Shown one piece after another: positions 1 to 64,000 of a stretch of DNA of 64,000 bases. Position numbers and translations under genes: made by a program. How positions within the stretch are numbered: the first letter of the stretch is position 1; each line of letters opens with the position of its first letter. Origin of the DNA: an uncultured Candidatus Saccharibacteria bacterium (GTDB lineage: Bacteria > Patescibacteriota > Dojkabacteria > J137); NCBI GenBank assembly GCA_964607415.1, contig CAZSKK010000001.1, positions 4,190 through 68,189 of the forward strand. The letters run 5' to 3'. Under the pieces are notes generated by a model. The model ran no database searches, was not told where the DNA came from, and saw only the letters and a list, made by a program, of their open reading frames with translations.

Positions 1-1911
1 TTTACTTACCACATCTTTCTTGCCTTTAACAAAAATATTGATACTCACGCCTTGCTGTATATCAAAAACATTTTCATCTTTAGTGCCATCAGGTGAAACT
101 TCCTTCTTTTTAGTGTTCCCATGTAGATCAATCGTATATATTTTGTCAAACACATCTTGCAGTTTCCACCGCATACCTCTAAAGGTTGGATTGTCTAAAA
201 ACCCGTGAGGATTAATAAATGCAAGTACACCTTCACCATTCTTTTCAATAAAATATTGAGCAAAACGGATAAATTTAACATAATCATCGTTTATCCATTT
301 AGGGTTTTTTTCTTTAAGCTTCACTTTCCCACCAGGTTCATATTTATAATCATCCATTAAATTCATTATCCACTCTCCTTTGTTAGAACTTTCGCCACTG
401 TACGGTGGATTTCCAATAACAACCATAATTGGCTTTTCCTTTTTGACCTCATTTGCCTCTTCACTTTCTTGGGATAACCACTGAGAAAATAAATCTCGCT
501 GCGAAGCCTCAGGTTCTTCCAAAGAATTTGTTAAATAAACTCCTAATCTTTTTCCTTTTCCTTTATTAAAATCGTAACCAGTTTCGGAAAGTGTAATATC
601 TAGCTTTAAATGCGCCATTGCATAACTTGCCATTAAAATTTCAAACCCATGTAATCTTGGTAATAAATGATCATCAACATAACTCTGCCATAAACCTTCC
701 TGGCCTTTAAATTTAGAGTTATAAATAAACTTAATAACTTGATCCAAAAATGTACCTGTTCCTGTTGCAGGATCCAAAACTTGAACTCTATGCTCCATTA
801 CTTTTTGCTTTTTTCTTTTACCTTGAACTTCAACAGTTTTTTCAATCTCAATTTTTTGCGTATCAGCTAAACCATCTTTAATTCCAAATTCATCTTTTAA
901 AATGTCGTCAACTGCTCTAACAATAAAATCTACAACAGGTTCTGGAGTGTAATAAACACCTCTAGCTTTTCTAAGCTTGGAATCATATTCTGCCAAGAAA
1001 GTTTCGTAAAAATGTACAATTACATCTTCTCTTTTTGTACTTTTCCCAAAATCTTCAAGTAGTTCTTTTACATTCACATGATTAAATAAATCTGCTAAAT
1101 CATCAACCATCCATTCAATACGTTGGTCAATATTGTACCCTGCAATTGATTGAAAGAAATTTCTTAAAAAAGGGTTGGATTTTGGAAGTAATTTATTTGC
1201 TTCATCTCTATTAAATGTTTCTATTGAATCATCGTGATATCTTGCTGCAAACATTCCGTAAGCTACAGTTTGAGAATATATATCAGCAAATTGTTCTTTA
1301 CTTAAATCGTGAATTAGCATTTGTTTAAAAGTCTCGTATTGTTTTTCAACTTGACCATCTTGTGTTGTTTCATCTTCTAGGGAAAGGTAAAGTGTGTTTT
1401 TAAGCATCTTTGCTTTATTAGCCATTAGCAGTGCTAAATCTTTTGAACTTTTGATTGTAACTGCTTTTTCTAAAGTGAAGTTTTTTAATAAACTCTCTAG
1501 AATTGCAATTTTATTTTCAAAAATCTCAATTTTATTATCGACTAGTCTAGCTACTTCAACACGTGCTGTTTCTTCACCATTTAAATAAAAGCGAAATTCT
1601 AGATAGTTAGTAAAACAAAGATTATTTAATGAAGCTTTATACCTGTTTACTTGATTTCTGGATTTTAACTCTTTATCTAAATCAATATCTATATCTTTTG
1701 CTTCAATGTATCCAATTGGAATTTTTCCTTTAAGCAGTAGAAAGTCAGGTGCTCCAACTTTTTGCTGTTTGGGGTCGTTTACTGCATTTATTGAACTATT
1801 GATATTTTGAATAAGTTGCTGAAGTGCTGGACGATATGCATGTTCTCTGGCGTGTCCAGTTTTAAATTTACTCTGTATTTCCTCTAAATACTTACTTATT
1901 GCATCGTTCAT
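1..1911 (-). CDS. Partial N6-adenine DNA methyltransferase / type IIL restriction-modification enzyme (MmeI-like or BREX PglX-like). The ORF starts at the ATG at 1911 and runs off the left edge, so the C-terminal specificity region lies outside the window.
   Basis: My own minus-strand translation from 1911 (MNDAISKYLEEIQSKF...) is open to position 1. The ORF track omits it because it is edge-truncated. Gamma-class MTase motifs are present: motif I VLDPATGTGTFL, YYTPEPVV, motif IV VIGNPPYSGE, and a downstream IDLHGN typical of MmeI/PglX-family enzymes. The N-terminus carries APDFLLLKGKIPIGYIEAKDIDIDLDK, which resembles the MmeI D-x(n)-E-x-K nuclease motif region. Confidence 0.7.
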   Translation of the reverse strand, partial: MNDAISKYLEEIQSKFKTGHAREHAYRPALQQLIQNINSSINAVNDPKQQKVGAPDFLLLKGKIPIGYIEAKDIDIDLDKELKSRNQVNRYKASLNNLCFTNYLEFRFYLNGEETARVEVARLVDNKIEIFENKIAILESLLKNFTLEKAVTIKSSKDLALLMANKAKMLKNTLYLSLEDETTQDGQVEKQYETFKQMLIHDLSKEQFADIYSQTVAYGMFAARYHDDSIETFNRDEANKLLPKSNPFLRNFFQSIAGYNIDQRIEWMVDDLADLFNHVNVKELLEDFGKSTKREDVIVHFYETFLAEYDSKLRKARGVYYTPEPVVDFIVRAVDDILKDEFGIKDGLADTQKIEIEKTVEVQGKRKKQKVMEHRVQVLDPATGTGTFLDQVIKFIYNSKFKGQEGLWQSYVDDHLLPRLHGFEILMASYAMAHLKLDITLSETGYDFNKGKGKRLGVYLTNSLEEPEASQRDLFSQWLSQESEEANEVKKEKPIMVVIGNPPYSGESSNKGEWIMNLMDDYKYEPGGKVKLKEKNPKWINDDYVKFIRFAQYFIEKNGEGVLAFINPHGFLDNPTFRGMRWKLQDVFDKIYTIDLHGNTKKKEVSPDGTKDENVFDIQQGVSINIFVKGKKDVVSK

Positions 1912-1973
1912 TATTCGAATTTAGGGTTCGTAAGGTTGTCACATAATTACTGTAAATTGCATAAATTTACAGT

Positions 1974-1990
1974 TCGGAGAGGAAGAGATT
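1974..1990. repeat. A 17-nt direct copy (TCGGAGAGGAAGAGATT) of the tRNA-Ser 3' end (2136-2152), about 160 bp from the tRNA. It is an att-like repeat, and each copy is preceded by a short palindrome.
   Basis: The same 17-mer occurs at 1974-1990 and 2136-2152. The hairpins ACTGTAAATTGCATAAATTTACAGT (about 1949-1973) and CACTGCAAATTGCAGTG (about 2107-2123) precede the two copies. Confidence 0.6.
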
Positions 1991-2136
1991 TCCTCTTCGA
2001 GGATCAAATGCGGTCATAAGTTTCGGCTGTACTTCGTTTGCCTCAACTTGACCTTATTTGTCGAACTTTCGTTCTCATTTTTATTTCCTCTAATTTGCAA
2101 ATTTACCACTGCAAATTGCAGTGTTAAATTCACAAT

Positions 2137-2224
2137 CGGAGAGGAAGAGATTCGAACTCTCGCTAGGATTGCTCCTACTACGGGTTTAGCAAACCCGCCC
2201 CTTCAACCACTTGGGTACCTCTCC
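2137..2224 (-). tRNA. tRNA-Ser (anticodon GCU), 88 nt with a long variable arm. No CCA is encoded.
   Basis: The reverse complement folds as a cloverleaf: acceptor GGAGAGG/CCTCTCC; anticodon stem CGGGT/ACCCG with loop TTGCTAA (anticodon GCT); long variable arm TAGGAGCAATCCTA; T arm GAGAG-TTCGAAT-CTCTT; discriminator G. Confidence 0.85.
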
Positions 2225-2456
2225 ATGAATTAGTTTTGAGTTTAAGTAAATAGCAATAGTAAATGCTAAATGTTTATTATTGGTGCTGCTTTTTACTTGC
2301 ACTTAAACTTACACCTTGGCTTTCTTATGACTGTCTTAATCTCAGTCAAAGAATTATACTAAAAATTATCCTAAATGGCGAAGTGAAAATTCTTCTATAT
2401 TCATTCTATAATTTACATAAGTGCTAAAATAATTGTATAGCTGTTAGTTTATTCTT

Positions 2457-3314
2457 ATGGCAGATAAAGATAACTACGTAGTGAGAATAATGTCCAAGGA
2501 TGAAGTAAGAGATATTGCTATTGAATGGGCTGCTAACGAAGGATGGAACCCTGGACTTTACGATTTAGATAGCTTTTATGAATCAGACCCAGAAGGCTTT
2601 TATATTGGTCTTATTGATAACGAGCCTATTGCTTGCATTTCAGCAATTTCATACAATGAAGATTTTGGATTCCTTGGATTCTATATCGTTAAATCTGAAT
2701 ATAGAGGCAAAGGTTACGGATTTAAACTTTGGAACGAAGCTCTTAAACATCTTCCTATTCAAAACATTGGCCTTGATGGAGTTATCGATCAGCAAGAAAA
2801 TTACAAGAAATCTGGATTCAAGTTAGCCTATAGAAATATTAGACACGAAGGCTTGAGTAAGAAGTTTAAAGATATTGCAACAGAAATTCATCCTATAAAC
2901 CGGGTTCCTTTTAAAAAAATTTTGGAGTATGATTCAAAAGTATTTCCAGTGTCACGAAAGATTTTTTTAGAAAATTGGTTTTCTCAGCCGGAAAGCTATG
3001 CAATTGCTTACGTTAAAGATAATGAGGTTAGTGGATATGGGATGATTAGAAAATGCAGAAATGGATATAAAATAGGACCGTTGTTTGCGGATAGTAAAGT
3101 GGTTGCTACAGAAATATTCAATGCTTTGTGTAACTTTCTAGATGAAAATACAACTTTCTATCTTGATACTCCCGAAGCAAATACTGATGGTGTGAATTTA
3201 GCAAAAGACAATAATATGCATTACGTTTTTGAGACTGCGAGGATGTATACCAAGCAAGAACCAGCTATAGATTTAGACAAAATTTTTGGAGTCACAACAT
3301 TTGAACTGGGATAA
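2457..3314 (+). CDS. GNAT-family N-acetyltransferase with a C-terminal extension.
   Basis: 285-aa ORF. The N-terminal half has a GNAT-like pattern (FYIVKSEYRGKGYGFKLWNEAL, R/Q-x-x-G-x-G/A acetyl-CoA motif). Confidence 0.55.
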   Translation: MADKDNYVVRIMSKDEVRDIAIEWAANEGWNPGLYDLDSFYESDPEGFYIGLIDNEPIACISAISYNEDFGFLGFYIVKSEYRGKGYGFKLWNEALKHLPIQNIGLDGVIDQQENYKKSGFKLAYRNIRHEGLSKKFKDIATEIHPINRVPFKKILEYDSKVFPVSRKIFLENWFSQPESYAIAYVKDNEVSGYGMIRKCRNGYKIGPLFADSKVVATEIFNALCNFLDENTTFYLDTPEANTDGVNLAKDNNMHYVFETARMYTKQEPAIDLDKIFGVTTFELG

Positions 3315-3323
3315 AATTATTGA

Positions 3324-4238
3324 ATGGAACTACCATATGAACTAAAAACGCTTTACTATCACTGGGAAAAACATACAGTTAAACCAGCCGCTCAAACAAA
3401 TAGTGATTTTAACCAATCAATCTATAATCAAGTTTTGTCTTTTGCAAATGAAAGAATGAATATTTGGGAGAAGAAAATATTGAATCAAAATCCGCCGTAC
3501 TCAAACGATCAGATTCTAACAAATTTTAGATTTTGCAATGTTTACAGAGAGCTTGATAAACAAACAATAGTTTTCCATAAACTGTTGAAACCGTTGAAAC
3601 ATGATTTGGATTTGTGGCTTTTGAATATGATTTTTTGCAGATTTGTTTGTAACCCAGAAACTATTACTAAAGTTGGTTTTTTAAACTTTGATACAAAAAA
3701 TAATCAAGAAGTTTATAAAAAGCTAGTGAATTTATCTTCACCAAAATATGGAACTGCCTATATTTTCCCAATTAGTATAATCCAAAAAAGTAAATGGAAT
3801 ACTCGTGAAAAATTTTTCTGTGAATATCTTCCCATAGCAATTCCCGACGTAAGTGAAATTATAAAATCTTTTGGAAATATTTCAGTAGTTGAAGCTTTGT
3901 CTAGAATTTTGCCTGCTTTTAAATTTAACTTTAAGTTTCACTGGACAGAGGTTTTAATAGATTTAGCATATCAATTCCCCGACTACATAGATTTATTTAA
4001 AGAATTTCCAATTGGTCCGGGATCCATTCCAAGTATGAAAAATTTAAATAATTTAAGAAATCCTGAAATTGTTTGCTTGAAATTAGTTTCTAGTGTTCCA
4101 GATAACTTTAATTATCTGACTTTCGAAGGGAAAACAATTTACTTAAGTGCAGAAAACTGGGAAGGAATTGGTTGTGAGTTTAGAAAATATTCAAACTTAA
4201 AACAAGGCAAAGGAAGAAAAAGAAGATTTAGAGATTAA
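3324..4238 (+). CDS. Hypothetical protein, 304 aa, with the conserved-looking motif FRFCNVYRELDKQT. Function unknown.
   Basis: Long ORF located 9 nt after the GNAT gene. I recognise no known domain. Confidence 0.4.
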   Translation: MELPYELKTLYYHWEKHTVKPAAQTNSDFNQSIYNQVLSFANERMNIWEKKILNQNPPYSNDQILTNFRFCNVYRELDKQTIVFHKLLKPLKHDLDLWLLNMIFCRFVCNPETITKVGFLNFDTKNNQEVYKKLVNLSSPKYGTAYIFPISIIQKSKWNTREKFFCEYLPIAIPDVSEIIKSFGNISVVEALSRILPAFKFNFKFHWTEVLIDLAYQFPDYIDLFKEFPIGPGSIPSMKNLNNLRNPEIVCLKLVSSVPDNFNYLTFEGKTIYLSAENWEGIGCEFRKYSNLKQGKGRKRRFRD

Positions 4239-4262
4239 GGCATAAAGCATTTTAAATTAATA

Positions 4263-4583
4263 TTACGCTTCTTTATTGTTGTTATCTATTTCAGAAAGTT
4301 TTTGCTCATTTAACGCTCTTGCTCTTTTGATGAACGATTCATCTACTCCATACGCTTGAAGCTCAGCTATTAAGTCTTCACTGCTACCAAGCTCTTTTGC
4401 ATTCTTTCGCGGGCTATTTGTTATACCTATACGATAAGTATTATTGCTATAAAAATTAAGTGTTACATTTAAACCTGAAGAGTTTGTAGTACTGATGTGC
4501 TGAGTTAAAGATACTTTTGCTAATGGACGTCTTTTAGAAAGGATTAATAATTCCTCTTCGATAGTAAATCTTTTACTTGACAT
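4263..4583 (-). CDS. Hypothetical small basic protein (106 aa).
   Basis: ORF only. K/R-rich. Confidence 0.3.
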   Translation of the reverse strand: MSSKRFTIEEELLILSKRRPLAKVSLTQHISTTNSSGLNVTLNFYSNNTYRIGITNSPRKNAKELGSSEDLIAELQAYGVDESFIKRARALNEQKLSEIDNNNKEA

Positions 4584-4619
4584 TCGGGAATGTTACCATA
4601 ATATGCCAACAATAGTCAA

Positions 4620-4735
4620 AAGGCTCTTTTTGTTTCATTCCGGAATCGAACAAAGTGAGATGTCTGAAGTATATTGATAGATTTACTAGTGTTATATTCC
4701 GGTCTTTAGCTTCGCTAAAACCGGAATGACACAAT
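4620..4735. repeat. Intergenic inverted-repeat element (family 2) with termini GTTTCATTCCGG ... CCGGAATGACAC. A second copy lies at 47020-47095.
   Basis: Shared blocks ACTAG(T/C)GTTATATTC and CGGAATGACACAAT in the same orientation at both loci. Terminal inverted repeats are present. Confidence 0.4.
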
Positions 4736-4800
4736 GGTGGTTATTCTATTCTTTTTTGCTCTTTAGCTCTCAACCTATGGACCTCGCTCTAACCTCAAAC

Positions 4801-5268
4801 CTATTTCGTGTTAGTCTTAACCTTAATCTTATTAGGCTTAGCTTCCGGTAACTTTGGCATTACAATCTTCAACATTCCGTTTTCAACATTTGCGTCTGCT
4901 TTACTTGCATCAACTCGAGCTGGCAATTGTACAGTTCTACTAAATGATTGTTTACTAATCTCTTTGTAATAATATTTTCTTTTTTCATCGTTTTCTTCTT
5001 TTTTGCTTTCCATATTTCCACTCACTGTTAACATGTTATCTTCAATTGAAATGTCCAGATCTTTTTCATTAAAACCTGCAATTTTTGCTTCTGCAACAAC
5101 ATTATCACCATCATCGTAAACATCCATTGAAATATCTGCAGAAAATTTACCAGCGTAAATTGGTGAGTTAAAAAACTCGTCCAAAAAAGTATCAAAAATT
5201 TGTGAAGGTCTATTGATTGATATTCTATTCATAAAGTAAATTTTAATAAATAAGATATCATTTAGCAC
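4801..5268 (-). CDS. Hsp20/alpha-crystallin small heat-shock protein. The track start is a GTG; the true start is probably the internal ATG (MNRISIN...) about 36 nt downstream.
   Basis: Alpha-crystallin domain pattern (ISIEDNMLTVSGN...FSRTVQLP...ENGMLKIVMPK). Confidence 0.85.
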   Translation of the reverse strand: MLNDILFIKIYFMNRISINRPSQIFDTFLDEFFNSPIYAGKFSADISMDVYDDGDNVVAEAKIAGFNEKDLDISIEDNMLTVSGNMESKKEENDEKRKYYYKEISKQSFSRTVQLPARVDASKADANVENGMLKIVMPKLPEAKPNKIKVKTNTK

Positions 5269-5288
5269 TTGGTAAGATCCGGTGCTAA
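5262..5288. promoter_or_regulatory. CIRCE-like inverted repeat (putative HrcA operator) upstream of the hsp20 gene.
   Basis: TTAGCACTT-N9-CGGTGCTAA versus the CIRCE consensus TTAGCACTC-N9-GAGTGCTAA. It sits about 30 nt upstream of the probable hsp20 ATG. Confidence 0.5.
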
Positions 5289-5396
5289 TTTAAGTATAAA
5301 ATAGAGGCTAAATTTTTGTCAAGAATTCATATCTGTATTATTTTTTATAACAAATAGTCAATAAAAATAAAAGTTTATTGGTAGTTTTGTTAGTAG

Positions 5397-6395
5397 ATGG
5401 TAAAATCTATAACTTTTTATTTTTCAAATTACATGGCAAACCCAGTTGTTAAATTTGTATTTAAAGATCCTAATAGGGATAGAATCATTCCTGTGAATTT
5501 AGTTCATAAATTGATAGCTACTGCTTTTATATTGGGAAGCATACTGGCTGGTTCAATAACAGCGGAAAGAGATGAATCTTGGAACGCACAGGATTTTTAT
5601 ATTAGGCTTAAAAATGGGCAGGCAGCAAAAATGGAAATAGTAGAATTTTTAAGCAATCCTGCAAAGATCAGGGAAATGGAACAATTACTAGAAAGTAATC
5701 AAGAAACTTCTGAAACCCTAAGCATCAATAATGCTGATATTTCACCTTTAAGAGTGGTCAATGGAGATGGCGAAGAGGTTACATTAGTGGTAGGTGATAG
5801 AAGGATCAGAACAGATAGTTTTCAGTTATCAAACCAAATAGCTGAAATTTCCTACCCTAATCTTAGTCTTGATACCCATGGTTTAACATTAAATATTAAC
5901 GAAAATAACGATAGCTCCCAGTTTAATGCTAATCAAATAAGTTTTAATGATCTTCTGAGAAAATCTAACGCGTTAAATGAACTTCTAATGATAATTTCGA
6001 ATGGGGATATAACTGTAGAAACTATATTGAGTAAATTACCTGAAAGCAATAGAGTTTATTGCGACTCATCCACAAATTACTCAGCAGTTTTAGATGGTGA
6101 AAGTGTGATACCAGATGGAATAAATGGTTATCTTTTAATAAATAGTAATAACCCTTTACAGTTATCAGCAGCACCAGAATTAAGTATTTTCGCTTCTTAC
6201 GGAATTGGCTTTCATGAGTTGACTGTTCACGAAATTAGATCCTCACAAGATCCTTCTTATAAGGCTACAGTTCAAGAACTAGAAAGTGAAGGTAATTTTG
6301 AGGCACTCTCAGAAATTCATGATTTATATGAAAGAGCAATTAAAGATTTATATAGTGCGTGCCAAATAGATTTTGATGGGTTAGGTGAAGGATAG
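5397..6395 (+). CDS. Hypothetical membrane-anchored protein (332 aa).
   Basis: ORF with an N-terminal hydrophobic segment. No recognised domain. Confidence 0.35.
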   Translation: MVKSITFYFSNYMANPVVKFVFKDPNRDRIIPVNLVHKLIATAFILGSILAGSITAERDESWNAQDFYIRLKNGQAAKMEIVEFLSNPAKIREMEQLLESNQETSETLSINNADISPLRVVNGDGEEVTLVVGDRRIRTDSFQLSNQIAEISYPNLSLDTHGLTLNINENNDSSQFNANQISFNDLLRKSNALNELLMIISNGDITVETILSKLPESNRVYCDSSTNYSAVLDGESVIPDGINGYLLINSNNPLQLSAAPELSIFASYGIGFHELTVHEIRSSQDPSYKATVQELESEGNFEALSEIHDLYERAIKDLYSACQIDFDGLGEG

Positions 6396-6406
6396 TAGCC
6401 TAGACC

Positions 6407-7228
6407 TTAGGCATGAACGCTTTGTCTGCAAACCCAAAACCTAACTTTTTTATTTTCATCGTTTAAAACCTGTAATTTCCAATTACGAAGTTCGTGACTA
6501 GTAGCTTGCAGTTCGTCATGGCTATCATCCACTTCTAAAATCACAATTCCATTCCCAGCTAAATATTTTGGTGCTTGTTCTAAAAGTTTTTTAATATATT
6601 TAAGCCCATCTTTTCCTCCATCTAAAGCTTTTTTAGGTTCAAAATCTTTAACGCTTGAATCGAGCTTTTTAATTCGGTTGGATGGAATATAGGGAAGGTT
6701 TGCGAAAATAATATCAAGCCGCGAGTTACGAGCTTCCAGCTTCGAGTAGCCTTCCAGCAAATCGGATTTGAAAATCTCTATGTTTGAGTTTGGCGCTAGA
6801 GTTTCTTTGTTTTGTCTTGCAATCGCTAGAGCCTTTTCGGACTTATCTGATAGATATCCTTCATAATTAATTCCTAGCTTTTCAAGTTCTAGTGCGAATG
6901 TTATGCCTATGCAGCCTGAACCAGTGCCAATGTCGGCCCACCTCACCCGTCTTCGCTTATGCTGAGCCACTCTCTCCTGAAGGAGAGGGAAATCTGAACG
7001 AAGTTCAGATGGGGTGAGGTGATCAATCGCAATCTTAATCATTCCCTCCGTCTCAACTCTTGGTATCAAAACATTTTTATTTACCACAAATTCTCTCCCA
7101 TAAAATTCTGCTTTTTCAACCAAATACTCAACAGGGGTTGATCCAACCTTTTTTAAATCTAATTTAGTTGGATCAACCCCATGTTTTATTAACCAGTTAA
7201 ATTCGTATGTGTTAAATTTTCTTTGCAT
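6407..7228 (-). CDS. prmC: Release-factor glutamine N5-methyltransferase (PrmC/HemK family).
   Basis: SAM motif I ADIGTGSGCIGI and an NPPY-type motif ANLPYIP. Confidence 0.8.
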   Translation of the reverse strand: MQRKFNTYEFNWLIKHGVDPTKLDLKKVGSTPVEYLVEKAEFYGREFVVNKNVLIPRVETEGMIKIAIDHLTPSELRSDFPLLQERVAQHKRRRVRWADIGTGSGCIGITFALELEKLGINYEGYLSDKSEKALAIARQNKETLAPNSNIEIFKSDLLEGYSKLEARNSRLDIIFANLPYIPSNRIKKLDSSVKDFEPKKALDGGKDGLKYIKKLLEQAPKYLAGNGIVILEVDDSHDELQATSHELRNWKLQVLNDENKKVRFWVCRQSVHA

Positions 7229-7237
7229 GAAGTAATT

Positions 7238-7981
7238 TTACAACAAACATGCATTCATTCCACTCAAATCATTAAAACAATTGCCGTCTTTGTCTAAAAT
7301 TATTACTTTTGTAACTTCAGAGTTGTAGTATTTGATATTTTCTAAAATTGGAACACTTACTTGAGATGTGTTATCGCTTAGACCTGTTGTAGTTTTGCAA
7401 AACTGAAATGTTGCCTCAGATCCACTTATTGTAAGCTTAAAATTTTTTCCACCACAATTAGATGAACCGCTTAGACTAACAGGCTCAATTCCCTTAAAAC
7501 CTTGTGCCTCTTCTACTGAAGTTGGGCCGGATAAAAATTCTTCTAAAACAAAAATAGTTTCATCAGTTCTTGATGTAGTTCTAAAAACTGCATCAACAAA
7601 AGAAAAATCATCTGTAGCTTCAGGAAATTTTTGAAAGTATACTCTTAGTGCTCGTTCATCTGGTATTTCTTCGGAGTCTTCATCATCTTCACTGGTCGAA
7701 TCACTGCTTTCTTGTGTGTTTTGCTCATCAGTATTCTCTTGCGATTCTTCGGAGTTATTTTCCTCAGAATCCTTGATAACAATGTATGTAACTGCAGCTG
7801 ATACAGCTGCAACTAAAAGAATAATTATAAACATCAAAAAATAAATAAGCCAAGAATTTTTCTTCTCTTTTTTTGTAGGTTCAATAACTTGAGCTGGAAC
7901 TGCATTAGGGGTGTCCATAGATAAGTAGCAAGTAATAAGTAAAATGTAACTAGTAACTAGAGAATTAGTACGCACCCTCAC
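7238..7981 (-). CDS. Hypothetical membrane-anchored protein with an acidic linker and a GerMN-like C-terminal domain. The track start is probably over-extended into the upstream repeat.
   Basis: ORF with a TM segment, a D/E/S-rich low-complexity stretch and a C-terminal beta-rich domain. Confidence 0.4.
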   Translation of the reverse strand: MRVRTNSLVTSYILLITCYLSMDTPNAVPAQVIEPTKKEKKNSWLIYFLMFIIILLVAAVSAAVTYIVIKDSEENNSEESQENTDEQNTQESSDSTSEDDEDSEEIPDERALRVYFQKFPEATDDFSFVDAVFRTTSRTDETIFVLEEFLSGPTSVEEAQGFKGIEPVSLSGSSNCGGKNFKLTISGSEATFQFCKTTTGLSDNTSQVSVPILENIKYYNSEVTKVIILDKDGNCFNDLSGMNACLL

Positions 7982-8110
7982 CCTGCCCTCTCCTTAAGAC
8001 AGCATATTATGCTGTCGAATGCAGCTTACTTAAGTTGTATTTTTAGCTGCACTCAAATGCACAATGTGCATTTTCGGGAGAGGAAATTCATGTGCCTCCC
8101 TTCTTACCTT
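7972..8110. repeat. GC-rich palindromic intergenic repeat (family 1), copy a.
   Basis: CCTCACCCTGCCCTCTCC, then the palindrome GACAGCATATTATGCTGTC, then GAATGCAGC, then a second palindrome AAATGCACAATGTGCATTT. Confidence 0.5.
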
Positions 8111-8168
8111 AAACTTCATACCTATAACCTGTCTGGCGCTAGAGCTCTTTACCTCTTAAGCTTTCTGG

Positions 8169-8534
8169 CTATTCCTTGTCCGTAAGCTCTTTTAGCACAT
8201 ATACAAGTTTTAAAGTCTTTCCGTCTTTTTTAACTTCTTCAAGTGCGTTTTCAATTAAATCTACTCTAATCAGTTCCTTCAAAAGGTCCATTCTTTCTTT
8301 AAGCTGAGAGATTTTTTCCTTTGTCTGTTTTATGTTTTCATCATCATTTACTTTTTCTCTAAGTTCTTTTGCTTTTTTAACAAGTTTTTGGAGTTCTTCG
8401 TAATCTTCTTGTTGAATTTGAAAATCTTTCAGATCAGCTCGAAGGGTTTTTAGTGTGTTTTTTAGCTGAAAATATTCGGAAGCATTATCAGCTCCTTCTG
8501 TAGTCTTTGTTACTTTTGTTTCTTGCACATTCAT
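8169..8534 (-). CDS. Hypothetical coiled-coil protein (121 aa).
   Basis: ORF rich in K/E heptad-like sequence. Confidence 0.35.
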   Translation of the reverse strand: MNVQETKVTKTTEGADNASEYFQLKNTLKTLRADLKDFQIQQEDYEELQKLVKKAKELREKVNDDENIKQTKEKISQLKERMDLLKELIRVDLIENALEEVKKDGKTLKLVYVLKELTDKE

Positions 8535-8605
8535 AAAACTTTCATAAAAATTAGTTAGATTATGATTATAGAATAACGAATATTGAATTAGTAAGCAATA
8601 GTCTC

Positions 8606-8728
8606 TGGCTTCACCTCATCCTCCCCTCTCCTGAGACAGCATATTATGCTGTCGAATGCAGCTAATTAAGATCTCGACAGGATAATATCCTGTCTCGGGG
8701 TGGCGAGCATGGCGAGCCGGGTGAGGTT
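8606..8728. repeat. GC-rich palindromic intergenic repeat (family 1), copy b.
   Basis: CACCTCATCCTCCCCTCTCC + GACAGCATATTATGCTGTCGAATGCAGC + CTCGACAGGATAATATCCTGTCTCGGGGTG + ...CCGGGTGAGGT. The ends form terminal inverted repeats. Confidence 0.5.
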
Positions 8729-8821
8729 GTGATAAAATAGTCTAGATGCTAAACACCTTAAAGTATCAAAATCCGTTATTCTTCTTGTACTTTAATTCAC
8801 ACTATCTAGTGCTAAATAATT

Positions 8822-9196
8822 TTGCTTTTTACTTTTTACATTTTTAATATGGAGTTTATTTTTGCTGCTCCTAATGTAAGTAAGCCAACCGCCGATACTT
8901 TTGAAGAATATTCTATAAAAAAACTAAGTAAGTTGAAGAAATTTTTAAGGGAAAAGAAAGATGCAAAGCATGAAGTTAGAATGTCTATTTCCAAACAAGG
9001 GGATGAGTTTGAGATTATGGCAGAACTTTTTAATAGTGAGCATATTGTTGTTAAAACTAAGAATAGAGCTATAAAACCTGGTATTGATTATATTTACGAT
9101 CAAATGAAAAGGAAACTCACGGAAGGCAAAGAAAGGAGGGTTGATTTAGCTCGAGTTAGAAGAAGATTTAAAGATGCATTTCCCAAATATTCATAA
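8822..9196 (+). CDS. hpf: Ribosome hibernation-promoting factor / RaiA (YfiA/HPF family). The likely start is MEFIF at about 8849.
   Basis: Resembles the HPF pattern (EEY..KKLSKL.K....HEVRMSI...GDEFEIMAELF..HIVVK....AIK.GIDYIYDQMKRKL). Confidence 0.55.
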   Translation: MLFTFYIFNMEFIFAAPNVSKPTADTFEEYSIKKLSKLKKFLREKKDAKHEVRMSISKQGDEFEIMAELFNSEHIVVKTKNRAIKPGIDYIYDQMKRKLTEGKERRVDLARVRRRFKDAFPKYS

Positions 9197-9287
9197 GGGA
9201 TATATTGATTTTAAACAAAATTTCAATTACACTTAACACATCAATCTCGAGTATAGATCGAGGATTTAATTTTTTATAAGTTTATTT

Positions 9288-9620
9288 ATGCGAAACATAG
9301 TTTCAAAAGTATATGCAACAAGTGTTGTTTCAGTAGCGCTTTTTGCATTAACAGCAGGTCTTAACGTAGTTTCTGCTGCATCTAATAGTGATGATGCTGC
9401 TGGATTCTTCTTTTTTATGCTTTATTGCATGGCATGTCTTTGTGGTTTAGCAATAGGATTAATAATTCCATTCTTTGTTTATAAAGATGCTGTAAAAAAT
9501 GAAGTTGAAAACCCAATCCTTTGGGCAGTTGTAACATTCTTTTTTACAATTCCAGGACTCTTGATTTACCTTTTGGCTATCAGACCAGATGCAGTAAAGA
9601 AGAAAGAAGGTGTTAAATAA
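9288..9620 (+). CDS. Small hypothetical membrane protein.
   Basis: ORF with two or three hydrophobic helices. Confidence 0.35.
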   Translation: MRNIVSKVYATSVVSVALFALTAGLNVVSAASNSDDAAGFFFFMLYCMACLCGLAIGLIIPFFVYKDAVKNEVENPILWAVVTFFFTIPGLLIYLLAIRPDAVKKKEGVK

Positions 9621-9666
9621 GGTAGAGAGGTGAAGAGGTAGAGAGCAATAGAGAAAAATGAAAACT

Positions 9667-9694
9667 GAAGCCGCGACATTGACGTCGCGGCTTC
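9667..9694. terminator. GC-rich palindromic hairpin GAAGCCGCGAC-attgac-GTCGCGGCTTC with no U-tract. A near-identical hairpin lies at 18585-18612.
   Basis: Perfect 11-bp stem at the 3' end of the 9288-9620 gene. The same stem sequence follows glyQS. Confidence 0.45.
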
Positions 9695-9768
9695 TTCATA
9701 ATAATCGTACATTAACCTTCCGTTTTGCCGATATTTTTCCTATAATGCTTTTGTATTAATTATAGCTT

Positions 9769-10281
9769 ATGCACCCTAGAAAAACTCTTTTGGTATTAAA
9801 TTCCATTCAACTCATATTTTTTGCAGCATTTACACTTTTTGTATTTTTACTTCCTTCAAACCAGGAAAGAATTTCTTCTCAGTTTGATAATTTCGATCTT
9901 TTTTATAAATTTGTTTTTAAAGGTGCTGTAGGTTTTTTAACATCTGAATATGTGAGTTTAGGGACAGTGTTATTTATTTTGACATTATTATCATTAATTT
10001 CTCTTCTTATTGTTCACGGAAATTTTAGGAAAGTATATGTATTCTCCTTACTGTATTACTTTCTAATAATCATTATTTTCCCTGTTGGGACAATATTGGG
10101 TTTATTGAGTTTGTTTCTTCTGTATGTTCTGTATGAGGATTATAAGCCTTTGGGTAAAGCACCAGCAAATCTAATTACAAATTTAGATGCTAAGATTGAA
10201 ACAACAAGAAAACCTGTAGAGCCTACACATAGAAAAATTATGAAGGAAACAAAACTTCTAGTAGAAGACAACGCCACCTAA
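9769..10281 (+). CDS. Hypothetical polytopic membrane protein.
   Basis: ORF. Hydrophobic. Confidence 0.35.
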   Translation: MHPRKTLLVLNSIQLIFFAAFTLFVFLLPSNQERISSQFDNFDLFYKFVFKGAVGFLTSEYVSLGTVLFILTLLSLISLLIVHGNFRKVYVFSLLYYFLIIIIFPVGTILGLLSLFLLYVLYEDYKPLGKAPANLITNLDAKIETTRKPVEPTHRKIMKETKLLVEDNAT

Positions 10282-11400
10282 TCCATATTCAGCTATTAAT
10301 TTAACGGCTTTTTCTATTTTTTCAGATTTAGGGAATACTATAATCTTTTTGTCTAGCTCAACAAAGTTCTCATTATCAATCGCTTGTATTGGTGTAATTT
10401 CCTCGAACTCTGATTTAATTTTTAAATCGATAATCTGTTTTTCTGTTAGTATATAATTGTCGGGATTCTTTAGTGCAATTTCTCTTTTTTCCCAGATATA
10501 TGCTTTAGTATTAACACTAATAAAGATTTTTTCTCTAGGTAAATCTTTTGAAATGTAATATTGTAAAACTTTTTCATACCATTCATCTGGAGCAATGGGG
10601 CCAGGCAGAATGCTATTTGGAGTTGTATACCCAAACCCTTCAATATGGATCTCATCTGCATAAATTGCAACAAGATTTAAAGCTAAATCGACCTTATAAC
10701 TGGGATCAAAGTTCTTGTAATCAGAGTAATCCACAAAATCACCCCATTTAGTAGGTAGTTGAACAGATAGTTGTATGTTTCTGGATTTTAACAAATCGCT
10801 TAAACTTGTAATTATTTCGTTGTAATTTGTTGTTAAAAATGATGTATCTAAGTGAATTTTTTGAATTGTGCTATTTTTTGTGAGTATATCAATATTGCTA
10901 AGGAATTGATCTTTATTTAAAGATTGCGATTCTACTTGTGGTTTAAAGGTTAGATAAATTGTAATAACATTTTTATCAATTGTATTTATAACTCCATCAT
11001 CTTTTATAACTATATTCTCTGATTTTTCTATTTCAGCTGAAAGGTTAAGTTTATCTGCTTCGGCCTTTGAGCCAGAGTCTAAGGCTAACACTTTGAGATC
11101 AGTTAAGCTTATGGGATCCTTTTTTGTATTGTTCAAATTTTCCGCTTCAATTTGTTCTTTGGATTCTGTAGGGGTATCAATTTCAACAATTTTTAAAATA
11201 GTTCTAGTATTAGAAAAATAGATATATGTTTTGTACAAGATAACTCCACTCAAAAGTCCAAGTATGCAAAAAAGAATAAAGGATGTGAAAAACCAAAGTA
11301 ACTTTTTTAATTTAGAACTTTTATTAGGGGCTGACTTTGATTTAGTAAACTCCTCGTTCTCTGAATAAGTTACGTCTAATGTTTTTACATTTTGGAGCAT
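10258..11400 (-). CDS. Hypothetical membrane-anchored protein (380 aa).
   Basis: ORF with an N-terminal TM segment after a K-rich leader. Confidence 0.4.
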   Translation of the reverse strand: MLQNVKTLDVTYSENEEFTKSKSAPNKSSKLKKLLWFFTSFILFCILGLLSGVILYKTYIYFSNTRTILKIVEIDTPTESKEQIEAENLNNTKKDPISLTDLKVLALDSGSKAEADKLNLSAEIEKSENIVIKDDGVINTIDKNVITIYLTFKPQVESQSLNKDQFLSNIDILTKNSTIQKIHLDTSFLTTNYNEIITSLSDLLKSRNIQLSVQLPTKWGDFVDYSDYKNFDPSYKVDLALNLVAIYADEIHIEGFGYTTPNSILPGPIAPDEWYEKVLQYYISKDLPREKIFISVNTKAYIWEKREIALKNPDNYILTEKQIIDLKIKSEFEEITPIQAIDNENFVELDKKIIVFPKSEKIEKAVKLIAEYGLGGVVFY

Positions 11401-11798
11401 TAGTTTTTTGAATCTAAAATTAAATTTACTAACCGATCGGCAAATTTATTTTGAGCTCTAGGTACATGAATAAATCTTATGGATTCAAACATGTTTTTTT
11501 GACTAACAACTTCGTCGAACAATGGCTTTATGTCAGGGCTCGAAACCTTGTACTCGCCGTTTAATTGTTTAACAACAAGTTCACTGTCCAAAAAACATTC
11601 TACCTTAAGAATCTTAGCTTTAAGAAGTGATTTTAAACCAAGAATTAAACCTGTATATTCTGCAAAGTTATTTGTTGCTGTATTTAAATGTTGACCTCCA
11701 AAATCAACAAGTGTATTGTTTTGATCAAATACTAAATATGCACTTGCTGCACTTCCTGGATTCCCTCTGGATCCTCCGTCTGTAAATAGTTTGAACAT
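11400..11798 (-). CDS. rnhA: Ribonuclease HI.
   Basis: N-terminal FTDGGSRGNPGSAASAYLV, the RNase H catalytic signature. Confidence 0.85.
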   Translation of the reverse strand: MFKLFTDGGSRGNPGSAASAYLVFDQNNTLVDFGGQHLNTATNNFAEYTGLILGLKSLLKAKILKVECFLDSELVVKQLNGEYKVSSPDIKPLFDEVVSQKNMFESIRFIHVPRAQNKFADRLVNLILDSKN

Positions 11799-11877
11799 AT
11801 AATTAAGTTTTAAACAATAAGTTTTAAGTTCTAAGTTTGTTAATAGCTAATAGCTTATAGTCATTAGCTTAGACCAT

Positions 11878-12045
11878 ATGCCTCTCCTTTAGGACGAGAA
11901 TGCATATTATGCATTCGAGTGCAGCTAATAACTAGCTTCACTCGACAGCACAACGTGCTGTCTCGGGGTGAGGTAAAAATAAAAGTTAAATTTGTCCAGC
12001 TAACCCCTCACCCTGCCCTCTCCCAGAGGGAGAGGGGGAATAGCA
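11878..12045. repeat. GC-rich palindromic intergenic repeat (family 1), copy c.
   Basis: GAATGCATATTATGCATTCGAGTGCAGC + CTCGACAGCACAACGTGCTGTCTCGGGGTGAGGT + CCCCTCACCCTGCCCTCTCCCAGAGGGAGAGGGGG. Confidence 0.5.
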
Positions 12046-12058
12046 AAAATTGCTTGCA

Positions 12059-12721
12059 TTATAGTTGACTCATAAAATACGTAATATTGCTAATCCATTT
12101 AGGTTTGTCTGTGTCAGGTCCTCCGTATGTGCTAATTACGCATGTTAAATCATTATTACACGGTTTTAAGAACTCTTTAGAGATTTTACACGATATTTGG
12201 TTTACTGCATCTTCCCAATTTGCATATTGTACACCATCCAGGTATCCAAAAGGGTTGTAAAGTTTATACGGTATTCTTCCAAAGCCTGATTCATTCCCAG
12301 CAATTGCGACAATAATTTTGTAGTCACCACCACATTCCGTTGCCCTATTAATTATTAACTTTCCAAGCCCTGACATTGGAGAATTGTATCGGCTAAAAAG
12401 GGCTTCAATTTTTGCTGCCTTTTCCTCTAAGACTCTTTCTTCAATTTCACTGATTTTCTGAAATCTTTTGGTTTCTATCTCTTGCTCTATTTCAGGGATG
12501 ATTATTGGCTTTGCTTCCTCTAGTTCTGTCTGAATAAAGTAAGAAGTTTTCGGCTCTTGTTTCAAACTCTCTTTTATAAGGTTTGTTAAGTAATACATAA
12601 CAATTACAGAAGGAACAGTTATCAGAATGGTTAGTGAAGAGGATAAACTAATCTCGAAAAACGTTCTTAAACCTTCTTTTGTTACAAAGCCAAAAATTTT
12701 GGGCGCACTTAAATCGTCCAT
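12059..12721 (-). CDS. Hypothetical membrane-anchored protein, possibly with a lysozyme-like/transglycosylase fold.
   Basis: ORF. AIAGNESGFG resembles the lytic-transglycosylase ES motif. Weak. Confidence 0.3.
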   Translation of the reverse strand: MDDLSAPKIFGFVTKEGLRTFFEISLSSSLTILITVPSVIVMYYLTNLIKESLKQEPKTSYFIQTELEEAKPIIIPEIEQEIETKRFQKISEIEERVLEEKAAKIEALFSRYNSPMSGLGKLIINRATECGGDYKIIVAIAGNESGFGRIPYKLYNPFGYLDGVQYANWEDAVNQISCKISKEFLKPCNNDLTCVISTYGGPDTDKPKWISNITYFMSQL

Positions 12722-12817
12722 AAAAAGCTGTTCTGAAATTAGCTAAAACATGTAAACTGAGTTCACAATTTAAAAACTATATAATTTTCATTCAACGAAT
12801 TGAAAATTATTCACATT

Positions 12818-14029
12818 TTACAGCTTTTTGGATTTTTGTTCACCTTTTAGAACTTCTAGAACTTTGAAGCTTCCTCCACTTAAGAATTGAAGCATCATAC
12901 CTCCTCCCATAGAAATATGATTAAATCGTGAAGTTTTTATTTTTAACTTTTGAATCGCTGAAATTGTGTCTCCTCCGCCTGCAACCTTAAAAGATTCTTT
13001 TGGAGCAATATTAATAATAGCGTTACCTACTGCTTTAGTTCCTTCACTAAATGATTCAATTTCAAAAATACCCATTGGCCCATTCCATAGTATTGATTGT
13101 GCTTGGGACAGTTCTTTTTCAAATAGTTCAATTGTTTTTGGACCTATGTCTACACCAATGTTTTTTCCTTTAATTTTTGAGTCAGGTGTTACTTCTATAT
13201 CAGATTCTGCATCAATTTCTTTAACAGTAATATGATCAATAGGAAGGACAATTTCTGATTTATCTTTTGCTTTTTTTAAAATCTCTTTGGCAATTTTAAC
13301 TGAATTTCTATCAATTTTGGATTTACCAATATCTATTCCTTTTGCACTTAAAAAGCTATAGGCCATAGCGCCACCAATTAGAAATTTATCTACTTTCCCA
13401 AGTAAAGTTTCCATTATTGGCACTTTGGAATCAATCTTTGCCCCACCAATCACAGCAATAAAAGGTTTAGCTGGCTTATTCAGTGATGAAAGTTTTTCTA
13501 CTTCATCAGAAAGTGCAAAACCCGCAACACTTGGCATTAGTTTGGCAATTTCATATGTAGATGCGTTCTCTTTATAAACACCAAAACAGTCATTTACGTA
13601 TAAATTTGCAAGGCTAGCTAGTTTTCTAATAAACTCTAATCTTTCTACCGGATCTTTACTTTCTTCTTTTGGATCAAATCTTAAATTTTCGAGCATTAAA
13701 ATCTCGCCAGCACTCATAAATTTAATTGAGTTTTCACAGGAGTTAATATTTGCAAACTTAACTTGTTTACCAAGAAGTTTACCCAATTCAAATCTTACAG
13801 GTATTAAGGAAAGCTCATCCACATATTTCCCTTCGGGTCTACCTAAATGGCCAATTACAATTACTTTGCAATTATTGTCGGATAAAAATTTTATTGTTGG
13901 GATTGATGCTTTTAGTCTTGAAGCGTCTGTAATTACACCGTTTTCTATAGGTACATCCAGGTTGGATCTAACTATTACAATCTTATTTTTAATTTTAAGA
14001 TCAGAAAGTTTTCTTAATGCATTTGACAT
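12818..14029 (-). CDS. pgk: Phosphoglycerate kinase.
   Basis: 403 aa with full-length PGK similarity (N-terminal RSNLDVP, C-terminal GGGDT-like region). Confidence 0.9.
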   Translation of the reverse strand: MSNALRKLSDLKIKNKIVIVRSNLDVPIENGVITDASRLKASIPTIKFLSDNNCKVIVIGHLGRPEGKYVDELSLIPVRFELGKLLGKQVKFANINSCENSIKFMSAGEILMLENLRFDPKEESKDPVERLEFIRKLASLANLYVNDCFGVYKENASTYEIAKLMPSVAGFALSDEVEKLSSLNKPAKPFIAVIGGAKIDSKVPIMETLLGKVDKFLIGGAMAYSFLSAKGIDIGKSKIDRNSVKIAKEILKKAKDKSEIVLPIDHITVKEIDAESDIEVTPDSKIKGKNIGVDIGPKTIELFEKELSQAQSILWNGPMGIFEIESFSEGTKAVGNAIINIAPKESFKVAGGGDTISAIQKLKIKTSRFNHISMGGGMMLQFLSGGSFKVLEVLKGEQKSKKL

Positions 14030-14210
14030 GTTTTATTATAGCATTTTTTGCCAGTTTTGAGAAACACAATAATATTATTAGATATTTGAAAATGAAGAGG
14101 AAATATATATGATAGTTATATAAAAATAACTAATGACGAATAACTAATAACGAATGAAATTCAAATGAAAAATCACCAAACTTGAAATTTGGAGGTTAAT
14201 TCATAATTCT

Positions 14211-15572
14211 TCATTCTTTAGTAATTTTGCCCTTTCCAACGTAATCTTGAAGAACTTTAGGAACTAGTATGCTACCGTCTGCTTGCTGGTAATGCTCTAA
14301 AATGGCTATAAGAATTCTATGAGTAATCCCAGTATCGTTTAGGGTATAGGCATATTTGCTTTGTCCATTTTCATCTTTGTATTTTATATTCAATCTTCTA
14401 GTTTGATAGTCAGTTGTAATACTGTTAGACATTATTTCTGTATAAGAATTTTGACTTGGAGTCCAAAATTCAATATCGTATTTTTTTGCAGCAGCATAGT
14501 AGCCAAGATCGCCTATGCACATGTTAATTACATGATAAGGAATTTCCAGCTCTTGTAATAGCCACTCGTTAAGTGATAAAAGATATTCCTGAGCTTTTCT
14601 TGCTTTATCTAAATCAGCTTCGATTATTAAATTCATTTCTAGCTTATCGAACTGGTGAGTTCTTTTAATTCCTCTTACATCTTTGCCCCAGCTTCCAACT
14701 TCACTTCTAAAACAAGGTGTTTGAGCCATTACTTTAATCATATCTTTAGATAAATCTAAAGTTTTGTCCATAAAATATGCAAAGTTTGCAGGTTCAGATG
14801 AACCAATTAAATAAAGACTGTTTTCATCTTCTAAATACTTTGATTCAAGTTTATACACCTGATCTGCGTCTCCAGGGAAGTGACTACTTCCATACAATGC
14901 TTTCTCTCGAACAAGTACCGGCACAATCATAGGCTCGAATCCTTCCTTGATTAGCTTCTTCATTAAGTGGTTAAAGATAGCATAGATTAATAAAACTCCA
15001 TCACCTTTAATGTAATAAAATCTACTCCCAGAGGTTTTAGCACCGGCATCTAGGTCTATAATGTCTAGCTCAGTTCCTATCTCCCAATGTGGCTTGGGAC
15101 TAAAATCTGAATCTGCATGGAAACCTGTTTTAGGCATAAATTGACCACTATACTCTTCTTTACCTAGTTTATCGCTGCTTAGATATCCAGCTTTTGGTGT
15201 CCATGCTTTAATTTCAACATTATCGGAACTATTTTTACCCATTGGAACTTCATCCAAAGGTACGTTTGGAATCCAATCAATAATTGTTTTCCACTCTGCT
15301 TCTATTACCTCAAGCTCTTTTTCAATTACATCAATTTCTTCTTTTAAAGCTTTGACTTTGTCGATTGTTGCTTGATCTGGTTTTCCTTTTAACCCTTGGC
15401 TTAATTGGTTTCGTATCTCTCTTTTTTCATCCCGTTTTGATATCAAATTACTTCGTATAGAATCTAGTTCAATGAACCTATCTACGTTTACCTTTGAAGA
15501 ATCTGCTCGCCCAATTTTAATAAGCTCTCTAATTTTTTCTGGATTTTTTCTAATGTAGTTTGGGTCAAGCAT
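14211..15572 (-). CDS. serS: Seryl-tRNA synthetase.
   Basis: N-terminal coiled-coil arm plus the class II catalytic core (FRSEVGS...GIKRTHQFDKLE). Confidence 0.9.
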   Translation of the reverse strand: MLDPNYIRKNPEKIRELIKIGRADSSKVNVDRFIELDSIRSNLISKRDEKREIRNQLSQGLKGKPDQATIDKVKALKEEIDVIEKELEVIEAEWKTIIDWIPNVPLDEVPMGKNSSDNVEIKAWTPKAGYLSSDKLGKEEYSGQFMPKTGFHADSDFSPKPHWEIGTELDIIDLDAGAKTSGSRFYYIKGDGVLLIYAIFNHLMKKLIKEGFEPMIVPVLVREKALYGSSHFPGDADQVYKLESKYLEDENSLYLIGSSEPANFAYFMDKTLDLSKDMIKVMAQTPCFRSEVGSWGKDVRGIKRTHQFDKLEMNLIIEADLDKARKAQEYLLSLNEWLLQELEIPYHVINMCIGDLGYYAAAKKYDIEFWTPSQNSYTEIMSNSITTDYQTRRLNIKYKDENGQSKYAYTLNDTGITHRILIAILEHYQQADGSILVPKVLQDYVGKGKITKE

Positions 15573-15702
15573 ATTTATTAGTAGTAAGTATTAAGTTATA
15601 GGACCGGAACATAGCTTATAGCGTATTGTGTTTGGCGTATAGCGTACTAAGCTAATATGGCTAATTTTAGAACTAATCAACTAAATTTACAATCACTTTA
15701 TT

Positions 15703-16848
15703 CTAACTTTCTTCATCTGCAAGCATTCCTAGTCGTTCTGCCGTTTTTCCCCTTAAAAATTTTGCAATTTTTTGCATATCTTCGCCTCGATTTTGTGAAA
15801 TCTTTTTTAGAAAACTACCTGTAGCGTAAGGATCGTATAGTAAACAGTTCTCAAAAAATCTTACCAATCCAGAAATATGCACAACAACTGTGTCTTTTTT
15901 ATAGCCAGATTTTTCAGCAAGTACTTTTGAAGTATACTGATACGAGTTTTGAGTAGCAATTATTTTTGCTAGCTCCTCAAATAGCACAGGAATTGATCCT
16001 TTGACAGCGAGTTGAGTTAAGTAAATATCAGCTTCAGGGGGTCTAAAGTCACGAGGTCTATTTTGTAAAATTGCATCGTATATGGCAATGTTCTTTAATC
16101 CCTCTCTTACGTCTTTTAAATCAAATATTGCACTTTCAGAGCGTAGCACTTCTAATGCACTATCAATTATAAATCCATTAATATATTCTTTATGTTTATC
16201 AAGGTAGTCTGTAAAAAGCATTGCTCTAGCTAATTTTCTGCCAATTTTCGGAGCATACTGACCCCTTGCAAAAGATTTTAAAAAATCGTGTGATAGATTC
16301 CTAATTGCAACTGTCATAGTTTCGTTTGAGAAATCTGATCGAGTGAGTTTTTTTGCTATTGTTGAAGGATTAATGCCATCCGATAACAGTTCGAGTAGAT
16401 TTCTATAGTGAGGGTTTCTTTGTAGCAAATGAAAAATTGGACTATCTGGCTTGAGCCAATCTTTGATTTTTGGAAAATGCTTAAATCTTTCCTTAATTTC
16501 TGTATGCCCCGCGATTTCTTCAAGTCCAAACTTTTCAAGCTCTTTTGGAGTCATTACGGCTATAGCTGCTTTAGCGCACATTCTTAAACATTTTTTTTTC
16601 TGCTCAAAAGTAAAGTCAACACCAAATTGTTTACGAATTTCTTTATTTGTAAATCCGCCAACAGAATATTTGGCAATAATTATAATCTCACGAACTGAAA
16701 GGTTTGGCTTTGATTTGGAGTACTCTTCTGCAAACTGTAAGTACCTTTCTGCTTCGTTCCACTTATTTAAAGATGCAAATTTTAATAAAATTTCATTGTA
16801 AAGGTTACTTTGTAAACCCTCTTCCTGTGCTAATGGTTGATCATTCAT
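15703..16848 (-). CDS. Hypothetical protein (381 aa).
   Basis: ORF. No recognised domain. Confidence 0.35.
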   Translation of the reverse strand: MNDQPLAQEEGLQSNLYNEILLKFASLNKWNEAERYLQFAEEYSKSKPNLSVREIIIIAKYSVGGFTNKEIRKQFGVDFTFEQKKKCLRMCAKAAIAVMTPKELEKFGLEEIAGHTEIKERFKHFPKIKDWLKPDSPIFHLLQRNPHYRNLLELLSDGINPSTIAKKLTRSDFSNETMTVAIRNLSHDFLKSFARGQYAPKIGRKLARAMLFTDYLDKHKEYINGFIIDSALEVLRSESAIFDLKDVREGLKNIAIYDAILQNRPRDFRPPEADIYLTQLAVKGSIPVLFEELAKIIATQNSYQYTSKVLAEKSGYKKDTVVVHISGLVRFFENCLLYDPYATGSFLKKISQNRGEDMQKIAKFLRGKTAERLGMLADEES

Positions 16849-16869
16849 AGATTAGCTGATAAAATTAAT

Positions 16870-17100
16870 TCATATGTGGCCCGGCAAGCCAGAATTTGTA
16901 ATAGTGTTATTTATCAATAGTAAAGTGAAACAATAGTACTGTGAGTGTAAAATTGGTTGATTTTAGCAAAATTTAATATCAAGTAGCTAGATTTGTATCT
17001 AGAATTAAGGTGGAACCGCGGTTCGAAGCTCACCACAAGCTCAAGCCGTCCTTAGAACATGATGATATATTGTGTTTTGAGGACGGCTTTTGGTGTTTTA
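16870..17100 (+). promoter_or_regulatory. T-box riboswitch leader (glycine-specific) upstream of glyQS. T-box sequence at 17003-17021, terminator at 17043-17100.
   Basis: AATTAAGGTGGAACCGCGG matches the T-box consensus (AGGGUGGNACCGCG). The UGGA would pair with tRNA-Gly NCCA, whose discriminator is U. A Rho-independent terminator follows: AAGCCGTCCT...AGGACGGCTT + TTGGTGTTTT. A GGC codon at about 16877 sits in the candidate specifier region. Confidence 0.7.
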
Positions 17101-17162
17101 AGGTTGAAAAGTTTTAACTTTGTAACGTTACAACTTTCTAACTTTTAAACTCTATACAAAAT

Positions 17163-18572
17163 ATGAAAAAATTAGAAAATCTCGACCAATTTAAAGCTTG
17201 GGCAAAGGAGAATGGATTTATTTATCCTTCATCGGAAATTTATGGTGGATTTGCTGCCGTATACGATTATGGACACTACGGAATTTTATTAAAGAATAAT
17301 ATTCAAAACGAATGGATAAAATCAATGATCCAAGATAGAACTGATGTTTTGCTTTTAGATTCTGGAATTTTTATGCATCCAAAAACATGGGTGGCATCTG
17401 GACACGTAGGTGGATTTGATGATGTATTAGTTGAAGACAAAAAAACTCATGCAAGGTATAGAGCAGATCATCTTATAGAAGAGTTCTTTGAGTCAAAAGG
17501 AGAAAAAGTCGATATGGATAAAAAAACTGCAAAAGAACTGGCTGAAATAATTAAAGAAAATAATATTAAATCTCCACAAGGGAATGATTTGACAGAGCCA
17601 AGACCTTTTAATCTTTTGGTTAAATCAAACATGGGAACAACTGATGCTTCTTTTACAGAGGATAATGTCACCTACCTTAGAGGAGAAACCTGCCAAGGAA
17701 TTTATCTTCAATATAAAAACTATCGTGATACGATGAGAGCAAAACTTCCTTTTGGAATTGCTCAGGTGGGAAAGGCATTCCGAAACGAAATTGTAGCTAG
17801 ACAATTTGTTTTTAGAACTCGTGAATTTGAACAAATGGAAATGCAATATTTTCATAAACCTGAAGATAAAGTTGAAAAGTTTGAAATGTGGAAAAACGAG
17901 CGAATGAATTGGCATGTTAATGCTCTTGGAATTAACCCTGAAAATTTAAGGTTCAAAAAGCATGAAAAGCTTATATTCTATGCAACTCAAGCATTTGATA
18001 TTGAATATAACTTTAAAACTCTTGGAGGATTTAAAGAACTGGAAGGAATTCACGATCGTGGGGATTACGATTTAACCCAGCATTCAAAATTCTCGGGAGA
18101 AAAACTTGATTATTTCGATCAGGAATCAAATACAAGATTTACGCCACATATTATGGAAACTTCTGTTGGTTTAAATAGACTTTTAATGATGGTTCTGGAA
18201 GAAGCATATTGTGAGGAAGAACTTACAAATGCAAAAGGAGAAAAAGATTCAAGAGTTGTTTTAAAGATAAAGAAAAACCTTGCACCAATTAAAGTTGCTG
18301 TTTTGCCTTTGTCTAAAAAACCTGAATTACAAGAAAAATCATTTGAAGTTCAGAATTTACTTAAAAATAAGTATATGACCCAATACGATGAAACTGCGTC
18401 AATAGGAAAAAGATATAGAAGACAGGATGAAATAGGAACTCCATATTGTATTACCGTTGATTTTGATACGTTAAACGATAATGCAGTAACTGTCAGAGAT
18501 CGAGACACAATGGCTCAGGAGAGAATAAAGATAAGTGAGCTTGAAGATTATTTACACGAAAAGTTTCAATAG
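17163..18572 (+). CDS. glyQS: Glycyl-tRNA synthetase, dimeric alpha2 type.
   Basis: 469 aa with class II GlyRS motifs (FRNE, GIHDRGDYDL) and a C-terminal anticodon-binding domain. Confidence 0.9.
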   Translation: MKKLENLDQFKAWAKENGFIYPSSEIYGGFAAVYDYGHYGILLKNNIQNEWIKSMIQDRTDVLLLDSGIFMHPKTWVASGHVGGFDDVLVEDKKTHARYRADHLIEEFFESKGEKVDMDKKTAKELAEIIKENNIKSPQGNDLTEPRPFNLLVKSNMGTTDASFTEDNVTYLRGETCQGIYLQYKNYRDTMRAKLPFGIAQVGKAFRNEIVARQFVFRTREFEQMEMQYFHKPEDKVEKFEMWKNERMNWHVNALGINPENLRFKKHEKLIFYATQAFDIEYNFKTLGGFKELEGIHDRGDYDLTQHSKFSGEKLDYFDQESNTRFTPHIMETSVGLNRLLMMVLEEAYCEEELTNAKGEKDSRVVLKIKKNLAPIKVAVLPLSKKPELQEKSFEVQNLLKNKYMTQYDETASIGKRYRRQDEIGTPYCITVDFDTLNDNAVTVRDRDTMAQERIKISELEDYLHEKFQ

Positions 18573-18584
18573 CCAATATGGTAT

Positions 18585-18612
18585 GAAGCCGCGACGTCGA
18601 CGTCGCGGCTTC
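18585..18612. terminator. Bidirectional GC-rich hairpin GAAGCCGCGACG-tcga-CGTCGCGGCTTC between convergent genes.
   Basis: Same stem as 9667-9694. No U-tract. Confidence 0.45.
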
Positions 18613-18639
18613 ATATATGACAATTCCTGCATGCCACCC

Positions 18640-19353
18640 CTAGTTAAGTAGCTCCTCGAGCGTTGTACTATTATTAATTCTTTCTGTTTCTTTGTTATAA
18701 AAATCTCTTTGCGAAGAAGGATCATACTGCTTAAAAAGCTCTACTGTTTTTTCAAATTCTTCTTCGGTTAGCTCATTACAGTTGATTGGATAAATACCAG
18801 TTAGGTTTACTTCGTCTATTTCAACCGGAAAATGTTCTTTCAGTGAATTACCCGGGAATGCATACAAAGTGTCTGAGCTTAGGGTTCCAATATATGTATT
18901 TTTAGAATAATTAGTTAAAACTGAAAAGTTATCCATACCAGACCCGTTGTTTAGGCTGTAATATAGTGGTTTTACATTTGCTTGGGCAAAACAATAGACA
19001 GAATTTCTTGAAGCAACATTAAGAATTAGTTTTTTTTGAAGGCCTAGATTATCAAACTTCATTTTGTCTATTGTTTTGCCCTCAGAATCAACAGTTTCTA
19101 AAATAATGTCGCGGTCTGTTCGAATTTTTGTTGTAAAAATGTCAAAGTTTTCAACCAGGAAAATATCATTATTAATTCTAACTTCTATTGGAGTGTTATA
19201 AAAGTTTACTACAACAATCTCTTTGTCTTTTATATTGTAAATTGTTGCAGCAAACGTTGACGAAACGACAAGTATAGAGGCGGAAATTATTATAGACCAG
19301 ATTAAAGTTATGTAGATTCGAGATTTGAGTTTTTTGATTAACTTTTTTAGCAT
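18640..19353 (-). CDS. Hypothetical secreted/membrane-anchored protein.
   Basis: ORF with an N-terminal signal-anchor. Confidence 0.35.
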   Translation of the reverse strand: MLKKLIKKLKSRIYITLIWSIIISASILVVSSTFAATIYNIKDKEIVVVNFYNTPIEVRINNDIFLVENFDIFTTKIRTDRDIILETVDSEGKTIDKMKFDNLGLQKKLILNVASRNSVYCFAQANVKPLYYSLNNGSGMDNFSVLTNYSKNTYIGTLSSDTLYAFPGNSLKEHFPVEIDEVNLTGIYPINCNELTEEEFEKTVELFKQYDPSSQRDFYNKETERINNSTTLEELLN

Positions 19354-19472
19354 ACTAATGATTTTTTAAGTTCAAAGGTCAAAGCTCAAAATAATTATAA
19401 TAAAAATTTTTAAAATCGGTTGTTTGAAGTTTAAATTTATTTTGATAGTTTGAATTTTGTTGTTTAGATTAC

Positions 19473-19784
19473 TTATAGATCGTATTTTTTTGAACTCAAC
19501 TTTACAATTTCTTCCTGATTATCATCTGGTGCTTTAGTACATAATACATTTTTTTTACACTTTTCACAGGTATAAACTACTCTAGTTTTACCGTTTGCAA
19601 TTTTAATTCCGACAGGTCTTAACATACCTTTGCATTCGTTTAATCTATCACCTGGATTAATATCTACATGCTGTCCCCAAAGACAAAATGGACAGTGATC
19701 TCTTGAACTTGTTGGATGTTTAGGTACAAGTTTCCCACAGTGTAAACAATTAAATTCCTCATTATTTTTTATGAAAGTTTTCAT
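19473..19784 (-). CDS. RNHCP-domain zinc-ribbon protein.
   Basis: FNCLHCGKLV...TSSRDHCPFCLWGQHVD...YTCEKCKK matches the RNHCP domain pattern. Confidence 0.55.
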   Translation of the reverse strand: MKTFIKNNEEFNCLHCGKLVPKHPTSSRDHCPFCLWGQHVDINPGDRLNECKGMLRPVGIKIANGKTRVVYTCEKCKKNVLCTKAPDDNQEEIVKLSSKKYDL

Positions 19785-21142
19785 ATTGTTAAGAACACAG
19801 TAGTTATACTAACAATTAGGGTAATCAGTAAGCCTACGCTTGTTTTTAAGGCGAAGTTTCTGTTTCCCAAAATATACGAATAAATACATTTAGCTATTAG
19901 GTTTACAGAATTTGCGCCTATTATTGCATAGCTTGCAAGTTGAAGTGTAATTAAGTTAATTCGGTTTAATTCACCAACAGCTACAACAGGTGGATCCAGC
20001 CCAACTAGTCCTGAAATTGATGTGGAAGCTAGGAACAGACTGTTACTATCAACTAGCTGTACCGCCTGTACAAATAATTTAATGACTACAATCAGTGAAA
20101 CAAATTCTATCGCTGGGCCAATTGCAAAAGGTTTTTGTTTAATATTTATGTGAGATATTTTAGCTTTAGATCCCGGCAAAGTATAAATAACAAAAAGTCC
20201 GGTAATTAGACCGGTAAAAAACATTACAGCTAAAGTTGGAAATAAGTGCTTAAACAAATCAAAGTTAATTACAAATATCAAAGAACCTATTGGAATGAAA
20301 CTTATCGCATTGGCAAGAATTGCAGAACCAGCATAAATATTTGTATCTTGGACTGAACTATCCTTTTTGGATTTTGAGGCAAGAGCGACAACAGTTGATG
20401 TTGACGAAACCATTCCTCCTAAAACACTTGTTAAAATAGTGCTTTTTTTCTTTCCGAGAAATTTGGCAAGAGAATACCCCAAAAGACTAAACCCACTAAC
20501 CAGTACAACAATAAGCCAAATACTAAAAGGGTTTATTAACGCAAAATTTAGAATATCTTTTGAAAAATTATCAACTGGAAGCTCAAGTGCTTCAACAAGA
20601 TCTATTACCTTGAAATTTTCGTTTGGCAATAAGGGCAATATTACTAAAGATATAAGACCAAATTTTACAAAATCTATAAATTCTTCGTGCTTGATTTTAT
20701 GTACTAGTTCTCCAACTCCACGCTTTTGTGAAAGAAAAAAAGCAAGAAGCACTAAAATAATCAAAACAATATCAAGTTTTAAAACTTGCGAAGTTGTTAA
20801 AAATCCTAGTAAAAACGTTATTATAACTGCAATTTCAGTTGTAAGCCCAAATGCTTTTTTGAGCTGAATGTTTAAAATGTAAGCACTTAAAATGAAAGCC
20901 AGTATTCCTCCAAAAATCATGTAGGTCAGAATGTAAGCTTTTTCTGTGTACAATAATCCGGTTATGCCACCAATTAATGAAATTACTGTGTATGTTCGGA
21001 CACCTCCTATTCTTTGTCTTTCTTCTTTTCCTGCTATGATCTCACCTCGTTTTTCAATTTCTCTGGTTTCAGTTTCTAATCCTAATATAAAACCAAATAT
21101 TATTGTTAGAAAAATTCTAATTATGATTTCGGATTGGTTCAT
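19781..21142 (-). CDS. MgtC/SapB-family membrane protein with a DUF4010-like C-terminal membrane domain.
   Basis: N-terminal ILGLETETRE...GVRTYTVISLIGG (MgtC-like), followed by many TM helices. Confidence 0.55.
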   Translation of the reverse strand: MNQSEIIIRIFLTIIFGFILGLETETREIEKRGEIIAGKEERQRIGGVRTYTVISLIGGITGLLYTEKAYILTYMIFGGILAFILSAYILNIQLKKAFGLTTEIAVIITFLLGFLTTSQVLKLDIVLIILVLLAFFLSQKRGVGELVHKIKHEEFIDFVKFGLISLVILPLLPNENFKVIDLVEALELPVDNFSKDILNFALINPFSIWLIVVLVSGFSLLGYSLAKFLGKKKSTILTSVLGGMVSSTSTVVALASKSKKDSSVQDTNIYAGSAILANAISFIPIGSLIFVINFDLFKHLFPTLAVMFFTGLITGLFVIYTLPGSKAKISHINIKQKPFAIGPAIEFVSLIVVIKLFVQAVQLVDSNSLFLASTSISGLVGLDPPVVAVGELNRINLITLQLASYAIIGANSVNLIAKCIYSYILGNRNFALKTSVGLLITLIVSITTVFLTI

Positions 21143-21366
21143 AAATTTAGTATAGCCAAAAGCTAAGGCTTTTGGAATGACGAATAAAAAATGAAGAATT
21201 AATTAACAATTCCCAATTTATAATTTTCAACTAGTTTATGTTGAAAATTCTTTATTGAGATTTAATTGGTAGTTCGTCATTCGAATTTCGTCATTTCTTC
21301 TTCGCTTAACGTCTTACCTCTTACATCCTACGTATTGTATAATGTGCAGGTTGAATTTAAAATTTT

Positions 21367-22374
21367 ATGGATAAACAAAGCAAAAAAGTAATACTAATCG
21401 GTGGACCAACAGCAAGCGGCAAAACAGATATAGCTCTAAAATTGGCAGAAAAATATAATGGCGAGTTAATTAACGCTGATTCCAGACAAATTTATAAATA
21501 CCTTGACATAGGTACAAACAAAGGCAAGGTTAAAAATACTGGTTCTATAATTACCCTAGAAGGTGTAGATCTCGAGCTACCCAATCCTTTTGGCGATGAT
21601 GTAAAAACTAATTTGCCAGTTTACGAGCTGGAAGGAAAACCAATGTATATGGTTAGCTTTATGGATCCCAATAAAAGATTTGATGTATATAGATTCAAGA
21701 AAGCTGCCTACTACTTGATTAATGGCATATTAACAAGAGGAAAACTCCCGATTGTAGTTGGAGGAACAGGATTATACATTGACGCAATACTGAAAAACTA
21801 TTCACATTCGGATGTTGATGAATACCAGGATATAAAGCTTAGAAATTATTTAAATTCCCTTGATGTGGGAATTTTGCAGGAGATGCTGGCAACAGAAAGT
21901 TTAGAAGTATTTAACTCTCTAAATGAAAGTGATAAAAACAATCCAAGAAGATTGGCTAGAATTATTGAAAAACTAAAGTATCTTGAAGCTAAGGAGAATA
22001 AAAAACAGATTTCCAGAGAAGATTTGGATAAAAGAAGAAAAGCACCTTACGATTTTACTTTTTTGTATCCAGAATACAAATGGGAAGATTTAAGAGTAAA
22101 GATAGAAAAAAGAGCTGCACAAATGTTTAAAGATGGCTTGGTTTCCGAGACAGAAAAAGTTTTAAAAATGGGTTTTGAAAAGAATTCTGTTGCGTTGCAA
22201 GGTGTCGGTTATAAACAAGTTATTGAATATATTGATGGCAAATACAACCTGGAAACTTGTGTAGAAAAAGTGAAAAACGCACACAAACATTATGCTAGAA
22301 GACAAAGAACTTGGTTTGAAGGCAAAAAAAGAGGATATGACTTAACTATAGTTAAGAGTGGTAGTATTATGTAG
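21367..22374 (+). CDS. miaA: tRNA dimethylallyltransferase.
   Basis: P-loop GPTASGKT and the IPP-transferase pattern (INADSRQIYK..DIGT). Confidence 0.8.
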   Translation: MDKQSKKVILIGGPTASGKTDIALKLAEKYNGELINADSRQIYKYLDIGTNKGKVKNTGSIITLEGVDLELPNPFGDDVKTNLPVYELEGKPMYMVSFMDPNKRFDVYRFKKAAYYLINGILTRGKLPIVVGGTGLYIDAILKNYSHSDVDEYQDIKLRNYLNSLDVGILQEMLATESLEVFNSLNESDKNNPRRLARIIEKLKYLEAKENKKQISREDLDKRRKAPYDFTFLYPEYKWEDLRVKIEKRAAQMFKDGLVSETEKVLKMGFEKNSVALQGVGYKQVIEYIDGKYNLETCVEKVKNAHKHYARRQRTWFEGKKRGYDLTIVKSGSIM

Positions 22375-22380
22375 AAAATT

Positions 22381-22725
22381 ATGGAAACATTTGAACTTGA
22401 TTTCCGTTTACAGGCTTTAACTTATTTAAACGAAAATATTGATTGGTCAAATGCATCATCTAAACTTATTACTATACTTTTTATTTCTGCAGCATGTGCA
22501 GGTAAATTGAGATTAGTTCATTATTCTTCATATAACTCGATTTGTGATGAATCTAAAAAACTAAAAGCAGAAAAAGTTATTCCTCTGATTGTTAGATCCT
22601 ACGACAAATCGATTGAATTTACTGACGACCCGATAGAAAAGGCTAGACTTAGAGAAGAACAGAAAAATCTTTGTACTAATTATGATGAGATTCTTAATAC
22701 AAAACTGCAACCGGCCGAAGCTTGA
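22381..22725 (+). CDS. Hypothetical protein, paralogue A of a tandem pair.
   Basis: Shares a conserved pattern with the 22809-23141 ORF (DW.N....I.I...A....L...H.S..N....K......L.V.SY...IE...D..IK...E..N..NY..I). Confidence 0.4.
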   Translation: METFELDFRLQALTYLNENIDWSNASSKLITILFISAACAGKLRLVHYSSYNSICDESKKLKAEKVIPLIVRSYDKSIEFTDDPIEKARLREEQKNLCTNYDEILNTKLQPAEA

Positions 22726-22808
22726 ATAACAATTTACCTGCTGATATAATTCGCAAACTTCATCCTATAAATCCAAAGCGATAATTTATATTTTAAAACT
22801 AAATTCAA

Positions 22809-23141
22809 ATGAGCGATGGGTCCTACAATTTGTATCCTTTAAATGAGTTAGACGATTCGTTGGATTGGAAAAACAGTGGTTATTCTGAAGTTATAGCAAT
22901 ATTTAGAACAGCAGCAGATAAGGGTGTACTTAGATTTCTTCATATCTCATGTATAAATGCATTAAATAATGGATTAATTAAACCTGAGATATTTGTGTCT
23001 TTGCTTGTCAAATCCTACGAAGTGGCAATAGAAGCAGCTATTGATACTGATAGTGCAATAAAATTAAAAAAAGAAAAAGAAAATTTCCAGAGCAATTATA
23101 GAAAGATAACAGCTGTAGATTTAGATGGTATGGAGCAATAA
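22809..23141 (+). CDS. Hypothetical protein, paralogue B of the tandem pair.
   Basis: See the previous entry. Same length, collinear similarity. Confidence 0.4.
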   Translation: MSDGSYNLYPLNELDDSLDWKNSGYSEVIAIFRTAADKGVLRFLHISCINALNNGLIKPEIFVSLLVKSYEVAIEAAIDTDSAIKLKKEKENFQSNYRKITAVDLDGMEQ

Positions 23142-23276
23142 TTATTTCTTTAACTCTAGCATTTTGGAAAGTAATTTTACCAGAAGTATAACGTGGGTCT
23201 CCCGTCGTTATTATGTTTTGTAATTCTCTTCTCTAAATTCGTACACAAGCATGAAAAATATGAGTATAATAAAATT

Positions 23277-25916
23277 TTATTTTTTTAATTCACTCATACT
23301 CTTAAAAACTTGCACTAAAAGTTCAACATGCTGATTGAAGTCTTCTCCAAATTTTTCTAATCCGTAAGCTATATCCTCTCTATTAATTTTTGCCGCAAAG
23401 TGCTTATCTTTAAGTCTTTTTTTAACTCCTTTTGCATCCATTCCATCAAAACCCTGAGGTCTCATTAAGCTATAAGCATATAAAAATCCTGATAATTCAT
23501 CGCATGCAATTAGAGCGGCAGAAAGTTTTGTATCAGCAATTACTCCGTCGCCAATTTTATGCGCTTTTACAGCATGAATTAAGGCTCCAGGATATCCCCA
23601 TTTTGTAAACCACTCAATTGCTTTATTGGGATGTTCGTTTGGAAATTCGTAATAATCTATGTCGTGAAGTAGCCCTGTGATGTACCATAAGTCAGCATCG
23701 AGCTCTGAGCTTCCAGTTTTGGAGTTCAGCTTTTTAGCCCAAGCTTCCATTGCATTTGCAACCATTTTAGAATGCAAGATCTGATATTCATCTTTAACAT
23801 GTTCTTCCAAAAGTTTTAAAGCTTCATCTCTATTTGGAAGCTTACCTTCTTGATTAGGATCAATTTCAATAGAACTCTTTTGGGCTGCATTTTCGGATTT
23901 CTTTTGTTCAAATTTATCAATATTGGAATTAAGTGCATGTTTTTGCTCTGGTGTAATTACATCCAAAAAACTTTTACCTATTGAATCTGTATGAACATCT
24001 AGAATTAAAATTCCTTCATGATCATGCCCAATTCCAATTTCATCCTCAGCCAAAATCATTCCTTCAGATATGACTCCTCTTAAAGCCTTTTTTTCTAATT
24101 TTATTTCTTCATTATTGAAAATTAAAAAACCTGGAACAATATTTCCTTCACCTAGATACGGGACTAAATCATTAACTCTTATGTTGCTAGCTCCGGTTAC
24201 AATTTCTTTTTGAACATTACCATTATCAATTTTTACAATACTAAGTTTATCGGCGTTTGGATGTTTGGTAATTTCGATAATTTTGACTACTTGAATGTTC
24301 TTTACTAAATCTAAGAGCTGCGAGCTGTGAGCTCCGAGTTTCGAATCAGCTGGCTTTGAACTTTTCTTTTCTTCGAACTTAACTTGGGGGTAGATCTTCT
24401 TTGTATTTTCGTCAACACTTGTTTTTAGCTGAGGGAAAGGAACCCCTTCTTTTGCGGTAACATTTTCGAAAAACCAGAACACTCTTTCACTATGTCCATA
24501 ACCTACAGCTGGTGCCATGCCGTATTCCAACATTTCCACAAAATCGATATCCAGCATGTGAGCTTCATCATCACCAGAATCTCTTAAATTCTGTTGTTCT
24601 AAAAATCTTTCTAATTGATCAACCGGATCATTAAGTTCTGAAAATGCGTTTCCAAGCTCGCTTCCTGCAATGACTGGGTGGAATCTACAAGTCAGTCTTG
24701 CATCTTCTAAACTAGACTTTGCAAGCGGAGATAAAAATTTAGGAACATCAATTAAAAATGCCGGTCCTGCAATTGTTTTTCTTATTACTTTCCAAAGGTT
24801 ATCAACTACTCTATTTTTGTTTGTTTCTTCACCTAAATCTACACCATTTTCTTTCAAAACAGTATTCATTTTTTGAAGATCATCATTAAAAATATCTACT
24901 TTTAATCTTTCTCTAATAATGTCTGCAAAATGAATAATTTCCCATTCGTCATTCAAATTTACTTTAAATCCTTTTATTTCAAATTCAAGTTTTCCATAAA
25001 CTTCCTGCATTACATATTTAAATAGATTTTTTGTAAATTCCATCCCATCTTTGTAATCTGCATATGCCCAGTACCACTCCATTGCAATATGTTCTGGTAG
25101 ATGCTCATCGCTAAAACCTTCGTTTCTAAATCTTGGCCCAAGATCGTAAACTTTTTCAAATCCGCTACCTATTAATCTTTTTAAAGGAAGTTCGTGGGAA
25201 ATTCTTAAATAAAAATCTTGATCTAATGTATCGTAGTGAGTTACAAAAGGCTTCGCATCAGCACCGCCTGTTACATGCTCTAAAACTGGAATATTAACTT
25301 CTATAAATCCATTTTGATTTAAAAAATCCCTTGTTGCTTGCCAGAATTTTGCTCTTCTTTCAAATCTTTGTCTTACTTCCGGATGAAGGGTCATATCTAA
25401 ATACCTTCTTCTGAATCTTTCTTCAACATCATCCAAGTTTGTTGGAAGTGGTCTTATTGCTTTTGTAAGAATTCTTAAGTTTTTAACTAAAATTGAAATT
25501 TCACCTCTTTGGGTTTTTGTAATAACACCTTCCGTTTCTACAATATCTCCAATGTCAAGTAGATTTAGATCTTTAAATCCGACTGTCTGATTGGCTTTTG
25601 ACGTCCCAGAAATTTCATCATCTTTAATATAAAGTTGGATTTCTCCTGTTTGGTCTTGAATGTGTCCGAAAATTAAGTGACCGTGCTCTCTCCAGCTCAT
25701 TAATCTTCCTGCTAAAATCACAGTTTGATTTTCCAACGAATCAAAATTAGAAATTACATCAATGACTTTATGATCACGCTTAGATTTTGAAGGGTATGGA
25801 TCAATTCCTAGGTCCTTCAACTTTTGTACTTTTTGAAGCCTTAAAGTTCTTTGTCCGATTAGGTCTGAGGTTTCTTTGGTTATAGCCATATATAGTTTAA
25901 TTAAGTTTAGATTCAC
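23277..25916 (-). CDS. lysS: Lysyl-tRNA synthetase (class II) fused to a C-terminal tRNA-binding (Trbp111/EMAPII-like) domain and a YqeK-like HD phosphohydrolase domain.
   Basis: 879 aa. Class II LysRS motifs (GPRFRNEG; GSELGNAFSEL; GYGHSERVF). Then ...KHPNADKLSIVKIDNG...GVISEGMILAED (tRNA-binding fold). Then HSKMVANAME...GLLHDIDY...EHPNK...HAVKAHK...ACDE (HD domain). Confidence 0.85.
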   Translation of the reverse strand: MNLNLIKLYMAITKETSDLIGQRTLRLQKVQKLKDLGIDPYPSKSKRDHKVIDVISNFDSLENQTVILAGRLMSWREHGHLIFGHIQDQTGEIQLYIKDDEISGTSKANQTVGFKDLNLLDIGDIVETEGVITKTQRGEISILVKNLRILTKAIRPLPTNLDDVEERFRRRYLDMTLHPEVRQRFERRAKFWQATRDFLNQNGFIEVNIPVLEHVTGGADAKPFVTHYDTLDQDFYLRISHELPLKRLIGSGFEKVYDLGPRFRNEGFSDEHLPEHIAMEWYWAYADYKDGMEFTKNLFKYVMQEVYGKLEFEIKGFKVNLNDEWEIIHFADIIRERLKVDIFNDDLQKMNTVLKENGVDLGEETNKNRVVDNLWKVIRKTIAGPAFLIDVPKFLSPLAKSSLEDARLTCRFHPVIAGSELGNAFSELNDPVDQLERFLEQQNLRDSGDDEAHMLDIDFVEMLEYGMAPAVGYGHSERVFWFFENVTAKEGVPFPQLKTSVDENTKKIYPQVKFEEKKSSKPADSKLGAHSSQLLDLVKNIQVVKIIEITKHPNADKLSIVKIDNGNVQKEIVTGASNIRVNDLVPYLGEGNIVPGFLIFNNEEIKLEKKALRGVISEGMILAEDEIGIGHDHEGILILDVHTDSIGKSFLDVITPEQKHALNSNIDKFEQKKSENAAQKSSIEIDPNQEGKLPNRDEALKLLEEHVKDEYQILHSKMVANAMEAWAKKLNSKTGSSELDADLWYITGLLHDIDYYEFPNEHPNKAIEWFTKWGYPGALIHAVKAHKIGDGVIADTKLSAALIACDELSGFLYAYSLMRPQGFDGMDAKGVKKRLKDKHFAAKINREDIAYGLEKFGEDFNQHVELLVQVFKSMSELKK

Positions 25917-25970
25917 TAATAGCAGATAGCTTATAGCTACTTCGAATTATATTCTAATTTACACGCTACG

Positions 25971-27044
25971 TCACGTAGCTTTCGCAAAATCACTCATTAA
26001 CTTCTCAACTATCTTCTGAAACTTTATTAGATTCTTTACATCTACACGTTCATGAATTGTGTGTGCATTTTCATCTGGGGATCCAAGACAAAATGTTTCA
26101 ATCCCTGAATTATTTAAAAAGCTGGCATCGCTACCACTTGTTGTTGGCCGGGGATTTATTTTAATACCAAAGTTCCAATAAATTTCACAAAGATTTTTAT
26201 AAGCATTACTTTCGAGATTCTGTACGTAACCTACAGAATAAGGTATCCATGTAAGACGCACTTCAGCTTTAAAACTTTTTGCTACTTCATTAAATTTCTC
26301 AATTATAGCTTTTTTATATTTTTTATAGGAAGTAGAATTATTACTTCGTAAATCACCTTTTAGAGTTATTTTTTCTGGAACTGTATTTGTCGCATTCCCT
26401 CCCGAAATTAGGCCAATATTAAAAGTTGTATCTGAATCTAGCCTTCCAATTTTCAGCTCACTTAAAGCGGTTGTTAAAATTTCAAGTGCATTAATTCCTT
26501 CTTCAGGGTGAGAAGCATGTGAAGACTTACCAAAAATTTCAATTATAAAATCTTCCAGAGTGGGTGCGCTACTTGTTAGCCAACTTAAATCTCCGTTTCC
26601 AGCGTCAAATACAAAGCCAACTTTAGATTTAAGTTGGCTAACATCAAACTCAGATATTCCAGAGTCTGTTTCTTCTCGAACACTAAATAGAAGCTCAATA
26701 TTTGGTGTTTTACTAGCCTTTAATAGACTAGAAACACTATACAAAATTGTAGCCACTGATACTTTATTATCAGCACCTAAAATAGTTTGACCTTCAGATT
26801 TTAAATAACCATTCTTTTCAATGACCTTGATTCCTCTTCCGGGTTCAACTGTATCCATGTGTGCGCAAAAAAGTGATGGATTTGCACCTTCTCCTACTCT
26901 GCAGTAAATCATTTGGTTTCTATCTTGAACAGGATTTAAGTTCAAACTTTTTAAATACTGCATTACAAAATCTGAAACTTCTTGTTCATAACCAGAAACA
27001 GAATCTATCTGTACCAGGCTTTTAAAGAGTGTTGTTAGATCCAT
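25971..27044 (-). CDS. M20-family metallopeptidase (PepT/ArgE/DapE-like).
   Basis: LVQIDSVSGYE...CAHMDTV...GADNK pattern of M20 peptidases. Confidence 0.7.
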   Translation of the reverse strand: MDLTTLFKSLVQIDSVSGYEQEVSDFVMQYLKSLNLNPVQDRNQMIYCRVGEGANPSLFCAHMDTVEPGRGIKVIEKNGYLKSEGQTILGADNKVSVATILYSVSSLLKASKTPNIELLFSVREETDSGISEFDVSQLKSKVGFVFDAGNGDLSWLTSSAPTLEDFIIEIFGKSSHASHPEEGINALEILTTALSELKIGRLDSDTTFNIGLISGGNATNTVPEKITLKGDLRSNNSTSYKKYKKAIIEKFNEVAKSFKAEVRLTWIPYSVGYVQNLESNAYKNLCEIYWNFGIKINPRPTTSGSDASFLNNSGIETFCLGSPDENAHTIHERVDVKNLIKFQKIVEKLMSDFAKAT

Positions 27045-27097
27045 AAAATTAAGATTTAAGAATTAAGAATCGAGAATCATGGGAACTATATAATGTA

Positions 27098-27143
27098 GCT
27101 ATCAGCTATCAGCTATCAGCTATCAGCTATCAGCTATCAGCTC
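27098..27143. repeat. Tandem heptanucleotide repeat (TATCAGC)x6-7 overlapping the 3' end and stop codon of the 27130-27891 gene.
   Basis: AGCTATCAGCTATCAGCTATCAGCTATCAGCTATCAGCTATCAGCTC read directly. A shorter (x3) copy lies inside the 30204-30914 ORF at about 30555-30580. Confidence 0.8.
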
Positions 27144-27891
27144 TAAGCCACTGTGCGAATTGCTGCCTTGATGTTCCAAGTTCATTCATTCTTCTAGCTA
27201 ACACTTCATTTGTTTTTTCAGCAAGTTCTAAATTAGAAATAAATATTTTGCAGCCTGGCGTTTGCAGCATTTCAACGTGAATTGAACTTACGTCGAGCAT
27301 TAAATTTGTCTTAGCTCTTACATGGCAATTCTCTTGAATATGTACTCCAGTTCCGCCTAATGGTTCACTAGGCTCGCACATACAAGTTAAAGCTTCAATA
27401 AATTTCAATCTACATGTACTTCCTGCGAAAAAATTAATTACTGGGTTAAGAACTCGTAAGCTCTTTAGCATTGGAATTGTTGTAGTAGTACCAATAATTA
27501 ACATTTCATTATTAAAAATGGCCTCACTATTAATTTGATGAATCGCTTTTACAACTTGCTTCCCAATTCCTTGGTTTCTATATTCCGTGGATACTATGAC
27601 TGTGCCAAGTTCATAAACTTCAGGACATATTCCTGTAAGCCCTAAATTTTCAATTTGCTCACAATTAAGAAGCGGAATTAACCGGCAGAAAGCAATAGCC
27701 TCACTTTTTTCATTTACATAAAAAACTCCTTTGCCTGCGTAAAAACTTTCTGCAATAGCTTCGGGGTTGGGGTGCATCATTTTATCTTCATGCCCAACCA
27801 ATTCAGAAATTTGCATGGACAATTCTGCAATAGTATAAGGGTTTATGGTTTGGGCTAAAGTAACTATTTGAGTTTCTGCTATTGTATTCAT
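27130..27891 (-). CDS. GNAT-like acetyltransferase-domain protein.
   Basis: RNQGIGKQVVKAI (acetyl-CoA binding motif A). 253 aa. Confidence 0.5.
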   Translation of the reverse strand: MNTIAETQIVTLAQTINPYTIAELSMQISELVGHEDKMMHPNPEAIAESFYAGKGVFYVNEKSEAIAFCRLIPLLNCEQIENLGLTGICPEVYELGTVIVSTEYRNQGIGKQVVKAIHQINSEAIFNNEMLIIGTTTTIPMLKSLRVLNPVINFFAGSTCRLKFIEALTCMCEPSEPLGGTGVHIQENCHVRAKTNLMLDVSSIHVEMLQTPGCKIFISNLELAEKTNEVLARRMNELGTSRQQFAQWLRADS

Positions 27892-28094
27892 AATATTAAA
27901 AAAGCCTCCAAACGGAGGCTAAGTTGAAAAGGGTGTTATTCAACTTAAATCCTCCGGTGTAAAATATATTTTTTAAAATTCTTTTGCTTCATATATAAAA
28001 AGTCTACGGAATGATAATTCTAGAAATAAGTTTAATCAAAATTAATAGAAATTTGTTCGAAAATTGTTATAATTGTTAAAATTTTAACTTGAAA

Positions 28095-28232
28095 CAACCC
28101 TCCGTCTCTTTGAGACACCTCCAGAAAATGCACATTGTGCATTTGGGAATAAAATAGAAGATTTAATTTATTTAACCTCACCCGATGCTGAAACAAAGTT
28201 CAGGATCGACCTCTCCATAAGGAAAGGTAAAT
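28095..28232. repeat. GC-rich palindromic intergenic repeat (family 1), copy d (diverged).
   Basis: CCCTCCGTCTCTTTGAGAC ... AAATGCACATTGTGCATTT ... AACCTCACCCG. Confidence 0.4.
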
Positions 28233-28252
28233 CGTATGAATACTTAATATAT

Positions 28253-28900
28253 ATGACAACTGTACCTGAAAAAACAAAAGAAATAGTTTTGAGTTCTAGC
28301 TTTTATAGAAAAGGTATAGCTGAAGGCTTAATAAACCTGTCTTCACTGGCAAGAGTACTTAAACCCAGAATTGAAAAAGAATTAATGAAAAATGTATCTG
28401 AAGCGTCAATAGTAATGGCTTTAAAAAGGTTATCGTTAGAAATAACTTACACTAACAAAAAAGATTTTGGTAAGCACCTAGGCGATATTACTTTAAAATC
28501 TGGTCTTGTTGAGTTTACCTACAAAAACTCGGAAAATCTTTATTTCAAAATACACAAGCTTTTAAAAAACATTGACAATGAAGTTTATCTTACTTTTGTA
28601 AAGGGTGTTTGGCAAACAACTATTATTGCAAGTAAGTCGTTGTCATCTGAAATAATTAAAACTTTCCAAAAAGAGGCTTTGCAGACTAGTTACAAAAATC
28701 TTTCAAGTATTACTGTTAAATTAATTGATAATCATATTGAAGAACCTGGCATTATGGCATTTGTACTTGACTATCTGGCATGGGAAGGTGTTAACATAAT
28801 AGAGGTCGTTTCCACCTTTGATGAACTAACAATAATAATCAATGATGTATATGTAAGCAGAGCTTTTGAAGTAATTAAAGACTTAAAAAGTAGACAATAA
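28253..28900 (+). CDS. Hypothetical protein with a C-terminal ACT-like domain.
   Basis: C-terminal beta-alpha-beta-beta-alpha-beta-like segment (ITVKLIDNHIEEPGIMAFVLDYLAWEGVNIIEV...). Confidence 0.4.
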   Translation: MTTVPEKTKEIVLSSSFYRKGIAEGLINLSSLARVLKPRIEKELMKNVSEASIVMALKRLSLEITYTNKKDFGKHLGDITLKSGLVEFTYKNSENLYFKIHKLLKNIDNEVYLTFVKGVWQTTIIASKSLSSEIIKTFQKEALQTSYKNLSSITVKLIDNHIEEPGIMAFVLDYLAWEGVNIIEVVSTFDELTIIINDVYVSRAFEVIKDLKSRQ

Positions 28901-28925
28901 TGTTAGTTATTCCATTTTTGAATTT

Positions 28926-30167
28926 TTGGATATGGCCGACCAGCAAAATAATGAAGCATTTGTTCTTCCTTACGCACACAAGGATCATATTGCTTACATG
29001 CAAGGCCAACTTGATGAACAGATTCAAATAACAGCATATCACGGTTTTGCCATTCTAGATGGCACGTTGGTTCCATATTCACTTCAAAAAAATTCCCAGC
29101 AGGTAAATTTGGGTGAAGTTGTATTTGATTTAAAAGATTCCTCTTTATCACACTTAATGTCAGTTATTGACGCATTTAATAGGTTAGCTTTTTTTCAAAA
29201 AGTTCTTGAACTAAGTAAAACTGAAATTGCAAAACAAAGTGGTTCAGAAGATATGCGCCCTATCCATGGTAAGCTTTTAAATGATTTTTTAAGCTTATAT
29301 AATTTTGATCTAGAGACTCTTGGTGTTGGAAACGAAGCTCAGGAAAATCCAGGAAAATTCTTTCATCAAATGGTTATTGGTAGTGGTCTTTTTTACATGG
29401 AAGATTTTTTATTTTGCATCAAAACAGTTGTACATGATCAAATTATTAATCTTCCTAAAGAAAAAGTACAACAATTGAGAAAACTAATTCATGATGCCAG
29501 CGCAGTGATTAGTACTTATAGAATAGGGGTATCAATATTTAACGAATATCATAAGGCTCATCTTGCCCATGAAAAGTTTTTACATGCGTTTGAAGGCTTG
29601 AATTTTATAGTCAGGTATATAGCTTTAGAAAGTGATTTGAAAATTGAAATAGAACCTGATGCAACTGTCGGTTTTCTTATAAAAAATGCCACTAAATTTT
29701 ATTTGGATTCGGAAATACAATTAGAAATACATCCTGAATTAGAGCACCTTGTACTTGGTGAGAAAACTGCTTTCGATTTTTTTCATATTATTTTTAATCT
29801 AGTAAATAATGCGTGGAAATATTCACTTCACCCAGATATAAAAAGAGAATTCAATGTTGAATCTAGACCTATAGAAGTGAGGGTAGCATTAGAAGAAGAA
29901 ATTTTGAATATTGAAGTTACTGACTATGGATTGAATATAAATCAAGATGATTTCAGCAAAGTACTCGAAGGGGTTCAAGTACATAAAAGCAAACAAGGGT
30001 TTGAAAATATTCCGAGTACAGGAGAAGGTCTACGTGGTGTTGTTGACGTAATAAGTAAAATGGAAGGATCTATTATTATTGAAAAATTGGAAGAAGGTAA
30101 TGGTAAAAAATTTGTTGTCAAGCTTCCAATAAATGATCTTTTAAAAATCATTTCAGTTGAGGCGTAG
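28926..30167 (+). CDS. Soluble histidine-kinase-like (GHKL) ATPase domain protein.
   Basis: C-terminal N-box-like FNLVNNAWKYS and G-box-like GEGLRGVVDVI...GNGKKFVVKLP. Confidence 0.5.
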   Translation: MDMADQQNNEAFVLPYAHKDHIAYMQGQLDEQIQITAYHGFAILDGTLVPYSLQKNSQQVNLGEVVFDLKDSSLSHLMSVIDAFNRLAFFQKVLELSKTEIAKQSGSEDMRPIHGKLLNDFLSLYNFDLETLGVGNEAQENPGKFFHQMVIGSGLFYMEDFLFCIKTVVHDQIINLPKEKVQQLRKLIHDASAVISTYRIGVSIFNEYHKAHLAHEKFLHAFEGLNFIVRYIALESDLKIEIEPDATVGFLIKNATKFYLDSEIQLEIHPELEHLVLGEKTAFDFFHIIFNLVNNAWKYSLHPDIKREFNVESRPIEVRVALEEEILNIEVTDYGLNINQDDFSKVLEGVQVHKSKQGFENIPSTGEGLRGVVDVISKMEGSIIIEKLEEGNGKKFVVKLPINDLLKIISVEA

Positions 30168-30203
30168 TTGTTATTACCTTTTTTATAATCTAAAATCTTA
30201 AGT

Positions 30204-30914
30204 ATGTATTTTAAAACTGATTCTAAAATAATTGATTACAATAATGAACCGGATGTAACTGAAAGCTATAATCAAGGTTTTGTATTCACTCGTCTAGGTA
30301 AAGGGGAAATGATTCAAACCCGTTCTTTAAGAATTGATTTATCCGATTTTAAATTAACTTCAGAAAATAGGAGAATACTTAAAAAAGTTGAAGGTTTAAA
30401 GTTAAATGTTAAAAGTTTGCCTTTAAAAAATTATTCCTGGGAAATTCATAAGCTAGGCAAAGAATTTTATTCTACAAAATTTGGCGATAACACAATGAGT
30501 GCAGCGAAAATTAAAGAAATGTTTACGAGTAATGAAAGCTCCAATATGAATTTGACTATCAGTTATCAGCTATCAGCTATTGGTATAAAAACTCAAGCTG
30601 AAAGTCGAAAGCAGATAGCTGACGGCTATTGCTTATGCTATGCAAACTCTACTCTACTTCATTATGCTTACCCCTTTTACGATTTAGAAGTTGCAAAAAA
30701 ATTGCCCAATCTTGGATTAGGAATGATGATTAATGCAATTATTTGGGCAAGAGAAAATGGTAAAAAGTATTTTTATCTGGGATCAGTAGTTGATTCCTCC
30801 TCAAGGTATAAACTTCAATTCGAAAGCTTAGAATGGTGGAATACTCATACTGGTAAGTGGAGTACTGATATTTCTGAATTAAAAGTGCTTTTGGATACAG
30901 CTGGATCCATGTGA
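30204..30914 (+). CDS. Aminoacyl-tRNA--protein transferase (Bpt/ATE1 family, N-end rule).
   Basis: C-terminal ATE_C-like pattern DGYCLCYANSTLLHYAYPFYDLE...LGLGMMINAIIWAREN...YFYLGSVVD...YKLQFESLEWW. Confidence 0.6.
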   Translation: MYFKTDSKIIDYNNEPDVTESYNQGFVFTRLGKGEMIQTRSLRIDLSDFKLTSENRRILKKVEGLKLNVKSLPLKNYSWEIHKLGKEFYSTKFGDNTMSAAKIKEMFTSNESSNMNLTISYQLSAIGIKTQAESRKQIADGYCLCYANSTLLHYAYPFYDLEVAKKLPNLGLGMMINAIIWARENGKKYFYLGSVVDSSSRYKLQFESLEWWNTHTGKWSTDISELKVLLDTAGSM

Positions 30915-31044
30915 GAATTTCGAATATTAATCACTTAGCATTACTTTGTCTATAGGTGGTTTTTGAGGGGGTTATATGTTTCCTTGACTATTTATGATAT
31001 AATTCTATTCAGTTGTCTTTATAGCCTTTAACCTTTTTAAAAAA

Positions 31045-31398
31045 TTGGTTTATTGGTTAAAAAGTTCTATTTTATTTTTTTATGTTCAGTTAATGAAAAA
31101 ATTGTTCGTTGGTGGTCTATCTTGGGGTACCACAGAAGAATCCCTAAGAGAATTTTTAACAGAGAAAGGTTATAAGCTAGAAGATAGCGAATATGCTGTA
31201 AAAATTGTTAAAGATAGAGAGTCTGGAAGATCAAAAGGTTTCGGTTTCGTAACTTTTGATTCAGAGGAAGAAGCTGAGAGAGCTCAAAAAGAGCTTGATG
31301 GTGTTGAATTTGATGGTAGAACATTAAAGTTCGACATGGCTAGAGAATCTGCTCCTGGACAAAATGGTCCAAGAAGAGATTTCAGACCAAGAAACTAA
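31045..31398 (+). CDS. RRM-type RNA-binding protein. The likely start is MKKLFVGG at about 31096.
   Basis: RNP-2 LFVGGL and RNP-1 KGFGFVTF, plus a C-terminal R/G-rich tail. Confidence 0.8.
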   Translation: MVYWLKSSILFFYVQLMKKLFVGGLSWGTTEESLREFLTEKGYKLEDSEYAVKIVKDRESGRSKGFGFVTFDSEEEAERAQKELDGVEFDGRTLKFDMARESAPGQNGPRRDFRPRN

Positions 31399-31502
31399 AT
31401 TTCCTAGAAATTTAGAACGGTAGATTATTTAGGCTTTATGCTTAACGTCTACCGTTTTTTATATGAATTTTTTGATTAGGTAAAAATTTGTAAATTAAAA
31501 AC

Positions 31503-32000
31503 TTGAATAAACATTCAGCTACTGAAACAAATCAACCTGATTTTATTGATACTACTCTTCCTTCTTTTAATGTGCCTGTTCATCCCAATCATGCAATTTT
31601 TTACTGGGCAAGAAAACTCTCAAAAGCAGATTACAACAAAACGGTTGAGAATGATGTATTAGTAGATTTAATATTGGATTTAGATTACATATTTGACGAA
31701 TGTATATGGCAGGAGGGCAAAATTTTCTCTAAATTGCTTTCAACTGTTCAGATGCAAGAAATGTTTATATTAATTGATACTTTCGCAAAAGAAATGCAAA
31801 TACGCCCCGATATATTGTCCAAATCGTTATGCTTATACGGTAATTATTTAAGACAATGGTCGAATCTTGAAGAATCTAAAAATTGGTGGAAATATGTTTA
31901 TGCTGGAGCTTTGTTTATTCCCAATGATTTTAAATTTGAGTTTACTCCTCAGAAGAAGCGGTTTTCTCGAATTGCCCATTTATTTTCTCATGAATCCTAG
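31503..32000 (+). CDS. Hypothetical protein (165 aa).
   Basis: ORF. Its 3' end overlaps the convergent 31942-32205 ORF by about 59 nt. Confidence 0.3.
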   Translation: MNKHSATETNQPDFIDTTLPSFNVPVHPNHAIFYWARKLSKADYNKTVENDVLVDLILDLDYIFDECIWQEGKIFSKLLSTVQMQEMFILIDTFAKEMQIRPDILSKSLCLYGNYLRQWSNLEESKNWWKYVYAGALFIPNDFKFEFTPQKKRFSRIAHLFSHES

Positions 32001-32205
32001 TTTCAATATCCAAAAGTAATTCCTGGAAGTATTCTCCCTCAATCCCATGCAAACTTGCGCCATCTTCAAGTGTATCAAATTCTGCAAACATGCAGTTTGC
32101 GCAGTGAAATCCGTACTCTAAAGTTAAAATTTCCTCTAAAAACGGATAATCTTCTAAGAGTTTTGTGATACTAATTTGAGGATCAATTTTAATGTTTTGG
32201 GACAT
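31942..32205 (-). CDS. DUF1858-like redox/disulfide small protein.
   Basis: DYPFLEEIL...GFHCANC motif. Confidence 0.45.
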   Translation of the reverse strand: MSQNIKIDPQISITKLLEDYPFLEEILTLEYGFHCANCMFAEFDTLEDGASLHGIEGEYFQELLLDIETRIHEKINGQFEKTASSEE

Positions 32206-32282
32206 GCAAAAACTTTAAAAATCAAGTATTATTATAGATGAATGTGTGCTGTTTATTATATCATAGCCATTGAATTCTACTT

Positions 32283-34109
32283 ATGAAGCGTGTTTTTAAG
32301 GTAGTTTTAGCAACAATACTCCTCATATTTGTTTTTTGTGGTTTTTACTTCCTGTTTCAGTACTTTTCTTTTGATCCTAAAGATATTAAGTTTCATACAA
32401 CTTCCACAAAAGTATTGGATAAAGAAGGTCAGCTTTTATATGAAATTTCTAAAGATAATGCTGTTAAAAATACCCCTATTGAATATTCCGCTTTACCACA
32501 ACATTGTGTAGATGCCTTAGTAGCAACAGAAGATAAAACATTTTGGAATAATATAGGAGTTGATTTAAATGGAACAATAAGATTGGGTATTAGCATTGCA
32601 ACTCTTAATTCTTATTCCAGTGGTGGAAGCACTATCTCCCAGCAAGTTATTAAACTTTCTGATTTATCAATTTATAATCGAACTCCAATTGATAAATTAA
32701 ATGAAATACCAAAAGCTTTAAAATTAAATCAATACTACTCAAAAGAAGATATTATCTTAATGTATTTTAACAATGCATATTTTGGTAATTTAAACTATGG
32801 GATAGAATCTGCAAGCCAGGATTATTTTGATAAGCAAACTAAAGATTTAAGTATTGCTGAGTGCACTTATCTTGTTGGGTTGCCTCAGGCACCAAGTATT
32901 TATAATCCATATGGCGATTTGAATGCAGGAAGATCCAGGCAGAAGCTTGTTTTGGAGTCAATGTTTAGAGATGGATACATTTCAGAAGCGCAGATTAATG
33001 GAATATTTAATACAAGCCTTGAATTTAAATTGAATAATTTTGAGGTCAGGGCACCACACTTTATTCAATTTTTGCAGGATAATCTTGAAATTAAAACGGA
33101 TAATACTGCGAAATTTATAGACATGGATGATAGTTTAGAAGCAATAGATTGGAGCCAATCCTATAGTGTAGATACTTATTATGATTACTCTTTGCATTCA
33201 GCCTTGATCAATAAATTAAACGAATTTGTAATCCAATATCAAGATAAAAATTTAAATAATGCCTCGGCATTTGTGATTGGAAAAAATAATGAAGTGGTGA
33301 CAATGATAGGGAGTATAAACTTCTTTGATGATTCAATTGATGGCAAATTTAATTCAAGTACTGGATTTAGACAACCAGGTAATTTGTACATACCGATTGT
33401 ATATTCATTTGGATTAGAAAAGGGATACTTGCTTTCGGACACGATCAATAATGCACCATTCACTATGAATGTCAAAAGTGGTCAGAATAGCCAGTTTGAA
33501 AAAGTAGAAGTAAATAATTCTAAAAAAACTTCACCTATGAGCTTTTCAACTATTGAATCAGCAATTAAAAATAATTTAAATATTCCTGCAACAATGATTA
33601 TACAGGGCAAAACACCCGAGGAATTCAAAGATTATCTTAAAACACTACCGATTTCTATGGGTTCAAAAAATCAGCTGGAAAGTTTTCGGAATTATTGCAA
33701 TGAAATTTTGACCCAAGAAGGTTGTGAAGTTTCGCTAATGGATTTAGTGATTTTATACAACGGATTGAAAAATAATGGTAATTTTAAATCTTTGAAATTT
33801 ATTAAAGAGGTGAAAACCCTGAATGGAAATGTAGTTTGGCAGCAGGATCTTAACCTTGATCCAGTTGATAGATTAAATGAGGAAAGTTTTACGTTAGTGA
33901 ATAGCCTACTTGAAAGAAACAGTAATAGTTGGTTTTGGTTAGAAGGAAGAGTTAGAAATAATAAAGATTATATGTTAATAGGTTTTAATGAAAATTATAC
34001 TATAGGAATTTGGCTTGGAAATACAAAAGGGAACGAATTATTAAGTTACGATACAATAAAATTACCGGTTGAAAATATTGAAGAGTTGTTTCTAAATATG
34101 ATAAATTGA
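32283..34109 (+). CDS. Peptidoglycan glycosyltransferase (GT51, PBP1-like) with an N-terminal membrane anchor.
   Basis: GT51 motifs ATEDKTFWNNIGVD and GGSTISQQVIK. Confidence 0.75.
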   Translation: MKRVFKVVLATILLIFVFCGFYFLFQYFSFDPKDIKFHTTSTKVLDKEGQLLYEISKDNAVKNTPIEYSALPQHCVDALVATEDKTFWNNIGVDLNGTIRLGISIATLNSYSSGGSTISQQVIKLSDLSIYNRTPIDKLNEIPKALKLNQYYSKEDIILMYFNNAYFGNLNYGIESASQDYFDKQTKDLSIAECTYLVGLPQAPSIYNPYGDLNAGRSRQKLVLESMFRDGYISEAQINGIFNTSLEFKLNNFEVRAPHFIQFLQDNLEIKTDNTAKFIDMDDSLEAIDWSQSYSVDTYYDYSLHSALINKLNEFVIQYQDKNLNNASAFVIGKNNEVVTMIGSINFFDDSIDGKFNSSTGFRQPGNLYIPIVYSFGLEKGYLLSDTINNAPFTMNVKSGQNSQFEKVEVNNSKKTSPMSFSTIESAIKNNLNIPATMIIQGKTPEEFKDYLKTLPISMGSKNQLESFRNYCNEILTQEGCEVSLMDLVILYNGLKNNGNFKSLKFIKEVKTLNGNVVWQQDLNLDPVDRLNEESFTLVNSLLERNSNSWFWLEGRVRNNKDYMLIGFNENYTIGIWLGNTKGNELLSYDTIKLPVENIEELFLNMIN

Positions 34110-34233
34110 AGGTGGAAAGTTTTTTTAGTAATGATTCTTGTTTTAGACAACAATTTCAGGTATTTCTCCTTTTCTTTCACCCAAAGCTTAAACATCAAAC
34201 GTACTAATTATTCTAGATATTATTTCGTCGCAT

Positions 34234-34650
34234 ATGTCAGATCAAACCGTTATCACCAGGCCCGATGTTCTACATTTAAATCTAGACTGTCAGTCAGACA
34301 ATATATTTGATAGCTTTGGTTCAGAAGCGATTGTCGTTGAAAATAGAATATGTGTTACAAAAGTTATAGATATGGAAAGAATATTTTTTAATTCTACAAT
34401 AAGCGAAGTTATGGCAAAACTGGGAAAAGCTGTTTCGGAATTACATACTATCTTTAAATTGCCTGTTGTCGTTACTTTAGATTTCGAGAATAATAAAAAG
34501 TTAACAATGTTACCTTCAATTATAAAAGAAATCAGAAGGCTAGATCATCATTGCACATCAAGTGGCATTGGAAGCATACAGTTAAAAATGCCACAACATT
34601 ACTTTTTTCCACCATACGAAAGCTTGCCTGGCTTAGGTAAAGAAGCGTAG
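34234..34650 (+). CDS. Hypothetical protein (138 aa).
   Basis: ORF only. Confidence 0.3.
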   Translation: MSDQTVITRPDVLHLNLDCQSDNIFDSFGSEAIVVENRICVTKVIDMERIFFNSTISEVMAKLGKAVSELHTIFKLPVVVTLDFENNKKLTMLPSIIKEIRRLDHHCTSSGIGSIQLKMPQHYFFPPYESLPGLGKEA

Positions 34651-35014
34651 CCCAAATAAGGTTTTGTCAAAAACTAGAAAAATATTATAGGAATGTTGTC
34701 GCTTGAAAATGGCAAACATAGGGGGTTATTTGCATTTTATATATCGTTTATTTACATAAAATTCCCTATTGTATTTACATATAACTTGATCGTATTGTGA
34801 ACTTATGCTAAAAATATTGAGCATGAAACATGACATTGTCATATTCAGAGTGATAAGAAGTTCAAAATCCTAAAAACCCAACACATGAAGAACATAGTGC
34901 CCTCAAGGCTTTTAAACAAAAAAGCTGTAAATTCCCTGATTCTGTATATAACTACGTCTTACCAAATCCCTTCAAATTTTGAAGGTAATATTTTTTATTT
35001 TTTAATTTTCAAGT

Positions 35015-35533
35015 ATGAGTTACGAAAATAGTGTAGATGAAGTAACACCGTTCATGAAAGAACTGATAGGTACGGGTGAATTCACATTAATAGATTTACC
35101 ACAAGATCCTAACATAAATGCTGCATATGGTACTAAAGGCTTGGAATACAATGGTGTAACATTGATATTTGCTGAAGGGGAAGCCGGAGGTGTTACAGGA
35201 GTTACGAAAAGGAAAGACTTGCAACTTCCAGCTATGCAAAAATTCCATGAGCTAGGAATACCTTTTGTAAACGTTGTTAGATATAGAGGAGCAGCTGGAA
35301 TAGGAGAGGGAACCAGTATGCATGATTTAGGACAGATGTTGACACTTCCGGTTACTACGCTTGCTGACGTTGGACCAAGTTTGGATGCAATAGGAAGAAT
35401 TTTAAAGATGGTTGCGAGAGTTCCACAGTGGAAGCTTTTGAAGTTTGATCCTGAAAAGGATTCGAACGATCCAAAGACAGGATTTACTTCAATGCTAAGA
35501 CATGCTCTTGAGCAGTATAAAAAAGAAGCTTAA
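35015..35533 (+). CDS. Hypothetical protein, paralogue 1 of an adjacent pair.
   Basis: Collinear similarity with the 35567-36091 ORF (FTLIDLPQDPNINAAYGTKG / YEIVALPPNPIVKACFGRFG; RYRGAAGIGEG / VGNYSGGLTS). Confidence 0.4.
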   Translation: MSYENSVDEVTPFMKELIGTGEFTLIDLPQDPNINAAYGTKGLEYNGVTLIFAEGEAGGVTGVTKRKDLQLPAMQKFHELGIPFVNVVRYRGAAGIGEGTSMHDLGQMLTLPVTTLADVGPSLDAIGRILKMVARVPQWKLLKFDPEKDSNDPKTGFTSMLRHALEQYKKEA

Positions 35534-35566
35534 AATTGATTTAGAAACCTAGTATAATAAGTATTT

Positions 35567-36091
35567 ATGCCTACCCTAACAAATATAACCTCAAGATCTG
35601 TTAAAGACCTTGTAAAAAAAGATCGCAATAAATTTTTAGAAGAGCTTAAAGGTATGGGCTACGAAATTGTAGCCCTACCTCCAAATCCTATTGTTAAAGC
35701 CTGCTTTGGAAGGTTTGGAGCTTTAAAGAACAAAAAGCTTGTCATTTATACAGGATTGACTGCTTTACAGATGGCTGATTCTGAAAATATTAACTTGCGA
35801 TTTGACCAACTTGATATTGCTTTAAGAAAGGTTTCGAGACGTAATAAACAAATTATTATGGTTGGAAACTATAGTGGCGGACTAACTTCTCTACCCTACG
35901 GCGCTATGATGAATGGTTTGAAACAAATGAGAATGAATTTTTTGATTCAAGTTTTTGCAGATCCAGGTGAGCAAAATTTTTATTTAAAGGAGCTCGCTAA
36001 GACTTTGACACAAATGACTCATAAGCTTACAATAGTTGACTTAAAAGAAGGTTTTCCAGAAAAACTCGACAAGTTTGTTTTGGGAAAATAG
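35567..36091 (+). CDS. Hypothetical protein, paralogue 2.
   Basis: See the previous entry. Confidence 0.4.
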   Translation: MPTLTNITSRSVKDLVKKDRNKFLEELKGMGYEIVALPPNPIVKACFGRFGALKNKKLVIYTGLTALQMADSENINLRFDQLDIALRKVSRRNKQIIMVGNYSGGLTSLPYGAMMNGLKQMRMNFLIQVFADPGEQNFYLKELAKTLTQMTHKLTIVDLKEGFPEKLDKFVLGK

Positions 36092-36094
36092 CTT

Positions 36095-37660
36095 TTACGC
36101 TTCTACATAAACTTGACTGAAACTATTCATCTTGCTTTTCTTTTCATCCATGATCTCTTTTATTATTTGCTTAATAACATTTTTGGCATCCTTTGTGTCG
36201 AAATCTGCTCCTTTATCGTATAGTTTTTCGCACAGTTTGCGAAAATTATCTATAGTATCGAAAAACAAAGGATCGGTAAATTCAAGCATTCCGAGTGCTT
36301 CATGACCAATTCTTGAAAGTTCAAGGGTTCTAAGCTTTAGTTGCAAAAGAAAGTCAGCCAGTGTTAACTGTTGTTGCGTGATATAATCAAGCGCGGTATT
36401 TTCTTCCCCAGTGCTAAGATCTTTGATATATGCATAAAAAAGCCTTCTAGTTTCATCGTTCTGCAATTCAAGCAGTTTTAAAAATTCATTTCTAACTTTT
36501 GCTAATGGTTTTAGTTTATATAAGTCTTTTGCGCGTTCTTCTAAAGATTTAAATTGCGCATCAATTTCTAAATTATCTCTTAGCAATAGCCCACCCAAAT
36601 CGTTTGAAAGTCGTATGTACATACCGGATGCTTCTACACTTGGTTGAATACTATCATCATAGTTAAATTGTTCCGCATTCTTCCTAAATTCCATGTTTCC
36701 TACTGCAAAAGTCAAAAAAACAGCTGCGTAAGTGTAATTAGTTAAAATTTCTTTGGTTCTTATTTGCAAAATTATTTGGGAATCATCTTTAGGTGCATGC
36801 CTTAGTTCAATCTGTGATGCATATCTTTCAACCAACGATTGCATTCCTCTTTGTGCAATTTTTCCGATTATGCCACTTTCACTTGAATATCTTTGCATTG
36901 TGTCGTAGGCTTTTTTAGAAGCATAAAGATTTATAAATAGCAAAGCTGGGACAAGCTTAAAATTCAATTCTTTGCCAATTTTATTTTCAATTAATTTTTC
37001 TAAAAGTGCTTGTTTTAAAATGCTGCCTACTTTAAAAACTGCTCTAAGTTTTTTCCCTCCCAATTCCAGTAAAAAATCTTTTACGGCATTACTTAAATAT
37101 TCATTTTTATTTTCAATTCGAGCTAAAAGCACATTTCCGAAGTGTTGCAGAATGTTTTCTGATAGCAATCCTTCTTCGTTTAAATTGTCTGAAATTATTT
37201 CCGTCAGATGTTGAACAACTAGTGAACCAAGGATTGTAAATACATCAGGACTGTTAAAAAACTCTTTGTTTTTGTCCAATGTCATAGAAATAATTACACC
37301 TGCTAATTGTGTTATTCCATCATGTCCTTCTATGTACTCTTGGAGTTTTGAAACAAACTTACCTTTTTTGCCTTGATTTCTTTCTTTTAAGTATTCAAAT
37401 TCTTCAGGAAGTGCTTCGTTGCAAAGTGCTAGAAATTGTTCGGATATAAAGCTTTCTATTAGTCTGGTATATGCGTCTGGGTTTTCGCCAACAGTATTTT
37501 CTGGTATTTGATCAATTGCATTTATGAAGTGTATGTACTCTTTGGATTCTAATATTTCATTGAGAAAGTCTATCTCTATGGGATTAGTAGGCTCTGTGTC
37601 GTCAGGGGATTGGTGTGAAATTGGAGAATACAAGTCATTTTTATTTGCTGTAGATGACAT
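36095..37660 (-). CDS. Hypothetical large alpha-helical protein (521 aa).
   Basis: ORF. No recognised motif. Confidence 0.4.
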   Translation of the reverse strand: MSSTANKNDLYSPISHQSPDDTEPTNPIEIDFLNEILESKEYIHFINAIDQIPENTVGENPDAYTRLIESFISEQFLALCNEALPEEFEYLKERNQGKKGKFVSKLQEYIEGHDGITQLAGVIISMTLDKNKEFFNSPDVFTILGSLVVQHLTEIISDNLNEEGLLSENILQHFGNVLLARIENKNEYLSNAVKDFLLELGGKKLRAVFKVGSILKQALLEKLIENKIGKELNFKLVPALLFINLYASKKAYDTMQRYSSESGIIGKIAQRGMQSLVERYASQIELRHAPKDDSQIILQIRTKEILTNYTYAAVFLTFAVGNMEFRKNAEQFNYDDSIQPSVEASGMYIRLSNDLGGLLLRDNLEIDAQFKSLEERAKDLYKLKPLAKVRNEFLKLLELQNDETRRLFYAYIKDLSTGEENTALDYITQQQLTLADFLLQLKLRTLELSRIGHEALGMLEFTDPLFFDTIDNFRKLCEKLYDKGADFDTKDAKNVIKQIIKEIMDEKKSKMNSFSQVYVEA

Positions 37661-37783
37661 TGAGCGTTCAAATTTACTAGGAATCTTAACAGAGAGAAGT
37701 ATCTATTGTCAAAGAAATTTTATAAAATTCGCAAAAACTTTAAAGTTGTATTGGGGCTGCTTTTTTGAGTAGTAATAATTTTA

Positions 37784-38410
37784 TTGACTACTTTAACTCC
37801 TCCCTTTAAAATTAAATATATCTTAATTTTTATTCCACCCCTTATGCTTAAGGTACAAAAGGCCTTTTCGTTGGTTTTGGTTCCAATGCTTGCCGTAGTT
37901 AGTTTTGCTGCGGTAATTTTCCCTTCTAAAGCTTATGCTCAAGAACTACCGCCACCTGTGACTGCGTACTCAAGTATTTCGGTAAAAGTTGATGGGGTAA
38001 GTAGCACTACGCTTTACGATTTTGTAACTGATCTACAAAACGACCCATTATGGTTTCCAAATGTCGAAGAAACCCAAGTTGTAAATCCAGGTGGTCCAAA
38101 CGGTGTTGGTAAAGTTTACATTCAAAGAAGTTACTTTAATGGAATCCCTTTAGATTCTACTGTTGAAGTTAAATCGGCGTACAGACCATGGTATTACTAC
38201 ATTGAAGGAGCTGGGCCAGTTGCAACTTACAAAGCTTTGTATACATTCTACCCGACATGGCAAGGAGGTGTATTCACACTAACTACGCAGTTTACTGCAC
38301 CAGGCATTGATGAACCAAGTCTAACTTATCTTTTAAATACAGCAATGCAAAACATTTTGACACATTACAATACAACTGGAACTATAACTATGAACTTTCT
38401 TTACATATAA
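37784..38410 (+). CDS. Secreted protein, possibly of SRPBCC/START-like fold.
   Basis: Signal peptide (AVVSFAAVIFPSKAYA). Domain assignment is weak. Confidence 0.35.
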   Translation: MTTLTPPFKIKYILIFIPPLMLKVQKAFSLVLVPMLAVVSFAAVIFPSKAYAQELPPPVTAYSSISVKVDGVSSTTLYDFVTDLQNDPLWFPNVEETQVVNPGGPNGVGKVYIQRSYFNGIPLDSTVEVKSAYRPWYYYIEGAGPVATYKALYTFYPTWQGGVFTLTTQFTAPGIDEPSLTYLLNTAMQNILTHYNTTGTITMNFLYI

Positions 38411-38495
38411 CTTTTACGCAATCCGTCCTAAGCATTGCGCTTAGGACGGATACGTAAATATAAGAGTGAGCGAATCTGTAATTGTTAATTGTCTG

Positions 38496-38747
38496 CTATA
38501 TTTTCTTCACAATTTTAATCAAAACCAGCAATATCATAGCTCCAATTACCCCTACAATAATATCCCCAAGAAGATTTTCTGGGAAGAAGCCAAGGCTTTT
38601 AAAAATATATCCACCTGTAAAACCACCAAGAATTCCAACCAATGTATCACCAAAAATACCAAATCCCCTACCCCTCACCAAAAAACCTGCAATGTATCCA
38701 GAAATAAGTCCAACAAGTAGGAACGTTAAGAGTGTTAATAAACTCAT
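38496..38747 (-). CDS. GlsB/YeaQ/YmgE-family stress-response membrane protein.
   Basis: LLVGLISGYIAGFLVRGRGFGIFGDTLVGILGGFTGGYIF is the hallmark Gly-zipper pattern. Confidence 0.8.
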   Translation of the reverse strand: MSLLTLLTFLLVGLISGYIAGFLVRGRGFGIFGDTLVGILGGFTGGYIFKSLGFFPENLLGDIIVGVIGAMILLVLIKIVKKI

Positions 38748-38827
38748 AAAAAAGACTATAAGATGTAATACAATTATTCTATCATAAATTTTAAGGCAAT
38801 AAATTCATCTATGAGCTGAATTCTCAG

Positions 38828-39283
38828 CTAAACTAATGATGAATCTGTACCGCAGAAAACATGTAGAATTAGGTTTAGTTTTGACAAATTAGATTTGAAG
38901 CTTTCAATTGTCAGTAATGTTTCTTTTAGAAGAGAGAATAGCTTTTGTTCCAAGACAGTTTTGTCCCAAAGTTCATTTGTCCTTAATTCTGAAAGTGCTA
39001 ATTTGAGAAGTCTCTGAAATTCGACAACTTTCACTTCACTTAATCTTCTTGCGCAATTTATCGCTAATTTAACGTCGTTCTCTTCAATGAACATAAATTT
39101 AGAAGCTACTTCTACTGGAAATTCTTTTTCGTAATATTCTTCGAAGAACTCTGAAAACTTATCAGGATAACAGATTTGAAGAATGTTCGACCCGAAATTA
39201 TTTAAATTCATTGGAGGATTTATAACAACAAGTTGTTCAGAATTTTGTAAGGATTCGTCGATGCTCATGATTAATGTTAACAA
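38828..39283 (-). CDS. Hypothetical protein.
   Basis: ORF only. Confidence 0.3.
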   Translation of the reverse strand: MLTLIMSIDESLQNSEQLVVINPPMNLNNFGSNILQICYPDKFSEFFEEYYEKEFPVEVASKFMFIEENDVKLAINCARRLSEVKVVEFQRLLKLALSELRTNELWDKTVLEQKLFSLLKETLLTIESFKSNLSKLNLILHVFCGTDSSLV

Positions 39284-39386
39284 AAAATGACAAATAGTTT
39301 AAGGCATTATAATATGTTAGCGCAAATTGGTGACAAATTAATATTTTGAGTGTATAATAATGCTATATTAATTATATATCTAAAAT

Positions 39387-39776
39387 ATGGATGTAATAAA
39401 ATACGACCTGAGTAAGGAGACATTAAACGAAGATAGTTATGAATGTGTACTGGCATTTGATCAAGTTGAAATTGAAGATCATGAAATTAGTATTGTAAAT
39501 GCAATGCAAAGAGCATTAAATGAAGGAGCTTTTGGAAGCTATGATGATTTTATAGATAACTGCGAAACTCAAGAATACATGTATCGAGTTGCTGAATTTA
39601 ATTATTGTCTTATTGAAGAGTTAGGATTTAAAAGAGATGAAATGAATATAGCTCAGCTGTGTCAAAAATTTCCCAATATACAGCCAGTAGTATTGGCTTT
39701 AAATCAAAAAAGTTATAGAGAAAATATTTATTTGTGCTTAGAATTTTTTAGAAGTAGGCTTCTAGCAAAACAGTAA
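39387..39776 (+). CDS. Hypothetical protein.
   Basis: ORF only. Followed by a hairpin plus T-run (GGAGCGGGAGCAATCTCGCTCTTTTTT). Confidence 0.3.
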   Translation: MDVIKYDLSKETLNEDSYECVLAFDQVEIEDHEISIVNAMQRALNEGAFGSYDDFIDNCETQEYMYRVAEFNYCLIEELGFKRDEMNIAQLCQKFPNIQPVVLALNQKSYRENIYLCLEFFRSRLLAKQ

Positions 39777-39821
39777 GATAAAGTCTTACGGAGCGGGAGC
39801 AATCTCGCTCTTTTTTGTATC

Positions 39822-40757
39822 TTAATTAGTTACTTCATCCACAATATACAAAGGCCTTTGAAGACTTTCTTCGTGAATTTTTTGAATATATAATCCTAAA
39901 ATTCCGAGTGTCAAAAAAATTATCGAAAGCATAAAAATTGCTGTTATGTAAAAAGCAATTGCAGCTAAACTTGCACTTACCAAGTTTAAAGTTACAAATA
40001 GAATTGGAGCAACAAAGATTGAGAAAAACATTAAGAATAAGCTTGTGTTAAATAAAACTCTTGTTGGCATGTCGCTAAAACTTAAAACAGCAGTTTGAGC
40101 AAGTTTTACAAGCTTTCCAAAGTTATATTTTGTAACGCCTGCATATCGTTCGTTTCTGTCAAAATAAACTGCAATTTGTTTAAATCCAATATAGCTAATC
40201 ATTCCACGTACAAATCTAGTCTGCTCTCTCATTTGCTTAAACGCATCTATTGCTTTTCTGTCTAATAACCTAAAATCTCCCGTATCTTTTGGAATTTTAA
40301 CTTTTGTTGTTTTTTCCAGAAATCTATAAAATAAAAATGCTGTTAACTTTTTAAAAAATCCATCTTTTCTTGTTCTTCTAACTGCATAAGCAACATTAAA
40401 TCCTTCTTCCCATTTTTTGATTAATTCAAAGCTTACTTCAGGAGGATCTTGCAAATCTGCATCCATAATGATTGCAGCGTCTCCTTTGCAAAAGTCTAAT
40501 CCAGCAGTTACTGCCATTTGCTGGCTAAAGTTTCGAGAAAAGCTGATTATTTTGACTTTTTTGTTTTCTTTAGCAATGTCCTTAAGAAGATTTAGAGAGC
40601 TATCCGAACTTCCATCATTAACATATATAACTTCAAAATCATAGTTTGTATTTAGGTTTTCAAGGGTCTTAAGAAGAGTTATATTCATTTCAGGAATATT
40701 GTCTTCTTCATTGAAGATTGGAAGTATGAAAGAAATCAGTTTTTTAGTTCCAGTCAT
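39822..40757 (-). CDS. GT2 glycosyltransferase (polyprenyl-phosphate sugar transferase, DPM1/GtrB-like) with C-terminal TM helices.
   Basis: FILPIFNEEDNI, VIYVNDGSSD, IIMDADLQDPP (DxD), followed by two TM helices. Confidence 0.8.
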   Translation of the reverse strand: MTGTKKLISFILPIFNEEDNIPEMNITLLKTLENLNTNYDFEVIYVNDGSSDSSLNLLKDIAKENKKVKIISFSRNFSQQMAVTAGLDFCKGDAAIIMDADLQDPPEVSFELIKKWEEGFNVAYAVRRTRKDGFFKKLTAFLFYRFLEKTTKVKIPKDTGDFRLLDRKAIDAFKQMREQTRFVRGMISYIGFKQIAVYFDRNERYAGVTKYNFGKLVKLAQTAVLSFSDMPTRVLFNTSLFLMFFSIFVAPILFVTLNLVSASLAAIAFYITAIFMLSIIFLTLGILGLYIQKIHEESLQRPLYIVDEVTN

Positions 40758-41124
40758 TATATAATTTTAAGGGCTATCAAGGACTTATTTTACTCTTTTA
40801 GCTATCAATACTCAATATTCTTAATAATAATTTAACCCATAGCTAAAATCCTGAACACATATTTTGTAAACATTCGTTTAGAGGCTTTGTTTCATGTAAA
40901 GTATAATAAACCTACTCCAGCATAGTTGGAGTTTGATGCCTAAATGTTGTAAATAAAAATTTTTGATTATTAATACCAAATTAACCTTGATGGCAGACGC
41001 AAATTAATAACCCAGAACTTTGGCCTATAGTTTGAATCTATATTCAATCTATTGCAAATCATATTATGGTGTGTTAAAAATCAACATATCCTAGCGAAGC
41101 AAACAATTTATCTTTTAAATTAAT

Positions 41125-41733
41125 TTGATGGGAAATAATGAAGTTATGCCACAAATTTACACTTATGATAAAGCTTTATCAGAAGGTAACTTTGAGTTCA
41201 CTCTAAGAGTTTGTGAAGTATCTGGAGCTATTGATACAGAATCCATTGTAAATGCGATCCACGATGCTTGTAAAGATGACAGAGATGTTGTTTTGGTAGA
41301 TTTTGAAGAAGTATTGAAGGAATTAACTGTATATATTCCTATAAATGAAGCAAGAAATGAGTTAGAAAAGAAAGGTCAATTGTATGGGAAAGAAGAAAGA
41401 GATGCAATTTCTTTAATAAATAAACGCGCTATCGGGCTTCTTGAAGAACAAATTACAAGTGCTTTTTCTGGTTTAGATATGCCGAGAATAATAAAAACTG
41501 CTGAAACTAGTAATGTTAAAGTTTACCTATCGATTCCAAATGAGGGAGCATATATCAGACTGTACCTAGAAAGAGGTTACGAAAATTATAGGGTCGTAAA
41601 GGTTGTTGCACCTAAAATGGAGCTTACAAGAGATGAACATGGAAGATTGACAGGATCGAGAATCTTGGAATCTGCTATAGAAGGTGTTTTACGAGCAGAA
41701 TATATGGAAGCGTTGACAAATGGAGAATTGTAA
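41125..41733 (+). CDS. Hypothetical protein (202 aa).
   Basis: ORF only. Confidence 0.35.
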   Translation: MMGNNEVMPQIYTYDKALSEGNFEFTLRVCEVSGAIDTESIVNAIHDACKDDRDVVLVDFEEVLKELTVYIPINEARNELEKKGQLYGKEERDAISLINKRAIGLLEEQITSAFSGLDMPRIIKTAETSNVKVYLSIPNEGAYIRLYLERGYENYRVVKVVAPKMELTRDEHGRLTGSRILESAIEGVLRAEYMEALTNGEL

Positions 41734-41746
41734 AATTAGTTTTGAA

Positions 41747-41781
41747 AAAGCCCTGAAAATTATTTTCAGGGCTTTTTCTAT
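41747..41781 (+). terminator. Rho-independent terminator.
   Basis: AAAAGCCCTGAAAAT-TATTTTCAGGGCTTTTT: a perfect stem with a T-run. Confidence 0.7.
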
Positions 41782-41949
41782 ATTGTACCTGTACAAACAA
41801 ATATGCTTAAAATTCAAGATCTGAAACAAAACCCATTGGGACTAGTTCATACTCTGAATTCAAATTAAGTTAAATTTTCCTAAAAACTCCGTAATAATAA
41901 GATCTATTGAATGTTCCACCAAATGCAGTAGTAGTTTGATCTTGCCTTT

Positions 41950-42141
41950 CTAGCTTTTGCCAGCTCCAATATCTAAAACCCCAGATCTATCTGTTGGATT
42001 AAACTCTTCAATAAAACTTTTAACCGCGCGAGAAGGAGCATCAGTTTTTGAAGATGGAACATCTGCATTCGCTTGCTTGGAATATTCTTGATCCCAAAAT
42101 ATTTGTCTGCTGTCAGTAGAAGTCATAAATGATTTTAGCAC
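41950..42141 (-). pseudogene. Truncated class I SAM-dependent methyltransferase N-terminal fragment.
   Basis: 63-aa ORF ending ...FWDQEYSKQ...VLDIGAGKS* (motif I) with no downstream continuation in frame. Confidence 0.4.
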
Positions 42142-42160
42142 TTTTTGTTATACTGAGTTT

Positions 42161-42721
42161 ATGACTAATAGTGAAATCTACATAAAAAACAGATCAGACT
42201 TAAGAAACTGGCTTTCCAAAAATTACAATCAAAAAGAAGGCATTTGGCTTGTATTTGAAAAAGGCAAGAATAGAACAGTTGATATTTCTGAAATTGTTGA
42301 AGAACTACTCTGCTTTGGCTGGATTGATAGCAAAGGGGGAAAAGTTGATGAAACAAAAACAAAGCTTTATGTTGCTCCAAGAAAGCCAAAAAGTAATTGG
42401 TCTGGGTTAAATAAATCAAGAGTTGAAAGATTATTGAAAGAAGGTCTTATGGAAGAACCTGGCTTAAAAATGATCAAAATTGCAAAAGAGACTGGCACAT
42501 GGGATGCACTTAATGATGTAGAAAATTTAGTAATTCCTAAAGATCTTGAAAATGAATTTAAAAAATACAAAAATACAAAAGCAAACTTTAATGCTTTTTC
42601 TAAATCTTCTCAAAAAATGATTTTGCAATGGCTTTTGAGTGCTAAAAGACCTGAAACCAGAAAAATAAGAATTGAGAAAATTGCTGAAATGGCGGATAGG
42701 AAGGAGAAGGCGTTTGGGTAG
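42161..42721 (+). CDS. YdeI/OmpD-associated (OmdA) family protein.
   Basis: Pattern DLRNWL..N......IWLVF.K......I...E.VEE.LCFGWIDS.. Confidence 0.5.
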   Translation: MTNSEIYIKNRSDLRNWLSKNYNQKEGIWLVFEKGKNRTVDISEIVEELLCFGWIDSKGGKVDETKTKLYVAPRKPKSNWSGLNKSRVERLLKEGLMEEPGLKMIKIAKETGTWDALNDVENLVIPKDLENEFKKYKNTKANFNAFSKSSQKMILQWLLSAKRPETRKIRIEKIAEMADRKEKAFG

Positions 42722-42737
42722 TTGAAGTAATAAGTTA

Positions 42738-42935
42738 GAGTCTTTGCGAGGAGCGTAAGCGACGAAGCAAACTCTGTAAAGTAAAGCGTTAATTTAATGA
42801 GACTGCTTCGTCACGATAAATCGTGACTCGCAGTGACTTCAAAGTAGTTAAGCACCTCCTCGCAAAGACTCTTCCTTAGACACACGCTAGCAGTGACTTC
42901 AAAGTACTAAGGCATTTCCTCGCAAAGACTTGACT
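42738..42935. repeat. Repeat block 3' of the GIY-YIG ORF: two 60-bp tandem repeats (42830-42870 and 42890-42930) plus an inverted copy (42738-42754). Related sequence at 43270-43305 flanks the ORF on the other side.
   Basis: GCAGTGACTTCAAAGTA(G/C)T(T)AAG(C/G)CA(CC/TT)TCCTCGCAAAGACT x2; inverted GAGTCTTTGCGAGGAGC; AATGAG..GCTTCG..CTCGC(A/G)AAGACT occurs on both flanks. Confidence 0.6.
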
Positions 42936-42939
42936 CATT

Positions 42940-43230
42940 TTATTCTTCCAAACTTAAATCCATCCAATCAGGATTAAATTGGTTAATAAGTTTTAATTTC
43001 TTTAGCCTTGAACCTGATTTAATTTGTTTTTCTCTATCTATTGCCGCATTTGGGGAGTTAAATACTTCATAATATACAAGTTTATTTGCATTGTATCTTG
43101 CACTAAAGCTTTTAGCGTTTACTTTGAATTTATGCTCAGATGCTCGTCGTTGTAAGTTATTGGTAATGCCTGTATACAAAACAGAGTTGTATTTATTTGT
43201 CATAATATAGACATAATAATACTTATTCAT
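42940..43230 (-). CDS. GIY-YIG nuclease superfamily protein (UPF0213/YhbQ-like).
   Basis: YYVYIMTNKYNSVLYTGITNNLQRRASEHK (GIY...YIG...R...E). 96 aa. Confidence 0.75.
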   Translation of the reverse strand: MNKYYYVYIMTNKYNSVLYTGITNNLQRRASEHKFKVNAKSFSARYNANKLVYYEVFNSPNAAIDREKQIKSGSRLKKLKLINQFNPDWMDLSLEE

Positions 43231-43334
43231 AAATGAAATTAAAAACTGTTGGGGATAGCTAATTATAGCACCACTTTAATGAGTTCGCTTCGCTGCGCTC
43301 GCGAAGACTTATACTTTTCATTGATGGAAATACA

Positions 43335-43441
43335 ATAAATACATTCCTAAGATTTACAGAGTATGAGACAAGAAACAGCCTTTATGAGGTTGTGCAAACG
43401 ATTGAACTGAAGATTAGAGAGCTGGAAGCTCAACACCCCTA
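43335..43441 (+). pseudogene. Truncated 3' fragment (about 35 codons) of a DUF559 gene. It duplicates the 3' end of 45468-45932 at high identity.
   Basis: TTCCTAAGATTTACAGAGTATGAG(A/G)CAAGAAACAGCCTTTATGAGGT(T/G)GTGCAAACGATTGAACT...CAACACCCCTAA present at 43335-43441 and 45836-45932. Confidence 0.6.
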
Positions 43442-43532
43442 ACCCCTTCTTGGAAAGAGGGGAAAGAACACCCCGAAAAAGCATAAATGCTTTTTCACCC
43501 GTCTTGTGAAGAGGGGTGTTAGCGGCAGCTTC
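43441..43532. repeat. GC-rich hairpin repeats (related to family 1).
   Basis: CCCCTTCTTGGAAAGAGGGG and CACCCGTCTTGTGAAGAGGGGTG palindromes. Similar units occur at 45411-45470 and 45933-45983. Confidence 0.4.
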
Positions 43533-43538
43533 ACACGT

Positions 43539-44027
43539 CTAACCCAACTCGTACTCTTTAACTTTAGAGTTATTTTCATCGTACACAAATACTCCGTTGA
43601 TAGTTTCGCCGTTCAAAACTTTCGGTATCCATTGTGGTGCGTCATCCCACATTCCTTCAAAAGGCAAACTATTAACATCAAACCATTCGGGAATAATTTC
43701 TTCTGATTCTGTTGGTACACCTTCCCATTTGGTGCATGTAAAAAGAACCACTTCCTGATTCCATTTTTCTTTTTCAGGAAAAAAGAACTTTACACTGCCC
43801 TTCCGTTCAAACTCGGTAGGTGTTACATTTATTTCTTCTTGCATCTCTCTAATTACAGCATCAACTTCCGTTTCACCTTCTTCTAGTTTCCCACCAATTC
43901 CAACATAATTTCCAGTTCCCATTCCTTCTTTACGTTTGCCTAATAAAACTTTATCGTTTTTTAGTAAGTAACAAACTACGCGGATTCCTAATTTTGTATT
44001 TTTCAATTCACGGATTTGTTTGTTCAT
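43539..44027 (-). CDS. NUDIX hydrolase (MutT-like).
   Basis: Nudix box GGKLEEGETEVDAVIREMQEEINV. Confidence 0.8.
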   Translation of the reverse strand: MNKQIRELKNTKLGIRVVCYLLKNDKVLLGKRKEGMGTGNYVGIGGKLEEGETEVDAVIREMQEEINVTPTEFERKGSVKFFFPEKEKWNQEVVLFTCTKWEGVPTESEEIIPEWFDVNSLPFEGMWDDAPQWIPKVLNGETINGVFVYDENNSKVKEYELG

Positions 44028-44142
44028 AAGAATATTATAATACTAATATAAAACTATATTTCGTATTTAGATTTTAGAATTTTGAATTTAAAATGTATAT
44101 GCACATATTGCACATTTTTTGCTCATGAAGTAACATCAACAA

Positions 44143-44742
44143 ATGAAAATATACTTTACAGCTTCAACTGCTGAATTCAATAAGTACAAAGATTTATACT
44201 TTCAGATCAGGGATATGCTTATTTCAGAAAGTCATATTTTAACTAGGGATTGGCTTTCTGACGCTAAAGACAGAATTGACCAAGGTAAAATTGACCGTTC
44301 TGACATAAAAGAAATTTATCAAGAATGTATGAAGGCTTTAAATGAAGCTGATTTAGTTATTATTGAAGATACAGTTTCAAATTTTAGTACTGGTCATCAA
44401 ATAACCGTAGCACTTCAGCGCCAAAAACCAACACTAGTGTTACGGTCAGTACCTAAAAATCAACATTTCAAAAATTCATTTATTGAAGGGATAGAATCTG
44501 ATTCGCTTGAAGTTCATAAATATGATGATTCAAATTTAGAAGATATAATTAGAACTTTTATTAAAAAGTACGAAAATGCAAATCAAAAGAACCGTTTTCA
44601 TTTAGTTTTAAGTGAAGTTGAGCGAAAATATTTAGATTGGGCACAATTTAGCAAAAATAAAAGTAGAACTAAGTTAATTCGAGATGCCATTAGAAAAAGT
44701 ATGGAAGAAGATGGCGAGTTTAGAGAATATTTAAAAAGTTAA
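44143..44742 (+). CDS. Hypothetical protein with an N-terminal NDT/SLOG-like alpha/beta domain and a C-terminal ribbon-helix-helix-like segment.
   Basis: MKIYFTAS...ADLVIIEDTVSNFSTGHQITVALQRQKPTLVL resembles the nucleoside deoxyribosyltransferase topology. The C-terminal HLVLSEVERKYLDWAQFSKNKSRTKLIRDAIRK is RHH-like. Both assignments are weak. Confidence 0.35.
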   Translation: MKIYFTASTAEFNKYKDLYFQIRDMLISESHILTRDWLSDAKDRIDQGKIDRSDIKEIYQECMKALNEADLVIIEDTVSNFSTGHQITVALQRQKPTLVLRSVPKNQHFKNSFIEGIESDSLEVHKYDDSNLEDIIRTFIKKYENANQKNRFHLVLSEVERKYLDWAQFSKNKSRTKLIRDAIRKSMEEDGEFREYLKS

Positions 44743-44745
44743 AAC

Positions 44746-45405
44746 ATGGTCTATTTCGAAGGTCAAATTACAAATGATAGATCGTTTAATTTATACGCAA
44801 GCATCCATGGGCGATTGAGGCTCTGTGAGTTTTTTCACGAGCATTTTGAGGGAGATGTTGTAGATTTAGGCTGTGGAAAAGGTAATTCACTTCAAGAGAT
44901 TGGCTATCACGCAAAAAATAAAAAAGTAATAGGAGTTGATTATGAACAAGAAGAGGCTAGTAATATTATTCATGCTGATTTTTCTAATATTCCATTAGAA
45001 ACAGGTAGTATTGGAAGAGTAATTTCGTCTTATGGAATAGGCTATTATGCGGAGTCATTAAAAGATTTGCAAGATCATTTTAAAGAGGTACGGAGGATAT
45101 TGAATGCTGGCGGAAAAATTATGATGGTTGTAGCTACTGATCAGTTTCTATCTAAATTTAACGACAATATTCCCAGAATGCATTTATCGCATATACAAGC
45201 ATTGCAAGAAATCAATCCAATATTAGTTGTTGAAATACCTAGTATGATGTCACAACAACAAATGATAGATGATTATTTAAAAGATGAATTTTCTTTTAAA
45301 ATAAACCTTTTACATATATTGAACTTTGGTTTTGAAATAGTTAGTTTTAAAGTTACAGGAACTGAGATAAGTTTAGAGTTGGAGGTGGGTAACGCTGAAG
45401 CATAA
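44746..45405 (+). CDS. Class I SAM-dependent methyltransferase.
   Basis: Motif I VVDLGCGKGNSL. The gap to the upstream ORF is 3 nt. Confidence 0.6.
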   Translation: MVYFEGQITNDRSFNLYASIHGRLRLCEFFHEHFEGDVVDLGCGKGNSLQEIGYHAKNKKVIGVDYEQEEASNIIHADFSNIPLETGSIGRVISSYGIGYYAESLKDLQDHFKEVRRILNAGGKIMMVVATDQFLSKFNDNIPRMHLSHIQALQEINPILVVEIPSMMSQQQMIDDYLKDEFSFKINLLHILNFGFEIVSFKVTGTEISLELEVGNAEA

Positions 45406-45467
45406 ATGAGACTGACGCTACTTTAGCCACCCCTCTTTGAAGAGGGGTAAACAACACAAAGTGTTGT

Positions 45468-45932
45468 TTGGGGTGTTGGAATTTTCTTCAAAATTTGTAT
45501 TTCAATACAATGTTTTTTCTTCTGAACTTGTCTATAATTTCTCTGCTGATCACATTTTATATGAGTTACGTTCCGTATAACAAAAAACTAAAACATCGGG
45601 CTAGTCATCTTCGAAATAACTCAACACGTGGAGAGACTTTATTATGGCAAAAGCTAAAACATAGACAGCAAGGTTACGATTTTAATCGACAGAAACCTTT
45701 GCTAAATTATATTGTAGACTTTTACTGTATAAAGTTAAAACTTGCAATTGAAATTGATGGCTCGTCTCACGATGAAGCTAAATTTGAGTACGATGAGAGA
45801 AGGCAAAGAGAACTTGAACGGGAAGGAATAACGTTCCTAAGATTTACAGAGTATGAGGCAAGAAACAGCCTTTATGAGGTGGTGCAAACGATTGAACTTA
45901 AGATTATGGAGCTGGAGCAGCAACACCCCTAA
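45468..45932 (+). CDS. DUF559 / Vsr-like endonuclease-domain protein. The true start is probably an internal Met.
   Basis: GETLLWQKLK...GYDFNRQ...IVDFYC...LAIEIDGSSHD...DERRQRELEREGITFLRF. Confidence 0.6.
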   Translation: MGCWNFLQNLYFNTMFFLLNLSIISLLITFYMSYVPYNKKLKHRASHLRNNSTRGETLLWQKLKHRQQGYDFNRQKPLLNYIVDFYCIKLKLAIEIDGSSHDEAKFEYDERRQRELEREGITFLRFTEYEARNSLYEVVQTIELKIMELEQQHP

Positions 45933-45983
45933 ATGCATAATATGCATTTCTCCCCTCTTCAAAGAGGGGAAATAACACTACAC

Positions 45984-46739
45984 CTAAATCGTCTTCAACC
46001 CAATTCCTCCATCCATAGTTAAAATTGTTCCAGTCATGGAATCATTTTTTGCTAAAAAGATTACACCATCTGCAATTTCTTCTGTGGTTATAAATCTTTC
46101 AATTAACTGTTGCTTGCCATAAAAATCTAAATCTTCTTTGGACATTTCACCCCAGTGAGGAGTTAATACATATCCAGGTGCAAGTGCATTTACAAGGATT
46201 CTAGGTGCATATTTTTTAGCCATACTTTTTGTAAAACTATTCATTGCAGCTTTGGATGCTCCATATGCCATATAGTCTTTATCTGATTTATCGTCAAATC
46301 CCCAAATTGATGAGATATTGATTATTTTCCTGATTGTATTACTACCTGCTATATTCAAAAATTCTTTGGAAGCTAAAACTGCACTCAAAAAATTATTATC
46401 AAGCTGATACTCCCAATCACTTAATTGAGCCATTGCTGGGTCTATGCTTCTTGCATCTCCTGAGTTATTGACTAAAATGTCTAAATTTCCATACTTTGCT
46501 TTAATTTTATTAAAAAGATCTTTAACTTCAGATTCTTTACTCATTTCTGCCCTAAAAAGCATGTGATCGCCACCCAGTTTTGAAATTTCTTCCAGAGTTT
46601 TATTTGCTTCATTTTCACTATTTCTAAAGTTGATAATTATATTTGCACCTTTTTTGGCAAAGGCAATTGCAATTGCTTTTCCAATGCCTTTGGAAGAACC
46701 GGTTACCAGGACGATTTTGTTTTTTAGGGTCATAAACAA
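45984..46739 (-). CDS. Short-chain dehydrogenase/reductase (FabG-like).
   Basis: TGSSKGIGKAIA and catalytic YGASKAA (YxxxK). Confidence 0.8.
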   Translation of the reverse strand: MFMTLKNKIVLVTGSSKGIGKAIAIAFAKKGANIIINFRNSENEANKTLEEISKLGGDHMLFRAEMSKESEVKDLFNKIKAKYGNLDILVNNSGDARSIDPAMAQLSDWEYQLDNNFLSAVLASKEFLNIAGSNTIRKIINISSIWGFDDKSDKDYMAYGASKAAMNSFTKSMAKKYAPRILVNALAPGYVLTPHWGEMSKEDLDFYGKQQLIERFITTEEIADGVIFLAKNDSMTGTILTMDGGIGLKTI

Positions 46740-47019
46740 TGATTAAAGAATAAAGATTATGAACGTTAATTAGTAAATACTATAGACAATTAATTGGTTT
46801 AATTTTCAATTAACAAAAAAACAACTGATGAATTAACCTATATTACATTATAGACTAATTATTGGAATTTGCTAAAATCTTATGGATTTTGTTCGGAATA
46901 TAAAAACTACAAGTTCAATTTCACAAGCCAAGCTTTAAAAGCAACAATCTTTCTGCTACAATATTCGCATGTTCAACAAATCTCACACTTCACAACTCTT
47001 TCTAATCAGAAAATCATGT

Positions 47020-47095
47020 TAGTTAACTAGCGTTATATTCGCAGGTCTATACGACCTAAGTGTCATCCTCGATTTCCCTCGGAATGACACAATTA
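47020..47095. repeat. Family 2 inverted-repeat element, second copy, immediately upstream of the ABC-F gene.
   Basis: ACTAGCGTTATATTC ... GTGTCATCCTCG-attt-CCCTCGGAATGACACAAT. Confidence 0.4.
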
Positions 47096-47120
47096 TATTA
47101 AATATAGTTAAAATACTAAC

Positions 47121-48557
47121 ATGATAAAAGCAACAAATTTAAAAATAGAATACAGTAAATTAATATTTCAAAACGTAACTTTTAAACTTGGAAACAAAGA
47201 AAAAGTTGGACTTGTAGGACTTAACGGCTGCGGCAAGTCTACTCTACTTAAAATCCTTGTTGGATTGGAACCTCAAGACGAAGGTACCGTTGAACTTGTT
47301 AATGAAAAAATAGCTTATCTTCCTCAAGAATATTCTTTTGAAAAAGATTTATTAATTGGCGAAGTTCTGGAAAGTTTAGTGGAAAATCAACACGAAATCT
47401 ACAAAGTTAATAAAGTTTTGGGAAAGTTAAAATTTGAACCTGACTGGTACCAAACTGTTGATACCTTAAGCCATGGACAAAAAATGAAGCTTTATTTGGC
47501 AAAGCTTTTGGTGCAAAATCCTACAATATTACTTTTAGATGAACCTACAAATCACTTGGATATTGAAGGCATTTTATGGCTTGAAGAATTTATTAAAAAC
47601 TTCGGTGGAATTTGCATAATAATCTCTCACGATAGAGCTTTTTTAAATGCTGTAACAAATCGAATTTTCGAAATTGACGAGCAAAAATTAAATATCTTTG
47701 AAGGAAATTATGATGATTATTTAGAGCAAAAACATGATGCAATTGCAGCGCAAAGAACGCAATTTATTTTGCAAGAAAGAAGAAGGCAAAAGTTTGAACA
47801 AATGATTACGAATATCAAATCTGGAGCAGGTGGTGAAAAACAAGCCAGAGCTCTAAAAGCTGCACGTAAAAGAATGGATCGAGAAGTTTTATCAAATGAA
47901 GTTGATTTATATAAAGAATCAAAAATTAGTGATTTTAATATTTCTGGGCAAAACCATAAAACTAAGCTAATTATTAAAGTTAAAGATTTAGATTTTGGTT
48001 ATGCAAATGGTTCGTACTTGTTTGAAAAAGCAAATTTTGAAATGTATGGAAAAGAAAAAATCTGGTTTTATGGTGCCAATGGCATTGGAAAATCAACTTT
48101 AGTTAAGCTAATTGTGGGCGAGTTACAACCAACAAGCGGTACAGTAAAAATTGGCGAAAACCTAAAATATACTTACTTTGCTCAGGATCAAAAACATGTA
48201 AATTATGATCAAACTGTAGAAGAATTTTTCTTAAAAAATACAGATGTAAGTTACAGCGGATCGTTTGGTATTTTAGAAAAATTCTTGTTTACTAAAGATA
48301 TGCGTAATAAAAAAATTGCAAAGTTAAGCCCGGGACAAAGAGCCAGATTAACCTTTGCTGTTTTTGCTCAAAAAGAATACGACTTTATGATTTTGGATGA
48401 GCCTACAAATCATTTGGATATTAAATCTAAAGAAGTGATTGAAACTGCTTTGCGGGAATACCAGGGCGCATTTTTACTAATTTCGCATGATAGATATTTT
48501 GTGGAAAGTATTGGAGTTGATAGAGCAATTACGATTAAAAACAATAAGGTCGTTTGA
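47121..48557 (+). CDS. ABC-F family ATPase (two tandem ABC domains, no TMD).
   Basis: Walker A GLNGCGKST and GANGIGKST; signatures LSHGQKMKL and LSPGQRARL; interdomain linker. Confidence 0.8.
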   Translation: MIKATNLKIEYSKLIFQNVTFKLGNKEKVGLVGLNGCGKSTLLKILVGLEPQDEGTVELVNEKIAYLPQEYSFEKDLLIGEVLESLVENQHEIYKVNKVLGKLKFEPDWYQTVDTLSHGQKMKLYLAKLLVQNPTILLLDEPTNHLDIEGILWLEEFIKNFGGICIIISHDRAFLNAVTNRIFEIDEQKLNIFEGNYDDYLEQKHDAIAAQRTQFILQERRRQKFEQMITNIKSGAGGEKQARALKAARKRMDREVLSNEVDLYKESKISDFNISGQNHKTKLIIKVKDLDFGYANGSYLFEKANFEMYGKEKIWFYGANGIGKSTLVKLIVGELQPTSGTVKIGENLKYTYFAQDQKHVNYDQTVEEFFLKNTDVSYSGSFGILEKFLFTKDMRNKKIAKLSPGQRARLTFAVFAQKEYDFMILDEPTNHLDIKSKEVIETALREYQGAFLLISHDRYFVESIGVDRAITIKNNKVV

Positions 48558-48660
48558 CGTAAGACAACTGATGCAATTTCCTCTCCATAGTGAATGAAAT
48601 GAAAGGATGGAGAGGGTGGTTTGAGCTTTGCTCAAACCGGGTGAGGATTAAAACTAAGCA
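48558..48660. repeat. GC-rich inverted-repeat element (family 1-related), copy h.
   Basis: CCTCTCCAT...ATGGAGAGGG inverted pair, GGTTTGAGC-tttg-CTCAAACC hairpin, CCGGGTGAGG. Confidence 0.35.
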
Positions 48661-48984
48661 CTAGCTAAAAAACAAAATCTCAACCACATCAATTGTGGGT
48701 GTTTCGTAAGGATGCACTTTTTTGATGGCTTTTAAAACAACCTCAAGCTTATCTTTCGGAAGAATCATCTCTACTTTGTCTTCAGGCTCTCTAAATAATT
48801 TGCCAACTGATCCAATAAAAGGATTGGCAGATTCGCTGGACTTATAGTTCCCAAGACCTTTTGTAATAAATGCACAGTGTGTGTAGTTGCCAACAATTCC
48901 AGCGCCGGCTTTACTCATTTCATCAATCAAAATGTCAGTGTGAGATTCAGGAACAGTAACGAAGATTTTGTAAATTTTTTCCAT
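48661..48984 (-). CDS. CutA/PII-like fold small protein.
   Basis: C-terminal HPYETP motif as in CutA1. 107 aa. Confidence 0.4.
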   Translation of the reverse strand: MEKIYKIFVTVPESHTDILIDEMSKAGAGIVGNYTHCAFITKGLGNYKSSESANPFIGSVGKLFREPEDKVEMILPKDKLEVVLKAIKKVHPYETPTIDVVEILFFS

Positions 48985-49082
48985 AGAATAATTATATTAA
49001 TCAAAAGAATAAAATGCAAAGAAACAGTTGAAAAATTTCTAATTACGTAGCAATATTATAGGATATACTTTAATAGTTATTT

Positions 49083-49556
49083 ATGAAAACATTAATTATC
49101 TATAAATCAAAATGGGGTGCAACAGAACAATACGCCAAATGTCTTGCAGAGGAGTTAACTGGTTCAATATTAAAATCCGTAGATGATGTGCTAGAGCCAG
49201 ATTTGAATGATGCTGATTTAATAATTTTAGGAAGCAGAACATATATTGGCCAAATCCAAATTGTTTCTTTTATTAAAAAGCATTGGCATATTTTAAAGAC
49301 AAAAAAACTTTATTTATTTAGTGTTGGAATTATTCCGTGGGAAAAACCAGATGCTAAAAAAGCTTTTGAAGCTATTCCTGAAGAAATTAGATCTTCTCTT
49401 CTAGGACATAGAAAGCTTCCAGGAAGAATTGATATGAATAAGCTTAATTTTTTACAAAAAATGATGGTTAAAGCCCAAAAGTCTGGAAATGTTGATAAAG
49501 TTGATAGAAAAGAGTTGGAAGTTGTTAAGGATGACTTAAAGAAGTTGCTAATATAG
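49083..49556 (+). CDS. Flavodoxin-like protein (HemG-like).
   Basis: MKTLIIYKSKWGATEQYAKCLAEEL...ADLIILGS. Confidence 0.55.
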   Translation: MKTLIIYKSKWGATEQYAKCLAEELTGSILKSVDDVLEPDLNDADLIILGSRTYIGQIQIVSFIKKHWHILKTKKLYLFSVGIIPWEKPDAKKAFEAIPEEIRSSLLGHRKLPGRIDMNKLNFLQKMMVKAQKSGNVDKVDRKELEVVKDDLKKLLI

Positions 49557-49594
49557 GAACGTTTTTCTCACACATGAATGTAGTTGGGGGAAAG

Positions 49595-49720
49595 TTTGGA
49601 AATAACTCCATTCGACAGCATAATATGCTGTCTCACCCTCTCAAGAGGGGAGATGGAACATTCCGATAACTCGCCAAACCCGTAAACTCGTTAACCCGCT
49701 AACTCGTAAACTGGCCTCTA
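49595..49720. repeat. GC-rich palindromic repeat (family 1), copy i, plus an imperfect approximately 16-nt tandem repeat (TAACTCG..AAACCCG) x3.
   Basis: CGACAGCATAATATGCTGTCTCACCCTCTCAAGAGGGGAG, then AACTCGCCAAACCCGTAAACTCGTTAACCCGCTAACTCGTAAACTGG. Confidence 0.45.
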
Positions 49721-50851
49721 CACAAACTCCATTGCAACAGTATTTTCCAAATCCATTCCTTTTTCAGAAAGCTTGAAGGAGACATCATCAATTTCAACTA
49801 AATTCTTGCTTTTCAAATCTCTAATCTCTTTTTTAAACAAATCCTTAAAGTTGTGTCCGAATTTATTCTTAAATTTAGAAAGGTTCATGCCGTCCATTAA
49901 TCTCAAATGCAAAATTATATATTCTTTTATTGCTTGCTTTTCTGAAATATCAATAACATTTTCTTTGTATTCTCGATTAAACAAAACTCCAGCCGCATAT
50001 TTTTCGACGCTATAAATATTATTAAAACGTTGGTTTTTAAAATATGAATGTGCGGATGCTCCAATTCCCAAGTACTCTTCTCCACCCCACACCGAAAGAT
50101 TATGTTTGCTTTCAAATCCAGGCTTTGCAAAATTGGAAATTTCGTAGTGTTTGTAGCCAGCTTTTTCAAGTTTTTCTTTTGCAATTTCGTACATTTGCCG
50201 GTCGAGTCCTTCTTCTAATCTTTTAAATCTACCTTGCTTTTCAAGAATTCCGAAAATTGATTCCTGATCCACTTCCAAACTATATGTAGAAATATGATTT
50301 GGTTTAAGTTTTATTACGTTATCAACACTTTCTTCCCAGTTTTGAATAGTTTGATTGGGAATGCCAAAAATTAAATCAAGGTTAATATTTTTAAAGCCTG
50401 ACTTGATTACCCTATCATAACTTTGCAAAAATTCTTCAATGGTATAAAGCCTTCCAAGATACTTTAGCATTTCATTCTGCCAGGCTTGTAAGCCAATACT
50501 AATTCTTGATATTCCTGAATCTAAATATGTTTGAAGCTTATCGCTGGTTAAATTTTCTGGATTTGTTTCAATAGAAATATCTAAATCTTTACTAACTTCA
50601 AAGTTATTTTTAATTAGTTCAACAATATCCTTTATGTACTTGGCATCAACAAGCGATGGAGTTCCACCTCCAAAGTAAATTGTTTTAACATAGTGATTTT
50701 TTAGATCTTTTTTGTAATCCAAAATCTCTTTATGAAGTGCTTTAAAGTATGCGGGTAGTTCGGGAGTACGGCCAGCAACAATAAAGAAGTTACAATAGCG
50801 GCATTTTGCTTTACAGTATGGAATGTGGATGTAGAGGTTGATTGGCTGCAT
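49718..50851 (-). CDS. hemW: Radical SAM heme chaperone HemW / coproporphyrinogen-III oxidase-like protein.
   Basis: Radical SAM Cx3Cx2C (YCKAKCRYCNF) and the HemN-like fold. Confidence 0.8.
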   Translation of the reverse strand: MQPINLYIHIPYCKAKCRYCNFFIVAGRTPELPAYFKALHKEILDYKKDLKNHYVKTIYFGGGTPSLVDAKYIKDIVELIKNNFEVSKDLDISIETNPENLTSDKLQTYLDSGISRISIGLQAWQNEMLKYLGRLYTIEEFLQSYDRVIKSGFKNINLDLIFGIPNQTIQNWEESVDNVIKLKPNHISTYSLEVDQESIFGILEKQGRFKRLEEGLDRQMYEIAKEKLEKAGYKHYEISNFAKPGFESKHNLSVWGGEEYLGIGASAHSYFKNQRFNNIYSVEKYAAGVLFNREYKENVIDISEKQAIKEYIILHLRLMDGMNLSKFKNKFGHNFKDLFKKEIRDLKSKNLVEIDDVSFKLSEKGMDLENTVAMEFV

Positions 50852-50865
50852 AATTATTCAAATTC

Positions 50866-51168
50866 TTAAGAAAGGTCTAACTGGTTTAGTATTTGATTTA
50901 CTCTATCTTCACTTAAAGCCCCAATAAATTCACCAAGCTGGGTTTTATTTATTGTAAGTGTAGTGTAAGTTTCAACAATACTTTGTTTGGGAAGATTTCC
51001 TTCGCCAGCTTCTAAAACTATAATTTGGGGCATATTCAGTTTTTTCATGTTTGTTGTTATGCCGCAAACTAGCAAAGAATCGTCTTCGTTAACTTTTACG
51101 GCCACGTATGGATGGGAAAATTTACTTTCAGTTTTTAGCCAGTAGATGGAGCCGTGTGTAATTTCCAT
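50866..51168 (-). CDS. MazF/PemK-family type II toxin (endoribonuclease).
   Basis: GSIYWLK...HPYVAV...LLVCGITTN...MPQIIVLEAGEGNLPKQSIVETYTTLTINKTQL..IG.LSEDRVNQILNQL matches the MazF/PemK pattern. Confidence 0.65.
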   Translation of the reverse strand: MEITHGSIYWLKTESKFSHPYVAVKVNEDDSLLVCGITTNMKKLNMPQIIVLEAGEGNLPKQSIVETYTTLTINKTQLGEFIGALSEDRVNQILNQLDLS

Positions 51169-51197
51169 TAGATTAGAAGTTTATATGATTTATCAAA

Positions 51198-52082
51198 TTA
51201 ATCCATTAATTCTATGAGCTTATTATAATTTGTATCTATAAATTCTGACAAATTCTCTTTAAAACCAAAAAATAGAATTCTTAGCACGTGCCCTAAATAA
51301 TACAGATTCTCCCTTTCTTGTTCTACTTTACCCATATTTAGAAACTCATGGTACATTTCAAGCATTTGCTTGTTATCATCAATTAAAAATAACCTTATTC
51401 TTGAAAAGTCATATAAAGGATCACCAAAATTTGCATCCGACCAATCAATAAATGCTTTAATCTGATTATCATCAATAATTATATTCCCACCGTGAATATC
51501 TGAGTGTAGCAGGGAATATTCTTTAGGTTCGGCTAATACTAAAATTGATTTATTAATTTTTTGGAGTGCACTATTAATTAAGCCTCCATCAAATCTTTTA
51601 TTTTGAATTAATTCCGTCCATTTATAATAAGGATGATCAATTTTATATTTTAAGGAAAAAAATTCTTTCCAACTCATGCCTTTACCTTTATATACCATCT
51701 CAAAATCACCAGCTAGATTTTCTTTTACTTTGTGTATGTCAGAAGTTATTTCTAAAATTCTTGGCAGGTATTTAATTACTGAATCTTTTTGTACAGTATC
51801 TAGTAATTTTCCTTCAACAAATTCAAATATTGCAATTTTATCTTCTACTGAGTAGCTAATAACCTTTGGGGCTGGAATTAAAATATTTTGATTTTTAATC
51901 TTATTCAAAACCAGAGCATCTACAACTGCATTGTAATCTGCTTTACAAATATATTTTTTGCCTTCCAAAGTTTTAAAGGTAAACACAATATGGTCATATC
52001 CAGATTTTGGAATTGTGATCTCTCCAATTTTAGTATTTAGAAGCTTTTCAGTTTTCGTAATAATTCTATCCGGGATAGTCAT
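51198..52082 (-). CDS. APH/choline-kinase family phosphotransferase.
   Basis: Catalytic loop HSDIHGGNIII and IDWSDANFGDPLYDF (Brenner and DFG-like motifs). Confidence 0.7.
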   Translation of the reverse strand: MTIPDRIITKTEKLLNTKIGEITIPKSGYDHIVFTFKTLEGKKYICKADYNAVVDALVLNKIKNQNILIPAPKVISYSVEDKIAIFEFVEGKLLDTVQKDSVIKYLPRILEITSDIHKVKENLAGDFEMVYKGKGMSWKEFFSLKYKIDHPYYKWTELIQNKRFDGGLINSALQKINKSILVLAEPKEYSLLHSDIHGGNIIIDDNQIKAFIDWSDANFGDPLYDFSRIRLFLIDDNKQMLEMYHEFLNMGKVEQERENLYYLGHVLRILFFGFKENLSEFIDTNYNKLIELMD

Positions 52083-52101
52083 AAAATATTCAATATGAAC
52101 T

Positions 52102-52659
52102 ATGATTTCAGCTTGCTTATGTATAGCTCTTATAATAACATTATCTCATATAAGTTATAACAAATTCATGGAAGCAGATTATCTTTACCGTTATGGAGCT
52201 ATTGCAATTATAGTTAAAGATGGAAAATTCCTTGTAATAAACGATATGGGTTTTAATCCAGGTGACTATGACTTTGTGGGTGGTGGAAGAGAAGGTAACG
52301 AAACCCCTGAAGAAAATTTATTTAGAGAAATACAAGAAGAAATAGGCTTAACATCAGAATCATTCCGATTAGTTGGTAAGAGCAAGCATCAAGTTAAATT
52401 TGATTTTAGTGGTGGTTTTAGAGAAATGGGAAATGTGAAGTATAAAGGTCAGATTAAAGACGCTTTTGTACTTGAGTTTTTAGGTGATGAAGAAGATATA
52501 AATCCTGCGCCGGATCAAGTAAGAAGCTACAAATGGGTAGATGCAAGTGAATTAAGTACACATTTAAATTTTAAAGGTCAACTGGAGAATGCAATGCGAA
52601 TAATCCAAGATGTTATTCCAGAATACCTTAGTGAGAATAAAGAGCAAAAATTGGTTTAA
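52102..52659 (+). CDS. NUDIX hydrolase. The likely start is an internal Met at about 52168.
   Basis: Nudix box GGGREGNETPEENLFREIQEEIGL. Confidence 0.8.
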   Translation: MISACLCIALIITLSHISYNKFMEADYLYRYGAIAIIVKDGKFLVINDMGFNPGDYDFVGGGREGNETPEENLFREIQEEIGLTSESFRLVGKSKHQVKFDFSGGFREMGNVKYKGQIKDAFVLEFLGDEEDINPAPDQVRSYKWVDASELSTHLNFKGQLENAMRIIQDVIPEYLSENKEQKLV

Positions 52660-53291
52660 TTTCCATTTAGCAATTTGTTAAAGAATTCGTATTCAAGTTT
52701 AGCTTGATAAACTTCAGTAAAAACATCTTCAAGTTTTTCGTTATGAATTCTTTTTAGGAGATTTAAAAGCGTATCAAAGTTTTTGTATTTAACTAATAAT
52801 TCTATTGCGTAACCAGATTCCTGGTAAACTCCATCCTCATGGAATTCTTGGCTGTTTAAAAACATTGAAAATTGGCCAGGGAATTTTTGTGAATTTTGAC
52901 CAGATGCATAAATTGCAACGCCTTCCCAAAGCCAGGTTGGGTAATATGTTGATTTGGTTATAATTTGGTAAAAACAATGTGCCATCTCGTGTTTGATTAG
53001 TTTGTAGTAATCATCTTCCTTGTATCTATCGCCTTTTTCCTTAATGTATGTTTGTTTATCTAGTACATAAAATTGATGAGAGCCAAATGTCCAGCCAGAC
53101 ATATTTGTATTGTCACGGTTTTGCCAATTGTTAACAGTATTTCTGTCTTCAACCAAAAGTAGTTTAGGTAAATTGCGCACCCAGTTTAGTTTAAACAGGT
53201 CGTTGAGTTCTTTAAAAGCTTTATCGTAAAGCTCGCTAAGCTCTGTAGATTGGATTGATTTTAGGGAGAAAATGTTGGTATTCATAAGCAT
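52656..53291 (-). CDS. Hypothetical HExxH-motif protein (putative zinc metallohydrolase).
   Basis: KHEMAHCFYQ. No further assignment. Confidence 0.35.
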   Translation of the reverse strand: MLMNTNIFSLKSIQSTELSELYDKAFKELNDLFKLNWVRNLPKLLLVEDRNTVNNWQNRDNTNMSGWTFGSHQFYVLDKQTYIKEKGDRYKEDDYYKLIKHEMAHCFYQIITKSTYYPTWLWEGVAIYASGQNSQKFPGQFSMFLNSQEFHEDGVYQESGYAIELLVKYKNFDTLLNLLKRIHNEKLEDVFTEVYQAKLEYEFFNKLLNGN

Positions 53292-53424
53292 GATTATAGG
53301 ACTAGATGGGGGGATTGTCGAGAAGAAGAAATTTTGACCCTACAGGTCTCAGCATCGAACTCTTTCTTCTTTGACCTCATAGAGTCGATTAAGTCCTTTG
53401 TACAATGGTTTTCGATAAATAATC

Positions 53425-53967
53425 TTAATCTAAATTTTTAGCTAAGTTATTTATTAAAAGATCACTATATGATTCAGAAATAAAATCACTTGGATTGATC
53501 TTCAATAAATGTTGAACAACTTTATGCTCTTCTTGGATTTTATCATAATCATCACCTTCTAAAACTTCACTTTCAAGCTCAACAAATAAACCTAAGTTTT
53601 TTACTTCATCAATATGAATAAATGTGTTCTCAAACTTGTACTTCTTTCTCTTTTTAGTCACTATTACTTTTACTCCTAATGATTGAGTAAGCATTTCTTT
53701 TAAACTATTGTAATCCTCAATATTCAATGTTTTATAAGTTGAAGTCTTAGAATCAGATAAATTCTCCCTTTCGTAGTAGATTAAAGCACCTCTTTTATTA
53801 TCTGAAATTCTCAGTTTCAATCTTCCATTAGGAGATTTGAAATAGTAATCTACCTGATCGCTAATCTTAATAAAGGTGGCATTATTATTGCTCAATATAT
53901 TTTTTAAAGATTCTAGATCTTGAATTCTAGCTTTTGTTTCAATATTTAGGTTCTGCATATTCAACAT
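53425..53967 (-). CDS. CYTH-domain protein (CyaB/ThTPase-like triphosphate tunnel metalloenzyme).
   Basis: N-terminal ETKARI (ExK), YYF, RLKLRIS, ERENLSDSKT, and a beta-rich body of about 180 aa. Confidence 0.55.
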   Translation of the reverse strand: MLNMQNLNIETKARIQDLESLKNILSNNNATFIKISDQVDYYFKSPNGRLKLRISDNKRGALIYYERENLSDSKTSTYKTLNIEDYNSLKEMLTQSLGVKVIVTKKRKKYKFENTFIHIDEVKNLGLFVELESEVLEGDDYDKIQEEHKVVQHLLKINPSDFISESYSDLLINNLAKNLD

Positions 53968-54086
53968 AATATTATAGATTATAAGCTAATCTATAGGTAT
54001 TTTTAACAATAATTTTCTACCTTTTGACAAAGAAATGTTAAACTCTTTGAATTATTATGATTCAGTAAAATTCTTATTTAAGACAT

Positions 54087-54794
54087 ATGGCACTGGCGAC
54101 GAAGAAGAAAGTATTAGTAATTGAAGATGACAAACTTTTGGCTGTAGTAATTCAAAAGAAGGTCGCTAAACTCGGCTATGACGTATTCATAGTTAATAAT
54201 GGGGATGATGGATATAGCAAAGCTATCTCCAATGAATATTCCTTGGTAATTTGTGATATTGCTTTACCTTCAACAACTTCTGAAATAACTAATGGATTTA
54301 CAATTGTAGAAAAAATGAAGCAAAAAGGTATGAAAACACCAATTATTATAATTACCGATAATGCTACAAAAGAGAATGAAATGAAAACATATGTAAATGG
54401 GGCTAATATATTCCATAAGAAAATTGACTATGATTTATTAGGAGTTCAAGTTATTTCTCTAATTGATTCTTACAAACTTCAATCAGAAATAGAAAGAGGT
54501 GATATTATTTTAGATCCTTCTAAGGAAACTTTTAAAAAAGCAGGAGTTATCTATGAACTTACTCGTAAAGAATTTATCCTGATGCTTATATTACTAAGTT
54601 CTCCAGGTGAAGTTTTTTCAAGAAGAGAAATTTTAAGTAAGTACGTTACTAGAATGAATAGTGAAGAGAGTTCAGTTGATACTCTAGTTAGTAGATTAAG
54701 AAGAAAGTTAGGGAAGTATAAGGGTGAAGAAGTTATTGAGACAATACATGGTAGAGGCTTTAGATTAAGTCTTAAATATTTAGAAACTAAATAA
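54087..54794 (+). CDS. OmpR-family response regulator.
   Basis: Receiver domain (VLVIEDD...VICDIALP) plus a winged-helix trans_reg_C (LTRKEFILM...VDTLVSRLRRKLG...IETIHGRGFRL). Confidence 0.85.
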   Translation: MALATKKKVLVIEDDKLLAVVIQKKVAKLGYDVFIVNNGDDGYSKAISNEYSLVICDIALPSTTSEITNGFTIVEKMKQKGMKTPIIIITDNATKENEMKTYVNGANIFHKKIDYDLLGVQVISLIDSYKLQSEIERGDIILDPSKETFKKAGVIYELTRKEFILMLILLSSPGEVFSRREILSKYVTRMNSEESSVDTLVSRLRRKLGKYKGEEVIETIHGRGFRLSLKYLETK

Positions 54795-56148
54795 CCTGAT
54801 TAAATGCTAGTGTAAATTTAGTATATTTACCTAATTTACTTTCTACATCGACATCAGCTTTAAATTTTTCCTGCATGGTGCTTTTTACAAAAGCTAATCC
54901 TAAACCCAAATTATAGTGAGTATGTTTTTGCGAATAATCTTCTTCAAATACTTTCTCTAAATATTCTTTTGGAATACCACGCCCATTATCTAAGATTTCT
55001 ATCTGAACTTTATTATTACGATTTAATAATCTAATTTTAATAACGCCTTCATAATCAACACTTTTTAGCTCCTCTATCGCATTTACAAGTATATTTATTA
55101 GAATTCTTTCATATAAACTTACTACTCCTTTAATTCTGAATTCTACATCCTCAATCTCTAACTCAATTTTTATTTTGTTAGAGCTAAATTCATTATTTAA
55201 AATCTTGATTACTCGTTCAAGGTGATCTTTAGGGTTGAATGTTTGTACTAAATCCTTACCTCTCATTATCTCTTTACTTTCATAAATTATTTCGTTTATG
55301 TGTGTCAAAGATTCGATAGCAAGACTTATTAACTCTTCATCATATTCCTTAGTATCATTTAAAATCTCTAAAGTACCTTTCAAACCACTAAAAGGAGTAG
55401 TTAAGTCATGTAGTAAAGGCTTAGCTATACTACCAATAACAGATGTATCATACATTGTTTCAATTTGTTTATTGAAGTTATCTTGAAGAGTTTTTGTTCT
55501 TGCTTTGATGATCTCTTCTAGCTTGGTATTCATATCTTCTAATTTCTGTGCATACTTAAAAGCACTATCATAGTAAGTTTGCATTTTATGGAATGAGATA
55601 TGAATTAATTTTAAGACTACAAATAATAGTGTAAAGATCATAATCGCTGAATTAAAGTTTGGAGGTTCGGTATCTGGTGTATAAGGGACTACGCCCTGAA
55701 TTTGAAGGTAAGTTATAAACGACATCCATCCAAGCATTATTATGAAATAGATAATTGCTACTTTAAATCCTAATACAACCATTATCGACATAAGGGTAAT
55801 TACTACTACGATGTTAAGTGTTGACATATCTATTCCATAAAGACTCGTAGAAAATAATATTGTAATTGTTAGTATTATCACCTGTATAAACATGAAGATT
55901 CGATAATTCTTAAACGTGATTTTAATTCTAAGAATCATTAAGGCTACATTTATAAGCACTACAAAGATGAATGCCATGATTTGAGGTTGTTTATTGAATT
56001 CATAATCATTTGCAATCCAATTTCTAAGATAAATACCTAAAGCAACTAACGCAATACAAATGAGAACATCATAAATGAATCTGACAACTTCAAACCTTAC
56101 TTTATCGAGTTCTTTTGTATATTTTTTATAATGTTGTTTATTTTTCAT
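54787..56148 (-). CDS. Membrane sensor histidine kinase.
   Basis: Multiple N-terminal TM helices; H-box LLHDLTTPFSGLKG; HATPase N and G boxes (LVNAIEEL, DNGRGIP, GLGLAFV). Convergent with the response regulator and overlapping it by 8 nt. Confidence 0.8.
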   Translation of the reverse strand: MKNKQHYKKYTKELDKVRFEVVRFIYDVLICIALVALGIYLRNWIANDYEFNKQPQIMAFIFVVLINVALMILRIKITFKNYRIFMFIQVIILTITILFSTSLYGIDMSTLNIVVVITLMSIMVVLGFKVAIIYFIIMLGWMSFITYLQIQGVVPYTPDTEPPNFNSAIMIFTLLFVVLKLIHISFHKMQTYYDSAFKYAQKLEDMNTKLEEIIKARTKTLQDNFNKQIETMYDTSVIGSIAKPLLHDLTTPFSGLKGTLEILNDTKEYDEELISLAIESLTHINEIIYESKEIMRGKDLVQTFNPKDHLERVIKILNNEFSSNKIKIELEIEDVEFRIKGVVSLYERILINILVNAIEELKSVDYEGVIKIRLLNRNNKVQIEILDNGRGIPKEYLEKVFEEDYSQKHTHYNLGLGLAFVKSTMQEKFKADVDVESKLGKYTKFTLAFNQVI

Positions 56149-56494
56149 ATTAAAAAAGGATCTCTTTGAGGAGATCCTTTACAAAAATACTGCTGATAAG
56201 AAAATAATTAATCTAGCCTAAAAGTATTTACTGGAATCTCCAGGACGGTAAAAGTACGTTGCTTATTCTTTTTCATATTATGGATATTAAAATTTTCAAG
56301 ATATTATCACTTTCTGTTTGACAAAACCTTTACAAAAAGAACATATTCACTTGACAGGGATTATATCATGCAGCCGGAAACATTGTACAGTAAAGGATAT
56401 TAGAGAATATAGGTGTCAAGAAGTGGTGACAAATTATTAAGAAAATATAAAATTGAGTTTTCCTTTAAGTAATGCATTATAGATTACCTTATAA

Positions 56495-56908
56495 TTAAAG
56501 TGTTGCTATGAACTGTTTCACTTCTTGTGGTAATTTCTCAAAGCTTTCTTTATGGTGCAGCTCTAATATCTCATCGTAATTAAAATATCTAGCATCTACT
56601 AAATCATCTCCTGCCGTAGGTTCATCGTTACTAGTACATAAGAAGACAGTACCGTGACTTTTTGAATCTCCAACTACAAGTTCATATTCGCTAAGCTTCC
56701 TAATTATAGTTAGAGCCATATTAAGCTCTTCCTTCATTTCTCTTATTAGAGTATCTTCAATTAATTCATCGCCATCAGCTTTTCCACCTGGAAAATGCCA
56801 AGCATCATTTAAAAAATGTCCAGGTCTATTTCCCTTTTTTCCCATTAATACTTTCTTATCTTTTACTATAATAGCAATCACTCCTCTTCTTATATATTCA
56901 CTTGCCAT
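56495..56908 (-). CDS. NUDIX hydrolase.
   Basis: Nudix box GGKADGDELIEDTLIREMKEELNM. Confidence 0.8.
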   Translation of the reverse strand: MASEYIRRGVIAIIVKDKKVLMGKKGNRPGHFLNDAWHFPGGKADGDELIEDTLIREMKEELNMALTIIRKLSEYELVVGDSKSHGTVFLCTSNDEPTAGDDLVDARYFNYDEILELHHKESFEKLPQEVKQFIATL

Positions 56909-56918
56909 AATAATATTA

Positions 56919-57305
56919 TTAAATATATTTAATTAATTCTTTTGGACTTAAAGCATATCCATCAAACAATACATCTCTACTAACTTCTTGATCTTTCATT
57001 AAAGCATAGATTGGTTTCTTCATTGCATAAGCATATGCAAGTTCCATAGTTACACTATTTCCACAATAGCCTTCTTTATTATAAATGAAGACTACATCAG
57101 CTCTTTCAATTAAGTCGAAATATTCTATAGTAAGACCTTTATATAACTTTCTCAAAGCAGCTTCAGATAGTTTGTCCCAATCATCTGTTCTAAATCCAAG
57201 TTTTGGATAGATTACCCTAAATCCAGCATCTTCAAGTTCTTTAGCAAAGTTTTCAATTTCCTCACCTGCTTTTTTAATTGATCCACTAATTACTATAGTT
57301 TTCAT
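56919..57305 (-). CDS. Nucleoside 2-deoxyribosyltransferase-like (NDT/SLOG superfamily) protein.
   Basis: MKTIVISGS...ADVVFIY...GNSVTMELAYAYAMKKPIYAL: Rossmann-like, with the conserved Glu in the G-x-x-x-E-hG-hA motif. Confidence 0.6.
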   Translation of the reverse strand: MKTIVISGSIKKAGEEIENFAKELEDAGFRVIYPKLGFRTDDWDKLSEAALRKLYKGLTIEYFDLIERADVVFIYNKEGYCGNSVTMELAYAYAMKKPIYALMKDQEVSRDVLFDGYALSPKELIKYI

Positions 57306-57311
57306 AATATA

Positions 57312-58232
57312 TTAATTAAAAATATCCCAATCAAAATCTCTTAGAAACTCTTGATGTAATCTAATTCTTCTTGTACTAAATTCATTTAATTCTTCAGAAT
57401 AATATGCAAGATATTCAATAACTCTTGATAACCAGTACAAAGTGTCCAATTTCTTTTCTGCTTTAGTATAATTCATTAATTTGTAATATTCATGAATAGC
57501 TTTATCTCCTAAATTAAAGTGCCAGATATACATTCTTATTCTTGCGAAATCATAGATCGGGTCTCCGTACATTGCTTCACCCCAATCTATTATTGCCGCT
57601 AATTCATCAGTTTCAGAATTCACGAATAGATTCCTTTGGTTAAAGTCAGAATTCAATAGAGAATAGTTTGAATCTATAAATTTATTCTTTGAAATTACTT
57701 CAATAATTTTGTCTATAGAGTCTAAAATTAATTGCTTATCTAATCCCTCTCGCTTAGATATTTTAACCCAATCTAAATTAGAATTATCACCATTGAAAAA
57801 AGAGAGTAAGAAATCTTTCCATAAATTATATTTTTGATGCGAGTTTAGGTATCCTGCTTTATCAGATTTAACTCTATGTAGTTTCTCCAGATTTTCCACC
57901 ATTGAAGGTATATATTTGCTCATTTCCATGCCTTCAATAGTTTCTAATAATGGAGCTGAAATCTTTTCTAAAATTACAATAGATTTTCCTTCAAAGGTAA
58001 AGCTATCAATGAGTTTCGGTACTGCTAGGTCAACATTTGATTGTTGAAGTATTCTTAAAACGTTAGCATCATTATTATTCTCTTCGCTTTGTTTAATTGC
58101 ATATTCATTGCTATTTTCATCCTTTAAAAAAACTACAGAGCTACCCATTCCTTGTGGTGGAATAGTAGAATCAACAATTATAATATTTAATCTCTTTTGT
58201 ATTTCCTCAATTAGAGCATTCATATATTCCAT
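57312..58232 (-). CDS. APH/choline-kinase family phosphotransferase.
   Basis: LLNSDFNQRNLFV (catalytic loop) and IIDWGEAMYGDPIYDFARI. Confidence 0.7.
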   Translation of the reverse strand: MEYMNALIEEIQKRLNIIIVDSTIPPQGMGSSVVFLKDENSNEYAIKQSEENNNDANVLRILQQSNVDLAVPKLIDSFTFEGKSIVILEKISAPLLETIEGMEMSKYIPSMVENLEKLHRVKSDKAGYLNSHQKYNLWKDFLLSFFNGDNSNLDWVKISKREGLDKQLILDSIDKIIEVISKNKFIDSNYSLLNSDFNQRNLFVNSETDELAAIIDWGEAMYGDPIYDFARIRMYIWHFNLGDKAIHEYYKLMNYTKAEKKLDTLYWLSRVIEYLAYYSEELNEFSTRRIRLHQEFLRDFDWDIFN

Positions 58233-58746
58233 TCACTAAAATGGTTAATTTTTTCTTTAGTTCTCTTTTGATTATATCTCTAGTTCCAGTCCAGCTTAAT
58301 TCTTGATCAATAATATCTATTGGAACAAATTTTCTAAATTGCTGTAACCCGCCTGGATCTTTTATAAATTTATCAATCTTTTTTACCCTTGAGATAAATC
58401 TAAGCTGAGTAGAATCATAAATTTCTTTTCCATCTTTTATTTCATAAGCAATTACATAGAAGAATGGGATAATATATCCCTCATCAATAGTTATTGCAGT
58501 TTCTTCATAAACTTCTCGAATCAATGTTTGTTCGGGAGTCTCACCTTTTTCTCTTGTTCCACCGGGTAATCCCCACCAAGAGCCATCTGCGCTTACTAAT
58601 AGTATTTCATTCTTTTCATTAAGGATTACTCCTAAGCTCTGAGTAGGATCAGTTTCTATAATAGCAAAATCGTTATCAAAGTATTCCTTAAAAAGGATTT
58701 CTTTGTTACCGATTTTAAATTTTGTCTCATTAGTAGGCATCTTCAT
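58207..58746 (-). CDS. NUDIX hydrolase.
   Basis: Nudix box GGTREKGETPEQTLIREVYEETAI. Confidence 0.8.
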   Translation of the reverse strand: MKMPTNETKFKIGNKEILFKEYFDNDFAIIETDPTQSLGVILNEKNEILLVSADGSWWGLPGGTREKGETPEQTLIREVYEETAITIDEGYIIPFFYVIAYEIKDGKEIYDSTQLRFISRVKKIDKFIKDPGGLQQFRKFVPIDIIDQELSWTGTRDIIKRELKKKLTILVNGIYECSN

Positions 58747-58750
58747 GACA

Positions 58751-64000: not shown

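What the first reader, a model, noticed from the sequence alone, without database searches (positions are those of the whole stretch)
7972..8728. Family of GC-rich, palindrome-bearing intergenic repeats (at least nine copies in 64 kb) in an AT-rich genome
Copies lie at about 7972-8110, 8606-8728, 11878-12045, 28095-28232, 43441-43532, 45411-45470, 45933-45983, 48558-48660 and 49595-49720. They share mosaic modules: CCTCACCC(T)GCCCTCTCC; a perfect palindrome GACAGCATATTATGCTGTC (variants GAATGCATATTATGCATTC and AAATGCACAATGTGCATTT) followed by GAATGCAGC; a second palindrome CTCGACAGG..CCTGTCTCGGGGTG; and terminal CACCTCAYCC / GGGTGAGGTG inverted ends. All copies are intergenic, at convergent, divergent and tandem junctions alike. 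The terminal inverted repeats and modular structure fit a MITE/REP-like element or a family of structured small RNAs. Their GC-richness against an AT-rich background suggests selection for stable secondary structure.
Basis: seen in the sequence. Interest (0 to 1): 0.55.

Follow-up and report, generated by a model that had tools for sequence, protein, structure and literature searches.

The report
Nested selfish DNA repeats in Dojkabacteria
The GC-rich repeats are real and are DNA-level selfish elements, not RNAs: they combine the old 'BoxC/triplex' motif of E. coli with small REP-like palindromes, they sometimes sit in frame inside genes, and the triplex motif appears to form the inverted ends of a small DUF559 endonuclease gene, which would give this long-orphan repeat a candidate enzyme.

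Summary
The repeats exist at all nine reported sites and far exceed chance. The genome is a Candidatus Dojkabacteria (CPR) genome of about 32% GC.

They are not one TIR-bounded family but a mosaic of two nested repeat kinds.

1. **Triplex motif.** A three-segment motif: pyrimidine arm, loop, purine arm, then a mirror 'third' segment. This is the BoxC/PIT/TM intrastrand-triplex motif known from E. coli and cyanobacteria. One window copy is about 90% identical to E. coli copies.
2. **Palindromes.** Perfect 19-21-nt palindromes sit in the loops of that motif. Two of their cores are identical to GTAG-tagged REPs of other phyla, where one flanks a RAYT transposase.

A tenth copy lies in frame inside prmC. 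Two more lie inside a dus gene elsewhere in the same genome, as with Rickettsia palindromic elements.

No Rfam match, no terminator T-tracts and no positional bias support an RNA role. No transposase or RAYT is in the window.

One sub-family brackets a DUF559 (Vsr-like) endonuclease gene as inverted repeats. In 80 metagenomic DUF559 loci the same oriented, co-varying triplex motifs flank the gene, at 4.3 per kb against 0.48 per kb in other non-coding DNA. This suggests the motifs are the termini of a DUF559 selfish element. Mobility itself is inferred, not shown.

The parts
6938..7021 (-). E0: in-frame copy inside prmC, 84 nt (28 codons). Layout: CACCTCACCCC, palindrome ATCTGAACTTCGTTCAGAT, CCCTCTCC-TTCA-GGAGAGAG, a 21-nt spacer, GGGTGAGGTGG. 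It encodes HLTPSELRSDFPLLQERVAQHKRRRVRW.
   Evidence: The protein alignment A1 shows about 22 extra residues relative to most Dojkabacteria PrmC. An 86%-identical relative has the same insert.
7974..8084 (+). E1: triplex motif (third' CCCTCACCC, TG, Y-arm CCCTCTCC ... R-arm GGGAGAGG). Its hairpin loop is expanded to 82 nt by three nested hairpins: H1 7998-8016, H2 8017-8054, H3 8055-8073.
   Evidence: (z -5.9).
8612..8729 (+). E2: CACCTCATCC-TC-CCCTCTCC, H1 8635-8653, a truncated H2, H3 8676-8694, GGGGTG, spacer GCGAGCATGGCGAGCC, GGGTGAGGTTG. It lies in a divergent spacer.
   Evidence: (z -4.4).
11880..11974 (+). E3a: GCCTCTCC, H1 11898-11916, H2, H3 11944-11962, GGGGTGAGG. Homologous to E1 and E2, with different but still perfect palindromes at H1 and H3.
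   Evidence: (z -6.9).
12004..12040 (+). E3b: bare triplex motif CCCCTCACCC-TG-CCCTCTCC-CAGA-GGGAGAGGGGG. With E3a and the 30-nt AT-rich spacer between them it forms a gene-less inverted pair.
   Evidence: blastn gives about 90% identity over 39 nt to 4190 of 5426 E. coli genomes. It matches the TM consensus of PMC4666352.
28104..28222 (+). E4: small hairpin GTCTC-TTT-GAGAC, palindrome AAATGCACATTGTGCATTT (28126-28144), an AT-rich spacer, then CCTCACCC-[GATGCTGAAACAAAGTTCAGGATC]-GACCTCTCC-ATAA-GGAAAGG (a degenerate triplex motif with a hairpin in its short loop).
   Evidence: (z -4.4).
43341..43442 (+). 102-nt copy (90% identity) of the 3' end of the DUF559 gene, a pseudogene fragment. It runs directly into E5 and lies next to a GIY-YIG ORF (42940-43230).
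   Evidence: (D1).
43432..43530 (+). E5: two tandem sub-family-B units. The first is AACACCCC-TAA-CCCCTTCT-TGGAA-AGAGGGG. The second is AACACCCC-[palindrome 43475-43496]-ACCCGTCTT-GTGA-AGAGGGG-TGTT.
   Evidence: (z -4.2).
45428..45478 (+). E6: left end of the DUF559 unit: CCCCTCTT-TG-AAGAGGGG, palindrome AAACAACACAAAGTGTTGTTT in the short loop, then third segment GGGGTGTTG.
   Evidence: I1; z -4.2.
45561..45932 (+). DUF559 (Vsr-like PD-(D/E)XK) endonuclease gene, 123 aa. Its stop codon lies inside E7. It is the candidate cognate nuclease of the triplex-motif repeats.
   Evidence: Pfam PF04480, E 4e-28. PDB 3hrl E 1e-16; the profile also hits the homing endonuclease 'mobile intron protein' 3r3p at E 9e-5. 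A 67%-identical paralogue in the same genome is also preceded by a triplex-like motif.
45921..45971 (+). E7: right end of the DUF559 unit, inverted relative to E6: CAACACCCC-TA-[palindrome AAATGCATAATATGCATTT]-C-TCCCCTCTT-CA-AAGAGGGGA.
   Evidence: I1; z -6.8. Alignment A2 shows that the palindrome is an extra 17 nt absent from the E5 copy.
48578..48647 (+). E8: CCTCTCCAT-(18-nt loop)-ATGGAGAGG-GT-[palindrome GGTTTGAGCTTTGCTCAAACC]-GGGTGAGG. This is a triplex motif with a palindrome in its short loop, in a convergent spacer.
   Evidence: (z -6.0).
49606..49712 (+). E9: palindrome GACAGCATAATATGCTGTC (49614-49632), homologous in reverse orientation to H1 of E1 and E2; CACCCTCTCAAGAGGGGAG; then an octamer array (AAACTCGT-like, 49676-49712).
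   Evidence: I4, I13; z -4.5.

Best explanation
The repeats are DNA-level selfish elements of two kinds, one nested in the other.

**Kind 1: triplex motif.** It has a pyrimidine arm, a loop, a purine arm, a short loop and a 'third' segment. The third segment mirrors the purine arm (G opposite G, T or A opposite A). This is the BoxC/PIT/TM intrastrand-triplex motif. Two such motifs in inverted orientation form the ends of a small gene for a DUF559 (Vsr-like) endonuclease. Single motifs and gene-less inverted pairs are non-autonomous, MITE-like derivatives.

**Kind 2: palindromes.** These are perfect 19-21-nt REP-type palindromes. They occupy the loops of kind 1, which are the positions that would be single-stranded in the folded form.

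**Shown**
- the anatomy;
- the identity with known motifs;
- the nesting;
- the in-frame genic copies;
- the oriented, co-varying flanking of DUF559 genes across metagenomes.

**Inferred**
- Spread occurs by endonuclease-induced nicks or breaks at a motif, followed by recombination or gene conversion between motif copies (homing-like).
- The palindromes insert into ssDNA loops through a RAYT-like activity supplied in trans or in the past.
- Copies persist only where they are harmless: in spacers in any orientation, and in tolerant protein loops when the reading frame is kept.
For: - **Excess over chance and strong ssDNA folds:**
- **Identity with the known motif:** E3b is about 90% identical to E. 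coli copies and fits the published consensus CCCTCNCCC N3-6 GGGNGAGGG N3 GGGNGAGGG, apart from a 2-nt second loop.
- **Nesting:**
  - The same motif has a 4-nt loop in E3b and an 82-nt loop holding three hairpins in E1.
  - Palindromes sit in the short loop in E0, E4, E6, E7 and E8.
  - The two DUF559 3' ends differ by a 17-nt palindrome.
- **Palindrome cores shared across phyla:** GACAGCATAWTATGCTGTC and GACAGGATAATATCCTGTC are the cores of GTAG...CTAC REPs in an Omnitrophota MAG (most of the 69 occurrences counted across the 59 hit loci) and in other phyla. In a Bacteroidetes MAG this REP flanks a RAYT on both sides.
- **In-frame genic copies:** prmC and dus, twice.
- **The DUF559 gene in the window** is bracketed by inverted sub-family-B motifs. 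A copy of its 3' end plus motif lies 2.5 kb away.
- **80 metagenomic DUF559 loci:**
  - 71 have such hairpins within 200 nt, at 4.33 per kb against 0.48 per kb in other non-ORF DNA.
  - Orientation is 49:5 upstream and 50:13 downstream.
  - The arm type is the same on both sides in 36 of 43 loci, against 13.3 +/- 2.5 expected.
  - The third segment co-varies with the arm: AGAGGGG with GGGGTGT, GGAGGGG with GGGGTGG, AAGGGGG with GGGGGAT.
- **E. coli ycjD (DUF559)** carries a degenerate motif over its stop codon, a duplicate of its own 3' end, and then TM no. 9 of Holder et al..
- **The DUF559 fold is used by a real homing endonuclease:** PDB 3r3p.
Against: - No movement was observed. All public contigs of this organism are 100% identical to the window.
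- The only syntenic relative is too distant to define empty sites.
- No target-site duplications were identified.
- Most triplex motifs, here and in E. coli (23 motifs, one ycjD), are far from any DUF559 gene.
- Holder et al. reported no mobility genes near E. coli motifs.
- The flanking motifs could instead be regulatory or insulating structures of the DUF559 gene.
- DUF559 nuclease activity and specificity are untested.
- The window palindromes lack the GTAG tag.
- No RAYT was found in about 90 kb sampled of a genome of at least 585 kb (the 584,792-bp contig). None of the 120 best relatives of the REP-flanked RAYT lies on the 584,792-bp contig.
- The E. coli ycjD polymorphism is a replacement by the eef operon, not a clean presence/absence.
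Confidence: 0.55

Rival explanations
1. A classical REP/BIME system: all the hairpins are REPs spread by a RAYT (IS200/IS605-like Y1 transposase) encoded elsewhere in the genome. The C/G-run motifs are merely part of the mosaic, as the linker motifs are in E. coli BIMEs.
For: - The palindrome cores are identical to RAYT-flanking GTAG REPs.
- The organisation is mosaic and clustered.
- Di Nocera et al. report REPs inside genes.
Against: - No GTAG or CGTC tag is present next to any window palindrome.
- No Y1_Tnp was found among the roughly 69 non-nested ORFs of at least 80 aa submitted to Pfam, nor by phmmer of E. coli RayT against six-frame ORFs of the window and all loci.
- This reading does not explain the three-segment motif or its link to DUF559.
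Confidence: 0.15
2. A family of structured small RNAs or cis-acting RNA elements (mRNA stabilisers, terminators or riboregulators), kept GC-rich for stability in an AT-rich genome.
For: - The predicted folds are very stable, and E1 and E3a form a closing stem enclosing three hairpins.
- Differences between copies keep the pairing.
- Many REPs are thought to act as RNA elements.
Against: - There is no Rfam match even at E up to 5.
- No T-tract follows the hairpins, and none is called terminator-like.
- Copies occur in divergent, tandem and convergent spacers, in both orientations, and in frame inside ORFs.
- The palindromes are symmetric right to the centre (a 1-nt 'loop'), which an RNA hairpin does not need.
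- The third segment obeys purine-motif triplex rules, which do not apply to RNA (PMC4666352).
- PIT motifs showed no promoter or terminator activity in E. coli.
Confidence: 0.07
3. Host-useful DNA structural sites, not selfish elements. Examples would be recombination or replication-pause sites, nucleoid-protein binding sites, or inducers of local genome plasticity as proposed for TM motifs. DUF559 would be a housekeeping enzyme that processes them.
For: - Holder et al. link TM motifs to local genomic instability.
- E. coli homology breaks about 40 nt from TM no. 9 in roughly 2000 genomes.
- The motif is conserved across very distant phyla.
Against: - The copies are absent from the syntenic intergenic regions of a related Dojkabacteria contig.
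- The distribution is patchy and clustered.
- Gene-fragment duplications accompany the motifs.
- Insertions lie inside essential genes.
- DUF559 genes are multi-copy, carry repeat-derived tails, and their closest relatives are in other phyla. This is the typical behaviour of a selfish gene.
Confidence: 0.15
4. An ordinary MITE family derived from an IS element, with TIRs (CACCTCAYCC / GGGTGAGGTG) and target-site duplications, moved by a DDE transposase.
For: - Inverted ends are present in E2 and E0 and in a dus copy.
- The size is under 200 bp.
- Copies are dispersed.
Against: - Most copies lack these ends.
- The 'TIRs' are the third segments of the triplex motif and occur singly.
- No target-site duplications were seen.
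- No IS or DDE transposase is present in the window or the sampled loci.
Confidence: 0.05

Closest known systems
BoxC / PIT / TM intrastrand-triplex motif (E. coli 'TMECO'; Holder et al. 2015, PMC4666352; earlier Bachellier, Hoyne/Maher)
   Same: - It has the same three-segment architecture and nearly the same sequence: E3b against E. coli copies is about 90% over 39 nt.
- Copies are intergenic with no strand bias.
- Copies often occur as inverted pairs.
   Different: - Here the motif is in an AT-rich CPR genome.
- Its loops carry nested palindromes of 19 to 82 nt.
- Some copies are in frame inside genes.
- A variant arm set is present (CCCCTCTT/AAGAGGGG/GGGGTGTTG).
- It brackets a DUF559 gene. 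That link is not mentioned in the paper, which reported no mobility genes nearby.
GTAG-tagged REPs and their RAYT transposases (Di Nocera et al. 2013, PMC3733652; Nunvar et al. 2010)
   Same: - Both are short GC-rich palindromes that are dispersed and clustered, sometimes intragenic.
- Two 19-nt cores are identical to GTAG REPs of Omnitrophota, Ignavibacteria, Bacteroidetes and Falkowbacteria MAGs. One of these REPs flanks a RAYT.
   Different: - The window copies lack the GTAG/CTAC tag.
- They are perfect palindromes right to the centre.
- They sit inside another repeat.
- No RAYT was found in the sampled DNA.
Rickettsia palindromic elements (RPE; Ogata et al. 2000; reviewed in PMC10969869)
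   Same: Both are palindromic repeats of an AT-rich, reduced genome. Both are found in spacers and as frame-preserving insertions in housekeeping genes, where they add a conserved peptide (PLLQERVA in both prmC and dus).
   Different: - There is no sequence relationship.
- These elements are shorter (37-120 nt against about 100-150).
- They are built from a triplex motif plus palindromes.
- Only three genic cases have been seen so far.
BIMEs (bacterial interspersed mosaic elements) and cyanobacterial small dispersed repeats nested in MITEs (Elhai et al. 2008, recalled from memory)
   Same: Both show a mosaic, combinatorial arrangement of small palindromic units, with small repeats inserted into larger ones.
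   Different: The unit types and the grammar differ. Here the host scaffold is the triplex motif.
Free-standing or intron-borne homing endonuclease genes of the PD-(D/E)XK 'EDxHD' type (I-Bth0305I, PDB 3r3p)
   Same: The DUF559 profile matches the 3r3p catalytic domain at E 9e-5. Both are small selfish nuclease genes with patchy, cross-phylum distribution.
   Different: The DUF559 units are not in introns or inteins. They are bounded by structured inverted repeats, and their targets, if any, would be dispersed repeat copies rather than a single allelic site.

Membership tests
BoxC/PIT/TM intrastrand-triplex motif | Three consecutive blocks CCCTCNCCC N3-6 GGGNGAGGG N3 GGGNGAGGG (a hairpin plus a mirror third block) | tested here: met
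   E3b (reverse strand) reads CCCCCTCTCCC-TCTG-GGAGAGGG-CA-GGGTGAGGGG. Only the second loop, 2 nt instead of 3, departs from the consensus. E1, E0, E4 and E8 keep the three blocks with enlarged loops.
BoxC/PIT/TM intrastrand-triplex motif | Sequence similarity to the E. coli copies | tested here: met
   blastn gives 90% identity over 39 of 42 nt in 4190 of 5426 E. coli genomes.
BoxC/PIT/TM intrastrand-triplex motif | The third block obeys triplex pairing with the purine arm (G.G, A.A or T.A), including in sequence variants | tested here: met
   Sub-family B: AAGAGGGG with GGGGTGTT (window E6, E7). In the 80 DUF559 loci the pairs are GGAGGGG/GGGGTGG, AGAGGGG/GGGGTGT and AAGGGGG/GGGGGAT. The third block lies on the gene-proximal side in 49:5 upstream and 50:13 downstream cases.
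BoxC/PIT/TM intrastrand-triplex motif | Actual triplex formation | not testable with these tools
   This needs CD/NMR or chemical probing. Holder et al. found it in vitro but not in vivo.
REP (GTAG/CGTC super-families) | A 20-40-bp palindrome, high copy number, mostly extragenic | tested here: met
   Eight perfect 19-nt palindromes and about six further 19-22-nt palindromes of the family in 64 kb. The whole-genome count is not available.
REP (GTAG/CGTC super-families) | An unpaired GTAG or CGTC tag at one end | tested here: not met
   The flanks are ..GA|pal|GAATG, CACTC|pal|TCGGG and CCCCT|pal|CTCCC. None has GTAG/CTAC or CGTC. The same cores in other phyla do have GTAGG...CCTAC.
REP (GTAG/CGTC super-families) | A cognate RAYT gene in the genome, typically flanked by the REPs | tested here: inconclusive
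   None was found in the window (Pfam on the roughly 69 non-nested ORFs of at least 80 aa submitted) or in L061 and L076 (phmmer). Only about 15% of the genome was sampled.
MITE | Terminal inverted repeats | tested here: inconclusive
   Present in E0, E2 and the dus copy (CACCTCAYCC...GGGTGAGGTG), and in the E3a+E3b pair. Absent from the single motifs.
MITE | Target-site duplication, and an empty site in a relative | tested here: inconclusive
   No target-site duplication is recognisable. The only syntenic relative (L071) lacks the intergenic copies but is too diverged to align the spacers. All conspecific contigs are identical.
MITE | An autonomous parent element with the same ends | tested here: met
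   The candidate parent is not an IS but the DUF559 gene bracketed by E6 and E7. The same architecture appears in 33 of 68 metagenomic loci with both flanks available.
Rickettsia palindromic elements | Frame-preserving insertion in protein-coding genes that adds a conserved peptide | tested here: met
   - prmC: an 84-nt element, about 22 extra residues.
- dus: a stretch of about 68 residues unaligned to 1vhn, which contains the roughly 40-residue element-encoded peptide.
- dus, second element: it replaces the linker with no net change in length.
- The peptide PLLQERVA is shared.
Rickettsia palindromic elements | Sequence membership in one of the RPE families, in a Rickettsia host | not tested
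   No RPE sequence was compared. The host is a CPR bacterium. The resemblance is functional only.
Rfam RNA families | A covariance-model match | tested here: not met
   Only tRNA-Ser matches at gathering score. No element matches at E up to 5 in 7900-12100.

The most novel reading that the evidence does not exclude
The BoxC/PIT/TM 'triplex' repeats have been known since the 1990s in E. coli, cyanobacteria and hundreds of other genomes, with no known origin or enzyme. On this reading they are the inverted termini, and the MITE-like remnants, of a cross-phylum selfish element that encodes a DUF559 (Vsr-like) endonuclease. That enzyme would recognise or nick the folded three-segment structure. 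REP-type palindromes would be second-order parasites that insert into the element's single-stranded loops.
Probability: 0.4. Interest if true: 0.8.

Novelty: new variant of a known kind. Interest (0 to 1): 0.62.

Why it matters
- It shows that a tiny, AT-rich CPR genome (contig of about 585 kb) carries at least two layers of selfish repeats, about 1.5% of the window. Some of these have been written into essential genes (prmC, dus) without breaking them. This is the same route to protein novelty described for Rickettsia RPEs.
- The motif is nearly identical from Dojkabacteria to E. coli. The palindrome cores are identical across six lineages from at least four phyla (Omnitrophota, Bacteroidota including Ignavibacteria, Chloroflexota and CPR/Patescibacteria). 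Both observations point to horizontal traffic of very small DNA elements.
- The oriented, co-varying flanking of DUF559 genes gives an orphan repeat family (BoxC/PIT/TM) and an orphan protein family (DUF559/YcjD) a testable connection. E. coli ycjD can be used directly to test it.

Tried and rejected
- **Rfam:** gathering and permissive thresholds found nothing for the elements.
- **Terminator and promoter scan:** the family is not terminator-like.
- **Metagenome scan with H1 plus its window-specific flank** (GACAGCATAWTATGCTGTCGAATG): 0 hits, so no further copies of this exact sub-family in JGI metagenomes.
- **Genome-collection scan:** the window's genome is not among the GTDB representatives, so no whole-genome census was possible.
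- **Search for RAYT or transposase:** Pfam on the window ORFs, and phmmer and jackhmmer with E. coli RayT and the L047 RAYT against six-frame ORFs of every locus. Only the Bacteroidetes RAYT itself was found. The 120 best relatives of that RAYT include none on the 584,792-bp contig.
- **Strain polymorphism:** contigs from five to eight sequencing runs per region are 100% identical to the window.
- **E. coli ycjD presence/absence:** the alternative allele is the eef efflux operon, not an empty site.
- **CACCTCATCC hairpin next to sapF in E. coli:** this resembles the window 'TIR' but is most simply the sapF terminator. I treat it as coincidence.
- **G-quadruplex reading of the G-rich strand:** rejected as a general explanation, because many variants (AGAGGGG...GGGGTGTG) have only two G-runs.
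- **Literature search:** it found no description of REP-like repeats in Patescibacteria and no DUF559-repeat link in the held library. That is absence in that library only.
Full report
**Organism and setting**

The window is about 32% GC and densely coding. The closest relatives of its PrmC are annotated Candidatus Dojkabacteria, a CPR lineage, and the identical protein lies on an NCBI contig of 584,792 bp. Gene content fits a CPR bacterium: LysRS fused to tRNA-binding and HD domains, ProRS, SerRS, PGK, PBP1 and many NUDIX genes.

Each of the nine reported sites carries a GC-rich island with hairpins.

- GGGTGAGG occurs 8 times against 0.38 expected, and GGAGAGG 14 times against 2.6.
- Perfect hairpins with a stem of at least 8 bp number 40, against about 15.5 (range 6-24) in shuffles. 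Eight of them are perfect 19-nt palindromes.
- As single-stranded DNA the elements fold with z-scores from -4.2 to -6.9. The bare 46-nt motif at 12000-12045 (z -1.6) and the in-gene copy (z -2.5) are the exceptions.
- Together the elements cover about 960 nt, 1.5% of the window.

It lies at 6938-7021 on the - strand, inside the prmC ORF.

**Anatomy**

Reading the copies side by side shows a grammar rather than one consensus. The scaffold is:

- a pyrimidine arm (CCCTCTCC),
- a loop,
- the complementary purine arm (GGGAGAGG),
- a short loop,
- a third G-rich block (GGGTGAGG), or the reverse complement of all this.

E3b (12004-12040) is the bare form, with loops of 4 and 2 nt. In E1 (7974-8084) the hairpin loop is 82 nt and holds three hairpins, H1 to H3. 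E2 and E3a are homologous to E1 over their whole length (alignment A3) but carry different, still perfect, palindromes at H1 and H3:

- GACAGCATATTATGCTGTC
- GAATGCATATTATGCATTC
- AAATGCACAATGTGCATTT
- GACAGGATAATATCCTGTC
- GACAGCACAACGTGCTGTC

In E0, E4, E6, E7 and E8 a palindrome sits in the short loop, between the purine arm and the third block.

The two copies of the DUF559 3' end (43341-43476 and 45831-45971) differ by exactly one 17-nt palindrome in that loop. The palindromes therefore behave as separate small units nested in the scaffold.

**What the scaffold is**

A 42-nt query from E3b hits 4190 of 5426 complete E. coli genomes at about 90% identity. One example is the flgG-flgH spacer of strain 042, which carries an inverted pair.

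This is the BoxC / PIT / 'TM' intrastrand-triplex motif. Its consensus is CCCTCNCCC N3-6 GGGNGAGGG N3 GGGNGAGGG. It has 23 copies in K-12, occurs in more than 260 genomes and is very abundant in cyanobacteria. It forms a triplex in vitro, has no promoter or terminator activity, is associated with local instability, and had no mobility gene found nearby (PMC4666352).

Sub-family B of the window (CAACACCCC / CCCCTCTT..AAGAGGGG / GGGGTGTTG) is the same design with other arms. Its third block still mirrors the purine arm, with T opposite A.

**What the palindromes are**

A scan of one genome per species for GACAGCATAWTATGCTGTC found it 69 times across the 59 hit loci, most of them from a single Omnitrophota MAG, always as GTAGG-core-CCTAC. 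It sits there beside GTAGGGGCGGGTTTNAAACCCGCCCCTAC and other 19-nt-core variants, including GACAGGATAATATCCTGTC, which is also in the window.

It also occurs in Falkowbacteria, Ignavibacteria, Bacteroidetes and Anaerolineae MAGs. These are GTAG-tagged REPs in the sense of Di Nocera et al..

In a Bacteroidetes MAG the REP flanks, on both sides, a frameshifted gene. Its relatives are Y1_Tnp/'RayT' proteins.

The window palindromes share the cores but not the GTAG tags. No RAYT is present in the window or in the other sampled parts of this genome.

**Copies inside genes**

PrmC of the window, and of an 86%-identical relative, carries about 22 extra residues (TPSELRSDFPLLQERVAQHKRRRV) just before the GTGSG motif. 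Most Dojkabacteria homologues lack them. Two others carry different GC-rich inserts at the same spot. The element there is 84 nt, a multiple of three.

A second region of the same genome (L076) was reached through a DUF559 paralogue. It holds two more elements inside dus. One lies within a stretch of about 68 residues that is unaligned to PDB 1vhn. The other replaces the inter-domain linker without a net change in length and again encodes PLLQERVA.

This is the behaviour described for Rickettsia palindromic elements.

**Against an RNA role**

- There is no Rfam match.
- No terminator-like tails are present.
- Copies occur in divergent, tandem and convergent spacers and inside ORFs.
- The palindromes are symmetric right to the centre.
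- The third block follows a pairing rule that, per Holder et al., does not operate in RNA.

**The DUF559 lead**

The only nuclease genes in the window are a GIY-YIG ORF (42940-43230) and a DUF559 ORF (45561-45932; Pfam E 4e-28).

The DUF559 gene is bracketed by E6 and E7 as inverted repeats (I1), and its stop codon lies inside E7. A 102-nt copy of its 3' end plus the motif lies 2.5 kb away. Its paralogue in L076 is also preceded by triplex-like motifs. Many homologues have repeat-derived tails, such as ...NPPDPLSKGE and ...TPSPTFPQGRE.

I then fetched 80 metagenomic loci encoding relatives (30-62% GC).

| Measure | Result |
|---|---|
| Loci with a homopyrimidine-arm hairpin within 200 nt of the gene | 71 of 80 |
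| Density near the gene | 4.33 per kb |
| Density in non-ORF DNA more than 300 nt away | 0.48 per kb |
| Density in ORFs | 0.05 per kb |
| Upstream orientation (hairpin then G-rich third block : opposite) | 49:5 |
| Downstream orientation (C-rich third block then hairpin : opposite) | 50:13 |
| Loci with this arrangement on both sides | 33 of 68 with enough flank |
| Same arm variant on both sides | 36 of 43 (13.3 +/- 2.5 expected under random pairing, maximum 22) |

The third block changes with the arm exactly as the mirror rule predicts.

In E. coli K-12 the single DUF559 gene, ycjD, has a degenerate motif over its stop codon. A duplicate of about 50 nt of its own 3' end follows, and then TM no. 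9 of Holder's list.

The DUF559 profile also matches the catalytic domain of a phage homing endonuclease, PDB 3r3p.

I found no paper in the held library that makes this connection. That does not prove it is unpublished.

**Interpretation and its limits**

The best-supported reading has three parts.

1. Triplex motifs are the inverted ends of a DUF559 selfish unit.
2. Solo motifs and gene-less pairs such as E3a+E3b are its MITE-like remnants.
3. REP-type palindromes are lodgers in its loops.

The anatomy, homologies and associations are shown. The mechanism is inferred: a nuclease-induced nick or break, followed by copying between motif copies, and insertion of the palindromes into single-stranded loops.

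I could not observe any movement.

- Conspecific contigs are identical.
- The syntenic relative L071 lacks the intergenic copies but is too distant to align the spacers.
- The E. coli ycjD polymorphism is a replacement by the eef operon.
- Most motifs are not next to a DUF559 gene.
- The flanking motifs could be regulatory.

**Verdict**

The finding is real.

As a repeat family it is a new variant of known kinds: BoxC/TM plus REP-like palindromes, with RPE-like genic insertions, in a CPR host. The DUF559 association is the part that could matter beyond this genome.

Noticed in passing
window 27097-27142; 30556-30580; 24311-24359; 6712-6760; 49676-49712; 8703-8718: Short tandem heptamer and octamer arrays are present: AGCTATC x6.6, CTATCAG x3.6, GAGCTGC-like and AAACTCGT x4.6. 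Some lie inside ORFs (the LysRS linker, prmC, ORF 30204-30914), and some abut the triplex motifs. They resemble cyanobacterial STRR repeats.
   Followed up: partly
window 9667-9694 and 18582-18615; L076 5602-5635: A second palindrome family (GAAGCCGCGACGTCGACGTCGCGGCTTC; one copy is a 34-nt perfect palindrome) lies at gene 3' ends. One copy is called terminator-like. Logan contigs of this organism end at such palindromes.
   Followed up: partly
window 42740-43310: The GIY-YIG ORF (42940-43230) has its own flanking repeat family: GTCTTTGCGAGGAG inverted to CTCCTCGCAAAGAC (x2), a 44-nt direct repeat at 42827 and 42887, and CGCGAAGAC upstream. This suggests a second small selfish nuclease unit, next to the DUF559 fragment.
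   Followed up: no
L162 (E. coli K-12 1,351,040-1,351,830) and L165 (E. coli Nissle): ycjD (DUF559) ends in a degenerate triplex motif. A duplicate of its own 3' end follows, then TM no. 9. In roughly 2000 of 5426 E. coli genomes the ycjD+TM segment is replaced by the eefRABCD efflux locus, and homology to K-12 stops about 40 nt before the TM.
   Followed up: partly
L047 7166-7738 (Bacteroidetes MAG JAEXTA010000018): A RAYT gene split by a frameshift (7210-7374 and 7371-7700) is flanked on both sides by the perfect 29-nt palindrome GTAGGGACAGCATAATATGCTGTCCCTAC.
   Followed up: yes
L071 10199-10294; proteins P0003 and P0014: Other Dojkabacteria PrmC proteins carry different GC-rich, repeat-derived inserts (PPNPLSSGGKAPSLEGWLGRV; KCHAEPVEASTFSSSKQ) at exactly the same position as the window insert. 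This is either a hot spot or a tolerant loop.
   Followed up: partly
window 3324-4238 and L061 6160-9339 (just upstream of the window): A protein similar to the 5-hmdU DNA kinase helical domain lies near a Type ISP restriction-modification gene. The window also holds an unusual concentration of NUDIX, nucleoside 2-deoxyribosyltransferase, HD and APH-like genes at 51-60 kb. This may be nucleotide or DNA-modification metabolism.
   Followed up: no
window 23277-25916: The lysyl-tRNA synthetase is fused to a tRNA-binding domain and an HD domain (879 aa). The linker between the catalytic and tRNA-binding domains contains heptamer repeats.
   Followed up: no
L082-L161 (e.g. L105 1261-1384, L092 1309-2052): Downstream of some DUF559 genes the triplex motif is repeated in tandem arrays of 3-5 units spaced about 54-150 nt apart.
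   Followed up: no

What the first reader, a model, noticed from the sequence alone, without database searches (positions are those of the whole stretch)
23277..25916. LysRS fused to a tRNA-binding domain and a YqeK-like HD domain: a possible Ap4A synthase-hydrolase fusion
The 879-aa lysS product has a complete class II LysRS core followed by an EMAPII/Trbp111-type OB domain and then an HD domain. The HD histidine/aspartate pattern (H..V, LLHDID, EHP, HAVKAH, ACDE) parallels YqeK, the HD-family Ap4A hydrolase of Gram-positive bacteria. LysRS is the principal cellular source of Ap4A, so a covalent LysRS-YqeK-like fusion would be a Rosetta-stone link between alarmone synthesis and degradation. 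The tRNA-binding appendage is also atypical for bacterial LysRS.
Basis: partly seen in the sequence, partly recalled or inferred. Interest (0 to 1): 0.6.

Follow-up and report, generated by a model that had tools for sequence, protein, structure and literature searches.

The report
LysRS fused to an uncharacterised HD hydrolase
This is a real lysyl-tRNA synthetase carrying a tRNA-binding domain and an intact HD-type metal hydrolase; the hydrolase is not the known Ap4A hydrolase YqeK but an unstudied family that has joined LysRS independently in two bacterial phyla, so it very probably acts on something LysRS makes or handles.

Summary
Window 23277-25916(-) is one uninterrupted ORF of 879 aa (870 aa from the ATG at 25889). 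It has a class II LysRS core, a tRNA_bind OB domain and a C-terminal HD domain.

The YqeK assignment is not supported. The YqeK model does not hit the window protein and reaches 1 of 58 family members at E 0.05. hhalign against solved YqeKs gives 68% probability over only the generic H...HD half. The YqeK phosphate-binding Lys (HDYAK) is replaced (HDxD[Y/F/W]). No YqeK appears in the top 50 Foldseek PDB hits.

The HD belongs to an uncharacterised family, mostly free-standing proteins of about 180 aa found in several phyla. All metal-ligand residues are invariant in 362 members.

- 109 of the 120 nearest LysRS homologs, all Patescibacteria-like, carry this HD.
- The 11 others include LysRS-DUF2000, LysRS-tRNA_bind and plain forms; in the three contexts examined the HD is encoded next to lysS.
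- Bacteroidota, including cultured Arcicella, carry the reverse order, HD-LysRS.
- A LysRS-Nudix-HD form and a MazG-HD form also exist.

The best inference is that the HD hydrolyses LysRS adenylyl-transfer by-products such as Ap4A and other Ap4N. That would make it analogous to YqeK, not a family member. This is untested, and I found no literature on it.

The parts
23277..25916 (-). Whole ORF (879 aa from GTG; the probable true start is the ATG at 25889, giving 870 aa; stop codon at 23277-23279)
   Evidence: ORF; P0121, 870 aa, 100% identity, held by NCBI and Logan
25467..25721 (-). N-terminal anticodon-binding OB fold of class II LysRS (aa 66-150)
   Evidence: PF01336, E 4.9e-12
24432..25427 (-). 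Class II catalytic core (aa 164-495), containing motif 2 'RFRNE' and the motif 3 Arg
   Evidence: PF00152, E 3.9e-58; lysS models PRK00484 and TIGR00499 both above their curated cut-offs. The motifs were read directly from the translation.
23997..24296 (-). tRNA_bind OB domain (aa 541-640), closest to the PheRS-beta B2 and YtpR type
   Evidence: PF01588, E 4.9e-14; pheT_bact positions 44-151, E 8.7e-23; YtpR, E 1.2e-16.
23847..23996 (-). Low-complexity linker (aa 641-690). It occupies the position of the stop codon plus intergenic spacer in relatives whose HD is a separate downstream gene.
   Evidence: comparison with the P0239/L086 and P0183/L084 gene pairs
23286..23843 (-). HD phosphohydrolase domain of the LysRS-associated family (aa 692-877). 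Invariant residues: H715, H751-D752, D754, H762, H786, D806-E807, K833, F840, R846.
   Evidence: family HMM, 289.7 bits, profile positions 2-181 of 182; invariance across 362 members; AF2 model, pLDDT 95.5, all-helical

Best explanation
SHOWN.
- The gene encodes the class II lysyl-tRNA synthetase of a low-GC, Dojkabacteria-like Patescibacteria (CPR) bacterium.
- Its C-terminus carries a PheT-B2/Trbp111-type tRNA-binding OB domain, a linker of about 50 aa, and then a complete HD metal-dependent hydrolase domain.
- The HD domain is not YqeK. It belongs to a distinct, uncharacterised HD family with the signature H...HDxD[YFW]xx[FW]PxxHP...H...DE...KxxKDKxFAAxxxR.
- The family is mostly free-standing proteins of about 180 aa, found in Patescibacteria, Bacteroidota, Thermoleophilia, Caldilineaceae and Opitutia.
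- In Patescibacteria this HD is almost always fused to the C-terminus of LysRS or encoded just downstream of lysS.
- In Bacteroidota a distant subclade is fused to the N-terminus of LysRS.
- The window's version is the lysS-tRNA_bind gene joined to its downstream HD gene into one frame.

INFERRED.
- The six-ligand motif is invariant in fused and free forms alike, so the HD is an active, probably binuclear, phosphohydrolase.
- Two independent fusions in opposite order, plus conserved adjacency, mean its substrate is something LysRS produces or handles.
- The most likely substrates are dinucleoside polyphosphates (Ap4A, Ap3A, Ap4N), which LysRS makes by transferring AMP from Lys-AMP to ATP or other nucleotides.
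- The tethered HD would clear them at source and return ADP/ATP to a cell that cannot make nucleotides de novo.
- That is functionally analogous to YqeK or ApaH, and follows the common pairing of a nucleotidyl-transferring enzyme with an HD hydrolase.
- The tRNA_bind domain most likely just raises affinity for tRNA(Lys), acting independently of the HD.
For: Architecture.

Family identity and invariant catalytic residues.

High-confidence HD fold.

LysRS linkage:
- 109 of 120 nearest LysRS homologs carry the HD across the full profile length.
- Adjacency where the two are not fused: L002 with a 2-nt gap, L086 with a 14-nt gap, L084 with one gene between.
- In the genome survey, CPR loci are fused or adjacent; non-CPR loci are free-standing with no lysS within 4 kb.
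- Independent reverse-order HD-LysRS fusion in 13 Bacteroidota clusters, including Arcicella and Mucilaginibacter.
- Fused and free HD domains interleave by identity, which implies repeated fusion and fission.

Support for a nucleotide substrate:
- LysRS-NUDIX-HD (P0345; the frame is valid in a code-25 organism).
- MazG-HD (P0318).
- The best curated HMM neighbour is the HD half of an NTP-transferase-HD protein, NF045665.

LysRS as a principal Ap4A/Ap4N source: PMC13627108.
Against: - No enzymology exists for any member of this family, so the substrate assignment is guilt by association.
- The YqeK phosphate-binding Lys and the YqeK nucleotide pocket are absent, so Ap4A binding would have to be achieved in a different way.
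- The other modules found on sister LysRSs (tRNA_bind, PheRS B3_4, DUF2000) are tRNA-related. The nearest solved fold is the tRNA-acceptor-contacting HD of GlyRS-beta, and 43 of 58 members show weak similarity to the RNase Y HD. All of this fits an RNA or tRNA substrate as well.
- The Nudix and MazG fusions are single clusters.
- The window alone already encodes five Nudix hydrolases, one of them RppH/NudH-like, which could cover NpnN hydrolysis.
- In non-CPR phyla most members are not linked to lysS.
Confidence: 0.4

Rival explanations
1. The HD acts on tRNA(Lys) or another RNA end rather than on free nucleotides. It could be a 2',3'-cyclic phosphodiesterase or 3'-phosphatase that repairs the tRNA 3' end before charging, as the HD of bacterial CCA-adding enzymes does, or an RNase-Y-like phosphodiesterase. 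LysRS would supply the tRNA binding.
For: - The accessory modules on sister LysRS-HD proteins are all tRNA-related: tRNA_bind, PheRS-beta B3_4, and tRNA_bind plus B3_4 together.
- The top Foldseek hits are the GlyRS-beta HD domain, which approaches the tRNA acceptor arm.
- 43 of 58 members weakly match the RNase Y model.
- A weak match to the aTrm56-HD fusion model occurs in 14 of 58 members.
Against: - Most LysRS-HD proteins (about 700 aa) have no extra tRNA module.
- The family is mostly a free-standing 180-aa protein with no RNA-binding domain.
- The MazG and Nudix partners point to nucleotides.
- The fold matches are weak, with TM about 0.43.
- The GlyRS-beta HD has lost its HD dyad, whereas this one is invariant.
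Confidence: 0.2
2. The HD is a general nucleotide house-cleaning or salvage phosphohydrolase, acting on NTPs, NMPs, (p)ppGpp or similar. Fusion to lysS would reflect only co-expression with a constitutively expressed essential gene, with no substrate channelling from LysRS.
For: - Free-standing members in four other phyla show no lysS linkage.
- The MazG-HD fusion.
- Foldseek hits include YpgQ, small alarmone hydrolases, YfbR and dGTPases at similarly weak scores.
Against: Among the best 150 representatives the recurring long fusion partner is LysRS, the single MazG-HD aside. No other synthetase or housekeeping gene was seen in the ten longer proteins scanned. The LysRS fusion arose at least twice, in opposite orientation, in unrelated phyla, and adjacency is conserved where fusion is absent. 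That specificity is hard to explain by co-expression alone.
Confidence: 0.15
3. The HD is a true, divergent YqeK orthologue.
For: - It shares the six-ligand H...HD...H...H...D pattern and has a similar size.
- 48 of 58 members weakly match the HD half of the NadD-HD model PRK07152, best E 1.9e-06.
Against: - TIGR00488: no hit on the window protein, and 1 of 58 family members at E 0.05.
- A local YqeK HMM with filters off gives no hit.
- The PDB profile search finds no YqeK.
- hhalign gives 68% probability over 50 columns only.
- The HDYAK Lys and the C-terminal binding residues are absent.
- No YqeK appears in the top 50 fold hits.
- Similarity to RNase Y and to DVU_1551 HD domains is equal or better.
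Confidence: 0.03
4. The HD is a non-catalytic structural or tRNA-binding module, like the degenerate HD domain of the bacterial GlyRS beta-subunit.
For: The GlyRS-beta HD is the best Foldseek hit, and it is a precedent for an HD domain built into a synthetase.
Against: All metal ligands are invariant in 118 C-terminally fused, 5 N-terminally fused and 188 free members. The GlyRS-beta HD has Ser-Lys in place of His-Asp.
Confidence: 0.05
5. The fusion is an assembly or frameshift artefact that joins two genes.
For: The closest LysRS-tRNA_bind relatives have the HD as a separate gene, and this exact three-domain order was seen in only one 90% cluster.
Against: - The frame is continuous.
- The identical protein is present in both NCBI and Logan.
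- More than 100 other LysRS-HD fusions exist, including LysRS-tRNA_bind-B3_4-HD.
Confidence: 0.02

Closest known systems
YqeK (COG1713 / TIGR00488), the HD-domain symmetrical Ap4A/Ap4N hydrolase of Firmicutes
   Same: - HD superfamily, about 180-190 aa, all-helical.
- The same six-ligand H...HD...H...H...D arrangement.
- The proposed role is the same: removal of Ap4N made by aminoacyl-tRNA synthetases.
   Different: - Not a family member by HMM, profile-profile or fold ranking.
- The motif is HDxD[YFW] rather than HDYAK.
- There is no counterpart of the YqeK C-terminal nucleotide-binding residues.
- The genomic partner is lysS. From general knowledge, YqeK sits in a nadD/rsfS context.
- The activity is untested.
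HD domain of the bacterial (alpha-beta)2 GlyRS beta-subunit (PDB 7eiv, 8ie2, 7lu4)
   Same: - An HD-fold domain built into an aminoacyl-tRNA synthetase.
- It is the best Foldseek PDB match to the model (E 2e-03, prob 1.0).
   Different: - The GlyRS-beta HD has lost the His-Asp dyad (Ser-Lys) and bound none of the nucleotides tested (PMC8464048). Here the ligands are invariant.
- TM is only about 0.43 and sequence identity about 15%.
Nucleotidyl-transferase + HD hydrolase pairs (SpoT/Rel, GlnD, bacterial CCA-adding enzyme, NadD-YqeK fusions, DVU_1551 NTP-transferase-HD)
   Same: - The design logic is the same: an enzyme that transfers a nucleotidyl or pyrophosphoryl group is tethered to an HD hydrolase that removes or repairs the product.
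- The DVU_1551 HD half is the best curated HMM neighbour (E 4e-11).
   Different: - The transferase here is a class II aminoacyl-tRNA synthetase, and no described pair of this kind was found in the literature searches.
- The HD belongs to a different family from each of those.
- The list of pairs rests on general knowledge (Aravind and Koonin 1998), not on tests made here.
tRNA_bind (Trbp111/EMAPII/CsaA/YtpR) appendages of MetRS and PheRS-beta
   Same: The middle domain matches PF01588 and aligns best to PheRS-beta B2 and to YtpR.
   Different: It is attached to a LysRS, which is rare: 4 clusters among those examined. In one relative, P0359, it comes together with the PheRS B3_4 editing domain.

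Membership tests
Class II lysyl-tRNA synthetase (lysS) | Scores above the curated cut-off of the lysS equivalog and subfamily HMMs over their full length | tested here: met
   PRK00484 487.2 bits (cut-off 468), profile 4-487 of 488; TIGR00499 438.8 bits (cut-off 427.6)
Class II lysyl-tRNA synthetase (lysS) | N-terminal OB anticodon-binding domain, plus a class II core with motif 2 (fRxE) and the motif 3 Arg | tested here: met
   PF01336 and PF00152. 'RFRNE' and 'GYGHSER' were read from the translation.
tRNA_bind (PF01588) | Pfam model above the gathering score | tested here: met
   52.6 bits against a cut-off of 27
HD superfamily (PF01966) | Pfam HD above the gathering score, with conserved H...HD...D metal ligands and an all-helical fold | tested here: met
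   29.7 bits against 22; invariant H715, H751-D752, D806; model is all helices, pLDDT 95.5.
YqeK (COG1713/TIGR00488) | Matches the YqeK equivalog HMM | tested here: not met
   - no hit at E<=10.
- 1 of 58 family members, at E 0.05.
- a YqeK HMM built from 5 PDB sequences, run with --max, does not hit the ORF.
YqeK (COG1713/TIGR00488) | Full-length profile-profile homology to solved YqeKs | tested here: not met
   hhalign probability 68%, with 50 columns aligned (the N-terminal H...HD half only); the profile search against PDB finds no YqeK.
YqeK (COG1713/TIGR00488) | Substrate-binding residues: the Lys of HDYAK and the C-terminal Leu/Phe/Thr (Sp-YqeK K62, L172, F180, T183) | tested here: not met
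   one search gives the residue list; the family has HDxD[YFW], and its C-terminal half does not align.
YqeK (COG1713/TIGR00488) | YqeK structures are the nearest structural neighbours | tested here: not met
YqeK (COG1713/TIGR00488) | Symmetrical hydrolysis of Ap4A to 2 ADP | not testable with these tools
   This needs an enzyme assay.
   - no CCA or SpoT models among the hits.
- small alarmone hydrolases and MESH1 appear only at ranks 13-46, with E>=0.1 and TM about 0.4.
GlyRS-beta HD domain | A degenerate (non-catalytic) HD dyad embedded in the beta-subunit | tested here: not met
   the dyad is Ser-Lys in EcGlyRS. His-Asp is invariant here. The similarity is fold-level only.
LysRS-associated HD family (uncharacterised; named by JGI 'predicted hydrolase (HD superfamily)') | Full-length match to the family profile, with the signature H...HDxD[YFW]..P..HP...H...DE...K..K.K.FA....R | tested here: met
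   - 289.7 bits, profile positions 2-181 of 182.
- 1874 relatives.
- 1739 clusters (50% identity) at E<=1e-10.
- signature residues conserved.

The most novel reading that the evidence does not exclude
The LysRS-associated HD family would be a previously unrecognised class of bacterial dinucleoside-tetraphosphate (Ap4N) hydrolase, alongside ApaH, YqeK and Nudix enzymes. Evolution has tethered it repeatedly to the main Ap4A synthase. That would create a self-limiting synthase-hydrolase unit that sets Ap4A output, or removes Np4A caps, at the source in Patescibacteria and some Bacteroidota.
Probability: 0.3. Interest if true: 0.75.

Novelty: new variant of a known kind. Interest (0 to 1): 0.6.

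Why it matters
How Ap4A/Ap4N levels are controlled, and whether these molecules are signals or damage products, is still debated. Outside ApaH (Gram-negatives) and YqeK (Firmicutes), the hydrolases are poorly mapped.

A conserved, catalytically intact hydrolase welded to LysRS is a strong genomic pointer to a missing partner of LysRS chemistry. The evidence is its presence in most of the sampled Patescibacteria LysRS clade and its independent appearance in cultured Bacteroidota.

If it degrades Ap4N, it defines a new hydrolase family. It would also be a rare case of a synthetase policing its own side-product.

If instead it acts on the tRNA 3' end, it would be the first LysRS with a built-in RNA-repair or RNA-processing activity.

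Either outcome assigns a function to a family of at least 1,700 sequence clusters that currently has none. The Arcicella and Mucilaginibacter proteins make it directly testable.

Tried and rejected
1. YqeK membership. Tested five ways and rejected.
2. Assembly or frameshift artefact. Rejected.
3. A link to histidine biosynthesis, suggested by hisZ/hisG near the free-standing gene in Thermoleophilia and by JGI's 'phosphoribosyl-ATP pyrophosphohydrolase' label on the MazG-HD protein.
   - The divergent neighbour is murA, followed by hisZ and hisG, which is lineage-specific synteny.
   - The fusion partner is a genuine MazG.
   - Neighbourhoods in the other non-CPR phyla showed no conserved partner.
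4. Sequence search of the HD region against PDB. The single sequence found nothing relevant. The profile found only a marginal PgpH hit at E 0.16.
6. hhalign in global mode gave a meaningless alignment.
7. DUF2000 fold. The single-sequence AF2 model had pLDDT 42 and was unusable. Only a weak sequence link to PDB 2gax was found, E 0.022. My recollection that DUF2000 is PTH2-like stays untested.
8. Literature. Searches for LysRS-HD fusions, COG2316 and DUF2000 found nothing relevant. The Minazzato 2020 YqeK paper is not held.
9. The look-up of encoding contigs could not locate P0121, so the rest of its 585-kb contig could not be searched for apaH or yqeK.
10. P0360 is not a second MazG-HD cluster.
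Full report
OBSERVATION

The ORF at window 23277-25916 on the minus strand is real and uninterrupted. It is 879 aa from a GTG. An identical 870-aa protein, P0121, starts at the ATG at residue 10 (window 25889). It is held by both NCBI and Logan, on a contig of 584,792 bp.

The window has about 32% GC. The nearest LysRS homologs carry Candidatus Dojkabacteria labels, so the source is a Dojkabacteria-like member of the Patescibacteria (CPR).

Pfam finds four domains, all above cut-off:
- tRNA_anti-codon, residues 66-150
- tRNA-synt_2, residues 164-495
- tRNA_bind, residues 541-640
- HD, residues 715-787

The curated lysS models score above their thresholds over their full length.

The tRNA_bind domain aligns best to the B2 domain of PheRS-beta (E 8.7e-23) and to YtpR.

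WHICH HD CLADE?

Five tests argue against YqeK.

1. The C-terminal 212 aa, scanned alone against NCBIfam at E<=10, gives no YqeK hit. The best matches are the HD half of the DVU_1551 NTP-transferase family (4e-11), generic HDIG, and TIGR00295.
2. When all 58 members of a family alignment (A1) are scanned, results are as follows:
   - HDIG: 58 of 58
   - NadD-HD model PRK07152: 48 of 58, best E 1.9e-06
   - RNase Y: 43 of 58
   - DVU_1551: 28 of 58
   - YqeK equivalog TIGR00488: 1 of 58, at E 0.05
3. I recovered five authentic YqeK sequences from PDB: 2o08, 8wmy, 2ogi, 3ccg and 8jja. Two of them are named bis(5'-nucleosyl)-tetraphosphatase. I used a remembered B. subtilis sequence only as bait. 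An HMM built from the five does not hit the LysRS ORF even with filters off.
4. hhalign of A1 against the YqeK alignment gives 68% probability over 50 columns, which is only the generic N-terminal H...HD half.
5. The A1 profile against all PDB sequences finds only a marginal PgpH match at E 0.16.

A permissive alignment shows that the metal ligands correspond: H32/H21, HD68-69/HD50-51 and H103/H109. However, the YqeK phosphate-binding Lys of 'HDYAK' is an aromatic residue here ('HDxD[Y/F/W]'). The YqeK C-terminal nucleotide-binding segment has no counterpart.

An AlphaFold model of the domain is very confident, with pLDDT 95.5 and pTM 0.92, and consists of nine helices. Foldseek against PDB ranks the hits as follows:
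- First, the HD domain of the bacterial GlyRS beta-subunit (E 2e-03, prob 1.0, TM about 0.43).
- Then Ddi2, YpgQ, small alarmone hydrolases, 2pq7 and YfbR.
- No YqeK in the top 50, and nothing with TM above 0.46.

It is a family of its own.

THE FAMILY

A search with the HD region finds 1,874 relatives. The closest, at 52-66% identity, are free-standing proteins of 175-200 aa from Dojkabacteria and WWE3, named only 'HD domain-containing protein' or 'predicted hydrolase (HD superfamily)'.

An exhaustive profile search of 1.84 billion representatives gives 3,943 clusters at E<=1e-3, 1,739 at E<=1e-10 and 210 at E<=1e-30.

A scan of GTDB species genomes finds the family in these groups:
- Patescibacteria
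- Opitutia
- Thermoleophilia and Solirubrobacterales
- Caldilineaceae
- Chitinophagaceae and other Bacteroidota, including cultured Parafilimonas terrae

Across 362 near-full-length domains, the following residues are essentially invariant (879-aa numbering): H715, H751, D752, D754, H762, H786, D806, E807, K833, F840 and R846. This holds in 118 C-terminally fused, 5 N-terminally fused and 188 free-standing members alike.

This is a six-ligand pattern of the kind seen in binuclear HD enzymes. It is under purifying selection, so the domain is an enzyme and not a degenerate scaffold like the GlyRS-beta HD, where His-Asp has become Ser-Lys (PMC8464048).

THE LINK TO LysRS

This is the main new result.

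Of the 120 proteins most similar to the full-length query, 109 contain this same HD family across the full profile length. The standard form is a LysRS-HD protein of about 700 aa, found under Dojkabacteria, Roizmanbacteria, Yanofskybacteria, WWE3, Microgenomates and 'Patescibacteria group' labels.

Variants carry an extra module:
- LysRS-DUF2000-HD
- LysRS-HD-DUF2000
- LysRS-B3_4-HD
- LysRS-tRNA_bind-B3_4-HD (1,072 aa)
- LysRS-NUDIX-HD (935 aa)
- LysRS-tRNA_bind-HD, the window's own form

The LysRS-NUDIX-HD gene contains 17 in-frame TGA codons, including inside the LysRS core. At the alignable positions, homologs have conserved Gly. The organism therefore uses genetic code 25, and the reading frame is genuine.

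Where LysRS lacks the HD, the HD was the next gene in each of the three contexts examined:
- 2 nt after a LysRS-DUF2000 gene in L002
- 14 nt after a LysRS-tRNA_bind gene in L086
- one gene further along in L084

The window's architecture is therefore that gene pair joined through a low-complexity linker of about 50 aa. Synteny with miaA and an MgtC/DUF4010 gene is shared with L002.

Fused and free HD domains interleave by identity to the window's HD: 70% to a fused one and 68% to a free one. This implies repeated fusion and fission within one orthologous group.

Independently, 13 clusters from Bacteroidota carry the reverse order, HD-LysRS, at about 715 aa. They include Arcicella sp. DC2W / A. 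gelida and Mucilaginibacter. Their HD is only about 35% identical to the window's, but it matches the family profile at full length (E 1e-36 to 1e-47) with all motifs intact.

The evidence thus comprises two independent fusions in opposite order in unrelated phyla, plus conserved adjacency. This is about as strong as Rosetta-stone evidence gets. Among the ten longer proteins scanned, no other synthetase appeared as a partner.

In the non-CPR phyla most members are free-standing with no lysS within 4 kb. Their neighbourhoods were uninformative.

MECHANISM

Shown:
- An intact LysRS.
- An intact HD catalytic centre.
- Specific and recurrent LysRS-HD linkage.

Inferred: the HD works on something LysRS produces or handles.

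The leading candidate is the set of adenylyl-transfer side-products, Ap4A, Ap3A and Ap4N. LysRS makes these when Lys-AMP reacts with ATP or other nucleotides (PMC13627108). Three points support a nucleotide substrate:
- the LysRS-NUDIX-HD architecture
- the MazG-HD architecture
- the best curated neighbour being the HD half of an NTP-transferase-HD protein

The general pattern of nucleotidyl-transferring enzymes paired with HD hydrolases also fits (SpoT, GlnD, CCA-adding enzyme, NadD-YqeK). That pattern rests on established knowledge and was not tested here.

The main rival is an RNA- or tRNA-directed activity, meaning 3'-end repair or processing. It is supported by:
- the tRNA-related accessory modules (tRNA_bind, B3_4)
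- the GlyRS-beta HD being the nearest solved fold
- weak similarity to the RNase Y and aTrm56-HD models

I rate the hypotheses as follows:

| Hypothesis | Confidence |
|---|---|
| Ap4N hydrolysis | about 0.4 |
| tRNA/RNA-end activity | about 0.2 |
| Generic nucleotide house-cleaning | about 0.15 |
| Non-catalytic module | about 0.05 |
| True YqeK orthologue | about 0.03 |
| Artefact | about 0.02 |

The remainder is left unassigned.

Within the 64-kb window there is no YqeK-like ORF. There are five Nudix hydrolases, one closest to RppH/NudH-type enzymes, and a YfbR-like HD_3 protein. The rest of the genome could not be reached.

NOVELTY AND VERDICT

The proteins are in public databases, labelled simply 'lysine--tRNA ligase'. 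Full-text searches found no description of a LysRS-HD fusion or of this HD family.

I class it as a new variant of a known kind: an HD phosphohydrolase tethered to a nucleotidyl-transferring enzyme, where the partner is an aminoacyl-tRNA synthetase and the HD family is uncharacterised.

Interest is moderate to high, at 0.6. The linkage is robust and widespread, and it can be tested in cultured Bacteroidota. The substrate is unknown, and the specific YqeK claim is wrong.

Noticed in passing
window 56498-60058 (-), plus 52099-52656 (+) and 43542-44042 (-): There is an unusual density of nucleotide hydrolases. Five NUDIX-domain ORFs lie in the 64-kb window. Three of them (56498-56932, 58210-58803, 59339-60058) are clustered with a YfbR-like HD_3 5'-deoxynucleotidase at 58754-59335. 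The ORF at 52099-52656 is closest to RppH/NudH-type models, though below their cut-offs. These are alternative candidates for NpnN or cap hydrolysis in this genome.
   Followed up: partly
window 22381-22725 (+) and 22809-23141 (+): Two tandem paralogous small ORFs of 114 and 110 aa (30% identity, E 4e-16) have no Pfam match. They sit between miaA and the 3' end of lysS. In the related Dojkabacteria locus L002, miaA follows the HD gene directly.
   Followed up: partly
related proteins P0167, P0359 (B3_4); P0139, P0143, P0145, P0149, P0160, P0179, P0225 (DUF2000): Sister CPR LysRS proteins carry the PheRS-beta B3_4 editing domain (with or without tRNA_bind) or a DUF2000 domain, placed before or after the HD. 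No LysRS is known to me to have a post-transfer editing domain, so these may be cis-editing or tRNA-handling modules. DUF2000 links only weakly to PDB 2gax (E 0.022), and its fold relationship could not be checked because the model was poor.
   Followed up: partly
L087 1362-4169 (Logan SRR24236066 contig): The LysRS-NUDIX-HD gene has 17 in-frame TGA codons. Homologs have conserved Gly at three of them (39/44, 44/44 and 44/44 at positions 88, 229 and 406), which indicates genetic code 25 (Gracilibacteria/Absconditabacteria type). The source's gene caller translated TGA as Trp (code 4), so the stored protein P0345 probably has W where G is correct.
   Followed up: yes
P0318 (310 aa, NCBI/JGI): This is a MazG NTP-pyrophosphohydrolase domain fused to the same HD family. 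JGI's label 'phosphoribosyl-ATP pyrophosphohydrolase' appears to be a misnomer, since NCBIfam matches MazG models. Only one such cluster was found among the proteins fetched.
   Followed up: partly
loci L006, L011, L010, L012, L013, L015, L016, L020, L028, L030, L034, L035, L037: Record titles call these MAGs 'uncultured Gammaproteobacteria', 'Pseudomonadales' or 'Saccharibacteria'. Most of them carry the CPR-type LysRS-HD arrangement, fused or adjacent, and several have LysRS 55-58% identical to the window's. The taxonomic labels of these TPA assemblies look unreliable.
   Followed up: no
window 25971-27891 (-): A GNAT acetyltransferase (27130-27891) and an M20-family peptidase/deacylase (25971-27044) lie directly upstream of lysS on the same strand, 54 nt from the GTG. 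They may be co-transcribed with lysS. This arrangement is not conserved in L002.
   Followed up: no
loci L039-L083 (Thermoleophilia/Solirubrobacterales): In these actinobacterial genomes the free-standing HD gene sits divergently next to murA-hisZ-hisG and upstream of an isocitrate/isopropylmalate-dehydrogenase-like gene. This is conserved within the order but looks like lineage-specific synteny.
   Followed up: yes
window 2136-2225 (-): tRNA-Ser(GCT) is the only tRNA or Rfam hit in the 64-kb window.
   Followed up: no

Follow-up and report, generated by a model that had tools for sequence, protein, structure and literature searches.

Nucleotide-pool sanitation and salvage genes in separate modules: a likely lineage-typical concentration in a CPR bacterium

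The region at 43.5–60 kb of the window (the whole 64,000-nucleotide stretch analysed) is, on balance, likely to belong to a genuine concentration of nucleotide-pool sanitation and salvage genes that is typical of the lineage and consists of separate modules, not of one system. A first-pass annotation had proposed nucleotide scavenging or defence; the former has fared well, because the MTH1-like, DNPH1-like, YfbR-like HD, Ham1 and ITPase-like families fit sanitation and salvage. Its guess of a small-genome bacterium also agrees with the homologues, which carry names such as Dojkabacteria, Doudnabacteria, WWE3 and Parcubacteria, i.e. CPR. Here, a small-genome CPR bacterium has NUDIX hydrolases, partner kinases and phosphoesterases packed into 16.5 kb.

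Five NUDIX genes lie within 16.5 kb

Six NUDIX hydrolases in about 20 kb had been counted earlier. Scans of 30–64 kb by regular expression, our own HMM, jackhmmer and Pfam found no sixth, and the window holds five intact NUDIX genes, all within 43.5–60 kb, a span of 16.5 kb, and all above the PF00293 cutoff:

43539–44027, minus strand: MTH1/NUDT1-like NUDIX hydrolase, 162 aa (Pfam NUDIX, 58 bits), Module 1
52102–52659, plus strand: NUDIX hydrolase divergent from APH-like kinase 1 (Pfam NUDIX, 52 bits), Module 2
56495–56908, minus strand: NUDIX hydrolase, Module 3
58207–58746, minus strand: NUDIX hydrolase, Module 3
59336–60046, minus strand: NUDIX hydrolase, Module 3

The REUXEE glutamates are intact in all five, and the degeneration of NUDIX boxes that had been raised as an objection was not found; none of the five reaches an NCBIfam equivalog cutoff. 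The claim that the density is far above normal was borne out. In 585 kb of CPR contigs picked without regard to NUDIX linkage there are 7 NUDIX genes, ~1.2 per 100 kb (a rate for heterogeneous metagenome contigs, not the source genome), and at this rate the Poisson probability of at least five in 16.5 kb is ~2e-6; it is 5e-4 if the denser surroundings of APH-family genes are taken as background. Furthermore, an ORF-list tally places nucleotide-related families in 13 of the 26 genes to the right of 43.5 kb and in 0 of ~45 to the left (Fisher P 2e-7), the left part having been screened only with window-derived models for NUDIX, HD, CYTH, 2H, the NTase and the 56919-type NDT, and with Pfam over part of its length. 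Over their longest aligned stretches the NUDIX paralogues share 24–39% identity. Since this identity is at most 39% and lies mostly around the Nudix box, the genes are not recent duplicates, and a lineage-specific expansion by recent duplication, as first suggested, does not hold; judged by their sequences, the five hydrolases are ancient and mutually unrelated beyond the superfamily.

Module 1 pairs an MTH1-like NUDIX hydrolase with a candidate regulator

The NUDIX gene at 43539 is divergent from a regulator candidate, with the following features between and beyond them:

44071–44099, minus strand: predicted sigma-70-type promoter of the NUDIX gene
44100–44126, plus strand: putative operator of three direct repeats
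44131–44136, plus strand: predicted regulator −10, TAACAT
44143–44742, plus strand: regulator candidate, 199 aa, with an N-terminal DNPH1/Rcl-like (NDT-fold) and a C-terminal RHH-like domain
44746–45405, plus strand: class I SAM methyltransferase (Pfam Methyltransf_11/25)

This divergent arrangement, already pointed out in the first-pass annotation, is kept in 33 of the 35 metagenome loci with enough upstream DNA, and in 32 loci the gene upstream of the regulator and divergent from it is an orthologue of the NUDIX (35–49% identity). The Module 1 proteins are 55–72% identical across CPR classes and are conserved like a core gene pair, and the regulator family comprises 461 clusters of 50% identity at E<=1e-10. 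This pairing of a NUDIX with a candidate regulator of catalytically disabled DNPH1-like fold is widely conserved and, apparently, undescribed. The methyltransferase gene had been described as overlapping the regulator ORF, but the two are separated by a 3-nt gap; no methyltransferase homologue was found among the neighbours in 80 related loci, showing that it is not a conserved partner.

The N-terminal domain of the regulator had been labelled SLOG/NDT-like, of which Foldseek and HMM comparisons support DNPH1/NDT-like and not SLOG. The top 50 Foldseek matches of its AF2 model (pLDDT 80.6) are all DNPH1/Rcl, with a target TM of ~0.8, and the family HMM matches Rcl at E 1e-4, with the GYE of Rcl aligned with GHQ; neither of the two NDT-like Pfam matches in the window (18.8 and 26.9 bits) reaches the gathering score of 28.8 bits. 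Within the family, Q86 stands in place of the catalytic Glu and C62 in place of the catalytic Asp; both of these residues and Y4 are invariant. Across 129 superfamily representatives, the nucleophile position is Gln in 80 and Glu in 17. The C-terminal tail looks RHH-like from its sequence pattern, weak Pfam matches (RHH_1 in 5 of 20 family members) and the repeat operator; searching the PDB with a profile of this tail gave nothing relevant.

Both proteins have human counterparts. The NUDIX aligns along its full length with MTH1 (NUDT1; E 2.5e-26 over residues 19–152, phmmer against the PDB), but lacks Asn33 and Asp120 of the MTH1 pocket, which makes its substrate uncertain. The regulator shares the DNPH1 fold and retains the active-site Tyr, but has Gln for the nucleophile Glu104, Cys for Asp80 and an additional putative DNA-binding tail. 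The human MTH1 and DNPH1 genes are unlinked, whereas their counterparts in the window are linked.

Between the two genes, a near-invariant repeat block overlaps the predicted −35 boxes for both directions of transcription, an arrangement suggestive of a repressor that senses nucleotides. A consensus scan placed the −35 (TATACA, 44099–44094) and −10 (TAAAAT, 44076–44071) boxes of the NUDIX promoter on either side of a 17-nt spacer, and TGTATA and the TA...T of this −10 are conserved columns in a 22-locus alignment (A3). The operator repeats (TGCACAT at 44100–44106 and at 44109–44115, TGCTCAT at 44120–44126) are spaced by 9 and 11 nt and overlap the regulator −35, TTGCAC (44108–44113). The regulator −10 follows TTGCAC after 17 nt, and its columns T72, A73 and T77 in A3 are invariant or nearly so; as it is only 6 nt from the ATG, the mRNA is predicted to be leaderless or near-leaderless. 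The operator/promoter block stands at a fixed distance from the regulator ATG, and the operator is 90–100% conserved across loci whose proteins are merely 55–72% identical. Leaving aside five strain copies of the window's site, 30 of 41 close-subfamily loci contain the 16-mer ATGCACAYNTTGCACA, each of them exactly once and just ahead of the regulator gene; it occurs once within the window, and every other fetched locus lacks it.

What is observed for Module 1 is that the gene pair and the DNA block between the genes are conserved, and that the candidate regulator has a DNPH1-like fold with its catalytic residues replaced. As a mechanism, we propose that the NUDIX probably converts damaged or non-canonical (d)NTPs to (d)NMPs, and that the DNPH1-like domain, because its catalytic Glu and Asp are lost, probably binds but does not cleave a nucleotide. 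The RHH-like tail would probably sit on the three TGCACAT repeats over both −35 boxes, and a nucleotide ligand, possibly the NUDIX product, would tune the expression of both genes. Enzyme-derived sensor regulators are known: NrtR, the Nudix-related transcriptional regulator of NAD metabolism, often has degenerate catalytic residues, and PurR and PyrR are similar. Like these, the candidate has a nucleotide-enzyme-fold domain fused to a DNA-binding domain and is encoded beside nucleotide-metabolism genes that it would control. Unlike them, its sensor fold is DNPH1/NDT-like, not Nudix or PRT, its DNA-binding domain is RHH-like, not a winged helix, the putative operator comprises three direct heptamer repeats and the presumed target is an MTH1-like NUDIX.

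Module 2 may be only a loose neighbourhood

The genes at 44.7–51.2 kb are mostly unrelated and of housekeeping type, and in 43.5–54 kb as a whole half of the genes have no relation to nucleotides. These genes and Module 2 (51198–53967), apart from its NUDIX, are:

45468–50851: DUF559, SDR, ABC-F ATPase, 107-aa ORF, flavodoxin and HemW-like radical SAM enzyme (Pfam)
50866–51168, minus strand: PemK/MazF-like protein, 100 aa (Pfam PemK_toxin, 35.7 bits)
51198–52082, minus strand: APH-like small-molecule kinase 1, 294 aa (Pfam APH, 57 bits; Fructosamin_kin, 29.8 bits)
52656–53291, minus strand: HExxH...E putative metallopeptidase, 211 aa (Peptidase_MA_2, 24 bits, below cutoff)
53339–53340: strain-variable junction
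53425–53967, minus strand: CYTH (triphosphate tunnel) protein (Pfam CYTH, 63 bits; TIGR00318, 72.4 vs a cutoff of 57.95)

Pfam confirmed the toxin gene that had been reported for this stretch. The gene directly upstream of it, after a 29-nt gap, is the APH-like kinase; no antitoxin gene is present upstream, and PADLOC gave no match. The divergent kinase and NUDIX genes are likewise as first described, with Pfam scores above cutoff, as is the CYTH gene, and the HExxH protein could be located.

Gene callers place the likely start of the NUDIX at ~52168 (163 aa). Its best PDB match is an Ap4A hydrolase (E 6e-6), and its closest relatives in other CPR adjoin APH-family genes (L019, L028). Full-length alignment of kinase 1 with kinase 2 of the Module 3 operon gives 31% identity, and kinase-1 orthologues at 66, 51 and 48% identity have no adjoining NUDIX gene. 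The HExxH protein contains HEMAH and a downstream WEG, and a search of the related loci fetched turned up no homologue. The N-terminal motif of the CYTH protein is NIETK, compared to ExExK. Three loci (L002, L003 and L004) match the window with 100% identity through 53339 and then diverge or end; at the junction, other strains carry a tRNA-Glu(TTC) gene and unrelated genes. In L014, a CYTH copy (43% identity) is encoded 4 kb upstream of the orthologue of kinase 1, and since CYTH and kinase 1 are linked in the sister species too, the window allele looks ancestral, not inserted.

The linkage of kinase, NUDIX, HExxH and CYTH genes is loose. Because the kinase-1 orthologues lack a NUDIX neighbour and the HExxH protein lacks relatives, Module 2 may be just a loose neighbourhood, but one that echoes a recurrent CPR association of the kinase family with NUDIX, CYTH and SDR genes. 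We also considered 43.5–54 kb as one unit and rejected it, given the unrelated genes at 44.7–51.2 kb.

A two-component pair adjoins the Module 3 operon

To the right lie:

54087–54794, plus strand: OmpR-type response regulator (Pfam)
54787–56148, minus strand: histidine kinase (Pfam)
56495–60046, minus strand: six-gene operon (Module 3) of a NUDIX with an extra N-terminal domain, HD_3 (YfbR-like; 58751–59317), NUDIX, APH-like kinase 2 (57312–58232, minus strand), NDT-like and NUDIX (Pfam)
61029–63012, minus strand: 2H phosphoesterase (185 aa) and a 474-aa PolyA_pol/CCA-type nucleotidyltransferase-head protein (Pfam)

The convergent response-regulator/histidine-kinase pair of the first-pass annotation is thus in place, with the genes overlapping by 8 nt. 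The operon next to it is tight (intergenic gaps of −26 to +18 nt) and lies beyond the 43539–53967 first delimited. Two APH-like kinases, an HD and a 2H gene had also been listed for the window and are present; the 2H gene (61029–61586) is under the Pfam cutoff, yet has both HxT motifs (HCTL, HLTL).

Related loci carry the same type of cluster

The nearest relative, L016, has five NUDIX genes in 9.7 kb, together with Ham1, two HIT domains, a Tmk-like gene and exonucleases. It keeps the NUDIX-APH-NUDIX core of the operon at 80, 78 and 57% identity, and its cluster is flanked by the same convergent two-component pair (65% and 52% identity). L125, a second locus of the same population, has four NUDIX genes with NTPase_I-T, APH and 2H, and in both loci 2H orthologues or paralogues adjoin APH-family genes. 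Such clustering is therefore real and lineage-typical. CPR-wide, NUDIX is the commonest neighbour family of the APH-like kinase family (11 of 29 loci), for which one NUDIX-APH fusion, adjoining CYTH genes and adjoining SDR genes were also found.

Alternative explanations

It is unlikely that the region is instead an RNA end-processing or repair neighbourhood, in which NUDIX and HIT proteins would act as RNA 5′-pyrophosphohydrolases or decapping enzymes and the 2H protein as a cyclic phosphodiesterase, the APH-like protein would phosphorylate polynucleotides or nucleosides, and the CCA/poly(A)-type nucleotidyltransferase would restore 3′ ends. RppH models are the best NCBIfam matches of the NUDIX at 52102, but all are far under cutoff (43 vs 116–259 bits). 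The 2H and APH families occur together in three clusters of the lineage, a PolyA_pol-head protein adjoins the 2H gene in the window, and L016 has HIT/DcpS-like domains, RNase T, a 5′–3′ exonuclease and an NTP_transf_2 gene; however, free nucleotides are the substrates of the MTH1-like, DNPH1-like, YfbR-like, Ham1, NTPase_I-T and Tmk-like proteins, no ligase was found, and we know of no APH-fold polynucleotide kinase.

Still less probable is antibiotic or xenobiotic modification, with the APH-like kinases inactivating aminoglycoside-like compounds from hosts or neighbours and the NUDIX genes as bystanders. The kinases share the fold and catalytic motifs of APH(4)-Ia, APH(2″), Mph and AAC/APH enzymes (Pfam APH above cutoff), and their best solved relatives are hygromycin-B 4-O-kinase and APH(2″), but this similarity is remote (E 4e-10 with a profile; NCBIfam far under cutoff). 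In L125 the gene directly upstream of the APH paralogue encodes a GNAT protein, and the L016 cluster also contains a GNAT gene, an arrangement that resembles AAC/APH pairs. The kinase family is nevertheless conserved in the manner of a core gene, at ~50% identity across many CPR classes, and has NUDIX, CYTH, SDR and 2H neighbours; this explanation leaves the fusion and the recurrent NUDIX/CYTH neighbours unaccounted for.

We regard as very unlikely an anti-phage defence island acting via nucleotide depletion or signalling, in which the MazF-like toxin, DUF559 and GIY-YIG nucleases would be extra defence genes. According to Burroughs, Aravind and colleagues (2015), NUDIX, NDT/TIR-like, CYTH, HD and 2H domains reportedly recur in nucleotide-centric conflict systems, and the window shares this vocabulary; strains vary at the 53339 junction, where a tRNA gene occurs, GC is slightly lower at 54–60 kb, and all NUDIX genes of the window match the candidate PDC-S07 model. 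That match is a generic NUDIX-domain one, though, and PADLOC found no system, only generic NUDIX-domain, ATPase and methyltransferase matches. No effector/sensor architecture or mobile-element context is evident, IMG/VR viral contigs contain neither the NDT-RHH nor the APH family, and the core-like conservation of Module 1 and the ancestral look of the allele at 53339 also speak against defence. The least probable reading is chance co-localisation of independent NUDIX genes without shared function: the paralogues' lack of kinship, the interleaved unrelated genes and the NUDIX-free kinase-1 orthologues are countered by the P value against background, the same cluster type in L016 and L125, the tight operon, the conserved Module 1 pair and the NUDIX-APH fusion.

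For the favoured reading, sanitation and salvage, the known counterparts are the house-cleaning enzymes MutT, RppH, YfbR (an HD 5′-deoxynucleotidase), RdgB/Ham1 and YjjX (NTPase_I-T), whose genes are scattered in model bacteria. NUDIX, HD_3/YfbR-like, Ham1 and NTPase_I-T genes are likewise found in the window or its sister clusters, but here four to five NUDIX genes are clustered with APH-like kinase, 2H, CYTH and NDT-like genes.

Five NUDIX genes cluster in the right-hand part of the window

The window is low in GC (~32%) and its genes are compact; identical sequence was found in many Logan contigs and in a 584,792-bp NCBI contig, and homologues of the encoded proteins carry names such as Dojkabacteria, Doudnabacteria, WWE3, Pacebacteria, Parcubacteria and 'Patescibacteria group', so that the source is a CPR bacterium, in line with the first-pass guess. 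NUDIX genes were called on a Nudix box (GX5EX7REUXEEXGU) with the REUXEE glutamates, together with a Pfam score above the gathering cutoff. Five genes were obtained, with 45-58 bits against the PF00293 cutoff of 21.1, and two APH-like kinase genes matched PF01636 with 57 and 66 bits (cutoff 23.2).

43539-44027 (-), NUDIX, MTH1-like
52102-52659 (+), NUDIX
56495-56908 (-), NUDIX
58207-58746 (-), NUDIX
59336-60046 (-), NUDIX
51198-52082 (-), APH-like kinase 1
57312-58232 (-), APH-like kinase 2

The window also has an HD_3 gene, a pair of convergent response regulator and histidine kinase genes, and genes for a PemK-like and an HExxH protein. Pfam bears out almost every family call of the first-pass annotation. 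The NUDIX boxes are not degenerate, the catalytic RE..EE being intact in all five, with N, N or A in place of the final Gly in three. The enrichment reported at first pass is real, but it comprises five NUDIX genes rather than six. No sixth came from strict and loose Nudix-box regexes, from an HMM of the five, from jackhmmer or from Pfam, which was run on every ORF of 30-64 kb and on ten ORFs of 1-19 kb.

As a background, CPR contigs that had been retrieved for other purposes and total 585 kb contain 7 NUDIX genes, or ~1.2 per 100 kb, with members of the conserved pair described below left out of the count. Five NUDIX genes in 16.5 kb have a Poisson P of 2e-6 at this density, and of 5e-4 at the higher NUDIX density around APH-family genes. 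In a tally of the ORF list, nucleotide-related families account for 13 of the 26 genes right of 43.5 kb and none of the ~45 to the left (Fisher P 2e-7), the left part having been screened for NUDIX, HD, CYTH, 2H, the 56919-type NDT and the NTase with models built only from the window's own sequences, and with Pfam over part of its length.

The idea of an expansion by recent duplication is not borne out. All-against-all BLASTP showed the NUDIX paralogues to be only 24-39% identical over the longest aligned stretches, the alignment otherwise being confined to the Nudix box, which rules out recent duplication of these genes; the two kinases share 31% identity over their full length, and the two NDT-like proteins (44143-44742 and 56919-57305) have no significant mutual similarity.

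A conserved divergent pair of an MTH1-like NUDIX gene and a candidate regulator

The pair at 43539-44742 (module 1) consists of the NUDIX gene 43539-44027 and, divergent from it, a gene for a 199-aa candidate regulator (44143-44742, +). The match of the NUDIX protein to human MTH1 is full-length (phmmer against PDB, E 2.5e-26 across residues 19-152) and stronger than that to E. coli MutT (E 4.6e-10), as expected of a member of the MTH1/NUDT1 subfamily. MTH1 recognizes the base through Asn33, Trp117, Asp119 and Asp120. The Trp and one Asp are kept (MWDD versus MWPDD), but two pocket residues differ from human MTH1, with Val at the Asn33 position and Ala at the Asp120 position unless the alignment is shifted by one residue.

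A metagenome scan with the regulator family gave 80 loci, 41 of which form a close subfamily, 35 of these with sufficient upstream DNA. In 33 of the 35, a NUDIX gene lies directly upstream on the opposite strand, and for 32 of these 33 the best match is 43539-44027, at 35-49% identity. The regulator itself maintains 55-72% identity across CPR classes, and the module behaves like a core gene pair. Full-text literature searches turned up neither the NUDIX/NDT-RHH pair nor any account of clustered NUDIX genes in CPR. The regulator ORF, which the first-pass annotation had overlapping a methyltransferase gene, ends 3 nt before it, and the methyltransferase was dropped as a member of the module as it is not a conserved neighbour.

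The N-terminal domain of the regulator is predicted to adopt the DNPH1/Rcl - nucleoside 2-deoxyribosyltransferase fold. Its AF2 model (pLDDT 80.6) retrieved only DNPH1/Rcl structures among the top 50 Foldseek matches in the PDB, with target TM of 0.7-0.8; a profile search with the family matched Rcl at E 1e-4, and a distant paralogue (locus L089) scored 30.9 bits, above the Pfam cutoff. In DNPH1/Rcl, the nucleophile is a Glu (E104 in human, E93 in rat) and the general acid an Asp (D80 in human, D69 in rat). The HMMER alignment places GHQ opposite the GYE of Rcl and a Cys opposite the catalytic Asp, with the active-site Tyr retained. Q86 and C62 are invariant in 20 regulator sequences. Of 129 sequences representing the wider superfamily, 80 have Gln at the nucleophile position and 17 have Glu. 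Because the domain has Gln for the catalytic Glu and Cys for the catalytic Asp, we do not class the product as an active DNPH1 or NDT enzyme. The C-terminal region is RHH-like in its pattern (NRFHLVL-helix-KSRT-helix). RHH_1 matches were weak and came from 5 of 20 members (best E 0.015), no RHH was among the matches of a PDB profile search with the tail, and the AF2 monomer ends in a disordered segment followed by two or three helices.

The 115-bp intergenic region carries the block TGTATATGCACATATTGCACATttttTGCnCAT, whose core columns are 90-100% conserved across loci, whereas the encoded proteins are far more diverged. In 23 of 24 strict matches, the distance from the start of the block to the regulator ATG downstream is 43-46 nt. 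The block contains three TGCACAT-like repeats (44100, 44109 and 44120), the heptamers lying about one helical turn apart. The regulator promoter is predicted to combine TTGCAC from the block with a conserved TAnnAT 17 nt downstream; on the other strand, the predicted NUDIX promoter combines TATACA from the block with a conserved TAAAAT at a distance of 17 nt. In a 22-locus alignment of the region, the conserved -10 box of the regulator ends 6 nt before the ATG in nearly all loci (box and ATG together span 44131-44145 of the window), which implies a probably leaderless mRNA. Thirty close-subfamily loci have the 16-mer ATGCACAYNTTGCACA, each in a single copy and at a constant position; the other fetched loci lack it. 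A wider regulon was considered and rejected, as the motif has a single occurrence in the window and is found in fetched loci only upstream of regulator genes.

Binding to short repeated operator sites in its own promoter would be expected of an RHH protein, and three heptamers of this spacing, conserved at a fixed distance from the ATG, lend indirect support to a candidate RHH operator here. On the simplest reading, the 44143 protein would be a repressor that occupies the -35 boxes of both divergent promoters and may respond to a nucleotide held by the disabled DNPH1-like domain; we infer the binding, the ligand and the direction of regulation alike.

A distant subfamily of NDT-like/RHH proteins (25-32% identity) is encoded in tandem, head to tail, with as many as six paralogues in one array (L093 5989-9420; L113 1122-3966; also L088, L091, L101 and L106), with neither a NUDIX partner nor the TGCACAT operator.

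APH-like kinases recur beside NUDIX genes

Both kinases classify as APH small-molecule kinases; D196 and N201 of the catalytic loop (D....N) and the metal-binding D216 (IDW) are invariant in the family alignment, and the closest solved relatives are antibiotic kinases, remote ones only. Kinase 1 adjoins the NUDIX gene 52102-52659 in the window, and a conserved adjacency was rejected since none of its three orthologues (66, 51 and 48% identity) has a NUDIX neighbour. A search of genome contigs with kinase 1 alone as query gave no match; rerun with the kinase 2 family alignment, it returned 29 genome loci. Here NUDIX is the commonest neighbour family (11 of 29 loci), at a density of 3.8 versus 1.2 per 100 kb in the background. 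One CPR genome encodes a 456-aa fusion of an N-terminal NUDIX domain with an APH/choline-kinase-like domain (L018 4122-5492), 0.5 kb downstream of an APH-family gene. CYTH genes, one neighbour family, lie beside the kinase in three loci (two Pfam-confirmed) and SDR genes in six; in the sister genome, that of the nearest relative, a CYTH orthologue is 4 kb upstream of the kinase 1 orthologue. With NUDIX, CYTH and SDR genes as neighbours of the kinase 2 family, the combination in the window recapitulates a recurrent CPR association.

The gene arrangement at 51-54 kb is itself not conserved, and the HExxH protein there has no relative in any fetched locus. The CYTH gene (53425-53967) scores above the PF01928 and TIGR00318 cutoffs; its N-terminal ExExK motif reads N-I-E-T-K, with Asn for the first Glu.

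The six-gene operon and clusters in related genomes

The operon 56495-60046 is tight. The sister genome keeps its NUDIX-APH-NUDIX core, with identities of 80, 78 and 57%, and the same convergent two-component pair adjoins the core in both. In the sister genome (L016 12-10973, CAYMSO010000012.1), a co-directional 16-gene array holds five NUDIX genes in 9.7 kb, in the order NUDIX, DUF2797, thymidylate-kinase-like (Tmk-like), RNase T, P-loop NTPase, Ham1, 5'-3' exonuclease, NUDIX, HIT, 2H, NUDIX, NUDIX, APH, NUDIX-HIT fusion, NTP_transf_2 and GNAT, followed by the HK/RR pair; one of its two HIT domains is fused to a NUDIX domain. Another cluster in the window's own population (L125 2030-14391) has four NUDIX genes, a third APH paralogue (53% identity), a CTP-synthase N-terminal fragment, NTPase_I-T, GNAT, 2H and ABC-F, and adjoins a GAF histidine kinase. 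The HK/RR genes are tail-to-tail and overlap by 8 nt in the window (54787-54794) and by 17 nt in L016 (12616-12632), an arrangement that is unusual for a two-component pair and conserved between species.

Within the operon, 56919-57305 is the second NDT-like gene. It scored 26.9 bits against PF05014 (cutoff 28.8, E 6e-6), and its GSIK, FDL and MEL resemble by eye the GSIR, QDL and YEL of DNPH1. For this protein, PDB phmmer was uninformative, hhalign gave no significant match to the NDT-RHH family, and the single-sequence AF2 model reached a pLDDT of only 43. The first gene of the operon, 59336-60046 (-), has ~90 extra N-terminal residues ahead of a canonical Nudix box; by eye, they resemble a winged-helix DNA-binding domain, and no Pfam domain was found there. 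In contrast to NrtR, the domain order would be reversed, with the winged helix before the Nudix domain.

Interpretation of the cluster

The enrichment reflects functional clustering of anciently diverged genes for nucleotide-pool maintenance, not recent expansion. Ham1, NTPase_I-T, HIT, NUDIX and the other families of these clusters are classic house-cleaning and salvage enzymes that act on free nucleotides. For the 2H, nucleotidyltransferase and HIT genes, RNA repair or decapping is plausible, but it fits poorly the members of MTH1, DNPH1, YfbR and Ham1 type. Antibiotic modification by the APH-like kinases fits in part, in that it agrees with the APH/GNAT adjacency, but is at odds with the conservation of the kinases and with the NUDIX fusion. 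Anti-phage defence, raised at first pass, is probably not the explanation: in two scans, PADLOC-DB 2.0 gave no match to a specific component of a known system, only generic ones (NUDIX-domain PDC-S07, ABC ATPase and methyltransferase), two scans of viral contigs found neither the NDT-RHH nor the APH family, and module 1 resembles a core gene pair. Pure chance is excluded by the Poisson and Fisher statistics and by recurrence in related genomes.

With somewhat less than even confidence, we propose that the ~200-aa DNPH1-like/RHH proteins, which form 461 50%-identity clusters at E<=1e-10, are an unrecognised large CPR family of nucleotide-sensing transcription factors, whose sensor is a hydrolase fold disabled by the Glu-to-Gln and Asp-to-Cys replacements. 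For the subfamily in the window, the ligand would be a damaged or non-canonical (d)NMP and the target the MTH1-like sanitiser, controlled via the TGCACAT-repeat operator common to the back-to-back promoters. As a rule, CPR bacteria do not make nucleotides de novo and draw on scavenged nucleic acids. If true, the proposal, together with the APH-NUDIX-2H-CYTH clusters, would mean a dedicated and regulated network of nucleotide quality control where all nucleotides must be imported. The locus itself shows one lineage gathering numerous sanitising enzymes into few clusters.

The most valuable outcome is the conserved pairing of an MTH1-like NUDIX gene with a DNPH1-like/RHH gene, together with the putative operator. 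It is a compact and directly testable unit: the divergent promoter spans 115 bp, and the candidate regulator and the enzyme are both small. The pair is conserved across CPR classes and is tractable in vitro or in E. coli, with no need to grow the organism itself. The recurrent link of APH-like kinases to NUDIX, fusion included, draws attention to an uncharacterised family of kinases and makes a search for its substrate worthwhile.

Other genes and a strain junction

The 2H protein has both HxT/S motifs (HCTL and HLTL) of a LigT-like 2H phosphoesterase and, like the two NDT-like proteins, falls below its Pfam cutoff (24.7 against 27). Directly upstream of its gene, 61588-63012 (-) encodes 474 aa in two nucleotidyltransferase-like halves, the N-terminal one with GS...DFD and the C-terminal one with GGAVRD...DFD, a match to the PolyA_pol/CCA head. 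The PemK/MazF-like gene 50866-51168 (-), whose domain is above the Pfam cutoff, is flanked in the same orientation by the gene of the APH-like kinase and one for a HemW-like radical SAM enzyme. The gene upstream of it, 29 nt away, encodes the 294-aa kinase, and no small ORF lies in the gap; a recognisable antitoxin gene, which precedes the toxin gene in type II (MazEF/PemIK) loci, was not found.

At the other end of the window, 3324-4238 (+) encodes a 304-aa protein matching PF18723 (5-hmdU DNA kinase helical domain; 63 bits, cutoff 25), a family known from phage thymidine hypermodification, with GNAT 2457-3314 (+) and tRNA-Ser 2136-2225 (-) as neighbours. Its presence beside DNPH1-like proteins is intriguing because human DNPH1 hydrolyses 5hm-dUMP.

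A strain breakpoint at 53339-53340 separates the HExxH gene from the CYTH gene. In other samples, contigs match the window at 100% identity as far as 53339 and continue with tRNA-Glu(TTC), then MarR, DUF1801, TPR, SDR and methyltransferases (L002 6780-6851; L004 1-30); the window instead has a short remnant like a tRNA 3' end and repeated GAGGTCAAA. Integration of an island at tRNA-Glu was considered; neither this tRNA nor a 3' copy of it was found in the window. The CYTH protein differs between the window and the 584,792-bp NCBI contig. Since CYTH and the kinase are linked in the sister species, the comparison suggests that the window allele at 53339 may be ancestral.
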